This document shows positions 1-64,000 of a stretch of 64,000 bases of DNA, piece by piece. Within the stretch, counting starts at the first letter, position 1. Each line of letters opens with the position of its first letter. Source of the stretch: a virus. The notes under the pieces were generated by a model that ran no database searches, had not been told where the DNA came from, and saw only the letters and a list, made by a program, of their open reading frames with translations. The stretch lies in IMG/VR virus record IMGVR_UViG_3300028786_000007, positions 1-64,000 of that record; one strand, written 5' to 3'. A program made the position numbers and the translations under genes.

Positions 1-61
1 GTGTGGGTTTGTTCGTTGAAAAGCTTAATATTCGGCTTAATTGGTAGGCTGGGGCCTTGTA

Positions 62-89
62 GGGCGCGGTGGGTTAGCCCACCGCGCCC
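62..89. repeat. Perfect 12-bp hairpin GGGCGCGGTGGG-TTAG-CCCACCGCGCCC
   Basis: Inverted repeat read directly from the sequence. Confidence 0.8.
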
Positions 90-278
90 CCAGGTTAAGC
101 ATTTACGCTCGCCGGGCGGGCACCTATATTGGTGTTGCCTTACGGGAAAGGGGACGGCGGAGCGCTCGGTAAAAACTGTCGCCAGCCCTCTATGGGAAAC
201 GTATAGAGTTCCCAGGCCCGTAAGGTAGCTAATGCGGGCAGGTGCTAACTCATTTGGGCATCTACCAGGTCGAGCAAT

Positions 279-415
279 GAACGTGAGCGGCCACTAGGTA
301 ATCCAGCGGATAAGGAGCGCGCTGGCCCCCATGATCCGACAAGGCCGGGGAGGGTGTCGCTAGGCCAACAGTTGCGGACGCGCCGGTTCTAGTCCGTGGC
401 GTGCCGCTCACGTTC
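279..415 (+). ncRNA. Putative structured ncRNA closed by a 13-bp terminal stem, with a T-loop-like hairpin near the 3' end
   Basis: GAACGTGAGCGGC (279-291) pairs with GCCGCTCACGTTC (403-415); internal CGG-TTCTAGT-CCG hairpin. Confidence 0.45.
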
Positions 416-421
416 CCTTAT

Positions 422-605
422 GGGGATGACGCCATTGGCATGGCGCTGGTGCGTGGAACCAGTAAGGTGAAAAGCCAATAGGCTACGCAAGTCCATCTGA
501 ATCTCTTCGGTAAGCGGCACGCGCAACAGATGGGGCAGCACAATTGTCGTAAGGCTTGGGTGTTGTGTGCTTATTAAGCGGGTTCGATTCCCGTCATCTC
601 CACCA
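422..605 (+). ncRNA. tRNA-like / miniature tmRNA-like RNA with alanine acceptor identity (G3.U70, A73, encoded CCA)
   Basis: 5' GGGGATG pairs with 3' CATCTCC-A-CCA; canonical T arm GCGGG-TTCGATT-CCCGT; internal structured insertion of about 115 nt. Confidence 0.65.
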
Positions 606-621
606 ATTTGACAGGCTTTCC

Positions 622-1062
622 ATGCAGCTTCCCTATTATGACTCCACTGATATTGATGTTCTTAAGCGGCTGAGCCCCGTTATCGGGCGGACGCGCATTC
701 AATTTGAACCGACTTGCCCCTGGCGCGGGGCGTCGTTGACGCAGCGGCTCGCAAGTTACGAGCAGCACGGCATGATCGTGCAATCCTCGGGAGCCTATAA
801 ACTGACTGCCCTGGGCGTAGAGGTGTTGCGTCGGGGATTGAGCTTCATTTGGCCGGCCGGCTTCCGCTATAATCCTGCCCACCCCCAAGGTCCGGGGCTT
901 CCTCTGAAGATGGCAACGCGCCGCATGACTGAGGCATATACCTTGTACCAAAAGTTGGGCAGCTATAGCCTAGCGGCTGAGGCAATGGGCACGAAGAAGC
1001 AAAATGCCCATGCCTTGGTGAAAGAATACCTCCGCAGAAAAGGTTCGGGGAGAGCCGACTGA
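622..1062 (+). CDS. Hypothetical protein, possible C-terminal helix-turn-helix
   Basis: ATG 622 just after the ncRNA CCA end; C-terminal YQKLGSYSLAAEAMGTKKQNAHALV resembles an HTH. Confidence 0.55.
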   Translation: MQLPYYDSTDIDVLKRLSPVIGRTRIQFEPTCPWRGASLTQRLASYEQHGMIVQSSGAYKLTALGVEVLRRGLSFIWPAGFRYNPAHPQGPGLPLKMATRRMTEAYTLYQKLGSYSLAAEAMGTKKQNAHALVKEYLRRKGSGRAD

Positions 1063-1087
1063 GGTCGAATAAGCTAAGCTCTTCTTG

Positions 1088-1277
1088 GGTGGGAAGGGCA
1101 AAACCCCCGGAAAACTGGTACCAAGTAACCGGGAAAAGCCCCTCGGCAACAAGCGGTAGGCATCCAGGCGAGCGAAATATGTGCAACTATGATGTGCTCG
1201 TAAGATTAGACCTATGTGAGCTGATTTTGCCCCTGACGGTTGCATCGTTTTGGGGTAAGGACGTAAGTCTTCCCACC
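1088..1277 (+). ncRNA. Putative structured ncRNA (about 190 nt) with terminal stem and potential kissing loops
   Basis: GGTGGGAAG (1088-1096) pairs with CTTCCCACC (1269-1277); loop TGCAAC (1182-1187) is complementary to loop GTTGCA (1239-1244). Confidence 0.5.
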
Positions 1278-1286
1278 TTTATTGCT

Positions 1287-1362
1287 TTCGAGGTAGCTCA
1301 GTGGTAGTAGCGGCGCACTGTTAATGCGTTGGTCGGTGGTTCGATCCCATCCCTGGAAACCA
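1287..1362 (+). tRNA. tRNA-Asn (GTT)
   Basis: Cloverleaf with D arm AGCTCAGTGGTAGTAGC, anticodon arm GCGCA-CTGTTAA-TGCGT, T arm GGTGG-TTCGATC-CCATC and 3' ACCA; one acceptor mismatch. Confidence 0.93.
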
Positions 1363-1363
1363 A

Positions 1364-1446
1364 TTCCCATTCCGGCCCTGCGCAAGCATCCGGTTAGGCG
1401 GCGAGCCGGTTGTGCACTCTAGCTCGTGCGTTGGAGGAGTTGGGAA
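1364..1446 (+). ncRNA. Possible small multi-hairpin RNA directly 3' of tRNA-Asn
   Basis: TTCCCA/TGGGAA closing stem and three internal hairpins including TGC-GCAA-GCA (GNRA). Confidence 0.3.
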
Positions 1447-1484
1447 CGGGGTGGAGGCATCCTAACCTAGTACCCTCCCCTTTT

Positions 1485-1598
1485 GTTGGGGTAGCTCAGT
1501 GGGAGAGCGGCCGGACGCATCCGGTGTCTTAAATCTCCAGGCTGATACACTGCGTGAGGCCTGCGATAGCGCCGCGGGTTCGATTCCCGCCCCCAACG
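1485..1598 (+). ncRNA. Atypical tRNA-like RNA: canonical acceptor, D and T arms, shrunken anticodon loop, 48-nt variable region, no encoded CCA
   Basis: GTTGGGG/CCCCAAC acceptor; TA-GCTC-AGTGGGA-GAGC D arm; GCCGGA-CGCA-TCCGGT; GCGGG-TTCGATT-CCCGC T arm. Confidence 0.65.
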
Positions 1599-1608
1599 CT
1601 CCCCCTAT

Positions 1609-1729
1609 GCCGAGATGCGGGTTGCAACAGTAAGCAATCGCTTGCTTTCCTGTCTAGAAAGCGATCGCTTACTGAGGAGGTTCGAGCCCTCTTGGAAATC
1701 GGAGGTTCGATTCCTCCTCTCGGCCCCCA
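1609..1729 (+). ncRNA. Atypical tRNA-like RNA: acceptor plus T arm, long hairpin replacing the D/anticodon arms, second T-loop hairpin
   Basis: GCCGAGA/TCTCGGC acceptor; GGAGG-TTCGATT-CCTCC T arm; CAGTAAGC..GCTTACTG long stem; extra GAGG-TTCGAGC-CCTC. Confidence 0.6.
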
Positions 1730-1730
1730 T

Positions 1731-1760
1731 CACGTCACAACGTGATCACGTTGTGACGTG
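1731..1760. repeat. Perfect 30-bp palindrome CACGTCACAACGTGATCACGTTGTGACGTG
   Basis: Sequence equals its own reverse complement with no loop. Confidence 0.95.
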
Positions 1761-1860
1761 TGCAATATAGCCCACCGCGGCGAATTTACCCACTACAATT
1801 AGCCCCCCGTAAGGTAAAATAGCGCTACCACTAGCGTAAATACGGGGAATATCCACAAAA

Positions 1861-3627
1861 ATGGAACACATGAAGTTCGGGCCGGTTACGCCGGCCGCCG
1901 ACGCGGTTCATGCAGCCAAATACCGCGGTCGGCATGAATCCTACCGAGAAGCCACCGGTCGCGTTGCCTCCGCGATCTCGGATGGCTCTGTTCACTACGG
2001 CGAGCTGCGTGAGATGATGGGGGCCATGCGCTGGTCGCCGGCCGGGCGCATCTGGTCGGGCGCGGGCGCGGCGAAAAACGTCACGCTGCTCAACTGCTAC
2101 CACTCCGGCGTGATCGAGGACAGCCTGCTGGAAGGCGACGGCTCAATCATGAAGCGGCTCACGGAAGCGATGGCCACGCTCCGCATGGGCGGCGGTATCG
2201 GCTACAATTTCTCCCAGCTACGGCCCAACGGCGCGCTGATCAAGAAGCTCGGCTCGCATAGCTGCGGCCCGGTGCGCTTCATTGAGATGTTCGACGCCGC
2301 GGGCGGCACCATCTCCAGCTCCGGCGAGCGGCGCGGCGCGCAAATGGGGATGATGCGCATCGACCATCCGGATATCCTGGAATTTATCCGCTGTAAGCAG
2401 GGCAACCCCAACTACCTGACCCGCTTCAATCTGTCCGTGCAAGTCACCGACGAATTTATGGAATGCCTCGCCGCCAAACGGCCGTTTGAGCTGCGTCATG
2501 GCGGGCAGTCTTATGGCCATGTTGACCCGGAGGAGCTGTGGGAGACGATGATGCGCTCCACCTGGGATTGGGGCGATCCCGGCGTGTTCTTCATTGACCG
2601 CATCAATCAGGACAACAACCTGCGCTACTGCGAAGAGATCATCGGCTCCAACCCTTGCGGTGAAGTGCCGCTGCCGGCCTTCGGCTCCTGCCTGCTGGGC
2701 TCGCACAACCTGGCGAAGTACCTGAAGCCCGCGATGCTGAGCGACATCGCGATCGGCGGTAATGGCGTCACCGGCCGGGTCTATTCGTTTGATTGGGATC
2801 AGTTCGTGGAGGATATCCCGGTCGCGGTCCGGGCCATGGACAACGTCATCGACGTGACCACTTATCCGCTCTACATGCAAGAGCAGGAGATGAAGTCCAA
2901 GCGCCGTATCGGCCTGGGCTTCACGGGCCTCGCCAACGCGGGCGAAGCGCAAGGTTGGGCGTATGGCACGCCGGAGTTCGTGGAGTTTTCCGCGCGGGTG
3001 ACCATGGTGATGCGCAACGAGGCGTATCGCGCCAGCGCGAAGCTGGCTAAGGAGCGTGGTGCCTTCCCCCTCTTCGACTTCGCTAAGTTCCGAAAATCAC
3101 GTCACTTCGCGGAACTCGATGGTGATGTCCAAGCGCTGATCGAACGCCACGGGATTCGTAACTCGCACCTGATCTCCATCGCCCCCACGGGCACCATCTC
3201 TCTCACCATGGATAACGTGAGCTCGGGCCTGGAGCCGGTCTTCGAGCACGAGGGCGAACGCTTCATCCGCTTCCCCGGTTCGTCGGAGCCGGTCCGGACC
3301 GCGGTGACGGACTACGCCTATGGCCAGTTAGGGGTCAAGGGCCGGAAAATGGAAGAGGTTTCTCTCCAGCAGCATATCGACGTATTGACCGCGGTTAGTA
3401 AGTCGGTAGACCAATCTGTGAGCAAGACTATCAATGTCGGCAAGGAAGTGACCTGGGAGCAGTTCCAGGACATCTACCTGCAGAGCTATCAGGCGGGCTG
3501 CAAGAGCTGCACCACCTTCCGGCCGTCGGGGAAGAAGATGGGCATCCTGATGGGAAAGGCTGAGCCGGCCGAAGAGGGCGGAATGGCCTGTACCATTGGC
3601 CCGGACGGCCAGAGGGAATGCGCTTGA
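1861..3627 (+). CDS. nrdJ: Class II (adenosylcobalamin-dependent) ribonucleotide reductase
   Basis: SPAGR, NC, GGGIG, NPCGE, RRIGLG and APTGTIS motifs, C-terminal Cys pair; no NrdB partner in the window. Confidence 0.9.
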   Translation: MEHMKFGPVTPAADAVHAAKYRGRHESYREATGRVASAISDGSVHYGELREMMGAMRWSPAGRIWSGAGAAKNVTLLNCYHSGVIEDSLLEGDGSIMKRLTEAMATLRMGGGIGYNFSQLRPNGALIKKLGSHSCGPVRFIEMFDAAGGTISSSGERRGAQMGMMRIDHPDILEFIRCKQGNPNYLTRFNLSVQVTDEFMECLAAKRPFELRHGGQSYGHVDPEELWETMMRSTWDWGDPGVFFIDRINQDNNLRYCEEIIGSNPCGEVPLPAFGSCLLGSHNLAKYLKPAMLSDIAIGGNGVTGRVYSFDWDQFVEDIPVAVRAMDNVIDVTTYPLYMQEQEMKSKRRIGLGFTGLANAGEAQGWAYGTPEFVEFSARVTMVMRNEAYRASAKLAKERGAFPLFDFAKFRKSRHFAELDGDVQALIERHGIRNSHLISIAPTGTISLTMDNVSSGLEPVFEHEGERFIRFPGSSEPVRTAVTDYAYGQLGVKGRKMEEVSLQQHIDVLTAVSKSVDQSVSKTINVGKEVTWEQFQDIYLQSYQAGCKSCTTFRPSGKKMGILMGKAEPAEEGGMACTIGPDGQRECA

Positions 3628-3679
3628 CGGAGGTAGGGGTGAGATCTACGCTGTAGGTCTTCTGGCCCTGCGAACTCTT

Positions 3680-3711
3680 AAGGTCGCCCTGGTACCTCGG
3701 GGCGACCTTTT
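3680..3711 (+). terminator. Rho-independent terminator after nrdJ
   Basis: AAGGTCGCCC..GGGCGACCTT followed by T-run. Confidence 0.75.
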
Positions 3712-3868
3712 GCGTTGCCGATTAGCAACTAAGCCTCCATTGCCACGCTAAAACCAACACTATCCAGCACACCGACTCGTGAGTCGCAGCATTAAGGTCG
3801 CCTAACGCCTGCGCCGCGTCATTGATGGGGGGTGGCGCGGTGATTGATACAACGGAGAGAGTAATCTC

Positions 3869-4636
3869 ATGAAGAATTCAATTCTGGGCGGCTTTGCCGC
3901 ACTGCTGCTCAGCGGCAGTGCGGTCGTCGCGGCCGACGCCTATGACCGCAAGGCCGGTTCCAACGTCAAGGAAGTCAAAATCGAGACGGCTTCCGAGAAA
4001 TCGTGGACCGGCATCTGGCTTGGCGCGTTCGGCGGTTATGGCATCAGCAATACCGAGCTGAGCCTGGACCATGTCTACGGCGATGGTTCGCCCGGATATA
4101 ACAAGGGCAAGGTCGATGGCCTCGGTGGCGAGGGCCTGTTCGGTGAGCTGCAGCTCGGTGCGGACAAGCAAATTGGCCAGTTTGTGGTCGGCGTGTACGG
4201 TTTTGTCGGTATGTCCGGCAGCGAAACCACTTTCAATATCGGCGGTGTTGGCGAAGTCGCTTCCGTCGAGGAGCAGTTCGGTTGGGGTGGCGCGATTCGC
4301 ATCGGCAAGCTGCTGAACAGCAACAACCTGCTTTACGTGGCGGGTGGCTACCGCGAAGTTGATGTTGACATCAACATCATCGGCAACCCAACCCAGGAGG
4401 AGACCTTCTCTGGCTTCTTCGGCGAAGTTGGCCTGGAATCGCGCCTGACTTCCATCAGCGACAACGCCTATCTGCGCATCGCCGGCCGGTATACCGTGTT
4501 CGACGACAAGACTTGGTCCGGTAAGAGTGGCGCAAGCGATCCTTGCTGGGACGAGCTGAACGCTGACCCCGGCAAGCTTGAAGTTATGGGCGGCCTGCTG
4601 TTCAAGGTCGGCGGCAAGGAAGTCGGCCTCGACTAA
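3869..4636 (+). CDS. Outer-membrane beta-barrel protein (Omp25/RopB/porin-like) with signal peptide
   Basis: Sec signal ending AAD; SWTGIWLGAFGGYG first strand typical of alphaproteobacterial Omp25 family; alternating beta-strand pattern; RBS GGAGAG. Confidence 0.8.
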   Translation: MKNSILGGFAALLLSGSAVVAADAYDRKAGSNVKEVKIETASEKSWTGIWLGAFGGYGISNTELSLDHVYGDGSPGYNKGKVDGLGGEGLFGELQLGADKQIGQFVVGVYGFVGMSGSETTFNIGGVGEVASVEEQFGWGGAIRIGKLLNSNNLLYVAGGYREVDVDINIIGNPTQEETFSGFFGEVGLESRLTSISDNAYLRIAGRYTVFDDKTWSGKSGASDPCWDELNADPGKLEVMGGLLFKVGGKEVGLD

Positions 4637-4657
4637 GTTCTGACACATCTCAATGCG

Positions 4658-4689
4658 AAGGCTCAGGTTAAACAACCTGAGCCTTTTTT
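4658..4689 (+). terminator. Rho-independent terminator after the OMP gene
   Basis: AAGGCTCAGGTT-AAAC-AACCTGAGCCTT-TTTT. Confidence 0.85.
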
Positions 4690-4706
4690 GCGTCTAGGGG
4701 GCCGCA

Positions 4707-4895
4707 ATGGACGAAGCCAAGCTCAAAGAGCTGAATGAGTGGATCAACGATACCTTTACCGTGACGGCCGCCGACGTTCTGGAGACGGCCCGCCAATATG
4801 GCGCGCATATCAAGAAGGGTGGCCGTACAGAAGCGGCTCTTCTCCAGGCCATTGAACCGTTGATTGGTTCCTACAATGCCCGAGATCAAGGATGA
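4707..4895 (+). CDS. Hypothetical protein
   Basis: ORF with RBS GGGGG after the terminator; packs with neighbours. Confidence 0.55.
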   Translation: MDEAKLKELNEWINDTFTVTAADVLETARQYGAHIKKGGRTEAALLQAIEPLIGSYNARDQG

Positions 4896-5100
4896 GGACG
4901 GCCGCGTCGTAAAGGCCGGCCACATCATCGTCTTCACTTATGGCATTCCGCCCGTCGTGGTTCGGGCGGAGGTGGTGCGCCGCGCCGGCCACCTCGTCGC
5001 GCTCTGCCCTGGGCACAAGCCACCAGAGTGCCGCGTTGACTTACTCAGAAAACACGTGGGAGAATTTCACATTGACACTCAGAAGAAACGTGCACCATAA
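4876..5100 (+). CDS. Hypothetical protein
   Basis: Overlapping packed ORF (MPEIKDEDG...). Confidence 0.5.
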   Translation: MPEIKDEDGRVVKAGHIIVFTYGIPPVVVRAEVVRRAGHLVALCPGHKPPECRVDLLRKHVGEFHIDTQKKRAP

Positions 5101-5293
5101 GCGGCAACTCAAGATACCCGAGCCCAAAGGCGGCTCTTCGGTCGCTTGGCCGGACAACTCCCGCTACAATTGGGCGAACCTGCCCGCCATCCGCGCGGTG
5201 AAGGGCGTGGGCCGGCCGCCGCTGGTCGCTGCGGCGCGCGCGGGCGTACTCTTCAAGAAGCTAAGACCCTCAGGACAAGGATTTACAGCATGA
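5090..5293 (+). CDS. Hypothetical protein
   Basis: GTG start; stop overlaps the next ATG (ATGA). Confidence 0.45.
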   Translation: MHHKRQLKIPEPKGGSSVAWPDNSRYNWANLPAIRAVKGVGRPPLVAAARAGVLFKKLRPSGQGFTA

Positions 5294-5940
5294 GAATTGA
5301 ACCGACCGTCGGCCGGGTCGTTTGGTACTATCCCGCCAATGGCGACAGCAATAAGCCTTGCGCGGCCCTCGTCGCCAACGTGCACGATGAAACCCATATT
5401 GCCGTCGGCTACCTCGACCATATTGGTCAGGCGCACTCCGCGAGCTTTGTGCCGTTGATCCAGGAAGGCGAGGCCCGCCCCTATGGGCGCGACCACTGCA
5501 CCTGGATGCCGTATCAGGTCGGGCAGGCCAAGAAGCATGCTGAGCCGGCCGCGGCGAGCCCGAGCGTCCTGAATCTCCCCTACCAGGAAACTGCTGCAGC
5601 GCTCTCGTCGAGCTCAGCCTTGCGCTTCGGCGACGTGATCGCGGCCCTGGAGCTCGGCTTCCGCGCGCGCCGGACCGGCTGGAACGGCCGCAATATGTGG
5701 ATCGCCTACTCGCCCGGCTCCGAATCGCTACCCGCGGAGAAGTTTTGGTCGGGCGCGAACCGCGAATATGCGGAGCGGCGCGGTGGCTATGCGCGGGTGC
5801 AGCCCTGCCTCACTATGTGCACGGCGGATGGCTCTATCCAGATGGGCTGGTTGGCTTCCCAGCGGGATATGCTCGCCACCGATTGGGAAGTGCTCCACGG
5901 CTGGACGGACGAGGACGAGCGGCCGGAGGTGCACCTGTGA
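5290..5940 (+). CDS. Two-domain protein: conserved phage PTVGRVVWYYP domain fused to a DUF2829 / Tad2-like (Thoeris anti-defence sponge) domain
   Basis: FGDVIAALELGFRARRTGWNG...GWLASQRDMLATDW matches the DUF2829 signature. Confidence 0.75.
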   Translation: MRIEPTVGRVVWYYPANGDSNKPCAALVANVHDETHIAVGYLDHIGQAHSASFVPLIQEGEARPYGRDHCTWMPYQVGQAKKHAEPAAASPSVLNLPYQETAAALSSSSALRFGDVIAALELGFRARRTGWNGRNMWIAYSPGSESLPAEKFWSGANREYAERRGGYARVQPCLTMCTADGSIQMGWLASQRDMLATDWEVLHGWTDEDERPEVHL

Positions 5941-6173
5941 GAGAATCGTCCCGAGTAGATGTGCGGAACGCTATTGAAGCGCGGCTGTATGACCCCATCA
6001 CTGGCGTGTTGACTCACTTTGGTCGGCAAATGCTGGAGAATGCACTGGACAATACAGTCGGTGGCGGTAAGATCAAAGACGTTGATAATGGCGGTCAGAT
6101 CTTCACCGGCGAGATGGTGATTACTCAGGAATTCAACTTCCTTCTTCCGAACAGAAATAAATCTGAAGGCTAG
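5937..6173 (+). CDS. Hypothetical protein
   Basis: GTGA overlap with the upstream stop; RBS GGAGG. Confidence 0.55.
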   Translation: MRESSRVDVRNAIEARLYDPITGVLTHFGRQMLENALDNTVGGGKIKDVDNGGQIFTGEMVITQEFNFLLPNRNKSEG

Positions 6174-6250
6174 GGGGAGCTTTTTAAGCTGAGATGCCTT
6201 AGAGTTACGAGCACCTTCCTAAAGGTGTAACGAACTCTAAGGCTGCAATC

Positions 6251-6919
6251 ATGAAATACATCCTCGCGTTGCTTTCTGTTTTCCTTCTTCCCTCCCCCGC
6301 GAACGCTGATGGCCCTTCTGACTACCGTCCCAACATCAACTATTACGCCCCGAAGCCCGCTTCTATGAGCTACGAGCGCCAGTTGCAGCGCGACTACCAA
6401 CTGTGGAAGCGCGATCAGGCGGAACAGCGCGAGATGGCGCTCATGTCGCGTAAAATGCGCACACGCCGGCTCCGTGAGTTGGAGGCGGAAGATCGCTACC
6501 GGGCGTCCCGAGCTAGGGACCGGCGTCTTCAGCGGCGCTACGAAGCCGCAGAGCGGCACGAGGGACGTACGGAGCGCCGGGACCGGCTACGGCGGGAAGC
6601 GCGTGCCCTCGCCGACGAGCGGGCTCGCTACGCCTCCCAGCGGCGGCGTTATGCAGTTAGTCAGCGCTATGACGAGCCGCGTGGCGCTATGTGCAAGCCT
6701 TATGTGATTGGCCATGGCCAGAAGAAGATCGGCCGGCCGCGCGCAGAACGGGATGCCCGGCTGGGCTGGGTCTCTGACGTCGAATCGCGCTGGGACCGCA
6801 GCTACGCTAATCCAGCACGTGCTGGGGATAAACGCTACCTCTGCGACCGTGATCCCTACACATTGACGCCGCAATATACCTGCAAGTTCAAAGCGCGGCC
6901 CTGTAGGGGAGAGTTTTGA
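6251..6919 (+). CDS. Secreted Arg-rich protein with Cys-containing C-terminal domain
   Basis: Signal peptide MKYILALLSVFLLPSPANA; coiled R/E-rich middle; four Cys in the C-terminal part. Confidence 0.65.
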   Translation: MKYILALLSVFLLPSPANADGPSDYRPNINYYAPKPASMSYERQLQRDYQLWKRDQAEQREMALMSRKMRTRRLRELEAEDRYRASRARDRRLQRRYEAAERHEGRTERRDRLRREARALADERARYASQRRRYAVSQRYDEPRGAMCKPYVIGHGQKKIGRPRAERDARLGWVSDVESRWDRSYANPARAGDKRYLCDRDPYTLTPQYTCKFKARPCRGEF

Positions 6920-6996
6920 GCTGCAACACCCTGTATAAGCGTGTTACGGGGGCCGGCTTACGTCCGGCCCTTAGCTTATTCTGGAGGGCGGGGCTC

Positions 6997-7662
6997 ATGA
7001 ATCTATACGAAATCCTTGGCGTGGATCCGAAAGCCCCCATTACTGCTATTCGAGCTGCTTATATGCGCCTGGCTAAAGTACATCATCCTGATAAAGGCGG
7101 CTCCGAGCAAAAGTTTCAACAATTGCAGCTCGCCTATAATGTGCTGAAGGATGAAACGAAGCGGGCGCACTACGACGAGACCGGAGAAACGCAGCCGAAA
7201 GCCAGCGAGGAAGAAGAGTTTCAGAACAAAGTTCTGATGTTCCTGAACTCTGTTGTGCAGTATGTTGTGTTTAACGACAACCTCACCCCTTTCGACAATT
7301 TGCAAGCGATTTGCATAGAAATGTGCGAACAAAAGCTCAAGGAACTCGACGACGAGATCAATGCAATTCGCAGCGCAGAGAAAAAGATACGCCGCGTAGT
7401 CAAGCGCTGGAAGCGTAAGACGCCGGGCAAGCAGGATTTCATTGCGGGCCTTCTTACCCAAAAATTGGAAGAGGTGCGCCGGAAAATCACTTTGGTGCGC
7501 AATACCCGTAAGATTGTGGAAGCGACCAAGGAAATCCTCGTGGATTACGACTTTATCGCGGCTAAGCCGAAACCGCAGCCTGAGCCGAACCCTCAGGTGA
7601 AGGTCATCGTGACGGAAATCACCCTAGCAGATATGGAACGCCTGATGCGGGGTACGGGATGA
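6997..7662 (+). CDS. DnaJ (J-domain) protein
   Basis: NLYEILGV...AYMRLAKVHHPDKGG...AYNVLKDETKRAHYD with HPD motif. Confidence 0.9.
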   Translation: MNLYEILGVDPKAPITAIRAAYMRLAKVHHPDKGGSEQKFQQLQLAYNVLKDETKRAHYDETGETQPKASEEEEFQNKVLMFLNSVVQYVVFNDNLTPFDNLQAICIEMCEQKLKELDDEINAIRSAEKKIRRVVKRWKRKTPGKQDFIAGLLTQKLEEVRRKITLVRNTRKIVEATKEILVDYDFIAAKPKPQPEPNPQVKVIVTEITLADMERLMRGTG

Positions 7663-8087
7663 GCCCGGCTTATATCAATCCAAGCCACTGCCCTTGCTGC
7701 GGTCAATCACTGCCTGTGGTGGGCTTGACTGCAGACCGCTTCACTAAGCGCGCTATCCGAGGCTCGAGGTCAGTTCAACTCTCCCCTTCAGAATATACGT
7801 TGCTGGCGCGTTTGTTGGTCAAGCCCGGCCAATGGGTCAGTTTGGACGCAATCATCTTCGCGATGTGGGTAAATGTCGGAGCAGAAGAGCCCAATTCGGC
7901 CGTGAGGGTGGTGTCCGCTATGACGTATCGTCTGCGGAAAAAGCTGCCGCAACTGGGGTTTACTCTCCAGGCTCATAAGAGTCATGGCCGCCGCCTGATC
8001 GCCTTGCCCGTCACGACCCCACCGGACAGAGGCTTTTCGGCAACTACGAATCGTGAGGATGTGGTTTATACACAATCTAGGACTTGA
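7659..8087 (+). CDS. OmpR/PhoB-type winged-helix DNA-binding protein without receiver domain
   Basis: LSPSEYTLLARLLVKPGQWVS..IIFAMW..VVSAMTYRLRKKL..GRRL; N-terminal CPCCG. Confidence 0.75.
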   Translation: MSPAYINPSHCPCCGQSLPVVGLTADRFTKRAIRGSRSVQLSPSEYTLLARLLVKPGQWVSLDAIIFAMWVNVGAEEPNSAVRVVSAMTYRLRKKLPQLGFTLQAHKSHGRRLIALPVTTPPDRGFSATTNREDVVYTQSRT

Positions 8088-8112
8088 CTTCTGCGCCCGG
8101 CAGCAGTAAAGT
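8084..8112 (+). promoter_or_regulatory. Sigma70-type promoter with embedded palindromic operator (copy 1)
   Basis: TTGACT-17nt-TAAAGT; spacer ACTTCTGC-N5-GCAGCAGT shared with copies at 52718 and 58471. Confidence 0.75.
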
Positions 8113-8163
8113 TGCTTCTGCGGTGGTTGAGGGTGGTTCCTTAACCCACTAGGAGGGAATAAA

Positions 8164-8676
8164 ATGCTGCAGGAACTTACCCGTACAGCCGTTAAGGCTC
8201 CAGTTTCCAATAAAGATCTCGTCGAGCAGTATAACCGTCTGGCCAAGATGGTTGATGCTACGCCAGTCACGCGCTTCGCTTCTCGGGAAGTCGCCCTGAA
8301 GCGCTTGGAGCGGATCCAGGCTGAGGTCAAAGCGCGCTTCGTCACGACGCCGGAGCGTAAAAAGCGCCAGAAGGTGTTCAACTACCCGCCGCGCGACGAA
8401 CTTAAGGCATTGAAGCCGGGTACACTGCGTGCTGAGGCTCGCGACCTGCTTAAGGCCGGTGCAACGCTCGGTAAGGTGGAAGAGCTGATCGCGGATTGGG
8501 ATAAGCGCAACGGCGACAAGCCCTATCGCTTGGAGCCGCGTGCTTATGGCCTTGTGAGGCTGCTGCACACCTATATCGGCTATGCCCTCCGTGAGGAAGG
8601 CGAAGGCGACAATAAGATTATCTTCCTGATGGATACGAAGGAGTGGAATGCGTGGAGAGCCCAGAGAACGGCGTAA
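8164..8676 (+). CDS. Hypothetical basic protein
   Basis: Strong RBS AGGAGG, directly downstream of the promoter. Confidence 0.75.
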   Translation: MLQELTRTAVKAPVSNKDLVEQYNRLAKMVDATPVTRFASREVALKRLERIQAEVKARFVTTPERKKRQKVFNYPPRDELKALKPGTLRAEARDLLKAGATLGKVEELIADWDKRNGDKPYRLEPRAYGLVRLLHTYIGYALREEGEGDNKIIFLMDTKEWNAWRAQRTA

Positions 8677-9170
8677 CCTCCTCGGAAATAATTCCAGCAA
8701 AAGCCGATCACTTTGTGGTCGGTTTTTTGTTTTCTGAGGACGGAGAGAGTTTGTTGTTAATTGAGAAAAAGCGGCCGGCTTGGCAGGTTGGCTATCTTAA
8801 TGGCATTGGTGGGAAGATTTATCCTGGCGAGGCTCCGGTCGCCGCTATGGGGCGGGAGTGCATTGAGGAAGCCGGCGTGGACGTGGAGTGGTCTGAATTT
8901 GCCTGCGTTGAATATGGTGCCCACTTCTTGCATTTCTTTGCGGCGCGCGATGGTACAGCATTCCTGGATGCGCGGCAGCAAACGGATGAGCCCTTAGCGC
9001 GTGTGCGCTATTTATCGGTGCAGTACCCACAGAACATTTATGAACTATCGGTTATTCCGAACCTGAAATGGCTGATACCCCTAGCTCGGCACCACCTTTT
9101 CTATGAGAAGGTCACGTTGGCTCATGTCATTATGACGGGAGGGGGAAGTACAATAGCGAGGAAAATGTGA
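8643..9170 (+). CDS. Nudix hydrolase
   Basis: Nudix box GGKIYPGEAPVAAMGRECIEEAG; start uncertain. Confidence 0.85.
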   Translation: MECVESPENGVTSSEIIPAKADHFVVGFLFSEDGESLLLIEKKRPAWQVGYLNGIGGKIYPGEAPVAAMGRECIEEAGVDVEWSEFACVEYGAHFLHFFAARDGTAFLDARQQTDEPLARVRYLSVQYPQNIYELSVIPNLKWLIPLARHHLFYEKVTLAHVIMTGGGSTIARKM

Positions 9171-9985
9171 TACGCAAGCGAGAATACCGTGTAGTTGTGG
9201 AGGCCGTTATTCTCGCCCTACTATCAATCCTAATTGTGCACTTGTTCTTCGAGCGCTTTACCCCCACTGCCGATTGGCTCTGGCCGGCTATGGGCCTCAC
9301 TCTACTGATCATGGCCGGCGTCAGTGCCTATCAGGCTTGGCGACGCCGCATTATCCTGGCCGGCGATATTGGCCTGCTACAGGGCGCGACTTGGAACCTT
9401 GTGCTGCTTATGGAGAACTATGGCACGAAGTCCTCAGGCCGGCGCGCGGCCGGCCGGGCGAAGGTGCTAGAGCGCTTCGCGGTAGAGGGGGCCAAGGAAG
9501 TCGCCGCGGGCCGACCAATGCCTATGGGCGATACCGGCGCGCTCGACCTCACTACGCTCGGTTTTGAGCTCATTACCCGCAACGAGGAAGATGGCTCCAA
9601 GCACTGGCGGCGGGTGAACGGCATTCGTCGCGGGCTGTATTGCTACCTGGCATTGGTGGAATTGCAGAGCCCTGGCCTCGCCTATCGAGGCATGGTCGAA
9701 CACATGAAGACCCAGCGTAAGCTCGGCGACGGCGTGGACAATTTCCCGGAGTTAAGACGCCTGCTGGGCCTTCCCACGGAATGGCCGACCGACGACCTGC
9801 CGGAGTTTTGCGAGCGCATGGGTATCACTGTGGAACGGGAACGCGCCGTGCTGGAGGCCGTCGCTGCTGGAATGGCCGTCGCGTTTAAGGGGTTGCAATA
9901 CAAGCCTTGGCCAGAGGCGGGCGAACAAGAACAGGTTTATGTTGGTCGGGAGATATTGGCTGAGATGCGTGAATATATGAGGTAA
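9167..9985 (+). CDS. Hypothetical membrane protein (two N-terminal TM helices)
   Basis: Two hydrophobic stretches; GTGA overlap. Confidence 0.65.
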   Translation: MIRKREYRVVVEAVILALLSILIVHLFFERFTPTADWLWPAMGLTLLIMAGVSAYQAWRRRIILAGDIGLLQGATWNLVLLMENYGTKSSGRRAAGRAKVLERFAVEGAKEVAAGRPMPMGDTGALDLTTLGFELITRNEEDGSKHWRRVNGIRRGLYCYLALVELQSPGLAYRGMVEHMKTQRKLGDGVDNFPELRRLLGLPTEWPTDDLPEFCERMGITVERERAVLEAVAAGMAVAFKGLQYKPWPEAGEQEQVYVGREILAEMREYMR

Positions 9986-9987
9986 AA

Positions 9988-10191
9988 ATGAGCGATTTCC
10001 TGGCCAGTCTTGAGCCTCTCCTGAGACGGCGCTGCGAGGCTGTATTGCAAATTGACACGGCCCTGGCGCACCTCCCGCGCCACCAGCTCATCGCTGTTCT
10101 CACCAGTTATATCGACCTTGATCAGCTTGAAGAAGCCCTACCAACCATCTGCGGAAGCGATAATGCAAAATCACCAGCGCCTGAGCATTGA
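9988..10191 (+). CDS. Hypothetical protein
   Basis: RBS GAGG, packed ORF. Confidence 0.55.
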   Translation: MSDFLASLEPLLRRRCEAVLQIDTALAHLPRHQLIAVLTSYIDLDQLEEALPTICGSDNAKSPAPEH

Positions 10192-11059
10192 AGAATTCGG
10201 CAAAATCCTGATCCAGAGCAATGACCTCGACCCGGTCTATTGCGCGCTCTACACCATGATGGAGGGCGACGTTCTCAGCCAGGAACACCTCTCGCGGTGG
10301 ATCCTCGCCTATAGCTGCCTCTACCATTGCGGCGTGGCTAGCTACCTTAGCGAGTTCGAAGGCGAGGCGTTCTTTAAGGCGCTGATGGTAGCGGCCTGGA
10401 ACGAGGAGCCCTCGCCGGTCGGTGAGCGGTGGCCGCGCGGGCATGAGCGCCGGCACTGGCGTGGGGCTCAGGCGGTGGACAGCTGCAAGGCGCTTTGGGA
10501 CCGCTACCACAGAGAGCCTGAGCACTTCCTGGATTACGTGATATGGCAATATGCGGCCGACGGTGAGCGTGGCCACCCCACTACCTTCGCTGATATCTCT
10601 GAGCGAGTCCGCACCCACCGCGGCTTCGGAGGGTGGATTGCCTTCAAGCTGGCGGACATGATTGACCGGCTACAACTGCGTCGGGTCGAGTTCAATTATG
10701 ATGATGTCACCATCTACACAGATCCTGTCAAAGCTGCGGAACGTCTTGTACGGCAACGCAATGGTTTTCCCGAAACAGCTTCAGTAAAACCGGAAGCCGT
10801 GAAAGCAGTTTTTGAAGCTTTAGAAGAGCATTTCTCCAATTACCCAGCTCCACCGGTGGGCGACCGGCCAATTGGACTTCAGGAAGTCGAATCAATATTG
10901 TGCAAGTGGAAGTCCCACATGAACGGGCACTATCCGCTCTACAATGACATCCGGGAGATCCGGGAAGGGCTGCTGCCCTGGGCGGAAGTCAGTGAGGTGG
11001 CCGGCTTCTTCCGCGCCGCGATGCCCAAGTTGCCCGCCGAGAAGAAGGTGGCCGCATGA
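10163..11059 (+). CDS. Amino acid:DNA transferase (aGPT-Pplase2 / AADT family) for thymidine hypermodification
   Basis: NDLDPVY, WPRGHERRHWRG, FGGWIAFKLADM and QEVESILCKWKSH..GHY motifs recalled from M6/YuA-type enzymes; cluster context. Confidence 0.8.
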   Translation: MQNHQRLSIEEFGKILIQSNDLDPVYCALYTMMEGDVLSQEHLSRWILAYSCLYHCGVASYLSEFEGEAFFKALMVAAWNEEPSPVGERWPRGHERRHWRGAQAVDSCKALWDRYHREPEHFLDYVIWQYAADGERGHPTTFADISERVRTHRGFGGWIAFKLADMIDRLQLRRVEFNYDDVTIYTDPVKAAERLVRQRNGFPETASVKPEAVKAVFEALEEHFSNYPAPPVGDRPIGLQEVESILCKWKSHMNGHYPLYNDIREIREGLLPWAEVSEVAGFFRAAMPKLPAEKKVAA

Positions 11060-11673
11060 AACGCCAGAAGATATGCGGCGTGTATCGAATACGCTGTTGC
11101 ACTTCAGGATATGCATATATCGGAAGTGCGCTGGATATTGAGCAACGCCTTAAGCACCATCGCAGAACTCTCCAGGAAAATATCTGTGTTAACAAAGTGC
11201 TTCAATTTGCCTGGAATGTGTTCGGGGAAGGTAATTTTGCCTTTGAAATTGTAGAAACTTGCGAAAAAGAGCAGCTCCTGGATCGGGAGAGCTTCCACGC
11301 GGAACAAACTGAATTTCTCTTCAATCTAGGCAAAGTGGTACGCCGCCCGAAAGGCATGACCCCTGAAGGTCGTCTCCGTTGTTCTGAGGCGGCGAAGCGA
11401 GCACATAAAGAAGGTCGCCTTGGCACACCAACGTGGCGTGCAGCGACATGGGAAGGGCTTCCAGAGCGTGGCCGTAAACTATCGGCTGACCGCAAACCAC
11501 TATCCAAAGAACAACGCCAAGCTGCATCTGAACGCATGATTGCCATGCAAGTTGAGGGCAAAGTACCCCCTCGAACCTGGAGTGATTCAGAGCGCCAGAG
11601 GGTCAGGGAACAAGCGGAAGCTCAACGCAAAGAAGGTCGGCTGGGAAGTCGTTCCCATCGAGGAAGCAAATGA
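11056..11673 (+). CDS. Free-standing GIY-YIG homing endonuclease
   Basis: CGVYRI..YAYIGSA..QR..H, LQFAWNVFG..NFAFEIVE..RE..FN; basic NUMOD-like C-terminus. Confidence 0.85.
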   Translation: MKRQKICGVYRIRCCTSGYAYIGSALDIEQRLKHHRRTLQENICVNKVLQFAWNVFGEGNFAFEIVETCEKEQLLDRESFHAEQTEFLFNLGKVVRRPKGMTPEGRLRCSEAAKRAHKEGRLGTPTWRAATWEGLPERGRKLSADRKPLSKEQRQAASERMIAMQVEGKVPPRTWSDSERQRVREQAEAQRKEGRLGSRSHRGSK

Positions 11674-12515
11674 CCAATTTTGATACCATCGTTGTGGGAG
11701 CCGGCATCTTTGGTACCACTATTGGATTGTGGTTGCGCCGCCAAGGTCAAAGCGTGTTGATACTGGACGCGGAGAAGCCTCTCTCGGGCTCAGCTCCGGC
11801 AGCTTGCATTGTAAGACCCCAGTGGTTGGGCAAGATGTCTAAGAAGGAAATGGCCCAAGCTTTCTCCGTATTGGACGAGCTTTACGGCCTCCATGAGCTA
11901 GAGGCTCGTATTCTAGTTGCAGGCTTCACCAAGAGCATTTCCGTCTATTGGGTTGCACCACGTGCCATTCTCAAAGCAGGGCGTTTTGAGCCGGCCGAAG
12001 TTGTGGAAGTCGGTGTTGGTGAATCTCCTTGGGTTCGGTGCAGCGATGGTCGCATTATCCATGCCAGAAGCGTGGTGGTGGCTGCTGGCGTGTGGAGCTC
12101 GAAGTTATGCACAATCAATAACTTAACAGCTCAGGCTGGTGTGGCATTTACGTGGAAAACCGAAGACCCTGAGGATGGTCGCCCACGCATCGCTCCGTGG
12201 GCTCCATACCGGCAATTGGTGGCCCTGAACCGGGCACCGTATGAAACATGGGCGGGCGATGGCACTGCGCTAAAGCAGAGCTCACTGACCCCGGAACGTA
12301 TTGCGGCTTCTCGTGAGCGTTGTGCTAAATTTGTGAACATGCCCCCTGAGGATGCTACCGAGATTGTTGGTTTACGTCCTTACATTCGTGGCTTGAAAGA
12401 TCCATGCCTGGTCGAAGAGGTAATGCCGAACATCTTCGTCGCTAGCGGAGGCAGCAAGAACGGCACGGCCGGGGCCGGCTGGGCCGCGTATAAGATTGCT
12501 GAAGCAACGAATTGA
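11670..12515 (+). CDS. FAD-dependent oxidoreductase (DAO/glycine-oxidase-like; candidate glycinyl-thymine lyase)
   Basis: IVVGAGIFG Rossmann motif, VVVAAGVWS, GLRP, GGSKNG; lies next to the AADT. Confidence 0.85.
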   Translation: MTNFDTIVVGAGIFGTTIGLWLRRQGQSVLILDAEKPLSGSAPAACIVRPQWLGKMSKKEMAQAFSVLDELYGLHELEARILVAGFTKSISVYWVAPRAILKAGRFEPAEVVEVGVGESPWVRCSDGRIIHARSVVVAAGVWSSKLCTINNLTAQAGVAFTWKTEDPEDGRPRIAPWAPYRQLVALNRAPYETWAGDGTALKQSSLTPERIAASRERCAKFVNMPPEDATEIVGLRPYIRGLKDPCLVEEVMPNIFVASGGSKNGTAGAGWAAYKIAEATN

Positions 12516-12525
12516 GGCTGAGGCG

Positions 12526-13494
12526 ATGGCGTTTTCCCACGAGGGCTGGACATACGGCGCGGAGCACGAGCTCGCCGACATCGACCGGCGCAAGCCGCTA
12601 CCGGCCGGCTATAAGTGGGACGACCGCGATGTCACGATCGTCAATAGCAACGGCATCGCCAATGACCCCAAGGGCCGCCTCTATGGTTATGGTGGTGAGA
12701 TCAACACGCCGGCCACCAATTCAATCTCTGGCCAGATGGGGTGCCTGCTGCAGATCCTGGAGTGGGACCTTAGTGCTCGTGTGAATTACCGCAGCAACCT
12801 ACATTTGCATATCCGGGTTCCAGGCCTCAAAGAAGATCTCCGCGCGCTGAAGCGCCTTGCACTCTACAACGCGCATTGGCTTCCGATTGTGCTTCCGATC
12901 ATTGAGCCCATTCCCTACCCGAATGGCGACGACTACGGCACGGAGCTCTCCTGGCAGGGTGCGCTGCGCCGCTATAAGCGCCGTAAGCGGTCCCACCAGA
13001 CGGTCTTGACCCCGCAGCGCACAGCGAAGATGATCGAGGCGCACACCGTGGAGGAGTTTTTCCGCGCGGAGGTGCCCGTGGACAGTAAGGGCAACCCGAT
13101 GTGGCATGCCCAGGCGCGCGCCGCAGTCAATATCCGCCAGCTGCGAGAAACTGAGACAATCGAGTTCCGCCACTTTTCGGGCACGCTGGACATCAACGAG
13201 CTCAGCCACTGCTTCGATTGGTGCGAGCACTACCTGCTGTGCGCGCTTTGCCCAACTTGGGGACTGCGGCCCTCCGCCTTAGACCCCTATCAGACCTTCA
13301 AGCCACACAAGCCGTTCCAGGGCGTGTTGGCCGGCTTCCCGGAGTTCCCGCCCTACGACCATGCCCTGGAAATCCGCTACCGGGCGACCTGCCATGACGG
13401 GTCGCTGGAGCAAGAGCAGATCGCTAGGAATATCAAAGCGATAGAAGAAAACAGTTTTGACGATGAAGCTTGGGAGAGATCACTAAAATGGTGA
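12526..13494 (+). CDS. Putative amidoligase (COOH-NH2 ligase, glutamine-synthetase/GCS fold)
   Basis: TYGAEHE, GGEINT, LHLHI, AVN and TIEFRHFSGTLD motifs; start may be 12496. Confidence 0.75.
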   Translation: MAFSHEGWTYGAEHELADIDRRKPLPAGYKWDDRDVTIVNSNGIANDPKGRLYGYGGEINTPATNSISGQMGCLLQILEWDLSARVNYRSNLHLHIRVPGLKEDLRALKRLALYNAHWLPIVLPIIEPIPYPNGDDYGTELSWQGALRRYKRRKRSHQTVLTPQRTAKMIEAHTVEEFFRAEVPVDSKGNPMWHAQARAAVNIRQLRETETIEFRHFSGTLDINELSHCFDWCEHYLLCALCPTWGLRPSALDPYQTFKPHKPFQGVLAGFPEFPPYDHALEIRYRATCHDGSLEQEQIARNIKAIEENSFDDEAWERSLKW

Positions 13495-13775
13495 ATAACG
13501 CAAGAATAGGCGAATTTCGAATGATGGCGGCTCAGGTCTTTTATGCCGAAGACGCCGATGGCTTTCTCCGCCGTTGGGAGCCCACTCCGGAGACGTTGCG
13601 CGGCTCCGAAATGGCGCGCGCGATTCGCGGCGGCACGGCTATCAATGACACGCCAACCCTGATCGAATTTCTGGTCGATCGGCTGGTCAACCTTCATGGC
13701 GAAAGCCTTGACGTGGATTATATCCGGGCGGCAAAGGAACGTGCGGCAATGTTGCGCGACTCGTTGCCAAAATGA
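13488..13775 (+). CDS. Hypothetical protein
   Basis: Packed ORF, ATGA overlap with the next gene. Confidence 0.6.
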   Translation: MVNNARIGEFRMMAAQVFYAEDADGFLRRWEPTPETLRGSEMARAIRGGTAINDTPTLIEFLVDRLVNLHGESLDVDYIRAAKERAAMLRDSLPK

Positions 13776-14116
13776 CCGTTTACGTCGACGACATGTACGC
13801 CATGCCGATGGGGCGCTACCGCGGCATGAAGATGTCGCACATGATCGCCGATACGGAAGCGGAGCTGCACGCCATGGCGGATCAGATTGGCGTGAAGCGA
13901 CGCTGGTTTCAGCAGGTTCCGAGCGGCAACCATTACGACATTGCCATGAGTAAGCGCAGTCGAGCAGTGGCGGCCGGCGCGGTGGAGATCACCATGCGGC
14001 AGTGCGCGGCGATTTGCGCGTGTCAGCGCCGCGGTGAGGCTTACTCCTCGCCGGAGGACGCTTGGGAGAAGCACCGCGCGCGGCTTAGCGCGATAATCAA
14101 TGCGCCGGAGCAATAA
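13772..14116 (+). CDS. DUF4031-family protein
   Basis: MTVYVDD..MSHMIADTEAELHAMADQIGVKRRWFQ..HYDI..R.RAVAAGAVEI. Confidence 0.85.
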   Translation: MTVYVDDMYAMPMGRYRGMKMSHMIADTEAELHAMADQIGVKRRWFQQVPSGNHYDIAMSKRSRAVAAGAVEITMRQCAAICACQRRGEAYSSPEDAWEKHRARLSAIINAPEQ

Positions 14117-14184
14117 TCCACATGCTGCGTTGGCTTAAGCGGCTACGTTGCGTTTTGTTCGAAGCATGAAAGAGGAATCGACGA

Positions 14185-14742
14185 ATGACAGTTCTGGTAC
14201 TTTGCCACGGAGCAATCTGCCGTTCACCTATGGCCGTTGCAGTGATGAAACGGGCAGGTCTTACGGATGTTCATTGCGCAGGCTTCAAGCCCGCGGACGA
14301 AAGGTCCAAACCTTCCCCGAAGAAGGTGCGCGACTGGGCGATGGAAAATGAGGGTCTGGACCTCTCATTGCATCGTTCCAAGTCTGTGACCGTGGACATG
14401 CTACGGCGGGCGGAGATTATCCTCTACATGGACAGCGGCCAGATGGGTCGGCTGGAAACGCTGTGGGAGGAAAACGGCCTCGCCGCTGAGCTTGGCCCGG
14501 TTTATGCGCGCGCCCGGCCGCTGGCCGCTTACCTGACCACCCCCCTGGGCCGCATCGGCGACCCGATGTTCCAGAAGCCGGAAACCCAGGAGTTTATGAC
14601 CATTATGGGTCAGCTCGTGGAAGCTTCCACGCGCTTCGCTCGCGAATGGCAGGAACTCAAGAAGGGCGACGCGCAAGTCGCCGGCCTGCAGGCGGCGGCC
14701 ACCGCCAGCACGGACGGTGCTCCTGAGGAGGCCGCGGCGTAA
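14185..14742 (+). CDS. Low-molecular-weight protein tyrosine phosphatase / ArsC-like phosphatase
   Basis: VLVLCHGAICRSPMA (CX5RS P-loop), HRSK, IGDP general-acid motif. Confidence 0.85.
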   Translation: MTVLVLCHGAICRSPMAVAVMKRAGLTDVHCAGFKPADERSKPSPKKVRDWAMENEGLDLSLHRSKSVTVDMLRRAEIILYMDSGQMGRLETLWEENGLAAELGPVYARARPLAAYLTTPLGRIGDPMFQKPETQEFMTIMGQLVEASTRFAREWQELKKGDAQVAGLQAAATASTDGAPEEAAA

Positions 14743-15347
14743 TGCCCCAATTGGTAAATATACGGGGCACTAGCGGCTCCGGTAAGTCCACAGCGGTCCG
14801 CTCCATTATGGAGCGGGCTGATAGCGTTGACCCCTTCCTGGCCGACCCGGCCGTGTTCGGCAAAAAGCGCAAGAACCCACTGTTCTATCTGTGTCAGTTC
14901 AAGGGTCATCCGGACGTGGCGGTGCTCGGCCACTATGGCGCAGATTGCGGCGGACTGGACACATTACCTTCTTATGCTTTCATCACAGAACTGATCCGGA
15001 CTCGCTACAGCGAAGGTCAACACGTGATCTTCGAAGGGCTATTGCTCAGCCATGACACCAAGCAGGTGCTCGGGCTGTGGGACTGGCTCGGTAAGAAGGA
15101 TTTCACCGTCCTGGAGCTTACCGAAACGGTGGAGACCTGCGTGCAGTCTGTCAGGGACCGGCGCGCGCGGAAGGGCCAACCTCCGGAGTTCAATACGAAC
15201 AACACCGTGCGTCGGCACGGCGAGGTTATACGGGCGTGTAGTAAGCTCGAGGCGGCCGGCGTACCGGTGCGGCGCATTAGCCGGGCGGAATGCGTTCCGA
15301 CCGTCCTGGAGCTGCTGGAGCTGCGTAAGGAGGCGGTGGCGGCGTAA
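14742..15347 (+). CDS. P-loop nucleotide kinase associated with hmdU modification clusters
   Basis: NIRGTSGSGKST Walker A; GGLDT; VIFEGLL; lid R..RR. Confidence 0.8.
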   Translation: MPQLVNIRGTSGSGKSTAVRSIMERADSVDPFLADPAVFGKKRKNPLFYLCQFKGHPDVAVLGHYGADCGGLDTLPSYAFITELIRTRYSEGQHVIFEGLLLSHDTKQVLGLWDWLGKKDFTVLELTETVETCVQSVRDRRARKGQPPEFNTNNTVRRHGEVIRACSKLEAAGVPVRRISRAECVPTVLELLELRKEAVAA

Positions 15348-15619
15348 TGGCGAAATATCGCAAGAAGGCGGTGGAAGTTGAGGCTTGGGGAACCAAGAGC
15401 GGCGAACGTGCACCGGATTGGCTTCAGCAGGCTGAAGTGGAAGGTCGTGCGAGCTACCACTTTGCTATTGGCGGTTCAGGCTTTTCCATGTCCATCAAAA
15501 CTCTTGAGGGGGTGATGACGGCGGATTTTGGCGACTTCATCATTCGCGGCGTGAAGGGCGAGATCTATCCTTGCAAGCCGGATATCTTTGAAGCGACCTA
15601 TGACAAAGTCGACGAATAA
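15347..15619 (+). CDS. Conserved phage protein (YRKK..TLEG..GDFIIRGVKGEIYPCKPDIF family)
   Basis: Widespread phage motif recognised; function not established. Confidence 0.8.
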   Translation: MAKYRKKAVEVEAWGTKSGERAPDWLQQAEVEGRASYHFAIGGSGFSMSIKTLEGVMTADFGDFIIRGVKGEIYPCKPDIFEATYDKVDE

Positions 15620-15872
15620 GCTAGCCCTCGCGCTTCTTCTCCTCGGCGCTGGGCCCAGTCATGCCCAGCGCCTCGACGGGCCGGAGATCGGCGTGGATTG
15701 CCAATATGGTCGCGGCGTACTGAAACTGTGCCAAGCCGGGTGCCGTGCCGAGTCTGATTCAGCGCGAACATGGCGACGGGTAAATAACGAAGAGCGCGTG
15801 CAGCGGTTGGCACACTGCCTAGATGAATGTTGGGGTATCCGTAAAGCCTTGGAAGAATGCCCCAAGAGGTGA
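15600..15872 (+). CDS. Small secreted Cys-rich protein
   Basis: Signal peptide LALALLLLGAGPSHA; six Cys. Confidence 0.55.
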   Translation: MTKSTNKLALALLLLGAGPSHAQRLDGPEIGVDCQYGRGVLKLCQAGCRAESDSARTWRRVNNEERVQRLAHCLDECWGIRKALEECPKR

Positions 15873-16789
15873 GCCCCGTGGCCCGCAATAAGCACGCTAT
15901 TGTAACGGAAGCGCACCTGCAGCGCTTCTTCGATTTCTCCCGTGAGCGTTACCACATTATGCTGCGGCGGCGGTTAGGGCAACCGGCCCCCTGGACCACC
16001 GACCCGGTGCTGGCCATGTGGCGGTTCTGCAACGTGTTCCGCGAGGACGACCGCACCACGACTTGGTTCCGGGAAAATATCCGCAACGAGCTGAGCATGG
16101 AACCGCGCGTGGTCATGGCCACGATCGCTTTCCGTGCCTTCAATCGCGTTGAGACCGGCGAGATTCTCAAGCCCTTCCTGCTCAACGAAGACTATAATTT
16201 CCCGGAATGGCGGCGACTGCTTACTGAACGCGCAGAAGCTAATTTCCCTGTGGTTACAGGGGCTTACATGATAAAAACAGCGCCGAAACTAAATAAAATA
16301 GACGGCGTGCTGTATCAGCTCAGTGAGGCCAAAATGCGCGAAGCCTCCATCATGGACTGGATCCGTAATAACGATTGGGGCTTCTGCACTCAGGAAAGCC
16401 TGTGGGAACTGCTCTGCACTTTCCCCTATATTGGTCAATTTACCGCCAATGAAGTGGTGGTCGACCTTACCCACACTCACATTCTCCGCGCCGCGCGAGA
16501 CCTGGATACCTGGACCAACCCCGGCCCAGGCTGCTCCCTGGGCATTGGCATGCTACTCCACGGCGATGGGCAGGTCTACCGCCGCCATGCTCAAGCAGAT
16601 CGTCGGGTAATGACTGGCATTATGACTGAGTTCCTGTATGCTTCCCGGGAGGAGCGCTATTGGCCGCAGGCTTGGCCCCGTTGGACGCTCCATACGGTGG
16701 AATGGGGTTTTTGTGAGCTGAGTAAGTACCTTCGCGGCCTAGCCGGACAAAAGCTCAAAAGGAAGTACCGTGCCTCGGAACTTGCGTAG
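15869..16789 (+). CDS. aGPT-Pplase1 family protein (5-hmdU DNA kinase family)
   Basis: ERYHI..RR..GQPAPWTTDPVL..WRFCNVFREDDRTT, TGAYMI, IGQFTANEVVVD, GPG, CELSKY; start could be 15857. Confidence 0.85.
   Translation: MSPVARNKHAIVTEAHLQRFFDFSRERYHIMLRRRLGQPAPWTTDPVLAMWRFCNVFREDDRTTTWFRENIRNELSMEPRVVMATIAFRAFNRVETGEILKPFLLNEDYNFPEWRRLLTERAEANFPVVTGAYMIKTAPKLNKIDGVLYQLSEAKMREASIMDWIRNNDWGFCTQESLWELLCTFPYIGQFTANEVVVDLTHTHILRAARDLDTWTNPGPGCSLGIGMLLHGDGQVYRRHAQADRRVMTGIMTEFLYASREERYWPQAWPRWTLHTVEWGFCELSKYLRGLAGQKLKRKYRASELA
16766..16774 (+). repeat. 9-bp direct repeat TACCGTGCC (left flank of the endonuclease gene)
   Basis: Identical to 17484-17492; contains the GTG start codon. Confidence 0.7.
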
Positions 16790-17513
16790 TGGGAAGGTCT
16801 ATTCCTACCTGCTCGTGCGCCCAAACGGCATTCCCTTCTATGCGGGCGTGGGCCGTTGTAGCCGATACAAGGCTAAGAAAGCGAATAAGTGGGCTGAGCG
16901 TATCCGCGCGAAGATTGAGCGTGAGGGTGGCCGAGTTCTCTATATAGTTTTTGACCAATCTTCTTGGGATGAAGCGTGTACTCATGAGAAGGAACTCATT
17001 GCAAAATATGGCCGCCAAGATCTAGGAACTGGCGTTCTGGTGAATGCTACGGATGGTGGGGAGGGTGTGCCCGGCCGTATCATGACCAAGGATCAGTTGG
17101 CACATTTGGGCAGTCAACAACGCGGTAAAAAGTGGGCACCCGATGACCCGCGTCGAGAGCTAATTTCTCGTCAATTCAAGGGACGTAAGCCCAATCACTC
17201 TCCTGAGCTAAAGCAACAACTTTCAGAAAGAATGAAGAAGTTCAATGAGGGCAACGCTGAGCGCAATAGGGCAAGAAAAGGCATCTCGCTAAGTGAGGAA
17301 CGACGGGCGCAGATTAAGGCCACAGCTGCAGCCCAACCCCCAATGAGCGAGGAACGCAAAGAAGCGTTTCGCCAGATGACCATCGCTCGTAATAGGGCAA
17401 ATAAAGGAAAGCCTCAAAGTGAGGAGCGTAAGGCTCAGTCACGAGAAACCCTTGCCCGAGCTCTTAAAATTCGATGGGAACGCTACCGTGCCAACAACCC
17501 TACCCATTCGTAA
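16770..17513 (+). CDS. GIY-YIG-like homing endonuclease with NUMOD3-type repeats
   Basis: YSYLLVRPNGIPFYAGVG..R..E.ELIAKYGR.DLGTG.LVNATDGGEG; repeated SEERK/SEERR motifs. Confidence 0.85.
   Translation: MPRNLRSGKVYSYLLVRPNGIPFYAGVGRCSRYKAKKANKWAERIRAKIEREGGRVLYIVFDQSSWDEACTHEKELIAKYGRQDLGTGVLVNATDGGEGVPGRIMTKDQLAHLGSQQRGKKWAPDDPRRELISRQFKGRKPNHSPELKQQLSERMKKFNEGNAERNRARKGISLSEERRAQIKATAAAQPPMSEERKEAFRQMTIARNRANKGKPQSEERKAQSRETLARALKIRWERYRANNPTHS
17484..17492 (+). repeat. 9-bp direct repeat TACCGTGCC (right flank)
   Basis: Identical to 16766-16774; contains the likely GTG start of the hydroxymethylase. Confidence 0.7.
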
Positions 17514-18570
17514 CGTACACGCAGCTCTGCCTGCCTTTCTACTCACCCTCCTCGAAACTAGCATCTCTGAAGAAAGCCGCAACGGCCCCGTTTTCGTGTA
17601 CCCATACCCGCTGACGACTCTCTATGAGCGTCCTTGGGAACGAGTGATATTTTGGGAAGAGCGGGACGCTAACCCATTTTTTCACTTCCAGGAATCACTT
17701 TGGATGCTAGCCGGGAGGAATGATGTTGATTTTCCAGCGCATTACGCGAAGCAGCTACGCACTTATAGTGACGACGGTAAGACTTTGCATGGAGCTTATG
17801 GCCATAGGTGGCGCCATCATTTTGCTGACAAAGACCAGCTCTCCTGGGCTATTAGCCGGCTTAGGGACAATCCGTCCGACCGACGCACCGTAATCTCAAT
17901 GTGGGATCCAATCATTGATGCTGATATGGCGGACAAGGGTGGGAAAGATACTCCCTGCAATACGCAGATCTATCTTAACGTGCGTGACGGCCATTTGTGT
18001 ATGCAAGTGAATTGTCGATCGAACGATGCGTTGCTCGGCGCGTTCGGAGCCAACGCAGTGCACATGGCCTTTTTGCATGAATATCTTGCGGCCCATATCG
18101 GAGTTCCGATGGGCTGGTATGCTCAAAACAGCTTCAACATCCATGTCTACGAAGGTTTCTATAAGACGGTCATGAATGACCGCAAGGCTAGGGTCGAACA
18201 GCAGAGCCTGCGGTTCGCTATGACGCAGCCTGGAGAGCATCGCTGGAACCCGTACAGCGATTTACCCGGCCTGCAGCTCCACTCTCTCGTCAATTCCCCC
18301 CAAGCTACTTGGGATTCGGAGTTAGCCATTTTCCTGGCGGGCGGTTCCAGTAAGGCTGATGGCCTAGACGACCCATTTTTCACCAAAGTCGCTGTTCCAA
18401 TTAGGGACGCCCACGCAGCATACCGCAAGAGAGATCATGACCTCGCCAACGAAGTTATCTCCAAATGTGCAGCCGCCGACTGGCGCAGAGGATGCACCGA
18501 CTGGCTCACCCGACGTGCAGAGCAACGCAATACTCCGAAGCATGCTGAGCCGGATAGCGCTCACCCGTAA
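17488..18570 (+). CDS. Thymidylate-synthase-fold dUMP hydroxymethyltransferase
   Basis: SRNG, NPFFH..E.LW.LAGRND, YSDDG..HGAYG.RWR, PCN catalytic Cys, RSND..G...N (Asn indicates dUMP specificity), HVY. Confidence 0.85.
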   Translation: MPTTLPIRNVHAALPAFLLTLLETSISEESRNGPVFVYPYPLTTLYERPWERVIFWEERDANPFFHFQESLWMLAGRNDVDFPAHYAKQLRTYSDDGKTLHGAYGHRWRHHFADKDQLSWAISRLRDNPSDRRTVISMWDPIIDADMADKGGKDTPCNTQIYLNVRDGHLCMQVNCRSNDALLGAFGANAVHMAFLHEYLAAHIGVPMGWYAQNSFNIHVYEGFYKTVMNDRKARVEQQSLRFAMTQPGEHRWNPYSDLPGLQLHSLVNSPQATWDSELAIFLAGGSSKADGLDDPFFTKVAVPIRDAHAAYRKRDHDLANEVISKCAAADWRRGCTDWLTRRAEQRNTPKHAEPDSAHP

Positions 18571-19084
18571 TGGTGGCCACGTCAAGCGCTGGCACACCAA
18601 GCAGATTATCGGCGAACAGACGGTCGGACACCACTCCTTTGGGGTGGTGTCGCTACTTCTGATCCTGCACCCCAACCCGAGCCTCGATTTGCTGAGGGCA
18701 GCGATGTGGCACGATATGGCGGAGCAGGTCACCGGTGACGTGCCCAGCCCTATCCTGCGTTCCGAGCATGAATTCGGCACCTGCCACGACAAGATCGAGG
18801 CGGAGTTCATGCGCAATAAGCTCTTCGTGCGCATGGACCACCTCCCCTTCAACGACCACAGTTGGCTCTGGGCTTGCGATAAGCTGGAGTGTTTATTGTT
18901 CTGCCGGGAGCAAGTTGCGCTTGGTAATAAGGGTTTTGAAAATATCTGCGGATTACTTACCGAGTGGTTTCTGAAAACTGACGCAGTACCTGGGCCAGTA
19001 ATGGCCATTGTCTATAAGCTTAGCCAAAGTTATTGCGGCTATTCTTTGGAGGATGTGCTTGAAGTTATGGGGACATCAACTTGA
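18542..19084 (+). CDS. HD-domain 5'-deoxynucleotidase (YfbR-like)
   Basis: VKRWH, QTVGHHS, HDMAE..TGDVPSP, CDKLE. Confidence 0.85.
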   Translation: MLSRIALTRNGGHVKRWHTKQIIGEQTVGHHSFGVVSLLLILHPNPSLDLLRAAMWHDMAEQVTGDVPSPILRSEHEFGTCHDKIEAEFMRNKLFVRMDHLPFNDHSWLWACDKLECLLFCREQVALGNKGFENICGLLTEWFLKTDAVPGPVMAIVYKLSQSYCGYSLEDVLEVMGTST

Positions 19085-19500
19085 CTGACTTTCACGAAAA
19101 ACATCCCCAGGTCGGCGGAAATCATTACGCCAAAGGCGGAGACCTTCAGCATTGGGACCTGATTGAGCGCGGAAGCATCGGCTACCTGGAAGGCTGCGCC
19201 ACGAAGTATATTGCACGGTGGCGCGACAAGGGGGGGCTGCAAGACCTCAAGAAGGCCAAGCATTACGTAGAGAAGTTGATTGACATGCGGTCCAAGGCCG
19301 GCCGCATGGCGCGCGGTGAGGCTCTGCCAGAGGATCTGGAGCGCTTTTTTGCTACTTATGGGATGGGTGATATGGAGCGCGAGGTTATTCGGAAGCTGTG
19401 CTCCAATTGGAGCCGGGTGGATCTGTTCTGGGTGCTTGGTGCACTCGAAGTGATTATTGACAAGGAAGAAAATGGCCCTCAGCAAAGCCCAGCAACTTAA
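19081..19500 (+). CDS. DUF3310 (T7 gp1.7-like nucleotide kinase) domain protein
   Basis: QVGGNHY..G...KYIARWRDKGGLQDLKKA.HY. Confidence 0.85.
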   Translation: MTDFHEKHPQVGGNHYAKGGDLQHWDLIERGSIGYLEGCATKYIARWRDKGGLQDLKKAKHYVEKLIDMRSKAGRMARGEALPEDLERFFATYGMGDMEREVIRKLCSNWSRVDLFWVLGALEVIIDKEENGPQQSPAT

Positions 19501-21463
19501 GAAGGGCTCCACCCTTCAATTGAGCCTTTTCGCGCCGGAGAGTGTTTGGTCACCTCCGGCGCTCAGCATGCTCCCTAGCTGGAAAGGGGCGAAGCGTGTA
19601 GCGGTCGACGTAGAGACGAAGGATCCGGACCTGCGGGAGCTCGGGCCGGGCGTGCGCCGGCCGAGCACCTCCCATATCGCCGGTTACAGTTTCGCGATCG
19701 ACGATGGCCCGGCCTATTACATGCCGGTGGCGCACCTCGGCGGCGATAACGTCGACAACCCGGATCAGGCCTGGCAATACCTCGCCGACCAAGCCAAGGA
19801 CTTTGACGGGGAGATTGTCGGTCAAAACCTCGGCTATGACCTGGATTGGCTGGCGGAGGCGCGGCGCGGTAAGCCGGCGATCGTGTTCCGGCGGGCGCGG
19901 GCGTTCCGCGATACGATGGTCGCCGCGGCGCTGATCTATGAGCTGCACATGAGCTATAGCCTCGGTGCGATTGCTGAGCGCTACGGTATGCCCGGCAAAA
20001 ATGAGGAGCTTCTTCGGCAGGCCGCCGCGGAGTTTAACGTAGACCCCAAGGGCGGTCTCTGGCGGCTCCCAGCGCGTTACGTGGGGCCTTACGGCGAGGG
20101 CGATGCCCACTTGCCCCTGCGCATCCTCGAGCGCCAGGAGAAGGAGATCGCTGAGCAGGATTTGGGCCGGATTTGGGATATTGAATCGGCGTTGCTGCCG
20201 GTGCTGGTCAAGATGCGCCGCCGCGGCGTGCGGATCGACTTCGACCGGCTGGCCCGTATCGAGGACTGGACCCTCCAGGAGGAGCGCAAAGCCCTGGACA
20301 TCGTCCGGTTTGAAACCGGCTACATGATTGAGGTGGGCGACGTTTGGAAGCCTACCGCGCTGGCTCCGGCCCTGGAAGCGGTCGGCATCAGTGTGGGGCG
20401 CACGGCCAAGACCGCTTCGCCGCAGATCGATAAGGCGCTGCTCTCCAGTTCGGACCACCCGGTCTTGAACGCTATCGCCTGGGCGCGCAAGGTCAATAAG
20501 CTCCGCACCACCTTTGCCCAGTCGGTGCGCACCCATGCCGTCAACGGCCGTATCCACACCACCTTGAACCAGCTCTTCGGCGAACGGGAGGACGGCGGGC
20601 TGCGCGGCGCGCGGTTCGGGCGCATGAGCTGTGAGAACCCGAATTTGCAGCAGCAACCTTCCCGGGATGAGTTCGCCCAAGAGTGGCGCGCCATCTACAT
20701 CCCGGAAGAGGGTATGCAGTGGGGCTGCATGGACTTTTCGCAGCAGGAGCCGCGGTGGTGCGCGCACTTCGCCAATGCGATGAAGCTGGAAGGCGCGGCG
20801 GCGATGGTCGCGCGCTTCAACGAAGACCTCAAGACCGACGTTTATGACCTCGTCGCCTCCATTACCGGCCTGAAGCGCAAGGAAGCCAAGATCGTGTATC
20901 TTGGCATTATGTATGGTGAGGGCGGCTACAAGCTCTGCATGGACCTCGGTTACGAGACCGCGGTCAAGGTGGTGCTGAAGGGCAAGTGGTCCGCGGAGAA
21001 CTCCCAGGAGGGCTATGACGCGCTCCGCGGCGGCGGCCGGAAAGTACAGGCGGCTGGCCCGGAAGGACAAGCGGTTATCGATCAGTTCGACAACAACGCG
21101 CCATTTGTGCGGAAATTGAGCAAAGCCTGCTCGACTGTTGCCGAGCAACGTGGCTACATCAAGACTATTCTCGGCCGGCGTTGCCGCTTTCCGAAGGACG
21201 ACCACGGCAATTACGACTGGAGTTACAAGGCACTCAATAGGCTCATCCAAGGTAGCTCAGGAGACCAAGTTAAAGCTGCAATGGTAGAGGTGGATAAGGC
21301 CGGTCACCATTTACAACTCCAGGTACATGATGAGTTGGATGGCTCAATCAAAGACCGTGCTGAGGGTGAGGCCATGGCTGAGATCATGCAGAACGTCGTC
21401 CAGATGAGCGTGCCGTTCCGAGTTGATGTAGAGGTTGGCCCTAACTGGGGTGAGATTAAATGA
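19472..21463 (+). CDS. polA: Family A DNA polymerase with 3'-5' exonuclease
   Basis: DVET, N.GYD (exonuclease); GRMSCENPNLQQ, DFSQQEPR, RKEAK...LG.MYG, LNRLIQGS, QVHDE. Confidence 0.95.
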   Translation: MALSKAQQLKKGSTLQLSLFAPESVWSPPALSMLPSWKGAKRVAVDVETKDPDLRELGPGVRRPSTSHIAGYSFAIDDGPAYYMPVAHLGGDNVDNPDQAWQYLADQAKDFDGEIVGQNLGYDLDWLAEARRGKPAIVFRRARAFRDTMVAAALIYELHMSYSLGAIAERYGMPGKNEELLRQAAAEFNVDPKGGLWRLPARYVGPYGEGDAHLPLRILERQEKEIAEQDLGRIWDIESALLPVLVKMRRRGVRIDFDRLARIEDWTLQEERKALDIVRFETGYMIEVGDVWKPTALAPALEAVGISVGRTAKTASPQIDKALLSSSDHPVLNAIAWARKVNKLRTTFAQSVRTHAVNGRIHTTLNQLFGEREDGGLRGARFGRMSCENPNLQQQPSRDEFAQEWRAIYIPEEGMQWGCMDFSQQEPRWCAHFANAMKLEGAAAMVARFNEDLKTDVYDLVASITGLKRKEAKIVYLGIMYGEGGYKLCMDLGYETAVKVVLKGKWSAENSQEGYDALRGGGRKVQAAGPEGQAVIDQFDNNAPFVRKLSKACSTVAEQRGYIKTILGRRCRFPKDDHGNYDWSYKALNRLIQGSSGDQVKAAMVEVDKAGHHLQLQVHDELDGSIKDRAEGEAMAEIMQNVVQMSVPFRVDVEVGPNWGEIK

Positions 21464-22020
21464 ACTTTCTTGACATCAAGCCCCTACCCCCAACGCCCGA
21501 AGAGATGGCCCGCCAACGGAAGTGGGACTTCCGCATGCTGTCTATGGCGCGGCTGGTTTCTATGTGGTCACAAGATCCCTCAACGCGCGTGGGAGCGGTG
21601 ATTACCCGGCGCGACCACACGGTACTCTCATTGGGCTATAACGGTTTTCCGCGCGGGTGTAGCGACGCTCCGGAGCTTTACGAGGACCGGGAACGGAAGT
21701 ATGCGCGCGTCGTTCACGCTGAGCTCAATGCCATACTCGCCGCGGCGGAACGGCCGATAGGGTGCACGCTTTACGTCTGGCCGCCCGCGCTACGGCCGGG
21801 CACATGCGCAAATTGCGCTTCAGCGATTATCCAGTCTGGCATTTCGCGCGTCGTAAGCGTGGAGTCAAATGCCATCGGGTTTAACGAACGGTGGGAGAAG
21901 TCTTACCGGGAGGCGGCTCAGATGTACGCAGAAGCGCTTATCCCCTTTGACAGTTACCCATTAGCGGAGTTCGAAGAGTGGATGAAGGCAATGTCCGCAC
22001 CACCGTTCTCAGCGCCCTGA
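21460..22020 (+). CDS. dCMP deaminase
   Basis: SQDPSTRVGAVI, GYNGFPRG, HAELNAI, CANC. Confidence 0.93.
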   Translation: MNFLDIKPLPPTPEEMARQRKWDFRMLSMARLVSMWSQDPSTRVGAVITRRDHTVLSLGYNGFPRGCSDAPELYEDRERKYARVVHAELNAILAAAERPIGCTLYVWPPALRPGTCANCASAIIQSGISRVVSVESNAIGFNERWEKSYREAAQMYAEALIPFDSYPLAEFEEWMKAMSAPPFSAP

Positions 22021-22481
22021 GGCCGTTGCACGCCATTTATGTTGAGAACGGCGCGAAGGCTGGGACCGGTGACGTTAATTACATAGAAGGTTGGCTCGAA
22101 TTAAAATGGTTGCACAATTGGCCGAAACGCCCAAAGACGCCGATAAAACTGCCCGAATTCACGCCCCAACAGCGGCTCTTCCTGATCGAGCGATGTCGCA
22201 TGAACGGTCAGGCACGCGTGCTGCTAAGGGTGGGCAGGGAGTGGATCCTGCTGCCGGGGATGTGGTCGGCCTTCAGGCTCGGAAAGACCTCGACGCGCGC
22301 CGACATTCTGGCAGCAGCGGAAAAGCATTGGTTGGCAAATTTAAGCAGATCCGAGCTCGTCAGTTACCTTCGCGACCCACCTCCGGTGAACTCCGATTGG
22401 TCGAGCTTTCTAAAGGAGAGCGGCTACACATTTCCCGGCTTAGAAAGGGCGTCGATCAACACGTTGCTGCAGCTGCCTTAG
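21978..22481 (+). CDS. PD-(D/E)xK nuclease (VRR-NUC / Holliday-junction resolvase-like)
   Basis: E..V, VEN...GTGD, WLELK, PQQRLF. Confidence 0.7.
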   Translation: MDEGNVRTTVLSALRPLHAIYVENGAKAGTGDVNYIEGWLELKWLHNWPKRPKTPIKLPEFTPQQRLFLIERCRMNGQARVLLRVGREWILLPGMWSAFRLGKTSTRADILAAAEKHWLANLSRSELVSYLRDPPPVNSDWSSFLKESGYTFPGLERASINTLLQLP

Positions 22482-22699
22482 GCGTCACTCGTTCCCGTTA
22501 CCAGGATATGGAGAAAGAGGACGGCGAGTTCCGCAAGATGCGTCTTACGGTGAACGAGTGGTGCCGCGTCATGCGGTGGCGCGCACGTAAGTCGCAACGA
22601 GTTGTCGCCGCGGAGATGGGAATGACCCGTAACTGGATCAATCGCATTGAATGCGGCTTGGAAAAAGCTGATTCACTTCTTTGGTATTGGGAACATTGA
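22397..22699 (+). CDS. Tandem XRE-type HTH protein (start uncertain)
   Basis: Two HTH-like units: RLRKGVDQHVAAAALGVTRSRYQDME and RARKSQRVVAAEMGMTRNWINRIECG. Confidence 0.65.
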   Translation: MVELSKGERLHISRLRKGVDQHVAAAALGVTRSRYQDMEKEDGEFRKMRLTVNEWCRVMRWRARKSQRVVAAEMGMTRNWINRIECGLEKADSLLWYWEH

Positions 22700-23226
22700 T
22701 GACTGAGACGCCGGAAACAATATTGGATTGGTCACTGAAGACGTTTGGATTGCATTCAGTACTTTCTGTGGCGACGCGGGCGAGCAAGGAAGTCAATGAA
22801 CTTGTCTGCGCCGTCCTTAACGACGCACCGCTTGCAGCAATCCACGAGGAGATTGCTGACTGCGCCATTATGATGTGGCAAGTTGCGGGACTCAAGAATC
22901 TTGATCATCGGCCGGCTCTTCGTCAAATGACTAATCCGGAAGAGGTCAATAAGGGCATTGCAGCGCTGATGATTCAACGGCGCTTTACGTCTGTGTTGGA
23001 TGAGTTGGTCAAGGCTCAAAATCCCAGCAAATTTCCTGAATTGGCGCAGGCGCACTCCATGGGTATTTTGCGCGATTCGCTGATTTGCCTGGAGTTCCTC
23101 GCTTGGGCCTATGGCATAGACTTACAGGAGCATGTTGATGGTAAAATGGTAATCAACCGCAGCCGTAGTTGGGAAAAACTGCAAAATGGTGGTTACCAAC
23201 ATGTTGCCGCTGCTGTAGTTGCCTAA
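22699..23226 (+). CDS. MazG-like / DUF550-type (d)NTP pyrophosphohydrolase
   Basis: W...TFG, KEVNEL, EEIADCAI, KMVINRSRSW. Confidence 0.7.
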   Translation: MTETPETILDWSLKTFGLHSVLSVATRASKEVNELVCAVLNDAPLAAIHEEIADCAIMMWQVAGLKNLDHRPALRQMTNPEEVNKGIAALMIQRRFTSVLDELVKAQNPSKFPELAQAHSMGILRDSLICLEFLAWAYGIDLQEHVDGKMVINRSRSWEKLQNGGYQHVAAAVVA

Positions 23227-23334
23227 CAGCAACTAATTCCCTACGAAGAGAAAATCAACTTGCTCCAGCACAGTGAGAAATTGTGCTGGGAGGCTACACT
23301 GTGCACCCTAACAAACACGGGGGACGCACAGAAA

Positions 23335-23688
23335 ATGGCAACAGATCTCCATAAAAGCTCGGAAAATCCATTGCGCACGGCGATGGATCGTGCGGGGGAC
23401 ATCGCCGGCCGGGCGCTGGGCCGCGGCCGTAATGGCGAAGAGCCTTATGAATTGACGGAGATGGCTGATGATCGCCGGCCCATGGGTCGGGTGGCAGCTA
23501 AATTGGAAGTCCTCAGCTACATCGACGCCATCTTTACTCGCCGCACGCCGACGGACGGCACCATTGTTGCGGTAAGTCGGGAACGGCTGATCGAAGATCT
23601 CACCGACATTTTCATGAAATTGGACAATACGCTGTTGGAAGCTTCTCCGCAGAAAAAACCTAATATTCCGGAGGGTCAGCGCTCTTAG
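23335..23688 (+). CDS. Hypothetical protein
   Basis: ORF with upstream GGGGGA. Confidence 0.55.
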   Translation: MATDLHKSSENPLRTAMDRAGDIAGRALGRGRNGEEPYELTEMADDRRPMGRVAAKLEVLSYIDAIFTRRTPTDGTIVAVSRERLIEDLTDIFMKLDNTLLEASPQKKPNIPEGQRS

Positions 23689-23770
23689 GCCAGAGCGCGA
23701 CCAACTTGAATTAGGGTAGAGTGGCGTGCTAAAGAAGTTCTTCTAGATCAATCCCCTATGGAGTTACTGG

Positions 23771-24082
23771 ATGGCACGTTCCCTCTCTGAAATTCTCGGC
23801 GAGATCGACGCCGGTGCGTTGCTTGAGCAAGCTTCGGAAAAGCTTGCTGAAGTGGTCCGCAATGTTCAAGAAGTCGAAAAGCCGGGCACCTTTACTCTGA
23901 CGTTCTCCATCAAGCCCAACGGCTCCAACAAGGTTTTTGTTGACGCCAAGGTGACGGCGAAGTCCCCGGAGCGTGCGGTGGAGACGTCAATGTTCTTCGC
24001 CCGGCCGAACGGCGACCTGACTCGTCAGTCGCCCAAGCAGGAAGAAGTCGCAGCCGGTCCACGCATCGCCGTGGCCAACTAA
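23771..24082 (+). CDS. Conserved phage protein usually paired with DUF2303
   Basis: KLAEVV..V....KPG..TL...IKP..MFF....G.L.R; RBS GGAG. Confidence 0.75.
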   Translation: MARSLSEILGEIDAGALLEQASEKLAEVVRNVQEVEKPGTFTLTFSIKPNGSNKVFVDAKVTAKSPERAVETSMFFARPNGDLTRQSPKQEEVAAGPRIAVAN

Positions 24083-24124
24083 GCTTTCTCCCGCACCTAC
24101 TCTCTTGTAATTTAAGGACATTCC

Positions 24125-24964
24125 ATGACTTATGGTAATGACGAAGCGCATGCCGCGCTGAGCTCCGGCTTGCCCGGCCTCGTGGGCAAGATCGAAGCTC
24201 TTTCCGCGGCGGGTTTCGACCTCAAGAATCACCCGAACGGCTCCAGCCGGGTCGCCGTCCTTCCGGATGGTTACTCGCTGCACGAACTGACCGCCAAGGA
24301 ACCGGAGGTGATCAAGGCGACGCCGTCCTTCGATATGCTGGACAGCTTCCACGATTACGTCAACGCTTTCAAGACCAACCAGACGCTCATCTTCGGCTCG
24401 CAGTCGCAGGCCATACTGACCGCCGTGATGGATTACCACACCCCCACCACGGTCGGCAAGCTGGCCCATATCGCCAAGCTCAACCTGAAACATTCTCAGG
24501 CTTGGAAGGACTGGAATGCCATCAACGGCCGGCAGCTGGGTCAGGTCGACTTCGCTGAGTTCCTCGAGGAGCACGTCGACGACATTTTCACCCCGGACGC
24601 CGCAACATTGCTGGAGCTGGTGGAGAACTTCACCGAGAAGCGCACTATCGAGTTCCAGTCGAACGTCAAGCGCTCCAACGGCAATATCGTGCTGAGCTAC
24701 AAGGACACCGATGACAACTCCAGCGGCTCGACGAAGCTGCCAGAGCAGCTGACGTTGTCCTTGCCAGTCTACGAGGGCGAGGTTCCATTGCCCGTCAGGG
24801 CTTTCCTCCGTGCCAGTACCAAGGGCGGTGAGCTGAAAATCTTGGTGAAGCTGCAAGGCCTGCCCAAGATCCTGGCGGACGCTTTTGGGCTGATTTGCGC
24901 GAGCGTTGAGCAGACGACGACGCTTAAGGTCGCTCACGGCACCTACAGCAACCGCAGCTACTAA
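24125..24964 (+). CDS. DUF2303 (YfdQ-like) protein
   Basis: SF.DYVN, AVMDYH, W..W, Q.DFAEFLEE, LP......PVYEG. Confidence 0.85.
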   Translation: MTYGNDEAHAALSSGLPGLVGKIEALSAAGFDLKNHPNGSSRVAVLPDGYSLHELTAKEPEVIKATPSFDMLDSFHDYVNAFKTNQTLIFGSQSQAILTAVMDYHTPTTVGKLAHIAKLNLKHSQAWKDWNAINGRQLGQVDFAEFLEEHVDDIFTPDAATLLELVENFTEKRTIEFQSNVKRSNGNIVLSYKDTDDNSSGSTKLPEQLTLSLPVYEGEVPLPVRAFLRASTKGGELKILVKLQGLPKILADAFGLICASVEQTTTLKVAHGTYSNRSY

Positions 24965-25117
24965 TATCTGCACAGCTCGTCGTGCCGAGCTGGCCTAAAC
25001 TATGAACTGGGACCCCTGGGTGAGATACGGGCTCACAAGCGAAACCTTTATTATCCTTCCAAGCCGATGTTATCAGCACTCGGGGGCTCCCACTTTCCTC
25101 TCAAGGATTTCACAAAT

Positions 25118-25339
25118 ATGCCTCAGTTAATCGTCATGGACGGCACTGGCGACTCGCGCATGGACTTCAGTGGCGGTAAAAGTAGCGCCTCGACCAAGAA
25201 GGCGATGGAACGCTTCAATGAGTTGATGGGCCAGGGCTATATCGCTGTAAAGAGTGATGGTAGTGGCAATAAACAACTTACTCGGAAATTTGACGCCGGA
25301 GGAGATATCATCCTTCATCGACAGCTCATCGGTGGCTGA
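25118..25339 (+). CDS. Hypothetical protein
   Basis: MD.TGDSR..F..A.ERF.EL..GY.A..L.GG, a conserved-looking small protein. Confidence 0.65.
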   Translation: MPQLIVMDGTGDSRMDFSGGKSSASTKKAMERFNELMGQGYIAVKSDGSGNKQLTRKFDAGGDIILHRQLIGG

Positions 25340-26573
25340 TCGGATCTTCCGGACGGTGGAGCACCGCGACTCCGCGGAAGGTGAGGCGTTCAAGTATGAG
25401 GTCACGGAGCTCGCCCAAAACGGCTACCGACACGAGGTGCGAGAGCGGCGTACCGCAGACATCACGCCACTCCGACGCCTTGACGCTTATCATGAGGATG
25501 GGCGGCCCGGCGAATTTCGGCTTAGCGCCACGTTTGAATCCGGGTTCAGTTTCCACCAGATTGTCCGGCGTCCTTCCTCACCCCACTACTGGAACCAGCT
25601 CGTCGAAGAGACGGAGCGGAACCAGGGTCAGCGCTACCCTCGAAGTCACTCCCTCACCTATGAGGTGCACCGTTGGTTTGCGGAAGCTCTTGAGGACATA
25701 AGGCTTGAGCTCGCCTGCGAGGAAGCCGACCGCCAGTTCCACTATATTGTCGAGCGCACCACCGACCGTGATATTCTGTCACAAGCGGCCGCAAGGCGCG
25801 AGGAGGCCATTCATCGGTTACGCGAGCACCAGCAAGCGCGCCGGCCACTTCATCACCACTATCCCCCTGAAACGATGCGCCTTTCGCGCTCAACGGCTAC
25901 GGAAGTTCGCACCCGCCAGCAGGACGGTGAGCGACGGTTGCGTCAGCAAGAAGCCGAAATGCGCTTGCATTGGATGCGGGAGCTGCGTCGCGCAGACTTC
26001 ATGGCTTGGGATGTCTCCGGAGACGGTGGCAGCGCGGCCCGTAAGGAGGCCCAGGCTCGCGGCCTTAAGCTGCTGCGGGAAAACCTTTCCGTCGACCAGC
26101 GGGCCGAATACGACGCTAGGGAGCACTTCCACGTGATCGGCGGCGATACCGGCACCCGCTACCGCATTCTGCATGGCCGCCAGATCAACATCCGCCAGTT
26201 GGGCGAAGGCGATAAGATCGTGGCCAAGCTGTGCTTCCTGCCGGCCGGCAACCTCGTGGAAGGCGACGTGATGCTGGCTCAGAAGTTCGCCCTAGAGCTG
26301 CAGGAGAAGGCGGCGCTGAAAATAGCCAATCGGTTTCCGCCTGATGGTGAGTTCCAGGGCATGGAAGCATCTATGACGTTCGTGGATGAATATCAGCGAA
26401 TTGGCCGACGTACTCTTTCTCGGGAGGAACTATTCGGCACGTTTCCACCTGAAGAGCCCCGCGGAACAGTACGTGCTCCCAGTGACGAAGAATTGCTCCG
26501 TGAGCGTGAAATGTACCAGTACACTGACAATATCATGCGTAGATCACCAAATTCTCGGCGCAGATACGAATAA
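25332..26573 (+). CDS. Hypothetical protein with conserved C-terminal domain (start uncertain)
   Basis: Long ORF; LLRENLS..Q......HF.V.G..TG.RYRI..LCF.P.G.L..GD.MLAQK.ALE. Confidence 0.7.
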   Translation: MADRIFRTVEHRDSAEGEAFKYEVTELAQNGYRHEVRERRTADITPLRRLDAYHEDGRPGEFRLSATFESGFSFHQIVRRPSSPHYWNQLVEETERNQGQRYPRSHSLTYEVHRWFAEALEDIRLELACEEADRQFHYIVERTTDRDILSQAAARREEAIHRLREHQQARRPLHHHYPPETMRLSRSTATEVRTRQQDGERRLRQQEAEMRLHWMRELRRADFMAWDVSGDGGSAARKEAQARGLKLLRENLSVDQRAEYDAREHFHVIGGDTGTRYRILHGRQINIRQLGEGDKIVAKLCFLPAGNLVEGDVMLAQKFALELQEKAALKIANRFPPDGEFQGMEASMTFVDEYQRIGRRTLSREELFGTFPPEEPRGTVRAPSDEELLREREMYQYTDNIMRRSPNSRRRYE

Positions 26574-26771
26574 ATCTGGCAAATAGTTGTTGTAACAAGC
26601 TTTTATTTAAGTTATTGCTGAATTGCGCTAATCACGCTTCGGCTGAACATCCCCGTCAGAGTGTTCCCACTACCAAGATCTAGTGTGCTAACAAAGATCT
26701 TGTTCGCGCTAAGCAGGCGTTCTGCTGACAAATTGGGAACATACACTCTTTAGCACACGGGAATTACCACA

Positions 26772-27848
26772 ATGGCTACTACGTCATTTGGCGTCAATGA
26801 CGCCTTGGCGGTCAAGCTGTGGAGCCGGTCCCTCGCAGTTGCCGAACGCGAATACCTGGACATCGCTCCGCTGATCGGCGAGGGCGAGGACAGCATCATC
26901 CAGCTCAAGACGGAGACCCGTAAGGGGGCTGGTGACCGTATCACGTTCGCGCTTCGTGCCCGCCTGACCGGCGAAGGCAAGACCGAAGGTGAGACCGCCG
27001 AAGGAAACGGCGAATCGCTCTCCAACTATTCTGACAACCTGCTCATCAACGAGCTCGGCCACATCGTCGGTGTCAAGTCCGAAAACACCATCGACGCACA
27101 GCGCGTTCAGTATGACCTGCGCGAGCAGGCTCGTGACGCGCTCGGCGAGTGGTGGGCGGACCGTAAGTCGGCCAGCTTCTTCAATCAGGTTTGCGGCAAC
27201 AATGCTGAGACCCGGCTGAAATACACTGGCCTGAATACGGCGACGGCACCGGCCGGCACCGGCCGGCAGATTTGGGCTGGCACCGCGGCTAACGACCAGA
27301 GCCTGACCTCGGGCGACGTCTTCACCCTGGACCTTATCGATGCGGCGGTGGAAAACGCCAAAGTCGGTAACAATATGGTGCGTCCGATCCGCATTGGTGG
27401 CCAGCCGAAATACGTGATGTATCTTCATCCGTATCAGGTCACGTCCATGCGCACCAACTCGGCCTCCGGTCAGTGGATGGACATTGCCAAAGCGGCCATG
27501 ATGGGCGGTCAGGTGACTGGCAACCCCATCTATACGGGCGCTCTGGGCGAGTACAACGGCGTGATCCTGCGCTCCTCGCAGGACGTGACCCTCGGCGTCA
27601 ATAGCTCGACTGGCCTCGCGGTATCTAATACCCGGCGTGCAGTTCTGCTCGGCGCTCAGGCTTGCGTGATCGCCTTCGGCCAGAACAACTACGGTCCCAG
27701 CAAATATCGCTGGAATGAGGAGTTGCTCGACCACAAGCGCAAGCTTGAGGTTTCGGCCTGGAGCATCTGGGGCATGAAGAAGACCGTCTTCAATTCGGCG
27801 GACTTCGGAGTGGTCGTTGTGTCAACCTACGCGGCAGCGGCGAGCTGA
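26772..27848 (+). CDS. Major capsid protein (N4-gp56 / DUF4043 family)
   Basis: AVKLWS, GDRITF.L..L.GEG..EGN.E.L, LR..ARDAL..W, YVMYLHP.Q, G.YNGVIL, A.LLGAQA, DFGV. Confidence 0.9.
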   Translation: MATTSFGVNDALAVKLWSRSLAVAEREYLDIAPLIGEGEDSIIQLKTETRKGAGDRITFALRARLTGEGKTEGETAEGNGESLSNYSDNLLINELGHIVGVKSENTIDAQRVQYDLREQARDALGEWWADRKSASFFNQVCGNNAETRLKYTGLNTATAPAGTGRQIWAGTAANDQSLTSGDVFTLDLIDAAVENAKVGNNMVRPIRIGGQPKYVMYLHPYQVTSMRTNSASGQWMDIAKAAMMGGQVTGNPIYTGALGEYNGVILRSSQDVTLGVNSSTGLAVSNTRRAVLLGAQACVIAFGQNNYGPSKYRWNEELLDHKRKLEVSAWSIWGMKKTVFNSADFGVVVVSTYAAAAS

Positions 27849-27896
27849 TAGCGGAGAACGACCTGCTCTCTTAGCAGGTCAATAGGAGACAAGACA

Positions 27897-28298
27897 ATGA
27901 CGACCAATACTGCAGGCTCGGCGGCCCAAGAGTACCATACCCGCCAGACCCACTTCCTGCGCTACGACCTTACGGAGACGAGCGCTTTGACGGGCACCAT
28001 CGGCATTCTGCCGGCCGGTGCCATCATCGATGCCGCGAATTCCGGCGTGTACGTCAATACTGTGTTCTCCGGCGGCAACCCGACGGTGGATATTGGCATC
28101 ACTGGTTCGACCACAAAGTATGCGTCCGCCCTCGACCTGGATGCTGCTCTGGGCTTCGTGGTGCTGGATGAAACGTCGGGCGATACGCTGAAGGTGACGG
28201 TGGACACTCCGCTGATCTATACGCTGGTGCTGGATACTCCGGTAGCGGCTGACGGCGACGCGTCGATCATCATCCAGTATTTCCCCCGCCTCGGCTAA
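27897..28298 (+). CDS. Virion structural protein (capsid decoration/cement-like)
   Basis: Directly after MCP, beta-rich, strong RBS. Confidence 0.65.
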   Translation: MTTNTAGSAAQEYHTRQTHFLRYDLTETSALTGTIGILPAGAIIDAANSGVYVNTVFSGGNPTVDIGITGSTTKYASALDLDAALGFVVLDETSGDTLKVTVDTPLIYTLVLDTPVAADGDASIIIQYFPRLG

Positions 28299-28351
28299 CA
28301 ACGGTGGCAGTCCTCACGGGGACTGCTCCCTAGCTATAAGGAGCTAAGGAT

Positions 28352-29308
28352 ATGGTGACCGGCGTTGGCGGAAACGAACGTAACTATGAGAACTTTCGGT
28401 TCCACGCCCGAGAGTTCGTAGCGAATGGCGTGAACGTGCTCGGCTCGGAGTTTACTACGGGCGACACTTTCTATGTCAACAGTGCGGCCCCGGCGAACGG
28501 CGATGGCCTGACGCCCAACACCGCATTGAACACCCTCGACGCAGCTATTGGTCTCTGCGAGGCCAATAAAGGCGACCGTATTTATGTTCTCCCAGGTCAT
28601 GCTGAGAACGTCTCTACGGCCAGCTTTATCACGGCGGACATCGCCGGGGTGCGCATTATCGGCCTGGGCCGGGGTTCTTCACGCCCGACCCTGACTTGGA
28701 CGGCGGCAGCAGCCACAATTGTTGTCAGCGCAGCTTCAGTCAGCTTCGAAAACTTCCGCTTTGTGAACAACTTTGTGGACGTTGTGACGATGTTCAGCGT
28801 GTCGGGCGCTGGCGATGACCTTCTGTTCATTGGTTGTCAGTTTACGGACACTTCGACAATCTTGAATGCGATCGACTTTGTCACGCTCGCCACGGGCGCT
28901 GATGGCCTGAGTTTCGTCGGTTGTCAGGTTATCGGCAAGAGTGCTCAGAACGACTCGTTCATTACCGGCGTGGCGCATGATCGTATTCTTATCGATCGGT
29001 GCCAGATCCAGTTCGACGTCGCGCAGGCCGCGGTTGTCGGCGTGATCGAAACGTCCGGTAACGCCACCAATGTTTGGATCAAGGACAGCTTGTTCCGCTC
29101 CAACGTGGACGGTGCACTGTTCTTGGACTTCAATGGTGCAGCGAATTCCGGCGGCGTGACCAACTGTTACTTCTCGTCTATCGATACGGCGGGTGCAGTG
29201 ACAGACGGCTTCGACTTTACGGGCGGTCACTTCTTCGAATGCTACGTGGCCGGCGAAGCTGACAGCTTCGGTCTGGTCGGTGGTGGTACTGTGTACAACA
29301 ACGCTTAA
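28352..29308 (+). CDS. Virion protein with beta-helix-like repeats (head fibre/spike)
   Basis: FYVNS..NGDG..P..TLDAAI..GDRIYV.PGH start typical of pectin-lyase-like folds. Confidence 0.65.
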   Translation: MVTGVGGNERNYENFRFHAREFVANGVNVLGSEFTTGDTFYVNSAAPANGDGLTPNTALNTLDAAIGLCEANKGDRIYVLPGHAENVSTASFITADIAGVRIIGLGRGSSRPTLTWTAAAATIVVSAASVSFENFRFVNNFVDVVTMFSVSGAGDDLLFIGCQFTDTSTILNAIDFVTLATGADGLSFVGCQVIGKSAQNDSFITGVAHDRILIDRCQIQFDVAQAAVVGVIETSGNATNVWIKDSLFRSNVDGALFLDFNGAANSGGVTNCYFSSIDTAGAVTDGFDFTGGHFFECYVAGEADSFGLVGGGTVYNNA

Positions 29309-29362
29309 AGGGTTGGGGCTCCGGCCCCAACACCTCCCTTCCCTCTGGCTCAGGGGCACCCC

Positions 29363-30001
29363 ATGACCACGCTCGCGACGATGAAGGCCCGAATTGCGAG
29401 CGAGTTACGGCGCTCCGACCTGACAACTCAAATCGCAGATAACATCAACACTGCTATTAGTGCTTACGAGCACGAGCGGTGGTTTTTCAACGAGAGCCGA
29501 GAGAACATCTTCCTTACCGTTGACGAACAGCCTAACTATGATTCTTCTGACGCGGCCTTTATTGGCCTGATTTCTAAGACGGACTACCTATTCATCGTTG
29601 TCGGCGATCAGCCCTTTCAGCTGTTGCCGGAAACGATGGCGTTCATCGAAGATTCCAACACGAACAACACCTTCCTGGGCCAGCCGGCCTGGTATGCCTG
29701 GTATGATGAGCAATTCTGGCTCTACCCAGTGCCCAATGAGGTTTGGACAGTTCGCGTTGGTGCCGTTCTAGAGCAGGCTGCGCCCGCGACGGATGGCGAG
29801 ACCGGCAACCCTTGGATGAACAAAGCGGAACGGTTAATCCGTAGCCGTGCCAAATATGAAATTTACACCCACATCCTCAAGGACTTAGAGCAGGCTCAAG
29901 TGATGGCTTCCGCCGTGACAGAAGCCTACGAACAGCTGAATACTCGCACCACTCGCAAGGTAAAGACTGGCCCCGGCCGGGTTAAAGCGATGAGGTTCTA
30001 A
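29363..30001 (+). CDS. Head-tail adaptor protein
   Basis: MTTL..MKARIA.EL.R.DL..I..AI, G.P..YA, LYPVP; position in the tail operon. Confidence 0.7.
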   Translation: MTTLATMKARIASELRRSDLTTQIADNINTAISAYEHERWFFNESRENIFLTVDEQPNYDSSDAAFIGLISKTDYLFIVVGDQPFQLLPETMAFIEDSNTNNTFLGQPAWYAWYDEQFWLYPVPNEVWTVRVGAVLEQAAPATDGETGNPWMNKAERLIRSRAKYEIYTHILKDLEQAQVMASAVTEAYEQLNTRTTRKVKTGPGRVKAMRF

Positions 30002-30002
30002 G

Positions 30003-31481
30003 ATGCCCTCCCCGCAACCGCTGCCACTTGCCTTCGGGGAATATCGTCCGGACGTTTCTGACCACAACGCCACTTACACGAGTTCACTGCTCAATGTCAA
30101 GTCGCGGTCTGATGGCTACGGACCCATTAATCTTCCGGTAGCCTACACCCAAGCATTGCCTGCGGCTTGCCGCGGTTACTTCTATGCACGCAGAACTGAT
30201 GGCTCGGTGGCCATTTTCGCGGGGACGTCCACCAAGCTCTACCTCATGGACAACACAGACTTTTCGTGGGACGATGTCTCTTCGGGTGGGGGCACTTATG
30301 CTACGCTAACAGCGACGGCCCAATGGCAGTTTGTCCAATTCAATGACATCGTGCTGGCTACTCAGGCCAATGACATCGTGCAGGCCTTTACGTTGAGCAC
30401 GGACGTAACATTCGATGACCTCGCTGGCAGTCCACCGCAAGCTGCCTATATTGCGGTGGTCAATCGCTTTGTCGTACTTTCGGGCCTCCTGGGCCAACCT
30501 TTCCGGGTGCAGTGGTCCGGCCTCAATGAGATTGATAATTGGACAGCCGGCGACAATTTCTCGGACTTCCAAGACCTCGCGGATGGCGGTATTAACCGTG
30601 GCGTGGCGGGCGGCGAGTATGGCCTGATCCTGCAGGAAGGTGCGATCCGGCGCATGACCTATGTGCCTGGTTCGGAGCTGGTCTTTCAGATCAACCGCGT
30701 GGCGCAAGACCGTGGCCTCAACGCCCCTTATTCCCTAGTTGCGGCCGGCGAGAAGGTGTTCTTCCTGACCCCTCAAGGTTTCGTCCAATCAGACGTTTCG
30801 GGCCTACTGACCCCTATTGGCAAGGAGCGTGTAGACCGTACTTTTTATGCGGAGTGGGACGACGCTAACCCGCAATTGATGATCGGCGTGGCGGATCCCG
30901 CAGCGAACGTAGTGCTTTGGGTCTACAAAACTCAAAATGGGAGCATAACAGGCCGCTTTAACAAAGCGCTGCTTTTCGACTGGGCGCTCAATCGTTGGAC
31001 GCCTGCTGAGATTTCTGGTGAATTCATGGCTTCGTTGGCCAAGCCGGGCCTAACACTAGAAAACCTAGACATGATTTCCGGTTCATTGGATGCCCTGCCG
31101 TTTAGCTTGGATGAGGTCTCAACCTCTACGCTTCCGGCCCTTTCTATTATGGACGGTGATCATAAAGTTGCCTTCTTCAGTGGAGATTTTAGTGAAGCTA
31201 CTCTAGAAACAGCAGAGTATTCTGTGCCCGGTCAAGTGCTGGACGTTAATGGAATTTGGCCTCTGACTGACTCACCCAGTGTTTTTTCTAGTATAGGTCA
31301 ACGATTTAACCTAAATTCGTCTGTAACCTATTCTGATGAAACAGAAATTAACGAAGATGGGATGTGTCCGCAACTTGTAGAGGCCCGCTATCTTCGAATA
31401 AAGCTGCGAATTCCGGAAGGATCATCTTGGACGTATGCCAAGGGAGCAATTCCTGAAGCAAAGGCGGGCGGTAAGTCATGA
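30003..31481 (+). CDS. Tail nozzle / DNA stabilisation protein (P22 gp10-like)
   Basis: FGEYRPD start, beta-propeller-like pattern, VQWSG; position. Confidence 0.7.
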   Translation: MPSPQPLPLAFGEYRPDVSDHNATYTSSLLNVKSRSDGYGPINLPVAYTQALPAACRGYFYARRTDGSVAIFAGTSTKLYLMDNTDFSWDDVSSGGGTYATLTATAQWQFVQFNDIVLATQANDIVQAFTLSTDVTFDDLAGSPPQAAYIAVVNRFVVLSGLLGQPFRVQWSGLNEIDNWTAGDNFSDFQDLADGGINRGVAGGEYGLILQEGAIRRMTYVPGSELVFQINRVAQDRGLNAPYSLVAAGEKVFFLTPQGFVQSDVSGLLTPIGKERVDRTFYAEWDDANPQLMIGVADPAANVVLWVYKTQNGSITGRFNKALLFDWALNRWTPAEISGEFMASLAKPGLTLENLDMISGSLDALPFSLDEVSTSTLPALSIMDGDHKVAFFSGDFSEATLETAEYSVPGQVLDVNGIWPLTDSPSVFSSIGQRFNLNSSVTYSDETEINEDGMCPQLVEARYLRIKLRIPEGSSWTYAKGAIPEAKAGGKS

Positions 31482-31792
31482 GCGGCAACTATCCCACGCA
31501 GGGCGAAACCAGCCCCATCAAGCTAGTACAATCCATCCAGGATCTGTACGCCGGCCGCAATAACTGCTTCGGAGAATTTACGCTTGAGGTTGCGCCAGCA
31601 ACTACGACCGTAGTGCGCTCTCCTAACTCTGGCCCACAGTCTATTCCACTACTGACCCCGCTCAACAACCACGCTGCCACGGAGATTGGAGCGGGCGGTT
31701 TGTACATCAGTGCCCGTGCCCTGGGTGAATTTACGATCACCCATAGTTCCAGTGCAAATCTGAGGAATTTTGGCTATGTTGCTTTGGGCTAG
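31478..31792 (+). CDS. Virion-associated hypothetical protein
   Basis: ATGA-coupled ORF in the tail operon. Confidence 0.65.
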   Translation: MSGNYPTQGETSPIKLVQSIQDLYAGRNNCFGEFTLEVAPATTTVVRSPNSGPQSIPLLTPLNNHAATEIGAGGLYISARALGEFTITHSSSANLRNFGYVALG

Positions 31793-32234
31793 GCCGACAG
31801 AGGTCGGATGGGTACCGTCCGACCAAATTGGCGATGTTATTAAGGCATTCGGCTACTTTTTGCTCCGCGGCCTCAAGGCTGCTGATCTGACACTTGACCA
31901 ATTGGTCGAAGACCTTGCCAACAACCAATGTTGGCTCGGCGTTGCCTTTGAGACGGAGCCCTTTCGCCCCCTGGGCATTTGGGTCACGGACCTCCGCTAT
32001 GACGAGGACAGTGAGTTGAACTTCGCCACCATCTACGGGCTGAGCGGCGAACGGCTTCCTGCTTGGACCCAGGATTTTGAGAGGATTGTCACTGATTTTG
32101 CGCTCGCGAATAAGTGCAAATCGGTGCGCTTCTTCGGCCGCGCCGCTTATCGGTCGCTGATCGAAGACCTGGACATCATTGGTAAGTCAGAGGACGGTCG
32201 CGCGCTCCTGTTCGAAAAGAAAATCGCGGCCTGA
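31770..32234 (+). CDS. GNAT-like virion assembly protein
   Basis: FA.ANKCKSVRFFGR; position before the ejection genes. Confidence 0.55.
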   Translation: MAMLLWARPTEVGWVPSDQIGDVIKAFGYFLLRGLKAADLTLDQLVEDLANNQCWLGVAFETEPFRPLGIWVTDLRYDEDSELNFATIYGLSGERLPAWTQDFERIVTDFALANKCKSVRFFGRAAYRSLIEDLDIIGKSEDGRALLFEKKIAA

Positions 32235-32245
32235 AAGGTATCGCT

Positions 32246-33556
32246 ATGAGCGCTTCACTCGGAATGTCTTCTACGAAGCAAAAGTCCAAGTCGGAATCAG
32301 ACCCTTGGTCCCCGACGATCCCATACCTTGAGGACTACCTCGGGCAGGTCGGGGATTTGTCGACGCAACCAATGACTGGCGACCAGAGCGCTGCGGCGAG
32401 CGAAGTTAAAAATATCTACGCTCAGGGCAACCCTTTCGCCGGGCAAATCGGCCAGCTTGCTAATGACACTTTTGCGGGACCGGGTAGTCAATCGGGCATG
32501 ATGGGCCAGGGCTATGCTGATCTACAGAAGCGACTGACTCCTTACGCTGACGGTAAGTTCCTGGATTTTAAGGAAAATCCCTATATCAACGACATGTTGA
32601 CAACAGTCGGTGATAGCGTCCAGCAGCGGATTAATGCCCAGTTCGCGGGGGCCGGCCGCGACTTGTCCGGCATGAACCAGAAAACAGTAGGGGCGGGCGT
32701 CGCGGGGGCAATGTCGCCGATCCTGGCTCAGCTGTATAGCCAGGAACAAGACCGGGCGCTCGGCGCAGCCAATACCCTCTATGGTGCCTCAAATACCACT
32801 GCTCAGGGTATGCAGGGACTAGATACTGCCGCTTTGCAGGCCCGCGCTGGTGCATTACCGATCTCCCAAGCTGCGAATGATGCCAATCTATGGGGTCCGC
32901 AGGGCATTTATAACCTGGAACAGCTCACAGCTAATGCACCCTTTGAGCGGATGGGTATGCTGGGCAACTTGCTACTGCCGGTGGCGCAGCTGGGTCAGCA
33001 GCAGTCTAGTTCCGGGAAATCCTCGACCGTCGGTGCTAATGTCGGCGCGAAGCTGCTTTCCGATGAGCGGCTTAAGGAGAATATCCGGGAAATCGGCATG
33101 ATGGCTGATGGTACGCCAATGGTGCGGTTCAACTATAAGGGCGACCCCACAGTTCGCATCGGCGTACGCGCTCAGGATGTTGAGGAGCTCAGCCCAGAAG
33201 CGGTGAGCGAGTATTCAGCTCCGCAGGCCGGGACCGACGATGGCAATGTCAAATATGTGGATATGGACCTTGCCACTCAGCGTTCCGCGGACATGATGGC
33301 GGACGGCGCTGGTCCCGGAATGGGTGGAGCGTTGAGCTCCATGATGCCCGGCATGTTGCCGCCTGAGCTGCAAATGCAAGCGCCGGCTCCGCAGGGCCTG
33401 CCGCCCGGCATGGCTCAAGGACCGGGTCCGCAAGGTCCAGGGGCTCCTGGCTTACCGGCCGGACCAATGCCGGGTGCTATGGCGCAAGGCGCGTTACCGC
33501 CACCAATACCGCGCCCGATGCTAGAAGACGAGATGTTTATGCGGTCCGCCGCTTAA
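32246..33556 (+). CDS. DNA ejection (pilot) protein with peptidase S74 intramolecular-chaperone domain
   Basis: Gly/Ala/Gln-rich body; SDERLKENI..FNYK..GV.AQDVE...PEAV; Pro-rich tail. Confidence 0.7.
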   Translation: MSASLGMSSTKQKSKSESDPWSPTIPYLEDYLGQVGDLSTQPMTGDQSAAASEVKNIYAQGNPFAGQIGQLANDTFAGPGSQSGMMGQGYADLQKRLTPYADGKFLDFKENPYINDMLTTVGDSVQQRINAQFAGAGRDLSGMNQKTVGAGVAGAMSPILAQLYSQEQDRALGAANTLYGASNTTAQGMQGLDTAALQARAGALPISQAANDANLWGPQGIYNLEQLTANAPFERMGMLGNLLLPVAQLGQQQSSSGKSSTVGANVGAKLLSDERLKENIREIGMMADGTPMVRFNYKGDPTVRIGVRAQDVEELSPEAVSEYSAPQAGTDDGNVKYVDMDLATQRSADMMADGAGPGMGGALSSMMPGMLPPELQMQAPAPQGLPPGMAQGPGPQGPGAPGLPAGPMPGAMAQGALPPPIPRPMLEDEMFMRSAA

Positions 33557-33569
33557 GGGAGGGGGCCGT

Positions 33570-35075
33570 ATGCCCGCGCTCGATCAGATTTACTCCAACG
33601 CCACGAACGCCTTCGGGATGGACCCGGAGTTGCGGAACTTGTTGATGGCGACGATGGAACAGGCGACGGCGGGCGGCCAACCGGCTCCGCAAAGCGCGGC
33701 TGAACAGTTCATGCTCTCGGCCAGGAACCCGCCGCCCGAATCCTACTCCCCGCAGCAAATGGCGCAAATCAGGGCTCAACAGTCCACTCAGGCGAAGGGT
33801 GATATGCTGAGCCCGGCTCCGGGCACGCCGCCACCCGGCCCTTCCGCGCCGATGCCAGCCGCCCCACCGCCTTTTAGCCCGATGCGTCAATTCGCTCCGA
33901 CGGCCGCTAAACCGACGCCGGCCGCAGCACCAGTGGCCATGCCGCGCGCCGCGCCGCCAACGACGGGCCAGCAAATTTCTGCTTTTCTGCGCGGGCTGGG
34001 CACCTCCGACGCGATTTTACCCGCTATAGGCGGCGGCATGGCTGCGGTGGAGGGCTTGGAACAACAAGGCCAGCAACGGAACCAGACCATTCGTGCCCTG
34101 ATGAGCCGCGGCATCGACGCTGACACCGCGCAAGCGGCGGTGAGCAACCCGGAGGTGCTCAAAGCCATCCTCCCTGGGCTGTTCGGAGGTGGAGAACGCA
34201 AGCTCGGCGAGGACTACGGCGAGGATGGCCAGCCACGCAAGTTCTTCTACAACGAAAAGGGTCCGGCTAACATTGAATATATTGGTGGCTCCAAGAAGGG
34301 CGGCTCCACTACTGCACTCTCTAATGCGCAGGGCCGCGCCAATATTAAGCGCGTTGAGGGCATGAAAACTAATGCCCAGGCGGCGGACGAGATGCTCTCT
34401 AATTTGTCCACGCTCAAGACGCTACGCGAGGACACCAGTTATGAAGGCTTTCCGATGGGCGTCTCCCAGGGGATTGCTTGGGCGGGTGACGTTACGGGCA
34501 TGAGCCGCGGCCGGGCCATTAATTCCACGGCCCTCAACTTGCAGCTAGGCTTCACCGAAAAGACCAAAGGCGCGATCACCGACAGAGAAATGGGTATGTT
34601 CGCGGGGGCTGTTCCGGGCCTGGAGATGGGCGACACAGCAGCCCAGCCGGTGATCGCGGGCATGGAAGCAGCGGCGCTGCGGGTTAAAGAACGTGCCAAG
34701 TTCTTCGAGAAATATCTCAAGGTTCATGAAAATTCCTTGGAAGGGGCTGAAGATGCTTGGGAAGGTTACGTCAATGCAAACCCAATCATTACTAAGAACC
34801 CGGATGGAACACTCAAGGTTAACCGTTCCAATATTGGCAATTGGAAGGATTATGTTGGCGAAGATGGCCAAGATCCTCGCACTAACTTTGGACCTTCTCC
34901 GGGCGACGTTAACTTTTCCAACCCCACTTCAGCTAACACAGGCTCTAGCGCTGGTGGAGAAACTGTAGCACCCAAGGGTCCGACCATTAATACGCGGGCT
35001 GAGTATGACGCCCTATCCCCCGGCTCCATTTACTACGACGCCGAAGGCAATCAAGCCCAAAAGCCGAAGAGATAA
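33570..35075 (+). CDS. DNA ejection protein
   Basis: Pro/Ala-rich N-terminus, KGAITDREM motif; position. Confidence 0.65.
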   Translation: MPALDQIYSNATNAFGMDPELRNLLMATMEQATAGGQPAPQSAAEQFMLSARNPPPESYSPQQMAQIRAQQSTQAKGDMLSPAPGTPPPGPSAPMPAAPPPFSPMRQFAPTAAKPTPAAAPVAMPRAAPPTTGQQISAFLRGLGTSDAILPAIGGGMAAVEGLEQQGQQRNQTIRALMSRGIDADTAQAAVSNPEVLKAILPGLFGGGERKLGEDYGEDGQPRKFFYNEKGPANIEYIGGSKKGGSTTALSNAQGRANIKRVEGMKTNAQAADEMLSNLSTLKTLREDTSYEGFPMGVSQGIAWAGDVTGMSRGRAINSTALNLQLGFTEKTKGAITDREMGMFAGAVPGLEMGDTAAQPVIAGMEAAALRVKERAKFFEKYLKVHENSLEGAEDAWEGYVNANPIITKNPDGTLKVNRSNIGNWKDYVGEDGQDPRTNFGPSPGDVNFSNPTSANTGSSAGGETVAPKGPTINTRAEYDALSPGSIYYDAEGNQAQKPKR

Positions 35076-35078
35076 AGC

Positions 35079-37340
35079 ATGGCCACCAATCAGTGGGGCG
35101 ATGAGATCATCGTGCCAGCCCAAGCTGCCGCGCCGGCCTCTACGCCAGCGCCCGCCGCCCCCAAGCTGAATCAGTGGGGCGATGAGATCATCGTACCGGC
35201 CCCTAAGATGGGTTTCATGGCGCGGGTCAAGGACGCCTTTACTGGTGAAAGCCGCCAAGACCCGGCCTACAAGGATGCGCCGGAGTTTATGCAGGCGCAG
35301 CTCGGTCAACCCAAGGGACCGAACGGTGAGCTGCCGACGGCTGACCCAGGCGCAACGATGCGGTCCGCGATTGCGCCGACGGAAGCCGGTCAACTAGATA
35401 TCCTCAGGAAGAACATCCCCGGCCTGGAAGAGCAGCGCGACGCTAAGGGCAATTTGATGCTACGCGCGCCGGGCATGAAGGAATGGGCCTATCTCAACAA
35501 GCCCGGCTTCTCTGTGCGCGACGTTGACGAGCTCGGCACTCAGACGCTGGCTACCTTACCTTTTATGGGAGTGGCCGGCGCTGGCGGAGGTATTGCGGCA
35601 CGCACCGCTATGGGCGCGGGCGGTATGGCGGCCGGCTCCGTGGCGCAGGACGCTATGGCGACCGCGGCCGGCTCTGAGCAGGGCATTGATCCGGTTCGTG
35701 CCGCGGTCTCCGGCGCGGTCGGAGCAGCCATTCCGGGCATCGTCGAGCCCGTGGTGAAAACGGTTGGCACGATCGCGAAGGCCGCTTTCAACTACCCCTT
35801 CAACCGGATCCGCTCCGCTGTCAATCCAGAGGCCCAGGCCACCCGCGACGTACAAGCAGCGCTAACGGCCGACCGTACCAATCCGCGCGGCGTACCGTTG
35901 AACGCGGCGGAAGTGCGGCAGGCGGGCCGGGCCGGGCAAGACCCGCGCGTTGTGGACCTCGGCGGCGAGAATACCCGCGCGCTAGCCCGCAGCGCCGCCA
36001 ACCAATCTCCTTCGGCCCGCGCGGCGATTGAAAACCTCGCCGACGATCGCCTTGAGGGTCAAGCTGGCCGGATGGAAACCTTCATCCGCGACCTTGTACA
36101 GCGCCCTGGGCAACCGGGCGGCCCGAATGCCTTTGCGACTCGCGAGGCCCTGGAGACGGCCGCACGAGGCGCGCGTAAGCCATTGTATGATGCTGCTTAT
36201 GGCCAGGGCGCTACGGGCATGATGAGCCCGGTGCTGACCAAGCTGCAGGAAGCGCCGGCTATGGAATCGGCGATGCGTGCCGCGGCGGGCATTATGCAAA
36301 ATCGGGCGGCGGCCGGCAAGACGACGGGTTTGCGCGGTCCCAATGGCTTTACGCTGGAATATTGGGACATGGTCAAGCGCCACCTGGACGACCAGGTGAG
36401 CACCTTTAAGCGGCAGGGCGCGAAGTCCGCCGCCATGGATATTGACAATCTGCGCCGGCCGCTCGTCGCTGAATTGGACCGCATGGTTCCGGACTTTGCT
36501 AAGGCGCGCGGCACGGCCCAAACCTTCTTCAAGGCGTCCGACGCCCTGGAAGCAGGTGAAAATTACGTCAATGGCCGGTTCAATTCGGAGGCTACCCGTA
36601 AGGCGCTGGCTTCCATGACCCCACAGGAGCGCGACCTGTTCGCGGAAGGCTTCGCCAGCCGGTTTATGCAGCAGGCTCGCAGAGTAGGCGACCGCCGCTC
36701 CTTGTTGAACTCCATCAACAATTCCCCGGACGCTCGGGAACGCTTCACGATTGCCCTCGGCCCTAACCGGGCGCGGTCGATGGAAGCCTTTCTGCGCGTC
36801 GAGGGCGTACTAGACCTGCTGCGTAAGGCGCAAGGCAACAGCACTACGGCCCGACAGCTCGTCGAGCTGGGCCTTATTGGCGCTTCCGGCTATCACGCTT
36901 ACGAGACCGAACCCTCCGCCATCCTCGGCGCGATCCTAGTGATGGGTAATCGCCACATTAATCGCCGCGTAGCCGAGCGCGTCGCGCAACAGCTACTGAG
37001 CCCGAACGTGACGCAGATGATGGCCGGCCTGAAGCAGGTTGGTTCGACCCCCATGATGGACGCCCTGAGGAGCTTCGATAAGCTAATGGTCCGCACTGGC
37101 ATTGCCTCGCAAGGCGCTCGGGAAGCCGCGCCCGCCCAACCTGCGCCTGCTCCGACGCCCTCCACGCCCCCTCTGCCGGAGCGTAAGTCCGCCCCCACCG
37201 GCCGCGGCGCAGCGCTTCAGGGCCTCCAGGAGGCTCAGCGCATGGCTCAGGAGGCTATCGCACGCGGGGCTCAGGAGGACGCCGTTAATGCGCGGCTCGC
37301 CGCCTACATCAAAGCGAATAACCTGACTGACGGGGCATAG
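35079..37340 (+). CDS. DNA ejection protein (P22 gp16-like)
   Basis: Ala/Gly-rich helical protein, YLNKPG.S..D, GNSTTARQL. Confidence 0.65.
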   Translation: MATNQWGDEIIVPAQAAAPASTPAPAAPKLNQWGDEIIVPAPKMGFMARVKDAFTGESRQDPAYKDAPEFMQAQLGQPKGPNGELPTADPGATMRSAIAPTEAGQLDILRKNIPGLEEQRDAKGNLMLRAPGMKEWAYLNKPGFSVRDVDELGTQTLATLPFMGVAGAGGGIAARTAMGAGGMAAGSVAQDAMATAAGSEQGIDPVRAAVSGAVGAAIPGIVEPVVKTVGTIAKAAFNYPFNRIRSAVNPEAQATRDVQAALTADRTNPRGVPLNAAEVRQAGRAGQDPRVVDLGGENTRALARSAANQSPSARAAIENLADDRLEGQAGRMETFIRDLVQRPGQPGGPNAFATREALETAARGARKPLYDAAYGQGATGMMSPVLTKLQEAPAMESAMRAAAGIMQNRAAAGKTTGLRGPNGFTLEYWDMVKRHLDDQVSTFKRQGAKSAAMDIDNLRRPLVAELDRMVPDFAKARGTAQTFFKASDALEAGENYVNGRFNSEATRKALASMTPQERDLFAEGFASRFMQQARRVGDRRSLLNSINNSPDARERFTIALGPNRARSMEAFLRVEGVLDLLRKAQGNSTTARQLVELGLIGASGYHAYETEPSAILGAILVMGNRHINRRVAERVAQQLLSPNVTQMMAGLKQVGSTPMMDALRSFDKLMVRTGIASQGAREAAPAQPAPAPTPSTPPLPERKSAPTGRGAALQGLQEAQRMAQEAIARGAQEDAVNARLAAYIKANNLTDGA

Positions 37341-40300
37341 ATGTTCAATTGGGATGAGCTGCTCTTTAATCCGAACCTGCTAACCCAACCCCAACCCGTC
37401 GTAGCGCCGGGCGGGTGGACCCCACGCCTAGAGCCCGTCAACTTCTCTCCCCAGCCTACACCCTCGCAGCCTACGGTGCAGCCTTCCTGGGCAGCGCCAA
37501 ACTTGGAACCCGCCCTAAACCCGCGGGTTCCCTTTTCCCCAGTGGCCGCGGAGAACTATGACCCCTTCAAGGCGTTCGCCGCGGACGTTAAGGAGCCCAA
37601 GAAGCCCAACCTTGGGCTGATGGGCGAAAGCTGGGGCACGCTGAAGCCGGACGACCAGAAGAAGTGGCTGGACGACCAGTTCGCTGCTTACGAAACTGGT
37701 CAGCAGCGCATCAAGAACCTGGAAGGCTTGATCGCTGCCTCGCCGAGCCCGGTGGCGCAGCGCGCTTTGCAATCGCAACTGAATGCGACGCGCTCTACGC
37801 TGCCGGACCTCGCCAAGCTTAACGAAATGCGGGCTGGCACCGCGCCGCTGCCGCTGAAGACCGGCCTGCGGGCCGGCGCGGAAAACGCTGTGCAAGGCTT
37901 CTCCGGCGCGGTTCTGGGTATCCCGGAGTTCGCGGGCATCGTCAAAGGCTACCTCGGCGATGAGAAGGTCGACGACAATACGCTGCTGAAGTGGGCGCAG
38001 GACGCCAAGCTGAAAGTGAATCAGCTGTTCCCCGGCGACGCGGCCCGCCAGGAGGATTTCTCCCAGAAGCTCGCCAACGGCCTGGGCCAACTCGGAGCGT
38101 TCTATGGCGGCGGCGCAGTCACTGCGCTACTGAAGGCCGGGCCGAAAGCCGTGGCGGCCGTGGTCACCGCGATGGGCGCTTCGGCCTCCGGCTCCCAAGG
38201 CTTTGAGGAAGCCACTGCGGAACTCAAGAAAGCCCAAGAGGCGGCCAAGGCGGCCGGCGATACGGCGCAGGTCAGCGAGCTCGACCGTATCCTAAAGACC
38301 TTCGGCTATGCCGCGGTCGGCACGACGGAAGCGCTGCCCATCGTCTCTACCTTCGCTCGAGTGGCCGCCCCCACGACGCGCATTGGTGCGCGGGTGGCCG
38401 GAGCCTTTGAGGGTGCGCTGGAGGAAGGTGCTCAGGAAGCGGCCAGCCAGCTTGCCCAGAACGCCATTACAGGCCAGACCACGGACCCGAATCGTCCGCT
38501 CGGCGAGGGCGTGGCCGAATCCGCGGCGATCGGCGCGGTCCTTGGCGGCGGTGCGGGCGGGGCCTTCGCCGGTAAGCCGGTCCCCGGCGTCGAGGAAGTC
38601 AACCCCTCCGTCGAAGCGCCTTTCGCGGGGCCGATGGAGATGAAGCCCGGCGAATCGCTGAGCTTTATTGACTTGATCCCGGACGAAAATGGCGAGTATT
38701 CCGTTGATGGTGGCCAGCGTGCGCTTAATGCTCCCGTAGCGGCCTTGCCGAGCCCCGAGGGGCCGGCCGCGGCTACCGTAGCGCCGGACTTGCCCCCCAC
38801 GGCTCCTGCGGGCTCCTCGTCCGCCTCCGCGCCGATCACGCCGCCGCCCGGCACGAGCTTCTTCGATGCGGGCAGTTATGACGCGGCGTTGAAGGGTAAA
38901 GAGCTCGGCAAGGACGAATATTACCATGGCGGCTCCTACAAGGGCGGCCAGAGCGACGGGGTGGTCTACCTTACCAAGAACCCGAACTTCGCTGACACCT
39001 ATGTCACAATGGCGAAGGAGCGCGGTATTGAAGGCGCTGACCGCCAACGCCTCTCTGTTCCGCTGCAGGCCGTCGCGCCGATGGACGCAGTTGAGCGCGC
39101 GGCGACCGCGGCCGGCATTGATACGGCCTCCAGCACGCCCGCTTCATGGTTCGACAAAGAGCTGCACGGCGACCAAGCTGTCAAATTGCTGACGCAATCG
39201 CTGAAGAAGGCCGGCTTCGACCACGCCGTGTTGCCGGACGTGAGTTATGGCGGCGGTATGCAGGAGGATGTGACGGTCGCCTTCGGGCCGAATGCGAAGA
39301 CTGCAGTGCAAGATGCCGCGGTGAAGGGTAAGGCCGCCGGACCAGACATGACCCGCCGTGGCTTCCTTAAGGGCCTGGGAGCGGCTGCAGGAGCGGCGGC
39401 CGTCGCCTCAACTGGCTTGCCTAAAAGCGTGGGGCAGTTAGCCAGCCCACCTCAAGCAGCAGCGACTCCGGTGGCAGCTGCTGCCCGGCCCGCATGGCGT
39501 CCTTGGAGTGAAATCACAAATCAATACCAGTATCGGCCCCTAACAGCTCAAACACTTGATCCCAAGCGTTACGAAAAACTCGCCAAATTTGTCACCAAAA
39601 ATATCGGCGGCAATGTCGACTTGGGTCAACAGCTTGCGGAAGGTAAGATCCAGGAGGTTGTCTTCGAAGGTCGGCCTGTGGGCTACAACATTGATATAGC
39701 CTTTCCCCACTACGCGACGCCTGACTTCCGATTGCAAAATCACCCGTTTAAGCTGTACGAAAAAGCCTTTAATCCGCTTCCGTACCCCAAAGCAATTGAA
39801 GCTCAGAAGCAATCGGAAGCTCCGAAAGCCGAAAAACCCACCCTCCCCGAGCAGCCCTTCAAAGCCGTAGGTGGCAAGCCCGGCGACGTCACCCGCGCAA
39901 TCGAAATCTCGCCGCAACTGAACGCGGATCAGGTTGAGCAGCAAAGCAAGCTGCTACTGAACGCCGGCCGTACGGTGCAGCTGCCCGACGCGCTGACTGA
40001 GCCTTATTTCCGCGCGATCAACGCCCTGGGCAGTATGATCCCGGAGAATATCCCGGCGAACGTGCTCGTGGAAGTTCGGCCGTCCGGCGTTACCGAAAAC
40101 GGTAAGCCGCTGATCAACGCGGTGTTCCGGACCGCGGCCGGCGCAGAGCAGATGGTGCAAGGCACCTGGGAAGAGCTAACCGACGTCCGGGCCTTTTACA
40201 TGCCCGCTGGCGGCGGGGCCGCTCACGGCCTTTTCCTTCTTCCGTTGGATCCGAGTCAAAGCGGCTCCGATCGTCTTGGGGGCGTATTGTGGCATGAGAT

Positions 40301-43300
40301 TCTTCATGCCCTCCGCCGAGAGGGGCACCTGCCCGCCCGTGACTGGAATCGGCTTCTTGGCCATGCGACGGACCTCGATATCCTGGGCCAAAGGTATCAA
40401 TCCTTTGCGCAGGCGACCCGTGACCCATACGCAAAAGACTACGAGCCGAACGGCACCATTCGTGAGCTTTATGCTGAGTTCAACGAGGGCCGACCGGACT
40501 TTGATGAGGCCATGGCTCAGGAAGCCGTCGCCCACATGCTGGAACAGTATAGCCACGGTGCGCTCGATGCACAAGCGATGGCCCCCATCCAGGATGTGCT
40601 GGACAACATTAAGAATGGCGCATATGCCCAGCCCGTGACCGGCGCGGAGGCGGGGCCGATTGATCAGGCTCGGCAGGGCGTTAAGCTCCCGGAAGGCGTC
40701 GTGCGCGTGTATCATGGCACGGTGCGGCCGGACTTCGAACGCTTCGACACGTCCAAATCGGAACATGGCGGCGACGCCTACTTCACCGAAAACCCTGAGC
40801 TCGCTAACGAATTTGCGGGCGGTAAATACCCGGAATCATTAGAGAACCCACCCTATTCACTGCCCTATAATTCTGCGCGTCGGGTGATCCCGGCGGATAT
40901 GGACGTGACCGGCTTTAAGCGGGTGAAGTTCGGCAGCTGGCTGCTGGGCCCCTATGAGTGGACCCGCGACGACGGCGCGAAGCTGCAGAAGGCGGTCGAT
41001 CAAGCCAAGGCGGAAGGCTACAAAGGCCTGGTCGCGGAGGGCATTACTGATCAGAAAGTGAAGGGTTCTCAGTACATCACCTGGACCCCGGATACGGTCA
41101 AGCACGCTTTTACCCAGAAGCCGCTTTATGCGCTGTTCGGGAAATGGGGCAAGGGAGAAGCTAGGACGGGAGAACCTGCCCCAGAGCTGCCGAAAGATCT
41201 TGAGTACCTCAATAAGTCAACTACAGAAGAGTGGGCCACGGCCAAGTATTCTAAGCCGTTATTTGCCATTGAAAACATCCCCGGCACCGTTTCTTATGAA
41301 ATTAGTAAAACCGTTCTTCAAAATTCATTGACTGAAACTACAAAGTGGATGAATGAGAAGAATATCGGCGGCACTAAAAATGAACTCTACGACCTGACTT
41401 TCAAGAAAATCTTCATCAAGAACATGATGAAGATGGGCCAAGATTACCTGCAGAAAGAAGGATCTGGCCCCAAAGAAGCAGGAATATACCTTACGGCTGC
41501 TGCGGCAGGATTGATGCCGGGCTCTGGACAACCTGTTTTAGCAAAGGCCCCACTCACAGAAACTGGACCAGCGAAGCCGGCCGGGCCGAAGCCAGCGACG
41601 GACTACACCAAAAAAGAGATCGACGCTCTAAACGACGCGGATTGGGCCACGGCCAAGTACCTCAACCCGTATTACGCCGTCGATTCATTGACGGGCTTCG
41701 CCCACGAGACGGCCACTAAGCTTTTGAAGGAGGCTGCGAAGAGCTCGGAGCCCCTCAAGAAGAAATTTCTGTTCAGTATCATCACGGTCGCTAACGTCTG
41801 GTCCACCTGGGCTGAGGGCTCAAAGAACAAGCAAGCCAGCGATCAGCTGCTCGCCGCGGCGCAGTTACTGCTGCCCGGTTCGATCCAGAAGCCCGCGGCC
41901 CAATCGGGAACCACGGTCACCACGTCCTACGGCCATAAACTGGCTGAGAAAAATAAGGCCGCCTTCAAGGCTGAGATCAATAAGACGCTGGATCAGCTTG
42001 TTGCTGTCGGCGAGAAGAAGACCTCAAAGCCCTTCACGGTTCAGCAAGCCTCCGAATACGCTGACGCCCAGCACCCCGGCGCAGGCGTGACCATCGACAA
42101 CCTTATGAGGTGGAATGAGGGCGCGGACACCGACCCAAAGCTCTTGGCGATAGCCATTGAGGAATTGTTGGCGGACCCAGAGACCAGCGGCATAGACATT
42201 TCCGAAGACCCCCTGCAGCTGGCCGTCCTGCAAGATATTGTGGCGATGCTGGAGGGGCAAAAGAGCCCGCCTGAGCCCACTACAGCGCAGACTTCCATCA
42301 CCGTCGACCAAGCCTTGGAATACGCCAAGACTCAAGACACTGATGCCTATTTCGCTCTCTATGACCTCGTCAAAGGAGCTTTCAAGGGAACGGATAGCGC
42401 CAAGCTCGACCCTGCACAGGTCGCCGACGCCCTTATTGACCATCTTGAGAACCAAGATGAGCCGATTACAGCGGCTGACTTCAAGTCAGACACGGTCCTC
42501 AACGATATTGCCGGGATGCTATACGGGCACAAGTCGCTGCCCGAGCCGGAGCCGGCCGCAGTAGAGGCGGCCGGAAAAATCATCATGGCCGCCTTTGGCG
42601 ACTATTATTGGTTCCAGGAAGCCAAAAATAATGCTGCAGCTAAGGTCAAGTCATCAGACGTTAAGAACCAAACACCTGCCTTTAAAACAGCCATTGCTGA
42701 GCACCTGAGCAGTCTTGCACCTGCATTTGCTCCGGAGTTTCAAGTGGCTTTTGGCAAAGCCATTGATATCCTGGGGGGTGTAAAGCCTACCGAGCCAGAG
42801 GCCGCTAAGCCTGCGGAAGACCCCCTAGAAGCGGCCGAAAAGATCATGAAGGATTACTTCGACCATGCCGATTGGTATTGGCAAGGGGCGAAGAATTACG
42901 GTGCCGCCCAAGTGACATTGGCTGATGTCAAAAACAAAACGCCAACATTTTATGCCGCGGTGGTGGAGGGCTTAAAGGAAACCGCTAAAACGCTTAAGCC
43001 TGGGGCGAAGGCAGCGATCCAAAAGGCCATCGACGTTCTGGAAGCTGGTAAGAGCAAGACTCTTGCCACCGCGGAAGATCCCGCCTTCAAGACCCTCGCC
43101 GAGGCGAATAACTACGCCAATGAGCTAGGCCCAGACGTGCAGGCTGCTTTCGTTCAAGCGCTCAACGCAACGAACAAGAAGCTGCCCCATGCTGTCAATT
43201 ACATCAAATTGGACGAGACCAGCAAAAACCTCGCTGTAATCGCCATTGAGACCCCTGATGCAGAGCTGAAAAGTAAGCTGCTGAAGATGATTAACGGGCT

Positions 43301-46300
43301 ATATGCCGGCTCCAAGGCGCTGAAGAAAGCCGGTGACACTGGTTATTACTCACCGTCGGCTGAGGCCGAGCCAACCCCGGCGAAGAAACCCGCCAATCCC
43401 ACGGGACACGCCATAGCCGACCCCGCGAGCGGGCTCGCCTATGAGATCGCCACCAACGCCTTCAAGGGGGCCAAGTCAGACGCGCAAAGCGCCTGGGAAA
43501 TGGACCAGCCGGTTAATGCGGAAATAGCCAAGATCGCTAATCTGAAAATTAGCGAAGCGGCAGGTGCAGTCCCCCTCACTGGAGTAGGTTCGCTGAGTGA
43601 GCCCGAGCTGAACCAGCTCCAGAAAATCTATGAGCAGCTGAATGCTATCGAGGGCGGCACCTTCGAGAGCGCCGCCGCGCCCGCACCCAAGACCTACAAG
43701 CACGTCACGAGCGCCCTGAATAAGTTCGTTGCGGTGTCCTATAAGGGCAAAAAGCATATCCAGGAGCAAATTCAGACGCTCTACGAAGCGGCCTTCAAGG
43801 ACAAAGGTGCTTTCCCGGTCGTTTCCAAGACTGCTGAGTTCAAAACGGAGCTGGTCAAATGGCTGCACAACGTCGCTCAGCAAAACGGCAGCTCCGACTT
43901 AGCGAAAGACTTCAGTAAATTTGCGGAGACCATCGATACTTCGGAAGGCGACGGCACCGTCGAAGAGCCTAAGCCTGAATTCAAGCCCACGCTCAGCTTC
44001 GAAGACATGATCCCCGCGCCGCAGCGAGAATACACCTTCGCCAAGAATGCGGGCGGCGGCACCAAGCCGAAGGAAATCTGGACCGACGAAGAGGGCAAGG
44101 AGTACCTGTTCAAGCCGGTCAAGAAGGGCGACGAGTTCGTTGCCTACGGCGAAGTCGCGGGCGGCCACATCTCCGCCCTGGTCAACCCCAAAGCCCCTAA
44201 AATCTGGCTCCAGGAGCTCAACGGCCGGACCGGCTCGATGCAGGAGATGCTGCCTAACGGCGGCGACCTGGGCGACGTAGCGATTGAGGACCTCACCGGT
44301 GCGGAGGTCCAATCGATCATGCGCGAACACGTGGTGGATTGGCTGATCTCCAATCATGATGGTCACCGCCGCCAGTTCCTGATCATGGGTGACGGCTCGC
44401 TGGTCGGCATCGATAAGGGCCAAGCCTTCAAATATTTCGGCAAGGACAAGCTCGACGTTGACTACCACCCTAACTCGCAATACGGCGAGGAGGAGCCAAT
44501 CTACAATAAGATGTGGCGCGCGCTGGTGGCCGGCAAGCTGACCAAGGCAACGAAGGACATTCTCGGCCCCGACGGAGATACTGAAGCTGTTAAGAAACAG
44601 TTAGGAGAGCTGCGTGCAAAATTAGCAGAAATTGCTCCTGAGGCTGAGAAAGCGCAATCTTGGCTTGTTAATTTTCAAAATGGACTGAAGTCGGAAGTTC
44701 GGTTACTGACTGATGCTACCAATGATGCTGAGTATGAAGATGCTCAGGATATGCATATGGCCTTGAATGCCAGGCTGTCCTCCATAGAAGAGGAATTTCT
44801 ACAGGACGCTGAGGAAAAACTCAAACTTGAGCCGCAGGAATGGTGGATTGCCGGTGAGCAAAAAGGCCGGTCTTTCTTTGCGTCCAAGGATAATAAGCAG
44901 GCCCGCATAGGCGCTTCGTACAATCAATTTATCCCGGTCTTGGCCAAGACGTGGTTCCTGCCGCAGAATGGCATCACCCTAAAGGAAGCGCAGGAGATCC
45001 TCGGAAAGACCCACCTTCATGCGGGCTCCTTCCTAGAAACTCATGGCTACAGTCAAGAAGCGGAAAAATATGCTACCGCGCTACGCGACAAAGGCTATGA
45101 CCACATCAAATTGAGCGATGATGCCATCGTTGGCCTCATCGCGCCGCAGGTCGTGCAGCCCTGGGAACCGATCACGCAAGAATACCGCGATAAGGTTCAT
45201 GTTGCTGCCAACGGCTATCTGGGCGACCTGCTCCGCAGCATGGCCCGGAATCTCAGAAACCCGGAAGCTCGGAAGCTACTGATTCGGCAAGCTGAAAAGT
45301 TTGAAAAAGCCAAAGGGGAATTACTTTGGAACAACGACATCCTTCCTGAACTGGAACAAAGCATAGACTCCACTGTACTGGTGGGTTGGCGCGTCAGCAT
45401 CAACAACCTCATTAATGACCGATATGCAGCCCTAACCCAAAAAGCAGAAACGCAAACTGATTCGGGTAATTTTTGGTCTGATCTGGTCAGTAGAACTCAA
45501 TATAATTTACGCACTAACCTCTATAATTTTGGTGTAAAGGCTCAAAGTTTACATCCAGCTGAGGGTGAGTATTCTCAAGGCCAAGTTGATGAACTCAAGA
45601 AAAGTAAATTTGCCACTGAGTTTCAAATATCTGAACTTGAGAATCAAAACGATACTGTCAAATTTGACAGTATCTTCTTCAAGGCCGCCAACGAAGCTGT
45701 CGATATTTTGCAAAACAAACTCTCGGACGACAACTTCTTGGGGCTGATCAAGCCCTATGCGGAACGTCGTTTCAAGGGCCGGCCGAACAACCTTGATGCC
45801 TTTCTGGACTACGCGCTGCAGCGGAAGGGCAACCTCGCCAACAAATTCAACCGATTTTTTCTAGGGTTGCGCACAGATCAAAAACGACGCAGCGACGCCG
45901 TTAGGGAGGTGACGAGCAGCAGCGACTACACTGTGAAAGAGTGGAAAACCACAGTCGCAGACATCAATAAAACTCACGGCATCAATCTGACCCCGGAAGA
46001 ATATGGGGCCATAAATGCCTACACGGGCTCTTCCTTCCGAGGCGTAAACAACACGTTACGCACTGGTACGCCGTGGGAAGCGGAGAAAAAGCTCAGCAAT
46101 GAGTGGCTGAGAGACATGAATTTTGCGGACCTGATCGAAAGCGGGTTGCAGAAGATCAAGCCCTACACAGGCACCGCATGGCGGGGTCAGGTAGTACACT
46201 CCGATGAACTGGCACGCTTACTGCCCGGTCGCGTACTCACCAATAAGGCATTTTGGTCAACGTCTTATAGCCCCGGTAACGCTTTCAACGGCAACGTGAA

Positions 46301-46493
46301 ATTCATCATTGAATCGAAGAGTGGTCGCAACATTAAGTTTTTGTCCGGCCATGCCTCTGAAGATGAGGTGCTGTTCCCAACGGAACGCCAGTTCCTGATC
46401 ACTTACCGGGAAGAAGGGACCAACAAGCACGGTGATCCCTGCACAGACATCTACCTGACCGAGCTGCCGGAGGTAGATTTCAATGCGCTTTAG
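37341..46493 (+). CDS. Giant 3050-aa polyvalent ejection protein: ART-like domains, zincin metallopeptidase, PI3/4-kinase/HipA-like kinase, C-terminal VIP2-type ADP-ribosyltransferase
   Basis: YYHGG..YLT and VYHGT..YFT..GY.G; HEILH (40293); GGGTKPK..YLFKP..E..DWLISNHDGH..IDKG; WRG (46182), STS (46257), EDE (46359). Confidence 0.85.
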   Translation: MFNWDELLFNPNLLTQPQPVVAPGGWTPRLEPVNFSPQPTPSQPTVQPSWAAPNLEPALNPRVPFSPVAAENYDPFKAFAADVKEPKKPNLGLMGESWGTLKPDDQKKWLDDQFAAYETGQQRIKNLEGLIAASPSPVAQRALQSQLNATRSTLPDLAKLNEMRAGTAPLPLKTGLRAGAENAVQGFSGAVLGIPEFAGIVKGYLGDEKVDDNTLLKWAQDAKLKVNQLFPGDAARQEDFSQKLANGLGQLGAFYGGGAVTALLKAGPKAVAAVVTAMGASASGSQGFEEATAELKKAQEAAKAAGDTAQVSELDRILKTFGYAAVGTTEALPIVSTFARVAAPTTRIGARVAGAFEGALEEGAQEAASQLAQNAITGQTTDPNRPLGEGVAESAAIGAVLGGGAGGAFAGKPVPGVEEVNPSVEAPFAGPMEMKPGESLSFIDLIPDENGEYSVDGGQRALNAPVAALPSPEGPAAATVAPDLPPTAPAGSSSASAPITPPPGTSFFDAGSYDAALKGKELGKDEYYHGGSYKGGQSDGVVYLTKNPNFADTYVTMAKERGIEGADRQRLSVPLQAVAPMDAVERAATAAGIDTASSTPASWFDKELHGDQAVKLLTQSLKKAGFDHAVLPDVSYGGGMQEDVTVAFGPNAKTAVQDAAVKGKAAGPDMTRRGFLKGLGAAAGAAAVASTGLPKSVGQLASPPQAAATPVAAAARPAWRPWSEITNQYQYRPLTAQTLDPKRYEKLAKFVTKNIGGNVDLGQQLAEGKIQEVVFEGRPVGYNIDIAFPHYATPDFRLQNHPFKLYEKAFNPLPYPKAIEAQKQSEAPKAEKPTLPEQPFKAVGGKPGDVTRAIEISPQLNADQVEQQSKLLLNAGRTVQLPDALTEPYFRAINALGSMIPENIPANVLVEVRPSGVTENGKPLINAVFRTAAGAEQMVQGTWEELTDVRAFYMPAGGGAAHGLFLLPLDPSQSGSDRLGGVLWHEILHALRREGHLPARDWNRLLGHATDLDILGQRYQSFAQATRDPYAKDYEPNGTIRELYAEFNEGRPDFDEAMAQEAVAHMLEQYSHGALDAQAMAPIQDVLDNIKNGAYAQPVTGAEAGPIDQARQGVKLPEGVVRVYHGTVRPDFERFDTSKSEHGGDAYFTENPELANEFAGGKYPESLENPPYSLPYNSARRVIPADMDVTGFKRVKFGSWLLGPYEWTRDDGAKLQKAVDQAKAEGYKGLVAEGITDQKVKGSQYITWTPDTVKHAFTQKPLYALFGKWGKGEARTGEPAPELPKDLEYLNKSTTEEWATAKYSKPLFAIENIPGTVSYEISKTVLQNSLTETTKWMNEKNIGGTKNELYDLTFKKIFIKNMMKMGQDYLQKEGSGPKEAGIYLTAAAAGLMPGSGQPVLAKAPLTETGPAKPAGPKPATDYTKKEIDALNDADWATAKYLNPYYAVDSLTGFAHETATKLLKEAAKSSEPLKKKFLFSIITVANVWSTWAEGSKNKQASDQLLAAAQLLLPGSIQKPAAQSGTTVTTSYGHKLAEKNKAAFKAEINKTLDQLVAVGEKKTSKPFTVQQASEYADAQHPGAGVTIDNLMRWNEGADTDPKLLAIAIEELLADPETSGIDISEDPLQLAVLQDIVAMLEGQKSPPEPTTAQTSITVDQALEYAKTQDTDAYFALYDLVKGAFKGTDSAKLDPAQVADALIDHLENQDEPITAADFKSDTVLNDIAGMLYGHKSLPEPEPAAVEAAGKIIMAAFGDYYWFQEAKNNAAAKVKSSDVKNQTPAFKTAIAEHLSSLAPAFAPEFQVAFGKAIDILGGVKPTEPEAAKPAEDPLEAAEKIMKDYFDHADWYWQGAKNYGAAQVTLADVKNKTPTFYAAVVEGLKETAKTLKPGAKAAIQKAIDVLEAGKSKTLATAEDPAFKTLAEANNYANELGPDVQAAFVQALNATNKKLPHAVNYIKLDETSKNLAVIAIETPDAELKSKLLKMINGLYAGSKALKKAGDTGYYSPSAEAEPTPAKKPANPTGHAIADPASGLAYEIATNAFKGAKSDAQSAWEMDQPVNAEIAKIANLKISEAAGAVPLTGVGSLSEPELNQLQKIYEQLNAIEGGTFESAAAPAPKTYKHVTSALNKFVAVSYKGKKHIQEQIQTLYEAAFKDKGAFPVVSKTAEFKTELVKWLHNVAQQNGSSDLAKDFSKFAETIDTSEGDGTVEEPKPEFKPTLSFEDMIPAPQREYTFAKNAGGGTKPKEIWTDEEGKEYLFKPVKKGDEFVAYGEVAGGHISALVNPKAPKIWLQELNGRTGSMQEMLPNGGDLGDVAIEDLTGAEVQSIMREHVVDWLISNHDGHRRQFLIMGDGSLVGIDKGQAFKYFGKDKLDVDYHPNSQYGEEEPIYNKMWRALVAGKLTKATKDILGPDGDTEAVKKQLGELRAKLAEIAPEAEKAQSWLVNFQNGLKSEVRLLTDATNDAEYEDAQDMHMALNARLSSIEEEFLQDAEEKLKLEPQEWWIAGEQKGRSFFASKDNKQARIGASYNQFIPVLAKTWFLPQNGITLKEAQEILGKTHLHAGSFLETHGYSQEAEKYATALRDKGYDHIKLSDDAIVGLIAPQVVQPWEPITQEYRDKVHVAANGYLGDLLRSMARNLRNPEARKLLIRQAEKFEKAKGELLWNNDILPELEQSIDSTVLVGWRVSINNLINDRYAALTQKAETQTDSGNFWSDLVSRTQYNLRTNLYNFGVKAQSLHPAEGEYSQGQVDELKKSKFATEFQISELENQNDTVKFDSIFFKAANEAVDILQNKLSDDNFLGLIKPYAERRFKGRPNNLDAFLDYALQRKGNLANKFNRFFLGLRTDQKRRSDAVREVTSSSDYTVKEWKTTVADINKTHGINLTPEEYGAINAYTGSSFRGVNNTLRTGTPWEAEKKLSNEWLRDMNFADLIESGLQKIKPYTGTAWRGQVVHSDELARLLPGRVLTNKAFWSTSYSPGNAFNGNVKFIIESKSGRNIKFLSGHASEDEVLFPTERQFLITYREEGTNKHGDPCTDIYLTELPEVDFNAL

Positions 46494-46680
46494 GCAGGTC
46501 CAGAGCATTTTCGATAAAGCGGGGGGAAAGCTCCTCCTGCTCCGCCAGCGGGTCGCTGACTTGCTGGCGGGCCTGATTTTGCGCCTGCGCCGCCTTCACT
46601 TCGGAAGTCTTAACCTGTGCATCCGTCATGCCAGAAGCTTTCAGCAAGGCTTTTACTTCAGGCGAATACGTAATTGTCAT
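46480..46680 (-). CDS. Small hypothetical protein, convergent with the giant gene
   Basis: RBS GGAGA 6 nt before ATG; fills an otherwise empty gap. Confidence 0.55.
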   Translation of the reverse strand: MTITYSPEVKALLKASGMTDAQVKTSEVKAAQAQNQARQQVSDPLAEQEELSPRFIENALDLPKAH

Positions 46681-46793
46681 GCTAAGTCTCCAATTCTTTG
46701 ATGATTTCTACGAACGAATACACAATAATGCCCGAGAGTGGCAAGTAGACATGAGACCACGCCGCATGAAATGCGGAGAAAGCCACAGCTAAC

Positions 46794-47708
46794 ATGGCAG
46801 TTGAGAACAAAATTATCAATGCCGAAAGCGGTGGCCAGCGCTACGAGAAGAACCCGCGCTCCTCCGCCTACGGTCCTGGGCAATTTCTCAGCTCAACTTG
46901 GCTGAACATGATCTCTCGCTACCGGCCTGACCTCATGCAAGGCCGCGACTCGGCGGCCGTGTTGGCGCTACGCACCGACCCTACGCTCAACGCCGAGATG
47001 ACCCGGCGTTACGGCGAAGAGAACGGGCGCTTCCTCGCCTCCAAGGGCTTTGAGCCGAACGAGGGCAATATCTACCTCGCCCACTTCGCCGGCCCCTCGG
47101 GCGCAGTTAAGCTGCTCCAGAACCCGGATAAGCCAGCCGCGGAGGTACTGGGCCCAGCCGTCGTAGAGGCCAACCCCTTCCTGGCCAATTGGAAGGCCGC
47201 GGACGTCGACGCCTGGGCGGACCGGAAGATGGGCTGGAAGCCGGTAACAGGCGCTCCTCTGCCCAGGGAAGCCGCGGACGCGATGGCGCAGAGCTCATCA
47301 CCTCCCCCTATCCCAAAAGATGCAATCGCTAGCGCGGCCGGATCTCCCAATTCGGCTCCGGCCGCCGCTCAACCTCAGAAGGAAATGGCCGTGCTACCTT
47401 TTCTGGCTTCTCTATTCGGCGGTGGCGCGGGGGCCGGAGCCGCGGCGGGCGGCGCAGCCGGCCTGGGCTCTCAGCTCTCCGGCAGTGGCGGGTTGCTCTC
47501 TAGCCTCTTCGGTGGTGGCGAGGGCGGCGGCTTCGACTTCTCCAAGATGATGAATGATGGTGGTCAACCTGACCCCACCAATCCCCTCGCCGGCCAGCCC
47601 GGCGCTCCCCCCATGGGCCTGATGCCGCGGCCACAGGTGGACATGCGTGGCCTACAAGCCATGATTGCGAACCGTCCGCAACTCGGTGGTCCGGGAGTGC
47701 TGAGATGA
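46794..47708 (+). CDS. Virion-associated lytic transglycosylase / lysozyme-like protein
   Basis: IINAESGG, SSAYGPGQF..STW, YLAHFAG..GA. Confidence 0.8.
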   Translation: MAVENKIINAESGGQRYEKNPRSSAYGPGQFLSSTWLNMISRYRPDLMQGRDSAAVLALRTDPTLNAEMTRRYGEENGRFLASKGFEPNEGNIYLAHFAGPSGAVKLLQNPDKPAAEVLGPAVVEANPFLANWKAADVDAWADRKMGWKPVTGAPLPREAADAMAQSSSPPPIPKDAIASAAGSPNSAPAAAQPQKEMAVLPFLASLFGGGAGAGAAAGGAAGLGSQLSGSGGLLSSLFGGGEGGGFDFSKMMNDGGQPDPTNPLAGQPGAPPMGLMPRPQVDMRGLQAMIANRPQLGGPGVLR

Positions 47709-48772
47709 CCCTTTGGAAATGGTCTCAGACTGCGGCCACAAACTCTAACGTCGATTCTACGATTAATTTCGCAGAAGGTCAGGCCCCTTCCAGCGTCAAT
47801 GATTCGGCGCGAGCGCTTATGGCGGCCGTGGCCAAGAAGCGTGACGACGATTCCGGCAATCTGCTTACGACCGGTACTTCCACTGCATATGCGGTTAGTT
47901 CCAATCAGGTTTTAACCGCCCTTACAGATGGCTTTAGTATCACGGTGCGGATCAATGTTGCCTCTGGCCTTGATCCGACCTTGAACGTAGACACGCTGGG
48001 TGCGAAACAAATTCGCACTGTTTTGGGCACGAACCTCCCCACGGCGGCCTTCTCCTTGGGTGGTATCTATACCCTTACCTATGATTCCACGGATGACGCT
48101 TGGATTGTGCATGGTCGATTTGGAGATAGCCTCAATGCTACATCCGCGCCTGACCTAGTTGCAATTGAAGCGCTTTCGGGCACGGGCATTCTTCGGCGAA
48201 CAGGGTCCAATACTTGGGACGTTGACGCCAGTGTTGCCGACTTGGCGGACACTACGGCAAATCGCCTGTTTGGTACGAACGGCAGCGGTGTTTCCGGTGT
48301 CATTACTGTCGCGGCACCTCTAACTCTTTCAAGTAGCGCGTTAAGTGTGAGCGCGGCCAGCGATACAGTCTCTGGAACAATCGAAATCGCCACCCAGGCG
48401 GAGCAGGTTACGGCAACAGACACCACGCGCGCCTCGACGCCGGGGCGGCAGATGCACCACCCCGCGCACCCGAAGGCGTGGGCGAACTTCGAGCAAACCG
48501 GAACTCAGTCAATCCGCGAAAGCTACGGCGTGAGTTCGGTGACCGATGACGGTCAGGGCAAAACAATCGTCACGTTCTCAACGGCTTTTGCCGCCACGAC
48601 CTATGGTGTTGTTGCGACTTGCCAAGACACCAGCACGCAGGGCGACGTCATGGCATCGATCAATGCATCTGGGGCTAAGACGACGACGCAAATTCAAATT
48701 GCTTGCAACAGTTCGTCGGCAAACCTCTTCGATTCCGATCAGATTGGCATGATTGCGGCGGGGGGCCAGTGA
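47705..48772 (+). CDS. Tail fibre protein
   Basis: WS.TAATN..INFAEGQAPSSVNDSARALMA N-terminus; KAWANF..SYGVSSVTD.G.G C-terminal domain. Confidence 0.75.
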   Translation: MTLWKWSQTAATNSNVDSTINFAEGQAPSSVNDSARALMAAVAKKRDDDSGNLLTTGTSTAYAVSSNQVLTALTDGFSITVRINVASGLDPTLNVDTLGAKQIRTVLGTNLPTAAFSLGGIYTLTYDSTDDAWIVHGRFGDSLNATSAPDLVAIEALSGTGILRRTGSNTWDVDASVADLADTTANRLFGTNGSGVSGVITVAAPLTLSSSALSVSAASDTVSGTIEIATQAEQVTATDTTRASTPGRQMHHPAHPKAWANFEQTGTQSIRESYGVSSVTDDGQGKTIVTFSTAFAATTYGVVATCQDTSTQGDVMASINASGAKTTTQIQIACNSSSANLFDSDQIGMIAAGGQ

Positions 48773-49296
48773 TCGCGAAACAGATCCTGTTCACCCGGCC
48801 GGACGGCGCGGTGTCGATTTGCACGCCTGCCCCCGAGTGCATGGATTGGCTTGCCTGCGGCGGATATTGGGACGGCCGAGGATTGGACATCGATGAGCAA
48901 ATCGAAAGGTCTGTGGCGGCGGGACATCACGAACACGCGGCGCGGCGCTTTGTTCGCGCCATGGATAGAGGCGGTTGCACCACAGCGGAAGCCTACGAAA
49001 TCATCCGCGACCGCGATTGCGGCCACCTTGGAAGCGCCTTCGAGCTTGTCGCGCCGGAAGAGTTGCCAGACCGCTGGTTCCGCAACGCTTGGCGGCGGTC
49101 GCACAATGGTGGCCCGATCTGCGTTGACATGGCTGCCGCGCGCCGCATCCAAAGGGCGAGGCTTGCCGATTTCGCCGAGCACAGACGTGTTGATTTATCT
49201 TGGCCACGCTGGCGCGAGCGAATGAGGCGCGCACAAACGCCGGAAGCATTGAAGGCAATCTGGCCCAAACTAACAAGGCTGTCCCCGTGCTCATAA
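48769..49296 (+). CDS. Tail-fibre-associated (assembly chaperone-like) protein
   Basis: ELP.DRWFRNAW, VDM.AAR.I, A.TPEALKAIWP; lies between fibre genes. Confidence 0.6.
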   Translation: MIAKQILFTRPDGAVSICTPAPECMDWLACGGYWDGRGLDIDEQIERSVAAGHHEHAARRFVRAMDRGGCTTAEAYEIIRDRDCGHLGSAFELVAPEELPDRWFRNAWRRSHNGGPICVDMAAARRIQRARLADFAEHRRVDLSWPRWRERMRRAQTPEALKAIWPKLTRLSPCS

Positions 49297-51452
49297 AAAC
49301 TGACATCAATGCTCGCAGCGAGGCGCTACAGACCGCTTTTCTACGGAAAAGCGACATCCCAGCGACCGACACTCAAGCGGCCATTGAGTATTTGCGTGCA
49401 CTAATCTCTTCACTGACACTATTAGTCCCACCCCTTAGTGCTGATTATATCGTCGGAACTGCTAATGGAACTTTAACCGCAGAACGAGTTGCTACCGATA
49501 CAGCGACGATCGATGTCGATATCGCCACAGCCGGGCAGGCGAAGTGGAATATTATTGCGGATAGCGTCGATAATACATTCCTCGCCAATATGGCCCAGGC
49601 CACCCTCAAAGGCCGCGCAGCCGGCGCGGGGACCGGTGATCCGACCGATCTAACTCCTGCCCAGGCCAAGGCGGTTGTTGGTCTTCCGACCGCCAGCACC
49701 GACAATATGATCCCGCGCTTTGACGGGACCAGCGGTGATCTTCAGACGTCCACCTTGCTGCTCGGCGATACTGGGCCGCTGACTCCGACCGCCAATGACG
49801 GCATCGCACTCGGTTCGGGTACGCTCGCTTTTTCCGATTTATTTCTAGCGAATGGGGGCGTCGCCAATTGGAACAACGGCAACTATACGCTCACCCATAG
49901 CGCGGGAAATCTTACTGCGGCGGGCGGCCCATTCACGGCTCCGAGCTTCATCCCCTCTGGCTCAACCGTGCCCAGCAATGGCATGTACCTCCCGGCCGCC
50001 AACACGCTCGGCTGGGCTGTCAATACGACGATTGAGTTGCAACTCACCGGCACGGCGCTGTCGCCGGGGGCCGATGGCGGGTCTTCGCTGGGAACGACAG
50101 CGCTCGGATGGCAAAATCTATTCGGGAACACTGGCTTCGTCCTCAACGTCGAAAACGGGGACTGGGTCGCCACTCATACGGCAGGGATTCTGACGGTTGG
50201 CACTGGCGACCTTCGCGTCACGACGGCGGGAACCAACGCGGCGTCTGCGGTGACGGTTGGCGGCACGCAGACGCTGACCAACAAACAACTCACTGCCGCG
50301 ACGGTGAACACCAGTTTCACGCCGACCGCCAATGACGGTTCGGCGCTGGGCTCTGGCACGCTCTCCTTCTCTGATCTCTTCCTCGCCACGGGCGGCGTCC
50401 TCAACTGGGTAAACGGCAACTACACGCTTACCCATAGCGCCGGGAATCTGACGGCGGCCGGTGGTCCGTTCACTGCTCCTAGCTTCATTCCATCTGACTC
50501 GACCGTTCCCAGTAATGGCATGTATTTGCCCGCTGCGAACACACTTGGTTGGGCTGTTAACACGGCGATCGAACTGCAACTTACCGGCGCGGCGCTTTCG
50601 CCAGGGGCTGACGGGGGGTCATCTCTTGGGACGACAGCACTTGGCTGGCAGAACCTGTTTGTCAACACTGGGTTTGTCCTCAACGTCGAGAACGGGGATT
50701 GGGTTGCCACACATACGGCAGGCATTCTGACAGTCGGAACTGGCGACTTGCGCGTCACCACGGCGGGAACCAACACAGCCAGCGCCGTTACGGTGGGTGG
50801 CACGCAGACGCTGACCAATAAGACGCTGACCAACCCAACCCTCGGTGCAAGTTACCTACAGGCGGCGGAAATCGCCACGCCATCTTCACCGGCCGCTGAT
50901 AATTTGCGCATTTACGCCAAGGATGTTGCGGGTACAACTAGGCTGCATACGCTTGACAGCTCGGGTACGGAAACAATGCTGGGCTCAGGTGGAGGTGGCA
51001 TTACCGCCTCGACAGTTCAGGCAGCGACATCGGGAACGGCAATTGATTTCAGCAGCCTGCCCGCCGCTATAAAGCGAATAACCGTTATATTCGACTCCGT
51101 CTCATTGAGCGGCACGGACAATTTCCTGATCCAACTCGGCGACAGCGGCGGAATAGAAACGACTGGCTACACGTCAGAAACTGGCAACAGAGGGGCGGTG
51201 GCCACGTCAACAGCCGGGTTTATCTGGTATGGCAACTCCGCCGCAGGCGATTCATTTTCCGGCCACATGACAATCACCCGCATTACGAGCAATAGCTGGG
51301 TGGCCTCTCATGCTGCGGGTTCTACCGGCGGCAGAGAGGTGATTACCGGAGGTGGCCGCAAGGATCTGAGTGACGAGCTGACGCAGATTCGTATCACGCG
51401 AAGCGGCACGAACACGTTCGACGCTGGCCAGATCAATATCTTCTACGAGTAA
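49287..51452 (+). CDS. Tail fibre protein with an internal 179-aa tandem duplication (start uncertain, ORF open from 49200)
   Basis: Thr/Gly-rich, QTLTNK motifs, duplicated block. Confidence 0.8.
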   Translation: MLIKTDINARSEALQTAFLRKSDIPATDTQAAIEYLRALISSLTLLVPPLSADYIVGTANGTLTAERVATDTATIDVDIATAGQAKWNIIADSVDNTFLANMAQATLKGRAAGAGTGDPTDLTPAQAKAVVGLPTASTDNMIPRFDGTSGDLQTSTLLLGDTGPLTPTANDGIALGSGTLAFSDLFLANGGVANWNNGNYTLTHSAGNLTAAGGPFTAPSFIPSGSTVPSNGMYLPAANTLGWAVNTTIELQLTGTALSPGADGGSSLGTTALGWQNLFGNTGFVLNVENGDWVATHTAGILTVGTGDLRVTTAGTNAASAVTVGGTQTLTNKQLTAATVNTSFTPTANDGSALGSGTLSFSDLFLATGGVLNWVNGNYTLTHSAGNLTAAGGPFTAPSFIPSDSTVPSNGMYLPAANTLGWAVNTAIELQLTGAALSPGADGGSSLGTTALGWQNLFVNTGFVLNVENGDWVATHTAGILTVGTGDLRVTTAGTNTASAVTVGGTQTLTNKTLTNPTLGASYLQAAEIATPSSPAADNLRIYAKDVAGTTRLHTLDSSGTETMLGSGGGGITASTVQAATSGTAIDFSSLPAAIKRITVIFDSVSLSGTDNFLIQLGDSGGIETTGYTSETGNRGAVATSTAGFIWYGNSAAGDSFSGHMTITRITSNSWVASHAAGSTGGREVITGGGRKDLSDELTQIRITRSGTNTFDAGQINIFYE
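49785..50822 (+). repeat. Intragenic tandem duplication, period 537 nt (49785-50285 / 50322-50822)
   Basis: Near-identical peptides PTANDG...QTLTNK with many synonymous differences. Confidence 0.9.
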
Positions 51453-51503
51453 GAAGAAGGCTACATTGAAATTGTATAACAAATGCATTGACAGCAAGAA
51501 TCA

Positions 51504-51538
51504 TCGTCTTGCATTTCGGGCACAATAAAACCCGCCGC
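51504..51538. repeat. 35-bp direct repeat copy 1, part of a minus-strand terminator-like element
   Basis: TCGTCTTGCATTTCGGGCACAATAAAACCCGCCGC; 2 mismatches versus 52759-52793. Confidence 0.85.
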
Positions 51539-51576
51539 AGTTTCCCGCGGCGGGCCTCCATTACTCCTCAGGAAGA

Positions 51577-52653
51577 TCAGGCGGCGACTTCCATCGCCCG
51601 CCATTCCTTCGCCGGCAGCTCCATCACTTTCGCCCCGAGCGCCTCCAGCTGCACCGAGCGGTCGTAGCTCGGCACGTCCTGGGCCATGCGCGTTACCGCA
51701 TTGGCGAAGCCCCAACGGGAAAGGTCGCCGCCCTGCAGTAGGTGGGTGAGCACCGAGACCTGCTCTTCACCGTTCAGCCCGACCTGCTTGGCCAGCACTT
51801 CCACGGCCTTATCCGGGCGCTTGGTCTCCATATGCACTTCCGTCGCGGCGCGCATCCGGCCCAGGACCTTATCGAAGTTCTCCTGGGTGAAGATGCCGGC
51901 CGCTACGTCGCGCGCCTTCATCAACAGCACTTTGTCCTCGGCGACCTTCGTCTCGTCACGCAGCAGCTCATAGGCGGCCTCGTCGCCGGCCTGACGCTTG
52001 CCGAGGTGGAACGCCCGGAACTTACCGTCCGGCAGGATCATGCCGTTGAGGCAAGCTAGTCGATAGGCCAGCAGCGCGATAGAGAGCGCTCCAGCACCGA
52101 CTTCGGAATTGGAGGCGACCGTCCCGGCATACATCGTATCGCCGACCTTAACCTCACCCTGCACCTTGGGGGTGATGGCCTTAATATACATCCGCGATTC
52201 GGTCAGCGAGCATTCCGTGACAGTGAGCCCCTCGATCGCACCCAGAGCCGGCATCAGCTGCTCCAGGAAGTCCTCGTTGTCGAGCGGGCGATAGGCGTTG
52301 GAAAGATAAGCGCGGGCGGTGCGGTTGGCGTCCTTCTCCAGGGTGCGGATCAGGCGCGCGGTCGGCTTACGCTTATTGATGCGGTTGACGGTAAGGGCGA
52401 GCAGCTTGGGGTCTTCGCGTTGCAGCTTCTTGAAGAACACCGCGGGCACGCCAGCATGGGAGCCAACCTGCTCGAGGAAGAGGTCCGTCATCGCGTATTC
52501 GGCCGGGCGGCTCTTGATGCCCAGGACGAGGGAATTTTGGCTGTTGTCGTAGCGCAGGTGCATCTGGTTGCTCGGGGCAATGATGTCCTTGCGGGAAGCA
52601 ATATTCGTCGAAACCTGCTCAGCGAGCTGCTGGAGGGTGATGCCTGCTTTCAT
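51577..52653 (-). CDS. DUF932-family protein
   Basis: RAYLS..YR.LDN, SNSEVG.G...I...YRL.CLNG, H.G; RBS GGAG. Confidence 0.8.
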   Translation of the reverse strand: MKAGITLQQLAEQVSTNIASRKDIIAPSNQMHLRYDNSQNSLVLGIKSRPAEYAMTDLFLEQVGSHAGVPAVFFKKLQREDPKLLALTVNRINKRKPTARLIRTLEKDANRTARAYLSNAYRPLDNEDFLEQLMPALGAIEGLTVTECSLTESRMYIKAITPKVQGEVKVGDTMYAGTVASNSEVGAGALSIALLAYRLACLNGMILPDGKFRAFHLGKRQAGDEAAYELLRDETKVAEDKVLLMKARDVAAGIFTQENFDKVLGRMRAATEVHMETKRPDKAVEVLAKQVGLNGEEQVSVLTHLLQGGDLSRWGFANAVTRMAQDVPSYDRSVQLEALGAKVMELPAKEWRAMEVAA

Positions 52654-52717
52654 GGTCAGTCTCCGGTAAAGGGGTCAAAGGCCAGAGCAACAGAGGCTCT
52701 CTCCCGCCCACTCCAGG

Positions 52718-52746
52718 ACTTTACTATTGCCGCCGGCAGAAGTAAA
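52718..52746 (-). promoter_or_regulatory. Sigma70-type promoter with embedded operator (copy 2)
   Basis: Minus strand TTTACT-TCTGCCGGCGGCAATAG-TAAAGT (17-nt spacer). Confidence 0.75.
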
Positions 52747-52758
52747 CCCACTAAGTGC

Positions 52759-52814
52759 TCGTCTTGCATTTCGGGCACAAAAAAGCCCGCCGCGGCTGAA
52801 GCTGGGCGGGCTAG
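52759..52814 (-). terminator. Terminator after the SPFH gene; includes direct repeat copy 2 (52759-52793)
   Basis: AGCCCGCC..GGCGGGCT hairpin with T-run on the minus strand. Confidence 0.75.
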
Positions 52815-52828
52815 GAGCATTCAGTGCG

Positions 52829-54127
52829 TTATGGGCGCGCAGGCGCGGCCGGGATGTTGGGGACGAAGGTCGCGGCGGGCTGGCTGGGCGCAGGGAGAAG
52901 CATTTTGCCCAGCTCCGCGATATTGCCCGGCAGCACGACCAAATTCGACGGCAGGCCGTGAGCCTTCAGGCCATCACTTAGCCCCTCAAGTGCACGGATA
53001 GTGGCTAGCCGTTCCAGGGTCGCCATGACCGGCGCAATTTTATCCGCGGCGTAACGGTCATTTAGCGCTTTCTGTACAATCGGATCATATTCGAAGGTCG
53101 AACCCCACCCGATATAGTCGAGGGTGATGCCGAACTCCTTGATCAGGTACTCGCGCACCTCGTCCTCGGCTCCGATTATATCCTTGCCATCTGCGCCCTT
53201 GCCGCCGTTGATGATGATTTCCGCATCAGCGTTGATCTCATCCACGGTGCGCACCGAGAAATATTTGCAGAGCAGGCTTTGCAGCTTACCCTTGACCACC
53301 GTATCCATGGCCTCGGTGAGGTTCTTGCCCTGGAACACGGACTGCCACTTCACTTGCGGATCGTCACGGTTGCCCTGAATCGGGCGGATGCCGAACCGGT
53401 AAAGAAAGCGTGGCGCGTCTTTCTCAAACACAGACGCCGCAATGGAGATCTCCACCGTGATGTCATGGCCGCCCTTCGATTGGCATTGCAAGGATTCATT
53501 GCCATCGCCCGTGCCACCTTTGTTCCGCCATTCCCGAGCATAGGGCGCACGATCAACGATGATCAACCGTCCGGCCGGCACGAAAAAGTCGAAGGTGTAG
53601 GAGGAGCCGGCCAGCTTGGTGTGGGGGATGTCGAAGCGCTTGACAGCGATCTTGTTCTCCCGGTAGTAGGCTTCCGAGCCGAACTCCGTTTGCGACGTCT
53701 TGTTGTCGCCGACGTCCGGCAGGTAGAAGGCGCTCTCGTTGGGCGCGACCCAGTAAACCTCCGGATAATTGGTCTTGTCGTAGTAGGCGCTCGCCGGCTG
53801 GGCAGACGTTGCCAAGGTCAGGACCAGGGCCGCTGTGGTCAGCGCCGCGATCAAGGCTTTGCCGGGCTTCCACCAAATCCACACGACCAGCAGTAGGAAG
53901 ACCAGGAAGGGGATGCCCAGCTGCGGCGCGAGCTTCATGCCGTAGGTGGACGTGACGTAACTGACATCGTCGGCCGCGAGCTGGCCACCGGCCGCCTTAC
54001 CCGCGGCGAGCGTCGCCACTGGATTGAGCAGGTGATTGAGGAACGCATAAACGCAATACAGCACGAGGGTAGAAAGTGCGCGGAGGGCCAATGAGGAAGC
54101 CCGCAGCGCAGGAGGCTGCTCTGTCAT
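52829..54127 (-). CDS. SPFH / band-7-like membrane protein
   Basis: Three N-terminal TM segments, SPFH-like core (SK.G..I.V.I.I.A), FGITLDYIG..F.Y.P.VQ.A.N; ATG 54127 with RBS AAGGA. Confidence 0.7.
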   Translation of the reverse strand: MTEQPPALRASSLALRALSTLVLYCVYAFLNHLLNPVATLAAGKAAGGQLAADDVSYVTSTYGMKLAPQLGIPFLVFLLLVVWIWWKPGKALIAALTTAALVLTLATSAQPASAYYDKTNYPEVYWVAPNESAFYLPDVGDNKTSQTEFGSEAYYRENKIAVKRFDIPHTKLAGSSYTFDFFVPAGRLIIVDRAPYAREWRNKGGTGDGNESLQCQSKGGHDITVEISIAASVFEKDAPRFLYRFGIRPIQGNRDDPQVKWQSVFQGKNLTEAMDTVVKGKLQSLLCKYFSVRTVDEINADAEIIINGGKGADGKDIIGAEDEVREYLIKEFGITLDYIGWGSTFEYDPIVQKALNDRYAADKIAPVMATLERLATIRALEGLSDGLKAHGLPSNLVVLPGNIAELGKMLLPAPSQPAATFVPNIPAAPARP

Positions 54128-54161
54128 GAAAGATGTCCTTTTGGTTGGAATGCCAGGCCAT

Positions 54162-54235
54162 TGGAAGGGTGGATGGGAGTTGAACCCACTTATCCGGATT
54201 TGCAATCCGTCACATGACCGTTCTGCCACCACCCA
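54162..54235 (-). tRNA. tRNA-Cys (GCA)
   Basis: Minus strand TGGGTGG-TG-GCAGAACGGTCATGT, CGGA-TTGCAAA-TCCG, GTGGG-TTCAACT-CCCAT, U73-CCA. Confidence 0.9.
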
Positions 54236-54248
54236 TACAATTAAAATC

Positions 54249-54396
54249 CCCTAGCAGGTCAGGAGAAAATTGTCCCCCAACTCCTGAATTCAGAAGCGGT
54301 CTTACTACCTGAAGGCTCAGGATTTTACAGCCGTCGTAGTTTCAGGGCCATTGGCTTACGTGCCGCACGCGTGTACCTACCACGCCGCCGCTAGGG
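54249..54396 (-). ncRNA. Possible cloverleaf-like ncRNA upstream of tRNA-Cys
   Basis: CCCTAGCGG/CTGCTAGGG closing stem; GCGTG-GTAGGTA-CACGC and TCAGGAG/CTCCTGA arms. Confidence 0.4.
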
Positions 54397-54444
54397 TTTA
54401 CTCAGCGGCCGTTGATCACCGGCCGTGAGAAGCTCGTTAGGTGG

Positions 54445-54690
54445 TCAAGATACCTTGACCCACCGCATCGTGGTCTGCAGGAGTTGATCGTAGTCGCCGG
54501 CCATCGCTTCATTGCGATAGGCGTCGCGCTCCTCCGTGGGAATGCCAGCCCGGCGCATCGCCTTGGTGACGAGCGCCATAATATTGAAGGCGTTGCCATC
54601 CGCGCCGGTCAGCTGCACTTCAATGTCCGGGTATTTCGGACCCGTCGCTTCCGGTTCCACCGCCTCCGGCTGGGCTGTTTCTTCGCTCAT
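54445..54690 (-). CDS. Conserved small phage protein
   Basis: V.LTG.DGNAFNI...V.KAMRRAG...E...GDYD.LL; recognisable family of unknown function. Confidence 0.75.
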   Translation of the reverse strand: MSEETAQPEAVEPEATGPKYPDIEVQLTGADGNAFNIMALVTKAMRRAGIPTEERDAYRNEAMAGDYDQLLQTTMRWVKVS

Positions 54691-54955
54691 TTAGCATCCT
54701 TTCCAGGTTATCGGCCGCGGCCTTGCAGGTTTTATCAGGCACCGTCTCGTAAGGCGACGGGTCGTAATTGTCCGGGTCGAGCCGCGGGCAGGAAGAACCC
54801 ATGTCGTAGAAGCACTTCGGCTGGTCAGCATCAAGTTCGCACCGCGGGCATTGCCGCCCTTTCCTCCAGTCTTTGGGCAAGATGCGTACTTTGCGGGTGC
54901 GGAGGTGCTCGATCAGTTCGAGGATTTCTTCGTCGGTGGCGACCTCAATGGCCAT
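54620..54955 (-). CDS. Hypothetical protein with Cys cluster
   Basis: Packed ORF, CPRC..C..C. Confidence 0.5.
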   Translation of the reverse strand: MAIEVATDEEILELIEHLRTRKVRILPKDWRKGRQCPRCELDADQPKCFYDMGSSCPRLDPDNYDPSPYETVPDKTCKAAADNLERMLNERRNSPAGGGGTGSDGSEIPGH

Positions 54956-55219
54956 TTACTTGTCCTCGTTGTCCTCGATAATAGGCGGGTTGAACAGCAC
55001 GTGCGGGAACATCATTTTTATGCTGCGAACGTCTAAGTCTCGGGGCGACGCTGAACTTTCCACGCCTCCCAGGCAGATCACGCCTTCCGCGCGTAGGGCA
55101 GAATTACCTTGGGGGTATTGCTTCTCATAGAGGCGGGTGATCAGGAAAGCGGCGGTGGGCTTACGCTTCTTGTCCGTGCGGATTTGCCCGACAGCGAACT
55201 CGTCCTCCAGGGTCGTCAT
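54956..55219 (-). CDS. Hypothetical protein
   Basis: Packed, translationally coupled ORF. Confidence 0.55.
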   Translation of the reverse strand: MTTLEDEFAVGQIRTDKKRKPTAAFLITRLYEKQYPQGNSALRAEGVICLGGVESSASPRDLDVRSIKMMFPHVLFNPPIIEDNEDK

Positions 55220-55428
55220 GCATTAAGCCTCGCGCAAATGAAGCGAGCTGCTTCCTCGCCCACATCGATGCAGATGGGCCAATGCTTGTCTTTGGTGCCC
55301 GTCTTTTTACCCTTGCCATCAAAAACAGGGTCAGTGCGGATAAAATCCGTCCGGTCGTAAACCGAATAGCAGATATCACCATCTCTATCGAAAGTGTCCA
55401 CGTAGTAGCGGTCTTGCCCCTGGGCCAT
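55216..55428 (-). CDS. Hypothetical protein
   Basis: RBS GGAGGAG; ATGA overlap. Confidence 0.6.
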   Translation of the reverse strand: MAQGQDRYYVDTFDRDGDICYSVYDRTDFIRTDPVFDGKGKKTGTKDKHWPICIDVGEEAARFICARLNA

Positions 55429-55429
55429 C

Positions 55430-55648
55430 TCAATGCTCCTCCTCTACACGCTTCCGCCAATCCGGCCGTAACTCACTGCCATTGACGGTGATTGTATCCA
55501 ATATCGAGTTGGCATAAATGCGCAACTCCTTGCCCACTAAGGTCGGCGAGAGGCGCTTCAAAGCGCGCACAATGCGACTTTGATGGGAGCCCGGCTGGGC
55601 GAGCTCTTCCGCGAAAAACTGGCAAAATAACGCGCTTTGGTAGGACAT
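55430..55648 (-). CDS. Hypothetical protein
   Basis: Packed ORF. Confidence 0.55.
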   Translation of the reverse strand: MSYQSALFCQFFAEELAQPGSHQSRIVRALKRLSPTLVGKELRIYANSILDTITVNGSELRPDWRKRVEEEH

Positions 55649-55652
55649 CGTC

Positions 55653-56009
55653 TTAGGCCCCTGCGAGCTTCCTGAGCATAAAGGAAACGTAAGGTTTACC
55701 GGCGTGGTGCTCGTAAAACTTGGCCGGGTGGCCGAAGCAATCTTCGCGCCGGCCGACGGCGATGCGCGCCTCCGGGCCGCCTTCCGTATTGTGCGGAAGG
55801 ATGCAGGCGTTGGCCGCTACCGCTAAGGCACCCGCGCACATTGCGGTGCGCGGGTTCTCCGGACCGTGATCCTGGCGGTGGCAGGCGGGCACCTCGTTAT
55901 TCGCCACCGCGTCGGCATAGAGCTCCGGGGTATGCCCACCCAGCCAGCCTGCGGGTGCACTGAGCCGCCAGGGGCACTCGCTACAAGGGGCGATGTGGCG
56001 TAGCATCAT
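55653..56009 (-). CDS. Cys/His metal-binding phage protein
   Basis: PCSECPWR..GWLG..CH..CAGA. Confidence 0.65.
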   Translation of the reverse strand: MMLRHIAPCSECPWRLSAPAGWLGGHTPELYADAVANNEVPACHRQDHGPENPRTAMCAGALAVAANACILPHNTEGGPEARIAVGRREDCFGHPAKFYEHHAGKPYVSFMLRKLAGA

Positions 56010-56248
56010 TTTAGTCCCAGCCATACACGATTGGCATCTGCCCAGTCATAAACGCGGTTAAGTCCGTCGTTGAAGACCAGCAGTGCAGTTTCAGGATCAG
56101 CGTCGGCCATATCACGGGCCTTCGCTAGCTGCTTCGTCGGAGCATCAGGAAGCCGCTCGATGATCCCATCGGCGGCGGCTTTGATGGCTTCCGGCGTCTC
56201 CTCTGCGGAGAGGAGATCCTTGATATTTACGGTGCGGTTCCAGCTCAT
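56006..56248 (-). CDS. Hypothetical protein
   Basis: ATGA-coupled; YDWADANRVW. Confidence 0.6.
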   Translation of the reverse strand: MSWNRTVNIKDLLSAEETPEAIKAAADGIIERLPDAPTKQLAKARDMADADPETALLVFNDGLNRVYDWADANRVWLGLK

Positions 56249-56616
56249 TCGGCAATACCTTCCCAGAGCAGCTTGAGGTGATTCCACCGCTGGCTGAGGA
56301 ACTTACGGACATTATCTTCGTCCTCATCCTTGATGCTAATTTCGCACCAACGGTAATCTCCCTTACGCTGCATCATAAAGAAGATGTACAGCGTATCGCG
56401 CCGCGGCCACCGGTCCTCTTCGTCTTCTGCGGGGTCGGCCTTTTTCCAGTCCCAACGGAAGACGAGGTTCATGTCCAGGTCTGAATCGCCCCATGCAGCA
56501 TAGAAGTCTTCCCAACTATCATAAGGGAAGCAAACTTCGTGATTCCTGTTACCAGCGCAACGATAGTTAGTTTCGCTGCAATAGTAGGGGTGCTTGATTT
56601 CCCAAAGATGCGTCAT
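56245..56616 (-). CDS. Conserved phage hypothetical protein
   Basis: HLWE..HPYYC..SW.DF..D.DMN.VFRWDW..QRKG. Confidence 0.7.
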   Translation of the reverse strand: MTHLWEIKHPYYCSETNYRCAGNRNHEVCFPYDSWEDFYAAWGDSDLDMNLVFRWDWKKADPAEDEEDRWPRRDTLYIFFMMQRKGDYRWCEISIKDEDEDNVRKFLSQRWNHLKLLWEGIAE

Positions 56617-56804
56617 TCGAAAATCTCCCGGAGCATCACGGCCCGCAAAATACGGCGCACGTAACGGTGCTCCTTCTTGATGTCGCGCGCCCGCGCGCGG
56701 ATGGAGCGGCGGTTGCGGTACACGTCATTGGGCCACGTATCGTGGCCGGGGCAGCACTGGTCGAGGGCGCGAGGCCCTTTGAGGTCTTCGATCTCACGGC
56801 GCAT
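56613..56804 (-). CDS. Small basic hypothetical protein
   Basis: CCPGHD..P...Y.NRRS; coupled ORF. Confidence 0.6.
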   Translation of the reverse strand: MRREIEDLKGPRALDQCCPGHDTWPNDVYRNRRSIRARARDIKKEHRYVRRILRAVMLREIFE

Positions 56805-56994
56805 GTTGCACCTCTATGCCATACTTTTTGAGCGGGTCGCTTAGCTCCGGAAAGTCTACGATAATCGTATCGACGAAGCAGTTGCTCACCTTAGTGCACA
56901 AATGTTGCCTAAAACTCTCTGCCACAGCAGCGAGGTCTGGCTGAGCCGCGCCAAAGTCGGCGCGGACAATCACTTTGAGTGTAAATTCTTGCAT
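56794..56994 (-). CDS. Hypothetical protein
   Basis: RBS GGGAGG. Confidence 0.55.
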   Translation of the reverse strand: MQEFTLKVIVRADFGAAQPDLAAVAESFRQHLCTKVSNCFVDTIIVDFPELSDPLKKYGIEVQHAP

Positions 56995-57081
56995 CGCATC
57001 CTCCCTAAAGAGACGTCGGGAACCACCCCGGCGTCCGTCAAGAGAGGAGGAGCCGCGCGAACGACTCCTCCAATTTGCCCG

Positions 57082-58251
57082 TTAGTCCTTCTTGGGTCCG
57101 CTACCGAAGATCACCACATTTTGCTGACCGCCCAACGGGACAGCAGAAAGCTGCGGCTTGACTTGCGGCTTTTCCGTGACCGCGACGAGCTTGGCCTTTT
57201 TGGCGAAGCGGCCGTGGCTATCACGCATCTTACGCTTCGTTGCAACAACCGGCTCTGCCTTCTTGGCTTTCGCCACCGGCAGCGGGATCGGCGTTGCGAC
57301 CGGGGCGATAACAACCGGCTCAGTCACGGCCGGAGCCGTATAGCCGATCACGTCTTCCGGCTCGTCCACAAACAGGTCAGCGGCCTCAATCAGCATTGCC
57401 TGATAGTGGTAGAAGGGCACCAGCTCAGCGGCCCGGTCGTATTCGGTGCGGGCAGCGCTAATTTGCGCCTGGGCGTCCGAAATCAGGGCCAGGAGCGGAG
57501 AAAGGTCGACCGGCTGGCTAGCCGGGGCTTCAGTGACGACCACCTCCGGAGCGGCTTCCTTGCGGCCGCTAGGCCGGAAAGCGCAGTAGAAGAAGAAAGT
57601 CTGCGCCAGCTCAAGGGCCAGGGCCCAGAGCAGCGGGGTCAGCTTACCGACCAGAACGGCCGGCAGTTGAATGGCGAAACCAATCGCCTCCGCCTGGGCG
57701 TCCGCGCTACCCGGCCGGCCCTGATTGAGGGTGTACTGGGCGGTGGAGATATTGGACTTCGTCACCGCGACCTGTCCGCAGAACTCTTTAGACTTCGCTG
57801 CGGTAGCGTTGGAGCAGCCGGCAGTGGCTTCCCACCGCTTATTCTGCTTGAGTGCTTCCAGTTCGGCCTCAGCGCCTTTCAGTTGACGGTCGGCCCGCTT
57901 GTAAGCTTCAATTTTCAGGTCTGCACCCTCAACCTTCTCGGTGCGGTGGGTGGCCGTGTAGCCGACCGCATTCCACAGCACGAAAACGGTGCAGAGCAAC
58001 CAACCCAGGCGAACCACCCAGGCCGCTGCGCGCTCACCCTCTTGCTTCAAGTGAGCAGCGTAGGGCATAAGAAACCAGGAGCCGAAGGCCACTGCCGCGC
58101 CGGCCGAACCCAGAAGGTAGCCGTCAAGTCCCGGAGCGCTCATCAGTCCGTTGCGAAAGGCGCTGAGGCCGCAATAGCCGCCCACCACCGTACCAGCCAC
58201 GAGCATGCACGCCCGTACGACTGGCATATTATTCGATGCCATCATGTTCAT
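57082..58251 (-). CDS. Multi-pass membrane protein with coiled coil and basic tail
   Basis: Several hydrophobic helices; ATG 58251 with RBS GGGGAG; first gene after promoter copy 3. Confidence 0.7.
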   Translation of the reverse strand: MNMMASNNMPVVRACMLVAGTVVGGYCGLSAFRNGLMSAPGLDGYLLGSAGAAVAFGSWFLMPYAAHLKQEGERAAAWVVRLGWLLCTVFVLWNAVGYTATHRTEKVEGADLKIEAYKRADRQLKGAEAELEALKQNKRWEATAGCSNATAAKSKEFCGQVAVTKSNISTAQYTLNQGRPGSADAQAEAIGFAIQLPAVLVGKLTPLLWALALELAQTFFFYCAFRPSGRKEAAPEVVVTEAPASQPVDLSPLLALISDAQAQISAARTEYDRAAELVPFYHYQAMLIEAADLFVDEPEDVIGYTAPAVTEPVVIAPVATPIPLPVAKAKKAEPVVATKRKMRDSHGRFAKKAKLVAVTEKPQVKPQLSAVPLGGQQNVVIFGSGPKKD

Positions 58252-58470
58252 GTCTCCCCGTGGCTTATTAGCCGAATGGATGTGAAGAATAAGTCTGCTA
58301 ATCTCCATTGCTGGAGGAGGCGGCCGTTTCGTCCCGGTCGCCCGCCGTAGCAATGCTAGAAGTAGAACCGCTGAGACCGCCTTTTGTAGAGCCCCCGTAA
58401 CCGGGGAGAGGCACTAGTCGGGCGCTTCATTATGGTGACGGTGGAAGCGCTTCACCCGTTCAGTACAACC

Positions 58471-58499
58471 AATATACTTCTGCCGGCAGCAGAAGTAAA
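58471..58499 (-). promoter_or_regulatory. Sigma70-type promoter with perfect palindromic operator (copy 3)
   Basis: Minus strand TTTACT-17nt-TATATT; TACTTCTGC-N5-GCAGAAGTA inverted repeat. Confidence 0.8.
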
Positions 58500-58605
58500 G
58501 TACCTTGTGTAACAATTCTGCAACATTTGTGCAGAAAGTTTGAAGAGGAGAGCGCATTGCATTGAAGAAGAGGCATGATCTTGGCTGAAACAGGAGGATG
58601 CGGAT

Positions 58606-58938
58606 GTGTCTAAGGCAAAAGTCATTCAGTTACAGGATAGTAAAAAACTCACAGATGTTCAGAAACGCAGCGCAAATAGTGCGCTAGCGGAAGGCGTCGA
58701 TGCAGATGATGAGGCGAAATACTTAGAAGACTTGCGCGGAGTTGTGTGGAAGGAAGCGGGCACCGGCAGCGGCAGTTGGAAAAGCCTCGCTGAAAAGGCC
58801 GGCCTCGCGGATATGACCGTGCGCCGGTTCGCCACCGGTGAGACGAAGCGCCCAACCCTATTCACCATCCGCCGTATGCTGGCGGCGCTCAACTACCGGC
58901 TAACCTGGCAGAAGATCCCAAGGCAGAGGAAAAAATGA
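58606..58938 (+). CDS. XRE-family HTH transcriptional regulator
   Basis: WKSLAEKAGLADMTVRRFATGETKRPTLFTIRRMLAAL; RBS AGGAGG. Confidence 0.85.
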   Translation: MSKAKVIQLQDSKKLTDVQKRSANSALAEGVDADDEAKYLEDLRGVVWKEAGTGSGSWKSLAEKAGLADMTVRRFATGETKRPTLFTIRRMLAALNYRLTWQKIPRQRKK

Positions 58939-59951
58939 GCACTCATTCCGTCAATATTGTGGAAATCCCAGAGGTTCTCCCGCACGACAACGCTGACCGG
59001 CTCGGCATTGTGCATATCAACGGGTGGAGCTGCGTGGTCGCCAAGGACCAGTTCAAGACCGGCGACAAGGCGGTTTACGTGGAGCCGGACTACGTTGTGA
59101 GCACCTCCCATCCGGCCTTCGCCTTCCTGGCTAAGGGCAAGGAAGGTAAGCTCGACCACCGCATGAAGGCGATCCGGCTCCGTGGCCAGCTTAGCTTTGG
59201 GCTGCTGATCCCGGTCCCGGAAGACCTTCAGGACTTACCGGTCGGCTCCGACGTCATGGAGCCCCTGGGCATTCGTCGTTACGAGCCGCCAATCCGGTTC
59301 ATGAAGGCCGGCGCGGACGATTCGCTGCCTCAGGCAGAGTGGCCGCAGCTCTACATGCCGAAGTTCGACCTGGAAGACCTGCGCAAGTTCGAGAACCTGA
59401 TGTTTGCGCCGGGCGACCGCGTCTTCGTGACGGAGAAGCTGCATGGCGGCAACGCCCGCGTGGTCTGGCACAACAACCAGCTTTACATTGGTTCGCGGAA
59501 CCGGTGGTTGAAGCCGGACAGCCGCAGCGCATGGACGCATTCGCTGCTGAACGATGAGCAGTTTGCGCCCGGCATCCTGGAGTTCTGCAAGAAGCACCCG
59601 GACGTGACGTTCTATGGGGAGGTGTACGGCCCAGTGCAGGAGCTGCGCTACGGCTTGACCAACCCACGCTTCGCCTGCTTCGCCGCCCTGGAAAAGGACC
59701 AGTGGTGGGACATGGAGAAGCTCTATAATAAGCTGACTGAGCATAATATCCACCGCGCGCCGCTGCTCTATGTCGGCCCCTTTGATCGGGAGCTGATCGC
59801 GGCGCTAGGGGAAACGGACAGCGAGATCGAAAGCGCCGGGAAGGGCCATATGAAGGAAGGCGTCGTGATCGTCGCGGAGCCGGCCCGCATGCACCCCAAC
59901 CTAGGCCGGGTGGCGCTGAAGCTGATCTCCAACCGCTATTGGCTGAGTTAA
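58935..59951 (+). CDS. ATP-dependent RNA ligase (DRB0094 / Rnl2-like family)
   Basis: N-terminal H.NADRL OB module; motif I TEKLHG, YGEVYG, EGVVI, LKLIS. Confidence 0.9.
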   Translation: MSTHSVNIVEIPEVLPHDNADRLGIVHINGWSCVVAKDQFKTGDKAVYVEPDYVVSTSHPAFAFLAKGKEGKLDHRMKAIRLRGQLSFGLLIPVPEDLQDLPVGSDVMEPLGIRRYEPPIRFMKAGADDSLPQAEWPQLYMPKFDLEDLRKFENLMFAPGDRVFVTEKLHGGNARVVWHNNQLYIGSRNRWLKPDSRSAWTHSLLNDEQFAPGILEFCKKHPDVTFYGEVYGPVQELRYGLTNPRFACFAALEKDQWWDMEKLYNKLTEHNIHRAPLLYVGPFDRELIAALGETDSEIESAGKGHMKEGVVIVAEPARMHPNLGRVALKLISNRYWLS

Positions 59952-60598
59952 TGGATATACCCAAGCGAGTCGTAAGCGTGGACGCCGCGATCTTCAATGG
60001 TCGCGGCGACCTGCTGCTCATCGAACGTGAGGACGGTCGCGGCTGGGCCCTGCCTGGCGGCGTGGTGGAAGAAAACGAGACCGTAGAAGACGCCGTGGTC
60101 CGCGAAGTGCAGGAAGAGACCAACGCCATTTGGCCAGAGGGCTTTGAGCTGCGTATGTTCCGGGTGTTTTCGGAGCCCGGCCGCGACCCGCGCGGGCCGA
60201 CCATCTCGGTGGCCTTCTATGGCGTGGTACCCGACCGCGTCCACGTGCGCGGCGGCGATGATGCTAGGCGGGCGGAATGGGTGCGCGATTGGGAAGTCCG
60301 GACCCTCGCCTTCGACCACAAGGATATTGCCCAGCGGGCCTGGGCCGTGACCGGGATTAGCCGCGGCCTCGCACCCTCCGAAGAGCCGTTTCCGGAGCCC
60401 TTGCCGGCTATCAGCTTTAAGCAACGTCGCTACCTAGAGGATCTCTATGGGGGCATCGGATGGGGCCGACCGGCCAACAACCCGACATTTCTAGCCCTGC
60501 AGAATAAGGGCTTGGTCATTCTTGAGCCTGGGGATGAAAAACCATACTCCAAGTGTTGGAAAATAACGACGCTCGGCCGGGCTGTAATCAGCACGTAA
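59951..60598 (+). CDS. Nudix hydrolase (ADP-ribose pyrophosphatase-like)
   Basis: WALPGG.VEENET..AVVREVQEET, RDPRG, GDDA, LAFDH. Confidence 0.88.
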   Translation: MDIPKRVVSVDAAIFNGRGDLLLIEREDGRGWALPGGVVEENETVEDAVVREVQEETNAIWPEGFELRMFRVFSEPGRDPRGPTISVAFYGVVPDRVHVRGGDDARRAEWVRDWEVRTLAFDHKDIAQRAWAVTGISRGLAPSEEPFPEPLPAISFKQRRYLEDLYGGIGWGRPANNPTFLALQNKGLVILEPGDEKPYSKCWKITTLGRAVIST

Positions 60599-60666
60599 AA
60601 TCTGTGCTTTAACTTTGCACGCAGTCACGTTATTTTAGGGGTAATCCCTAATAAAGGGCTGCGTAA

Positions 60667-60993
60667 GTGGAATGTAACTTCTCTGTAAACTTGGGTGCTG
60701 GATTTTTCTGGTGCCTGACCCTCCTTGTGAGCGGGCTGGCGAGCTTCCTCTCCTGGCATGCCCGTCGAATCCTCGATAACTGGCTTACCGAGCGAGCCTT
60801 AAAAAAGGGGCAACTTTCCCTGCTTGGTCGGTATATCCCCCTACCTGAACGGCCGGCCAGGGAACGTCCCCAGCCCAAGGTGGAGGCCGTGCAAGCCATG
60901 CGCCTTAAGCCTCCGGAGCCGGAGCGTATCGCCCGCACCCGGCCCGGATGGCGTGCTCTAGACAATTACCCTTATTCTGTGGCGGCTGAATAG
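60667..60993 (+). CDS. Hypothetical protein with one TM helix
   Basis: Hydrophobic N-terminus; fills the gap. Confidence 0.45.
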   Translation: MECNFSVNLGAGFFWCLTLLVSGLASFLSWHARRILDNWLTERALKKGQLSLLGRYIPLPERPARERPQPKVEAVQAMRLKPPEPERIARTRPGWRALDNYPYSVAAE

Positions 60994-61068
60994 GGAATTG
61001 CACACGTCCCAGTAAAGCGCGCAGCGTATATTGCCTTGCGCGCATTTCTCTGTTCGATGAGGGTCAAT

Positions 61069-61182
61069 ATGACTGGCAAGGCATGCCCGCCCGGTATGGG
61101 CGGCAAAAAGATGGGCAGTGGTGGCGGTAAGGCCGGAGCGCCGAAACCCCCCAAGGTTCCCAGCGGTAAGAAGGGCTATTAG
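61069..61182 (+). CDS. 37-aa Gly/Lys/Pro-rich peptide (not in the ORF track)
   Basis: MTGKACPPGMGGKKMGSGGGKAGAPKPPKVPSGKKGY; RBS GAGGG. Confidence 0.5.
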   Translation: MTGKACPPGMGGKKMGSGGGKAGAPKPPKVPSGKKGY

Positions 61183-61184
61183 CC

Positions 61185-61544
61185 ATGGCAGCTGTTCGGG
61201 TATTCGCCCTCCCTGGGCTCAACTCCTTAGCTATCGCTCCGGGTGGGACGAATCGCCCGAACAGCGATTCGGTTTATGTTCTCAGTCATCCGCCGCGCGG
61301 TCGTGCTAAGTTGACTGTCAACACGGCGACGCCTGTCGCCACCGATGCTGACTTCGCTCCGGCTAAGACTGAAATGATCTTAGTGCAAGTCGATCCTGGT
61401 ATTCGCGTACATATCGAATACACCCCCAGAAATATACCTGACATTGTCGATGCTACGGACGAATCAATCATCATTAGCGGCGACACGCAACTTCGTTTCG
61501 CCGAAGGTGATCGAGTCTCCTTTCTCCAAGTTACTGAGTCATAG
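61185..61544 (+). CDS. Hypothetical beta-rich protein
   Basis: Packed ORF with RBS AAGGG. Confidence 0.6.
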   Translation: MAAVRVFALPGLNSLAIAPGGTNRPNSDSVYVLSHPPRGRAKLTVNTATPVATDADFAPAKTEMILVQVDPGIRVHIEYTPRNIPDIVDATDESIIISGDTQLRFAEGDRVSFLQVTES

Positions 61545-61621
61545 TCGTTATTTGACTTGAAGCAGAACTAGAGACGTCCCATACTCTGCGTGATAACCCT
61601 CTGTTACCACGCAGATTTCCT

Positions 61622-62362
61622 ATGTCCGACGAAGAAAATACTGGTTCCGGCTGGACCACGCCTCCCAAAGGCAAAGCCAAAAAGCCCAAAACCACCAAGG
61701 CTAATGCACGCCGCCGCGGCAATAAACATACCGTGCAGCGACGCATCACTGCTGAGAAGGTCAATGGGGAACTTGCGGACGGCTTGCATCCCCATGATGC
61801 GCCGCGCGAAGACATTCCATTGATGAATGCCTTCGATCTTGTGCCGCCCGGAGAAATGATTCCGGAGCTCACTCCGGACGAAAAGCGCGGAGCCGGCGGA
61901 ACCTACCGCGAAGAGTTCGCCCGCATCGCCCGCACGATCTGCGAGCTCGGCGGCACGGACATCGAGGTAGCCACCGCCCTGGGCGTATCGCTCTCCACCA
62001 TGTGGGGCTGGCAAGCGCGTTATGAGGATTTCTTCCGCGCTATGATCGTGGGTAAGGACTTACCCGACGAACGGGTGATCCGAGCCCTCTACCAACGTGC
62101 CGTCGGCTACACCTATCCAGAGTTTGACTTGCGCGTCATTAACCACCAGCTGGTCGTGACGCCCACGCTGAAACACATTCCCCCGGACGTGGGGGCGTGT
62201 AATGCGTGGTTGCGGTCCCGGCGTAAGAGCGAGTGGAACCCGGCCGTCAATATGGAGCTCACTGGCACCGACGCCTTCCGCAATATGTGGGCCATGGTGG
62301 CGCAGGGGCAACTCGCGCCGATGATCGAAGGCACGGCCGTGGAGGTGGAAGATGGCCAGTGA
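61622..62362 (+). CDS. terS: Terminase small subunit
   Basis: Y.EEF...A...C.LG.TD.EVA.ALGVS..T...W HTH; V..ALY.RAVGY; PPDV.A...WL..R; upstream of TerL. Confidence 0.8.
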   Translation: MSDEENTGSGWTTPPKGKAKKPKTTKANARRRGNKHTVQRRITAEKVNGELADGLHPHDAPREDIPLMNAFDLVPPGEMIPELTPDEKRGAGGTYREEFARIARTICELGGTDIEVATALGVSLSTMWGWQARYEDFFRAMIVGKDLPDERVIRALYQRAVGYTYPEFDLRVINHQLVVTPTLKHIPPDVGACNAWLRSRRKSEWNPAVNMELTGTDAFRNMWAMVAQGQLAPMIEGTAVEVEDGQ

Positions 62363-62792
62363 GGCACGTATCTGGCGAGCCCGGAATTGGATGCCCGCTT
62401 ATGACAAGTTGCCCCCGGAGCTCCGCAAGGCAATGCGGGAAGCCTTCTACGAGAACCACGACCCCACCGAGTTCCTGCCTTTTACCCTGTCACGCCACAA
62501 CCGCATCGAGCCAATGATCGAACAGATCAAGCGCGTTGATGAGGCTAAACTCGCAGATTGCCCGGTGGAACAGGTTGCCCGCGGCAGAGGCCGGCCGGTT
62601 GATACCGAAAGTGCCTTGGACCGGGCACTCAAGGGGAAGCGGCTCCCCAAGCCGGACCCGACTTCCCTACGCGCCGCGGCTGACCGCGCCCTGGAGCCCC
62701 CTACTTCCACTGCACCCTGCGAAGAATCTCCGTCGCCCGAACCCACCGACGCATCTGTTCTTTCTCGGCTGCGGAGGATGATCGGTGGCTGA
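62352..62792 (+). CDS. Hypothetical protein
   Basis: Overlaps both neighbours; M.AYD.LPPELR. Confidence 0.6.
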   Translation: MASEARIWRARNWMPAYDKLPPELRKAMREAFYENHDPTEFLPFTLSRHNRIEPMIEQIKRVDEAKLADCPVEQVARGRGRPVDTESALDRALKGKRLPKPDPTSLRAAADRALEPPTSTAPCEESPSPEPTDASVLSRLRRMIGG

Positions 62793-64000
62793 CACGCTCC
62801 TCGCGAGTTCGGCCCAGACCCGTTCCCTGCCCAGCTGGCAAGTTGCCTGGCTCCGCTCCAAAAACGATCCGTATATTTTCACAACCGGTGTATTGGGCGT
62901 CCTTCCAGTCGGAGCGCCGAATCCCAATAACGAGCCGCAACTGGAGTTCTGGCAAGAGCAGGTACTTCGAGCAATACCGTTGCATGACCGTATTTCCATC
63001 CGGTCCGGTCACGGTGTAGGTAAGGGCGCTTTCATGAGCTGGATCGTGCTCTGGGCGTTGCTCACTCACGATGACGTTAAGATACCCGTTGCCGCCAACT
63101 CCCAGAACCAGCTCCGCGACAACAATTGGCCAGAAATAGCCAAATGGCACAAGCGGCTTCCGGAACCGCTCCGTGAACAGATAGAGGTTCAGTCCGAGAA
63201 GGTTATTATCAAGGTTGCTCCCGAAAGCGCTTTCGCCGTGCGCCGGACAGCAACGAAAGAAAACCCCGAAGCCCTTCAAGGCTTGCGTGGAACCGCGACG
63301 TTCTACCTGATCGACGAAGCTTCCGGCATCCCGGACATTATCTTCGAAGTCGCCCAAGGCTCACTCTCCTCGCCCGGCGCTAAAGCGCTGCTGTTTTCCA
63401 ACCCGACCCGCGCGTCGGGCTTCTTCTATGACACCCACCATAAATTGCGCGGCCGGTGGAAAACCTTTGTGGTTAACTCGGAAGATGTCCCGCGCGCCCG
63501 CGGTCACATTGAAGACATCATCCAAGCTTACGGTAAGGGCTCCAATAAATACCGCGTCCGCGTCCTGGGCGAATTTCCGACCGCTGATGACGAGACGGTT
63601 ATCCCGCTGGAACTCATGGAAGCTGCACGCTTCCGAGAAATCTCCGTACCCAACGTCTACCCGGTGTGGGGACTGGACGTGGCCCGCTACGGTGACGACA
63701 GCACTGCGCTGTGCAAGCGTAAAGGCAATATGCTGCTGGAGCCAATCAGGGAGTGGCACCAGAAGGATACGATGCAAGTCGCCGGCCTGATTAAGGCTGA
63801 GTACGAAGCTACTCGCCCTGATGAAAAGCCGCAAGAGATCCTGATCGACGTGATCGGCCTGGGCGCGGGCGTGGTCGACCGGCTAGCCGAGTTGCGCTTG
63901 CCTGTGACCGGTATCAATGTCGGCGAATCGCCGGCCGCGGAAGACCTCTATATGCGGCTGCGTGATGAACTGTGGTTTAAGGGTCGCAAGTGGTTCATGG
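62785..64000 (+). CDS. terL: Terminase large subunit (runs off the window end)
   Basis: Translated by hand from GTG 62785: RSGHGVGK (Walker A), YLIDEASG (Walker B), SNPTR, RVLGEFP, WGLDVARYGDD (RNase H nuclease). Confidence 0.93.
   Translation, partial: MADTLLASSAQTRSLPSWQVAWLRSKNDPYIFTTGVLGVLPVGAPNPNNEPQLEFWQEQVLRAIPLHDRISIRSGHGVGKGAFMSWIVLWALLTHDDVKIPVAANSQNQLRDNNWPEIAKWHKRLPEPLREQIEVQSEKVIIKVAPESAFAVRRTATKENPEALQGLRGTATFYLIDEASGIPDIIFEVAQGSLSSPGAKALLFSNPTRASGFFYDTHHKLRGRWKTFVVNSEDVPRARGHIEDIIQAYGKGSNKYRVRVLGEFPTADDETVIPLELMEAARFREISVPNVYPVWGLDVARYGDDSTALCKRKGNMLLEPIREWHQKDTMQVAGLIKAEYEATRPDEKPQEILIDVIGLGAGVVDRLAELRLPVTGINVGESPAAEDLYMRLRDELWFKGRKWFM

Follow-up and report, generated by a model that had tools for sequence, protein, structure and literature searches.

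The analysed window comprises the first 64,000 nucleotides of a viral contig of about 100.5 kb that appears complete (IMG/VR record IMGVR_UViG_3300028786_000007). Between positions 10163 and 23226 it contains a single block of co-oriented genes, all located on the plus strand, with the following features:

10163..11059, +, AADT (aGPT-Pplase2), predicted glycine:5-PmdU transferase; PF18724 at 69.3 bits (cut-off 26.2)
11056..11673, +, GIY-YIG homing endonuclease between the AADT and FAD genes; PF01541 at 33 bits, PHROG homing-endonuclease families
11670..12515, +, FAD-dependent N-alpha-glycinylthymidine oxidase/lyase (PaMx11 gp47 homologue); PF01266 (DAO) at 68.5 bits, 38% identical to full-length gp47
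12526..13494, +, GS/GCL-fold carboxylate-amine ligase (Amidoligase_2-like) in the PaMx11 acetyltransferase slot; assigned from its homologue family and AF2 fold
13470..13775, +, putatively coding 101-residue frame of unassigned function; without a match in Pfam or PHROG, related loci show no conserved counterpart
13772..14116, +, DUF4031 protein; PF13223 at 89.8 bits
14185..14742, +, LMW-PTP-type phosphatase; PF01451 at 48 bits, CX5RS P-loop and DP acid loop
14742..15347, +, P-loop 5-hmdU DNA kinase (5-HMUDK; PaMx11 gp49 / M6 gp54 type); AAA_33 at 26.7 bits, 40% identical to gp49
15347..15619, +, small, questionably MazG-like protein; weak match to nucleotide pyrophosphohydrolase family phrog_4159 (2.8e-5)
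15588..15872, +, 94-residue frame; no family match, copies of 55% identity at the same position in the loci L005 and L006
15857..16789, +, 5-hmdU DNA kinase helical-domain protein (aGPT-Pplase1; PaMx11 gp50 homologue); PF18723 at 146.6 bits (cut-off 25), 42% identical to gp50
16770..17513, +, second homing endonuclease, between the HMUDK-helical and TS-like genes; phrog_314 homing endonuclease at 3.8e-10
17497..18570, +, TS-fold enzyme, predicted dUMP 5-hydroxymethylase; PF00303 at 75 bits, 43% identical to PaMx11 gp51
18437..19084, +, YfbR-like HD-domain 5'-deoxynucleotidase; PF12917 at 41 bits, 38% identical to PaMx11 gp52
19081..19500, +, DUF3310 protein (PaMx11 gp53 homologue); PF11753 at 36 bits, PHROG 'nucleotide kinase' families (phrog_236 at 1.4e-17)
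19457..21463, +, family A DNA polymerase (PolA) with 3'-5' exonuclease domain; PF00476 at 168 bits, PF01612, 55% identical to PaMx11 gp55
21460..22020, +, dCMP deaminase, supplying dUMP; PF00383 at 63 bits, 54% identical to PaMx11 gp56
21978..22699, +, two small genes, homologues of PaMx11 gp57 (tblastn, 39% identity) and the HTH protein gp58 (35%); HTH_31/HTH_3 domains
22681..23226, +, MazG-like nucleotide pyrophosphohydrolase; solved MazZ (7ody) at E 1.4e-5, PHROG pyrophosphatase families

Matches for AADT, HMUDK_hel, TS, HD, DUF3310, PolA, deaminase, DAO and LMWPc exceed the curated family cut-offs, and for the two aGPT-Pplase genes they do so by a wide margin. The genes that a previous sequence-only reading had listed as one co-oriented block are all found at or near the positions it gave, the helical-domain gene starting at 15857 instead of 15869. 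Its interpretation had been made conditional on the genes at 10163 and 15869 belonging to the aGPT-Pplase families, and the PF18724 and PF18723 matches place them there. That reading had not mentioned the FAD oxidoreductase (11670-12515), the amidoligase (12526-13494), the LMW phosphatase (14185-14742) or the two homing-endonuclease genes (11056-11673 and 16770-17513). Homologues of the GIY-YIG endonuclease are located at the same AADT/FAD junction in two related loci (L008 and L018), and the second endonuclease is not found at the matching position in PaMx11, Ab18 or phage Simon. Among related cassettes, the DUF4031 gene is confined to those of the nearest relatives, L005 and L006.

The podovirus-type label previously given to the genome is supported by its head and tail genes, as capsid, portal and a tail-nozzle homologue match Paracoccus phage vB_PmaP_KLEP18-1 and Bcep22/Stx-type podoviruses. 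The label describes gene homology, not morphology. Podoviruses of the HTVC023P type carrying pairs of TS and aGPT-Pplase1 genes had already been reported (PMC9599517).

The gene content suggests how a modified nucleotide pool would be established prior to replication. From what is known of the respective families, dCMP deaminase would provide dUMP, which would be hydroxymethylated by the TS-fold enzyme. The best solved relative of the latter is the CMP hydroxymethylase MilA (92 bits), with true thymidylate synthases scoring at most 50 bits, which places it nearer to the hydroxymethylases than to the true thymidylate synthases. At the base-specifying position, the Asp of the cytosine-specific MilA aligns with an Asn, in agreement with the dUMP-type residue described before. 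The DUF3310 protein is likely the nucleotide kinase for hmdUMP that would initiate its conversion to the triphosphate, with later steps presumably carried out by host kinases. Competing T and U nucleotides would be removed by the HD-domain protein, which is predicted to deplete dTMP and dUMP, and by MazG-like hydrolases. Of the latter, the protein encoded at 22681-23226 resembles MazZ, whereas the protein encoded at 15347-15619 shows only weak PHROG matches to this class, its strong matches being to PHROGs without assigned function (phrog_419, 1e-29) and Pfam and PDB searches returning none. The phage PolA would then synthesize DNA in which 5-hmdU replaces T.

The subsequent steps are expected to proceed on DNA. 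Phosphorylation of 5-hmdU to 5-PmdU would be catalysed by a kinase that is encoded in two parts, the P-loop protein, whose Walker A motif reads GTSGSGKST, and its helical PF18723 partner. AADT would exchange the phosphate for glycine to yield N-alpha-glycinylthymidine, from which the FAD enzyme would oxidatively remove glyoxylate, with 5-aminomethyl-dU as the predicted second product. The three reactions were demonstrated for the PaMx11 homologues, where the amine is subsequently acetylated (Lee et al. 2021, PMC8989533), and support for them in this phage comes from synteny together with the conservation of catalytic and substrate-pocket residues. AADT, whose start codon at 10163 is supported by the alignment with PaMx11 gp46, is 48% identical to this protein and 51% to YuA gp10. 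Conservation extends to the catalytic Cys, the metal site and the pocket, covering C247, W146, K150, D24, E243, E92, Y47, Y51, D262 and E265 of gp46 (for residue roles and structures see PMC11472151). The glycine pocket of YuA is matched at each of its six positions (D24, E96, K159, K248, Y257 and D262), and two of these residues, K248 and Y257, have been demonstrated to govern whether glycine or a diamine is preferred (PMC13458397). In the FAD enzyme, eight of the nine residues defined by the gp47 structure are retained (W51, Y180, Q182, K202, R210, R242, Y244 and K268), among them the carboxylate-binding R242. With catalytic and glycine-pocket residues conserved in both proteins, the route from 5-PmdU via N-alpha-glycinylthymidine to 5-aminomethyl-dU appears well supported, and a pathway retaining a glycine transferase and FAD lyase of the PaMx11 type should thus reach this amine. 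The proposal of a 5-hmdU-based hypermodification pathway is in this way supported by synteny with the biochemically reconstituted PaMx11 system and by the conserved active sites of two solved enzymes. That the virion would instead contain canonical T, with the TS-fold enzyme acting as an ordinary thymidylate synthase and a cluster that is unexpressed or decayed, we regard as very improbable: the block has been invaded by two homing endonucleases, but their genes lie between pathway genes and not within them, every reading frame is uninterrupted and catalytic residues are conserved, about 20 independent contigs have kept the cassette, and the TS-fold enzyme groups with hydroxymethylases.

The block differs from PaMx11 in the step following amine formation. 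The amidoligase occupies the exact position of gp48, the PaMx11 acetyltransferase. Although at 15 bits the protein itself scores below the PF12224 cut-off of 22, it has 791 homologues, of which those at 50-70% identity carry this domain, and its AF2 model (pLDDT 95) finds as top structural matches exclusively YbdK, GCL or GS (Z of 9-10). Invariant residues (E13, E15, E58, H93, H95, E213 and R215) are Glu, His and Arg of the metal- and ATP-binding type. Since neither literature nor PDB searches returned a characterised member of this family, we infer its substrate and the direction of its reaction from the gene neighbourhood only. Searches for gp48 homologues in the contig, phage Simon and 80 amidoligase loci found none, and the acetyltransferase-bearing isolates have no amidoligase. 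Both proteins are thus mutually exclusive in a single slot. The phosphatase, whose residues C7, R13, S14, D126 and P127 are invariant among 30 homologues, directly follows the amidoligase in 75 of the 80 viral loci. AADT is found in 66 of these loci and the kinase in 68, and the contexts of the pair include three different T-pathway layouts and a deazaguanine cluster. In the amidoligase clade of the window (SH-aLRT 100 in a quick-search tree), the genes immediately upstream invariably generate a primary amine. They encode the FAD lyase in 20 entries and the M6-type PLP decarboxylase and radical-SAM isomerase in two metagenomic loci (L022 and L024). In two complete genomes that contain QueC and lack AADT (L007 and L023), the amidoligase follows QueF, whose product, the aminomethyl-deazaguanine preQ1, carries an amine and no carboxylate. 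As the FAD and PLP/radical-SAM routes both destroy the glycine carboxylate, the amine is the only handle they have in common. A larger clade (50 of 81 entries) is linked to TET/JBP, to a glutamine amidotransferase (GATase) and to an AADT with a different donor pocket, and its chemistry might not end in an amine.

Taken together, we consider it fairly probable that the block encodes a functional thymidine hypermodification pathway that is based on 5-hydroxymethyl-dU, belongs to the PaMx11/M6 lineage and ends in an amidoligase-made N-acyl-5-aminomethyl-dU. In its final step, the amidoligase would use ATP to join a free carboxylic acid to the amine of 5-aminomethyl-dU, and the phosphatase would remove a phosphate, which could come from the acyl group, an intermediate or residual 5-PmdU. 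With acetylation replaced by an ATP-dependent amide ligase and a small phosphatase, the final base is probably one not yet described. The expectation that it differs from the M6 and PaMx11 bases thus gains a foundation beyond the mere absence of genes. To the metavirome clusters of Lee et al. 2021, this analysis adds the pairing of amidoligase and phosphatase in 75 of 80 loci, the finding that amidoligase and acetyltransferase exclude each other, and the occurrences next to QueF.

Two other roles of the amidoligase have to be weighed. It could act on the DNA-borne carboxylate of N-alpha-glycinylthymidine, adding ammonia or an amine to yield a glycinamide-type base, with the FAD lyase in a parallel or later branch. 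GS-fold enzymes activate carboxylates, the larger clade adjoins a glutamine amidotransferase, the classic ammonia donor in such amidations, and CmoY sets an example by using ATP to form an amide at a carboxylate carried on DNA, that of 5-carboxymethylcytosine (PMC12783734). We nevertheless find this role unlikely. The window contains no GATase, and amidation would block the FAD lyase, which retains R242 as the proposed binder of the free glycine carboxylate. In L022 and L024, the accompanying PLP decarboxylase and radical-SAM isomerase likewise require the carboxylate before removing it, the QueF product offers none, and both lysines that bind the glycine carboxylate are missing from the GATase-linked AADTs. 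A similarly low probability is assigned to a mature base that is 5-aminomethyl-dU itself, possibly mixed with N-alpha-glycinylthymidine and T, where amidoligase and phosphatase would process a pool metabolite or a host or phage protein. The gene set up to 5-NmdU is complete with conserved active sites, the amidoligase is tied to DNA only indirectly, by gene context, and phage amidoligases were reportedly proposed by Iyer et al. to ligate peptides or metabolites. Yet the pair is embedded among DNA-modifying genes in 66-68 of the 80 loci across all these contexts, and at one slot it is mutually exclusive with the acetyltransferase.

The closest characterised system is the 5-AcNmdU pathway of the Pseudomonas siphophage PaMx11 (gp46 AADT, gp47 FAD lyase, gp48 acetyltransferase, gp49 5-HMUDK, gp50, gp51 TS-like; PMC8989533), whose gp46-gp58 region is syntenic with eleven genes of the block at 35-55% identity and shares enzymes and gene order from AADT through dCMP deaminase as well as catalytic and glycine- or carboxylate-binding residues (PMC11472151). 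It differs in the acetyltransferase, replaced here by amidoligase and LMW phosphatase, in lacking the homing endonucleases, DUF4031 gene and small frames inserted here, and in its 60-kb siphovirus genome. The 5-NedU pathway of the Pseudomonas phages M6/YuA (AADT, PLP decarboxylase, radical-SAM isomerase, 5-HMUDK) has in common the glycine-type AADT, the kinase, the TS-like enzyme and the replication module. As previously noted for the cluster, PLP and radical-SAM genes are absent, and a search of the entire 100.5-kb contig detected neither these nor GNAT or GATase genes. Metavirome clusters described by Lee et al. 2021 (PMC8989533; Figure 2, Discussion) include 'amidoligase and glutaminotransferase' Pfam matches, where the amidoligase is given no function and the main text makes no mention of a phosphatase, and our contig is an IMG/VR record of the same kind, combining 5-HMUDK, AADT, flavin oxidoreductase and amidoligase. 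The same cassette of AADT, FAD enzyme, amidoligase, LMW phosphatase, kinase, HMUDK helical protein and TS was found in a single record of a 50,697-record phage collection, phage Simon from raw sewage (GenBank PQ683277, UNVERIFIED, unannotated), on which literature searches returned nothing. Its PaMx11-like genome of 60.9 kb lacks the homing endonucleases, and its proteins are 30-62% identical to those of the window (most 35-54%). In HTVC023P-type pelagiphage podoviruses, M6/PaMx11-like TS and aGPT-Pplase1 genes similarly neighbour PolA, but the report names no AADT, and a text search for 'aGPT' was empty (PMC9599517), whereas the window contains the full post-replicative pathway. Finally, CmoY of Synechococcus phage S-B43, so far the only ATP-dependent amide ligase shown to act on a DNA base, likewise forms its amide bond late, on an already modified base in DNA (PMC12783734). 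This asparagine-synthetase-like, AMP-forming enzyme attaches free glycine to cytosine through a carboxylate carried on the DNA, not through an amine, whereas the amidoligase of the window, with its GS/GCL fold, would acylate an amine that a uracil derivative in the DNA carries, using a free acid.

The cluster between positions 10163 and 23226 encodes a predicted pathway of thymidine hypermodification whose early steps are known and whose final step is uncharacterised. It resides in the window, the initial 64 kb of a 100,523-bp IMG/VR virus contig, and all of its genes are found on the + strand.

Genes of the cluster. Bit scores refer to Pfam matches above curated cut-offs.
10163-11059, +, AADT (PF18724, formerly aGPT-Pplase2), 69.3 bits
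11056-11673, +, GIY-YIG homing endonuclease, Pfam match above cut-off
11670-12515, +, FAD oxidoreductase (PF01266), about 68 bits
12526-13494, +, predicted amidoligase of 322 aa, in the slot occupied by gp48 in PaMx11
13772-14116, +, DUF4031, Pfam match above cut-off
14185-14742, +, LMW phosphatase (PF01451), 48 bits
14742-15347, +, P-loop 5-hmdU DNA kinase, Walker A motif, 40% identity to gp49
15347-15619, +, MazG-like, weakly
15857-16789, +, 5-hmdU DNA kinase helical domain (PF18723, formerly aGPT-Pplase1), 146.6 bits
16770-17513, +, second homing endonuclease
17497-18570, +, thymidylate-synthase fold (PF00303), 75 bits, 43% identity to gp51
18437-19084, +, HD / YfbR-like, Pfam match above cut-off
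19081-19500, +, DUF3310, Pfam match above cut-off, PHROG nucleotide-kinase families also matched
19457-21463, +, PolA, Pfam match above cut-off
21460-22020, +, dCMP deaminase, Pfam match above cut-off
22681-23226, +, MazG-like, match to the solved enzyme MazZ

The sequence-only reading had described a co-oriented block of many of these enzymes as a 5-hmdU-based pathway, and the block is confirmed by matches to Pfam and PHROG families, to MazZ and to a Walker A motif, which include the proposed assignment of the genes at 10163 and 15857 to the two former aGPT-Pplase families (69.3 and 146.6 bits). The two homing endonucleases (11056-11673 and 16770-17513) are free-standing and located between pathway genes. 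In two related viral loci (L008 and L018), GIY-YIG homologues separate the AADT gene from the FAD-lyase gene, and others are found just after the AADT gene in a third locus (L043) and before the FAD gene in a fourth (L068), which suggests a recurrent insertion site. A class I ribonucleotide reductase large subunit (phrog_84, 1861-3627) is encoded upstream of the block, and a DUF2303 protein (161 bits, 24125-24964) just downstream of it, ahead of the capsid region.

None of 50,697 phage records matched the 13-kb block at the nucleotide level in a megablast search, and relationships were therefore investigated at the level of proteins. The closest isolates for the AADT and the HMUDK helical protein are Mesyanzhinovviridae siphoviruses of Pseudomonas and Bordetella (PaMx11, Ab18, YuA, M6-like), and 11 genes of the window follow the order of PaMx11 gp46, 47, 49, 50, 51, 52, 53, 55, 56, 57 and 58 with 35-55% identity. 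In PaMx11, gp46-gp49 have been reconstituted as glycine:DNA transferase, flavin-dependent lyase, acetyltransferase and 5-hmdU DNA kinase, which together generate 5-acetylaminomethyl-dU (Lee et al. 2021, PMC8989533). [quoted passage not shown] In the AADT, 10 of the 12 gp46 residues are identical, with T244 replaced by Ser and K261 by Asn. Those retained comprise C247 as the nucleophile, E243 as a ligand of the metal, W146, K150 and D24, which contact the glycine, and the residues of the phosphate pocket. A structure of the YuA Pplase2 has defined six donor-pocket residues, of which K248 and Y257 switch the preference between glycine and a diamine (PMC13458397), and all six residues of the glycine-type pocket shared by YuA and PaMx11 are identical in the window protein. 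The FAD enzyme, which aligns with gp47 over its full length at 38% identity, contains eight of nine structure-defined residues, including the base-cage residues W51, Y180, Q182 and K268 and R242, which was proposed to hold the glycine carboxylate (PMC11472151). Finally, the thymidylate-synthase-fold enzyme scores 92 bits with the CMP hydroxymethylase MilA vs at most 50 bits with thymidylate synthases, and the Asn previously noted at its base-specifying position indeed aligns with the Asp of the cytosine-specific MilA. The predicted route from dUMP via hmdUMP, 5-hmdU DNA, phosphorylated 5-hmdU (5-PmdU) and N-alpha-glycinylthymidine (N-alpha-GlyT) to 5-aminomethyl-dU (5-NmdU) is well supported by these sequence features.

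The subsequent step is where the cluster departs from PaMx11. A tblastn search of the complete contig with gp48 gave no match, even with E values of up to 1 allowed, and the absence of PLP, radical-SAM and GNAT genes from the cluster, already apparent from the sequence, extends to the entire contig, where PF00291, PF04055, PF00583 and also PF13522 find no match. The gp48 slot is instead occupied by the amidoligase, for which no Pfam family reaches its threshold (PF12224 scores 15 bits, with a cut-off of 22). Many of its 791 database homologues, including those at 50-70% identity, are assigned to PF12224 ('putative amidoligase'), and an alignment of 39 homologues contains invariant Glu-x-Glu, Glu, His-x-His and Glu-Phe-Arg-His motifs and several Arg, with E13, E15, E58, H93, H95, E213 and R215 among the invariant residues. 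A search of PDB sequences with the alignment profile gave only chance-level matches (E >= 0.06) and the fold was thus taken from structure prediction. The AlphaFold model (pLDDT 95) matches only YbdK, gamma-glutamylcysteine ligase (GCL) and glutamine synthetase (GS), with Foldseek probabilities of up to 0.99, and these proteins account for all of the top 50 structural matches (VIA Z 8.7-10.2, 176-247 residues aligned). By its predicted fold, the protein is hence an ATP-dependent carboxylate-amine ligase. A strongly basic helix (G-A-L-R-R-Y-K-R-R-K-R-S-H, residues 144-158, at about 12955-13000) is near-invariant across the family and could serve as a DNA-binding element. For the DNA-acting enzymes, isoelectric points were uninformative, since even the AADT, which is known to bind DNA, is acidic.

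Two genes beyond the amidoligase, the cluster encodes a phosphatase of the LMW-PTP type, whose CX5RS loop (C7, R13, S14) and DP acid loop (D126, P127) are invariant in 30 homologues. As M6 and PaMx11 both lack a phosphatase, the enzyme is coupled to the amidoligase and not to the kinase. A substrate connected with the reaction of the ligase is thus more probable than plain 5-PmdU, and candidates are an acyl donor or an intermediate that carries a phosphate. A complex prediction of both proteins (score 0.00) was uninformative either way.

The association of the two genes is illustrated in related viral loci. A search with the single amidoligase sequence found none, and an alignment-based scan of IMG/VR detected 86 relatives. 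The 80 best of these were retained and typed by tblastn with window proteins and with Pfam-typed proteins from two of the loci (L024 and L028). The phosphatase is located directly downstream of the amidoligase in 75 of these 80 loci, and three of the other five loci are truncated too near the gene. An AADT is present in 66 and a P-loop kinase in 68 of the 80, and gp48 was found in none. Concerning tailoring enzymes, 18 loci contain a FAD lyase as in the window, with one more that also contains TET/JBP, two an M6-like PLP enzyme with radical SAM, 39 a TET/JBP dioxygenase with GATase and nine, mostly truncated, only GATase. The sole isolate record with a FAD-type cassette is phage Simon (PQ683277). 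A quick maximum-likelihood tree separates the amidoligases into two clades (SH-aLRT 100 each), one of which comprises the window protein and all FAD-type, PLP/radical-SAM-type and QueF-type members, the other those from TET/JBP-GATase loci. The latter represent a second, larger cassette type found at L028:6934-12597 and in about 48 similar loci, with TET/JBP dioxygenase, GATase_6, amidoligase, LMW phosphatase, a gene without assignment, AADT and P-loop kinase3.

Two complete genomes with direct terminal repeats (109,475 and 111,480 bp) harbour the pair in loci that are devoid of thymidine genes (L007:8234-10361 and L023:7898-11766). In both, amidoligase and phosphatase directly follow a QueF-like nitrile reductase (preQ0 reductase) and precede a QueE-like radical-SAM gene, and both genomes contain QueC. 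QueF makes preQ1, which is 7-aminomethyl-7-deazaguanine. An AADT was not found in either genome in a PF18724 search, which, as the one with PF12851, was run without a positive control, and a PF01702 (TGT) search of both genomes for DpdA, which found none, carries little weight as phage DpdAs are divergent. The arrangement suggests that these phages contain an N-acylated preQ1 derivative in their DNA that has not yet been described.

In the amidoligase clade of the window, the genes immediately upstream always lead to a predicted product with a primary amine (5-NmdU, 5-NedU or preQ1), which a tether of one or two carbons places in the major groove, and in both thymidine routes, by FAD or by PLP/radical-SAM enzymes, the glycine carboxylate is destroyed on the way. 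The simplest common substrate of the amidoligase is thus an amine. The enzyme would use ATP to activate a free carboxylic acid and then acylate the DNA-borne amine, in a reaction that would be chemically parallel to the acetylation of PaMx11 that it replaces. CmoY (PMC12783734) is a real precedent for the reverse direction, where a DNA-borne carboxylate would be ligated to a free amine, and the GATase-linked clade might support this direction. However, the AADTs of this clade, with a donor pocket of D-L-G-S-Y-Q vs D-E-K-K-Y-D in the glycine type, are devoid of the two lysines by which the carboxylate of glycine is bound. The GATase partner of this distant clade was for this difference set aside as proof of carboxylate amidation. 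Without these lysines, the GATase-linked AADTs probably use another donor and, judged by their pocket residues, would probably install something other than glycine; in the L028-type cassettes, ammonia from the GATase could be this donor. Returning to acylation of an amine, we tentatively propose that the pair might constitute a portable two-gene module for the N-acylation of short major-groove aminoalkyl groups on any base, with 5-aminomethyl-dU as substrate in the window, 5-aminoethyl-dU in M6-like loci and preQ1 in the QueF phages. The TET/JBP clusters may provide a further source of its substrate, if GATase and the variant AADT generate 5-aminomethyl-dU directly from ammonia. If true, a portable module would represent an enzymatic class new to DNA hypermodification, in which an amide bond to a DNA-borne amine is formed in an ATP-dependent reaction with a phosphorylated step, and predict at least three undescribed DNA bases.

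The genome hosting the cluster appears essentially complete at ~100.5 kb, since a related contig of 100,568 bp (G001) is a circular permutation that bridges the contig ends (window 1 / contig 100523) at G001:C1:92011-97501. For the same reason, its classification as fragment (CheckV 76%) was rejected. Several other amidoligase-bearing contigs measure 100.5-100.9 kb. With homologues of gp41 and gp42 at 96.5-99.4 kb of the contig and its ends bridged, the PaMx11-like replication/modification module spans the contig junction. Among isolates, phages of ~40 kb give the best matches to the major capsid protein (26772-27848) and to the portal (contig 65746-68115). Paracoccus phage vB_PmaP_KLEP18-1 is one of these phages, and Bcep22-like, Ralstonia, Klebsiella and Stx podoviruses come next. 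The identity to KLEP18-1 is 44% for the capsid, 39% for the portal and 28% (E 4e-44) for the ORF at 30003-31481, a homologue of its 'nozzle' protein. At the level of these genes, homology thus supports the podovirus-type genome of the sequence-only reading. The head module is split, which is unusual, with the capsid gene and virion block (26-51 kb) located ~35 kb from the portal (phrog_156) and its upstream ORF (contig 62785-68115, crossing the window end). A 753-aa virion ORF (35079-37340) has no match among phage isolates, and it is followed in the virion block by a 3050-aa ORF (37341-46493), whose position we take to be comparable to that of the giant virion protein of Bcep22-like podoviruses. 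A siphovirus-type replication/modification module has apparently been acquired by a large genome whose structural genes are of the podovirus type. Taken on its own, the virion type is of modest novelty, as podoviruses with TS and aGPT-Pplase1 pairs have been reported (PMC9599517).

Collectively, the well-supported route to 5-aminomethyl-dU and its differing last step offer a testable entry to a new DNA base and a new DNA-tailoring enzyme pair. Restriction enzymes and other nucleases are kept from phage DNA by thymidine hypermodifications, which also hinder sequencing and cloning. To our knowledge, few end products and tailoring classes have been described, the latter comprising decarboxylase, radical-SAM isomerase, flavin lyase and acetyltransferase. 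Since the pair, which recurs in at least 80 viral contigs, is linked to both thymidine and 7-deazaguanine pathways, one solved case would probably explain many. Flavin oxidoreductases and 'amidoligase and glutaminotransferase' genes were already noted, with function unassigned, in metavirome contigs encoding 5-HMUDK and AADT (Lee et al. 2021, PMC8989533), in a study that is silent on the phosphatase in its main text, and in the 2023-2026 literature on thymidine, deazaguanine and T-dioxygenase modification we found no function for the amidoligase or phosphatase genes. Our analysis adds that the amidoligase is paired with the phosphatase, that it is mutually exclusive with the acetyltransferase and that it is linked to QueF. 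With respect to known systems, the cluster contains the TS-family enzyme, the P-loop kinase with its helical-domain partner and the AADT with catalytic Cys and metal site that are typical of 5-hmdU-derived post-replicative thymidine hypermodification. It differs from the M6 pathway to 5-NedU by its missing PLP decarboxylase and radical-SAM isomerase and from the PaMx11 pathway to 5-AcNmdU by its missing gp48-type GNAT acetyltransferase, whereas it shares with the latter a predicted glycine-specific AADT and a gp47-type FAD-dependent glycinylthymidine lyase.

What the first reader, a model, noticed from the sequence alone, without database searches (positions are those of the whole stretch)
11670..13494. 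Candidate new DNA base: an amidoligase occupies the tailoring slot after AADT and the FAD enzyme
Known (PaMx11 pathway, from memory): AADT installs glycine on phospho-hmdU, an FAD enzyme trims it to 5-aminomethyl-dU, and a GNAT acetylates the amine. Seen here: AADT, (endonuclease), FAD oxidoreductase, then a GS/GCS-fold COOH-NH2 ligase (E.E, E, H.H, EFR motifs) instead of the GNAT. Inference: ATP-dependent ligation of a carboxylate such as the glutamate gamma-carboxyl onto 5-aminomethyl-dU in DNA, giving an amide-linked hypermodified thymidine. I know of no characterised example, and it would make this a DNA-acting amidoligase.
Basis: partly seen in the sequence, partly recalled or inferred. 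Interest (0 to 1): 0.88.

Follow-up and report, generated by a model that had tools for sequence, protein, structure and literature searches.

The report
Amide ligase tailoring phage thymine hypermodification
An uncultured phage has the known enzymes that turn thymine in its DNA into 5-aminomethyl-uracil, but where its relative PaMx11 has an acetyltransferase it has an uncharacterised ATP-dependent amide ligase paired with a small phosphatase, so it probably makes a DNA base nobody has identified.

Summary
The genes run AADT (10163-11059), a GIY-YIG homing endonuclease, an FAD lyase (11670-12515), then a 322-aa protein (12526-13494). That protein has a glutamine-synthetase/glutamate-cysteine-ligase fold and invariant ExE, E, HxH and EFR motifs. 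The AADT and the FAD enzyme match the solved PaMx11 gp46 and gp47, and the DNA- and substrate-binding residues reported for those structures are conserved. The block is syntenic with PaMx11, with the ligase in the acetyltransferase slot.

Among 36 FAD-lyase loci, 22 carry the ligase, 6 a GNAT, 8 neither and none both. Close relatives of the ligase also follow M6-type radical-SAM/PLP genes (5-aminoethyl-dU). In two complete phages without any AADT they sit beside QueF (7-aminomethyl-7-deazaguanine). The shared feature is a primary amine on a base, which supports acylation of that amine. A low-molecular-weight phosphatase accompanies the ligase in most ligase loci and in none of the others. It is fused to the ligase in six protein clusters, and its role is unexplained. 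The acyl donor is unknown, and glutamate is only an analogy.

The link between amidoligases and these clusters was published in 2021 with the function left open. This scan has noted the same module in at least 18 other genomes.

The parts
8164..8676 (+). Conserved cluster gene of unknown function, homologue of PaMx11 gp45
   Evidence: tblastn hits fall inside PaMx11 gp45 (35% identity) and upstream of the AADT in 10+ loci. No Pfam family.
8643..9170 (+). NUDIX hydrolase
   Evidence: Pfam PF00293 E 1.1e-8. Shared only with the closest loci L003/L004.
9167..9985 (+). Unknown 272-aa protein upstream of the AADT
   Evidence: No Pfam, PHROG or NCBIfam hit. The Atlas gave no lead. Homologues in L003, L004 and L013.
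10163..11059 (+). Amino acid:DNA transferase (AADT, clade 2), probable glycine transferase
   Evidence: PF18724 E 5.5e-19. 8z2m (PaMx11 gp46) E 8e-82 and 25qc E 3e-84. In the printed alignment to 25qc, the motifs that hold the reported gp46 residues are kept (DLDP Asp, W-x3-K, E-S/T-x2-C). This was read through a second structure, so it is an inference. Start ATG 10163.
11056..11673 (+). GIY-YIG homing endonuclease inserted between AADT and FAD genes
   Evidence: PF01541 E 5.5e-8, phrog_314 E 1.8e-16. Absent at this place in PaMx11 and most related loci.
11670..12515 (+). Flavin-dependent N-alpha-glycinylthymidine lyase (PaMx11 gp47 orthologue), which makes 5-aminomethyl-dU
   Evidence: 8z2o E 4.4e-53 over the full length. 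W51, Y180, Q182, K202, R210, R242, Y244 and K268 are all conserved in the printed alignment (residue roles from PMC11472151).
12526..13494 (+). GS/GCS-fold carboxylate-amine ligase (divergent Amidoligase_2), the candidate tailoring enzyme
   Evidence: 791 homologues. 459 clusters at 50% identity.
13470..13775 (+). Small ORF (101 aa), unknown, possibly not a gene
   Evidence: No family and no homologue in related loci.
13772..14116 (+). DUF4031 protein
   Evidence: PF13223 E 1.4e-25. Found next to the ligase only in L003/L004.
14185..14742 (+). Low-molecular-weight phosphatase, partner of the ligase
   Evidence: PF01451 E 2e-12. The C-x5-R-S and D-P motifs are kept. It accompanies 17 of 22 ligase loci and 0 of 14 other FAD-lyase loci. 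It is fused to the ligase in L021 and in six cluster representatives.
14742..15347 (+). [quoted passage not shown]
   Evidence: AAA_33 E 7.5e-6, just below Pfam's own cut-off (26.7 against 27 bits). Syntenic with and 40% identical to PaMx11 gp49.
15857..16789 (+). 5-hmdU DNA kinase helical-domain protein (PaMx11 gp50-like)
   Evidence: PF18723 E 1.2e-42.
17419..18570 (+). Thymidylate-synthase-fold enzyme, probable dUMP hydroxymethylase
   Evidence: PF00303 E 5.7e-21. Syntenic with PaMx11 gp51. The exact start is uncertain.
18437..19084 (+). HD-domain nucleotidase
   Evidence: PF12917 E 1.8e-10.
19457..21463 (+). Family A DNA polymerase
   Evidence: PF00476 E 4.6e-49.
21460..22020 (+). dCMP deaminase
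   Evidence: PF00383 E 2.2e-17.

Best explanation
The gene at 12526-13494 encodes an ATP-dependent carboxylate-amine ligase of the glutamine-synthetase/glutamate-cysteine-ligase fold. It is the last tailoring enzyme of a PaMx11-type thymidine hypermodification pathway.

Steps supported by orthology to characterised enzymes:
- A dUMP hydroxymethylase and the polymerase put 5-hmdU into DNA.
- The kinase makes 5-phosphomethyl-dU.
- The AADT adds glycine.
- The FAD lyase trims the glycine adduct to 5-aminomethyl-dU.

Inferred step: the ligase phosphorylates a small carboxylate with ATP, and the aminomethyl group of the base in DNA attacks the acyl phosphate. The product is an N-acyl-5-aminomethyl-dU, in place of the N-acetyl base of PaMx11.

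The acyl donor is unknown. A glutamate gamma-carboxyl is the analogy from the superfamily. However, the ligase comes with, and is often fused to, a low-molecular-weight phosphatase. This suggests that the donor or an intermediate carries a phosphate that is then removed.
For: Fold and motifs.

Supply of 5-NmdU: the AADT and the FAD lyase match the solved PaMx11 gp46 and gp47. The gp47 residues that hold the flipped base and the glycine carboxylate are conserved.

Same slot: PaMx11 runs gp45-AADT-FAD-GNAT-kinase-gp50-TS-HD, and the window runs the same order with the ligase where the GNAT is.

Exclusivity: of 36 informative FAD-lyase loci, 22 have the ligase, 6 a GNAT, 8 neither and 0 both. My hypergeometric figure for no overlap is about 0.0015, not corrected for relatedness.

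Amine as the common factor, within one well-supported ligase clade (99/96):
- 20 members follow FAD lyases.
- 4 follow orthologues of M6 gp53 rSAM and gp52 PLP decarboxylase. The product of that route, 5-aminoethyl-dU, has an amine and no carboxylate.
- 2 lie in complete phage genomes with no AADT, one gene away from QueF and together with QueC and a QueE-like rSAM.

DNA as substrate: natural fusions join ParB_N, an N6/N4 DNA methylase, a PLP enzyme and the ligase, and another joins the ligase to a P-loop kinase. A decarboxylase fused to the ligase fits consecutive steps.
Against: There is no biochemical evidence of any kind.

The sister clade of the ligase (40 of 70 loci) has no FAD lyase. 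There the ligase sits next to a class II glutamine amidotransferase with an intact N-terminal Cys, and one representative is a fusion of the two. That arrangement reads most naturally as carboxylate plus ammonia. The family's constant substrate could therefore be a base-borne carboxylate rather than a base-borne amine.

In every clade-A context a base-borne carboxylate also exists as an upstream intermediate: N-alpha-GlyT, C-alpha-GlyT or 7-carboxy-7-deazaguanine.

The phosphatase partner is not explained by simple glutamylation. The protein is not basic overall (pI 6.3).
Confidence: 0.5

Rival explanations
1. The ligase activates a base-borne carboxylate (the glycine carboxyl of N-alpha-glycinylthymidine) and joins it to ammonia or a free amine. 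The product is an amidated glycinyl-thymidine. The FAD lyase would then compete for the same intermediate or serve a second modification.
For: In the sister clade the ligase is directly preceded by a class II glutamine amidotransferase with the catalytic N-terminal Cys. One representative is a GATase-ligase fusion. This is the layout of a two-part amidotransferase. The catalytic motifs are identical in both clades.
Against: This does not explain why the ligase and the GNAT exclude each other in the slot after the FAD lyase. It does not explain why close relatives follow a decarboxylase or QueF, whose products have no carboxylate. It does not explain a PLP enzyme fused to the ligase, since the two would then compete. 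Arg242 of the lyase, which is modelled to bind the glycine carboxylate, is conserved here.
Confidence: 0.15
2. The ligase does not act on DNA. It makes a small molecule, for example an unusual amino-acid amide or gamma-glutamyl amine used as the AADT nucleophile, or it modifies a protein, as PafA does with Pup.
For: All characterised members of the fold act on small molecules or proteins (matches). Other phage amidoligase modules are thought to act on peptides or cell wall (PMC11945000).
Against: Of the 82 related loci sampled, every one with enough flanking DNA shows base-modification genes next to the ligase. Genomes with no AADT still keep the ligase next to QueF, so it cannot be only an AADT-donor synthase. 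Fusions to a DNA methylase, ParB and a 5-hmdU-kinase-type P-loop domain point to DNA.
Confidence: 0.12
3. The GS-fold protein and the phosphatase are an N-kinase/phosphatase pair, like the arginine kinase McsB and the LMW-phosphatase-family arginine phosphatase YwlE. They would put a phosphoramidate on the base amine and remove it again, with no amide made.
For: The phosphatase is tied to the ligase and fused to it in six representatives. Guanidino kinases and McsB appear as weak structural matches (Z 3.6-4.2). The McsB/YwlE parallel is from my own knowledge.
Against: The best structural matches and the motif set are those of the ligases (YbdK, GCS, GS, PafA), not the kinases. A fused kinase and phosphatase with opposite effects has no evident use in making a stable virion base.
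Confidence: 0.05

Closest known systems
Pseudomonas phage PaMx11 5-acetylaminomethyl-dU pathway (gp46 glycine:DNA transferase, gp47 flavin-dependent lyase, gp48 GNAT, gp49/gp50 kinase; PMC8989533, PMC11472151)
   Same: Same gene order. The AADT and the lyase are clear orthologues with conserved key residues. The kinase, helical protein, TS-like enzyme and HD enzyme all follow in the same order.
   Different: No GNAT. Its slot holds a GS-fold ligase plus an LMW phosphatase, here separated by a small ORF and a DUF4031 gene. A homing endonuclease splits AADT from the lyase. The phage backbone is unrelated: only the AADT gene gives a DNA-level match.
Metavirome thymidine-hypermodification contigs with 'amidoligase' and 'glutaminotransferase' Pfam matches (Lee et al. 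2021, PMC8989533), and TET/JBP clusters with GATase, kinase and AADT (PMC13229309)
   Same: This is the same gene family in the same kind of cluster. The published note that such genes co-occur with 5-HMUDK and AADT covers this window.
   Different: The papers leave the function open. As far as I could search, they do not report the exclusivity with the GNAT, the phosphatase partner, the rSAM/PLP and QueF contexts, or the fusions.
Gamma-glutamyl-amine ligases of the GS superfamily (glutamine synthetase, GCS/YbdK, gamma-glutamylmethylamide synthetase, 1-naphthylamine GS, Pup ligase PafA)
   Same: Same fold (Z 8.2-9.8). By my reading it has the same metal/ATP motif set. These enzymes keep one carboxylate substrate and vary the amine, and PafA takes a macromolecular amine.
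   Different: Only 9-15% identity. At 322 aa it is much smaller, and it has a conserved basic helix (RRYKRRKRSH, residues 148-157). It has no known substrate. None of the known members acts on nucleic acid.
Pseudomonas phage M6 5-aminoethyl-dU pathway (gp51-gp54)
   Same: Four ligase loci carry clear orthologues of gp52 and gp53 (44-65% identity) plus an AADT and the kinase.
   Different: M6 itself has no ligase. The window uses the FAD route, not the rSAM/PLP route.
LUZ24/PA11-type phage module (ATP-grasp, amidoligase, COOH-NH2 ligase, amidotransferase, GGCT)
   Same: Also phage-encoded amidoligases of unknown product.
   Different: The genes and their context are different, and the module is thought to modify peptidoglycan or peptides. 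It is not linked to base-modification genes.

Membership tests
GS/GCS-fold carboxylate-amine ligases (Pfam Amidoligase_2, PF12224) | Glutamine-synthetase-like catalytic fold | tested here: met
   AF2 model with pLDDT 94. The 19 best of 48,161 chains are all GS/GCS/YbdK/PafA/Dop at Z 5.6-9.8, over 167-249 aligned residues at rmsd 3.6-7.0. The next match is unrelated at Z 4.2. Foldseek agrees.
GS/GCS-fold carboxylate-amine ligases (Pfam Amidoligase_2, PF12224) | Score above the Pfam gathering threshold | tested here: inconclusive
   The window protein scores 15 bits against a cut-off of 22 (E 0.023, C-terminal 42 residues only). Relatives pass: L021 23.6 bits and P0122 31.1 bits, and about 20 of 120 homologues carry a precomputed hit.
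GS/GCS-fold carboxylate-amine ligases (Pfam Amidoligase_2, PF12224) | Acidic/His/Arg motif set for metal and ATP binding (ExE, E, HxH, ExR; the motif definition is from my memory of Iyer et al. 2009) | tested here: met
   E13, E15, E58, H93, H95, E213 and R215 are invariant in 30 homologues. The motifs are recognisable in clades A and B and in the fused forms, with a few substitutions in the most divergent members.
GS/GCS-fold carboxylate-amine ligases (Pfam Amidoligase_2, PF12224) | ATP-dependent amide bond formation | not testable with these tools
   Needs an enzyme assay.
PaMx11-type 5-NmdU pathway | Clade 2 AADT with the glycine-binding Trp/Lys and the catalytic Cys | tested here: met
   8z2m E 8e-82. 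The W-x3-K, E-S-x2-C and DLDP motifs are conserved in the printed alignment to the related chain 25qc (residue roles). Residue numbers were mapped by motif, not by direct alignment to gp46.
PaMx11-type 5-NmdU pathway | Flavin-dependent lyase with the base-cage and carboxylate-binding residues | tested here: met
   W51, Y180, Q182, K202, R210, R242, Y244 and K268 are all conserved.
PaMx11-type 5-NmdU pathway | 5-hmdU supply and activation (TS-like hydroxymethylase, P-loop kinase, helical kinase domain) | tested here: met
   PF00303 and PF18723 pass; the P-loop AAA_33 match is just under Pfam's cut-off. Order as in PaMx11. Hydroxymethylase rather than methylase specificity was not tested.
PaMx11-type 5-NmdU pathway | GNAT acetyltransferase (gp48) as the last step | tested here: not met
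   No gp48 homologue in the 100.5-kb record (the record is 76% complete). No GNAT lies in the slot.
Low-molecular-weight phosphatases (PF01451) | C-x5-R-(S/T) phosphate loop and D-P general acid | tested here: met
   CHGAICRS and DP are present in the window protein and conserved in homologues.

The most novel reading that the evidence does not exclude
The ligase-phosphatase pair is a portable cassette that acylates any primary alkylamine displayed on a base in phage DNA: 5-aminomethyl-dU, 5-aminoethyl-dU and 7-aminomethyl-7-deazaguanine. It would then create a family of amide-linked hypermodified thymines and guanines. It would also be the first glutamine-synthetase-fold ligase that works on nucleic acid.
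Probability: 0.4. Interest if true: 0.85.

Novelty: new variant of a known kind. Interest (0 to 1): 0.6.

Why it matters
Phage DNA hypermodifications block restriction enzymes and other host nucleases, and they have given useful enzymes for DNA labelling and sequencing. The known thymidine pathways end in amines or an acetyl-amine. An ATP-driven ligase step would allow much larger and more varied groups to be attached by an amide bond. The family is large: 459 clusters at 50% identity, almost all from uncultured phages. It appears behind three different amine-forming routes, so one assay could explain many orphan clusters. The link to QueF suggests that guanine-derived bases may be decorated in the same way, which I did not find in the literature searched. 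The finding is directly testable: PaMx11 gp46 and gp47 already make the proposed substrate in vitro, and phage Simon appears to be an isolate with the module.

Tried and rejected
- PHROGs and NCBIfam gave nothing for the ligase.
- A sequence profile against the PDB gave only chance hits to phosphoglucose isomerase.
- The search for related loci with the single FAD protein found nothing. An alignment was needed.
- The Atlas gave no lead for the 272-aa protein at 9167-9985.
- The Pfam TGT model found no DpdA-like gene in the three QueF-linked records. DpdA is divergent, so this shows nothing.
- Iyer et al. 2013 (NAR 41:7635), which may discuss these ligases, is not held.
- The Carin-5 and alpha-dapT papers do not bear on the ligase.
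- The phosphatase is unlikely to clear left-over 5-phosphomethyl-dU. It is absent from all 14 FAD-lyase loci without the ligase, and present in QueF-type genomes that have no base kinase.
- The ligase cannot be only a synthase for the AADT nucleophile, because genomes without an AADT keep it.
Full report
**What is in the window.** The window is the first 64 kb of a 100.5-kb uncultured-virus record, about 76% complete. The + strand from about 8.1 to 22 kb is one co-oriented block:
- a PaMx11-gp45-like gene, a NUDIX hydrolase and an unknown 272-aa gene
- AADT (10163-11059), a GIY-YIG homing endonuclease, and an FAD oxidoreductase (11670-12515)
- the candidate ligase (12526-13494)
- a small ORF, DUF4031, and an LMW phosphatase (14185-14742)
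- a P-loop kinase and the 5-hmdU-kinase helical protein
- a TS-like enzyme, an HD nucleotidase, DUF3310, PolA and a dCMP deaminase

Two starts need moving. The AADT begins at ATG 10163. The ligase most likely begins at ATG 12526, not TTG 12496.

**The upstream pathway.** The AADT matches the solved PaMx11 gp46 glycinyltransferase at E 8e-82. The FAD enzyme matches PaMx11 gp47 over its whole length at E 4e-53. The structure paper names Trp51, Tyr180, Gln182, Lys202, Arg210, Arg242, Tyr244 and Lys268 of gp47 as the residues that hold the flipped base, the DNA and the glycine carboxylate (PMC11472151). All eight are conserved in the printed alignment. The motifs that hold the glycine-binding Trp/Lys pair and the catalytic Cys of gp46 are also kept. 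I read this through the alignment to the related structure 25qc. PaMx11 gp46 to gp48 were shown biochemically to make N-alpha-glycinylthymidine, then 5-aminomethyl-dU, then 5-acetylaminomethyl-dU (PMC8989533). Production of 5-aminomethyl-dU in this phage's DNA is therefore a well-founded inference from orthology.

**The ligase.**
- *Sequence families.* Pfam gives only a sub-threshold Amidoligase_2 hit. PHROGs and NCBIfam give nothing.
- *Family size.* There are 791 homologues in the 90% identity collection and 459 clusters at 50% identity, nearly all metagenomic.
- *Conservation.* Thirty homologues share 56 invariant positions.
- *Fold.* An AlphaFold model (pLDDT 94, pTM 0.91) matches only glutamine synthetases, glutamate-cysteine ligases, YbdK, PafA and Dop at the top of an all-against-all structural search. 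These matches have Z 5.6-9.8, then the list drops to Z 4.2. Foldseek agrees.

The protein is a small, divergent carboxylate-amine ligase, and its catalytic residues are intact.

**Is it in the GNAT slot?** PaMx11 reads gp45, AADT, FAD, GNAT, kinase, gp50, TS, HD. The window reads the same, with the ligase directly after the FAD gene.

I collected FAD-lyase loci from IMG/VR with an alignment, and added PaMx11 and phage Simon. Of 36 informative loci:

| Gene after the FAD lyase | Loci | With the LMW phosphatase |
|---|---|---|
| Ligase | 22 | 17 |
| PaMx11-type GNAT | 6 | 0 |
| Neither | 8 | 0 |
| Both | 0 | – |

My hypergeometric figure for no overlap is about 0.0015. Many of these loci are related, so it is only a rough guide. 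I did not check it, so the exclusivity may hold only for the FAD-lyase type.

**What the wider family shows.** Eighty IMG/VR loci and two phage records encode relatives. A tree of 70 distinct ligases has two main clades.

*Clade A* (29 rows, including the window) contains three contexts:
- Twenty ligases sit next to FAD lyases.
- Four sit next to clear orthologues of M6 gp53 (rSAM isomerase, 46-65% identity) and gp52 (PLP decarboxylase, 44-59%).
- Two lie in complete phage genomes with terminal repeats (109 and 111 kb). These have no AADT at all but encode QueC, a QueE-like radical SAM enzyme and QueF. The order there is QueF, one small gene, ligase, phosphatase.

A distant homologue in Vibrio phage 2.275.O also sits directly upstream of QueF, QueC and FolE.

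The three routes end in 5-aminomethyl-dU, 5-aminoethyl-dU and 7-aminomethyl-7-deazaguanine. What they share is a primary alkylamine on the major-groove edge of a base. It also widens the idea beyond thymine.

*Clade B* (40 rows) lies in T4-like phages. The order there is TET/JBP dioxygenase, class II glutamine amidotransferase, ligase, a divergent AADT, and a P-loop kinase. There is no FAD lyase and usually no phosphatase. The amidotransferase keeps its N-terminal catalytic Cys. One cluster representative is a GATase-ligase fusion, although a single case could be a read-through. This layout suggests carboxylate plus ammonia. It is the main reason I keep the rival in which the family's constant substrate is a base-borne carboxylate.

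**Fusions.** Among representatives no more than 50% identical to each other, local searches with my own profile and queries found:
- six ligase-phosphatase fusions, plus locus L021
- one ligase fused to a 5-hmdU-kinase-type P-loop domain
- two proteins that join a DNA methylase, a PLP enzyme of the M6 gp52 type and the ligase, one of them with ParB_N as well

Fusion to DNA-acting domains argues for DNA as the substrate. A decarboxylase fused to the ligase fits consecutive steps better than competing ones.

**The phosphatase.** It has the C-x5-R-S loop and the D-P motif of active LMW phosphatases. It is tied to the ligase and not to the kinase/AADT chemistry. It also occurs with the ligase in QueF-type genomes, where no base is phosphorylated. 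Removing left-over 5-phosphomethyl-dU is therefore an unlikely role. I cannot explain it. It may remove a phosphate carried by the acyl donor, or clear a phosphorylated side product. This weakens the specific guess of plain glutamylation.

**What is known already.** Lee et al. [quoted passage not shown] The 2026 T-dioxygenase paper lists GATases, kinases and AADTs but not the ligase. Full-text searches found no paper that characterises the ligase, its product, its link to QueF or its phosphatase partner. This scan has already noted the same ligase-phosphatase module in at least 18 other genomes, with similar readings. I reached my reading before seeing those notes.

**Verdict.** The cluster is a new variant of a known kind of pathway. 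The enzyme family is uncharacterised, the product is unknown and probably a new base, but the association itself is published. My confidence that the ligase acylates the DNA-borne amine is about 0.5. That the donor is glutamate is much less certain.

Noticed in passing
L005:9234-12280 and L020:8898-12766 (complete IMG/VR phage genomes G001, G002): A ligase-phosphatase pair 48-49% identical to the window's lies one gene from QueF, next to a QueE-like radical SAM gene. These genomes also have QueC and ThyX but no AADT. This suggests an acylated 7-aminomethyl-7-deazaguanine, which I did not find in the literature searched.
   Followed up: partly
window 14185-14742; L021:9659-11338; proteins P0133, P0138, P0142, P0154, P0159, P0247: The LMW phosphatase is specific to ligase-bearing clusters and is repeatedly fused to the C-terminus of the ligase. 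Its chemical role is unexplained.
   Followed up: partly
proteins P0124 (866 aa) and P0125 (1121 aa, a Loktanella MAG): Multi-domain proteins join an N6/N4 DNA methylase, an M6-gp52-like PLP enzyme and the ligase. P0125 also has an N-terminal ParB domain. In these proteins the ligase's basic helix is lost.
   Followed up: partly
window 11056-11673: A GIY-YIG homing endonuclease gene is wedged between the AADT and the FAD lyase, with 4-base overlaps at both ends. The two genes abut directly in PaMx11.
   Followed up: partly
window 5146-5940: A protein with a C-terminal Tad2-like (Thoeris anti-defence 2) domain (Pfam E 2e-18) and an unassigned N-terminal half.
   Followed up: no
window 3869-4636: A phage-encoded outer-membrane beta-barrel protein (OMP_b-brl, E 4e-7).
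   Followed up: no
window 37341-46493: A single 3050-aa ORF of the size of the virion RNA polymerases of N4-like phages. Not examined.
   Followed up: no
L099, L101, L106, L107, L108, L110, L111, L113: Eight FAD-lyase clusters have neither a GNAT nor the ligase after the lyase. These phages may stop at 5-aminomethyl-dU or use another, unrecognised tailoring enzyme.
   Followed up: no
protein P0128 (549 aa); protein P0248 (523 aa): P0128 is a ligase fused to a 5-hmdU-kinase-type P-loop domain. P0248 is a class II amidotransferase fused to the ligase. Each is a single representative and could be a read-through.
   Followed up: partly
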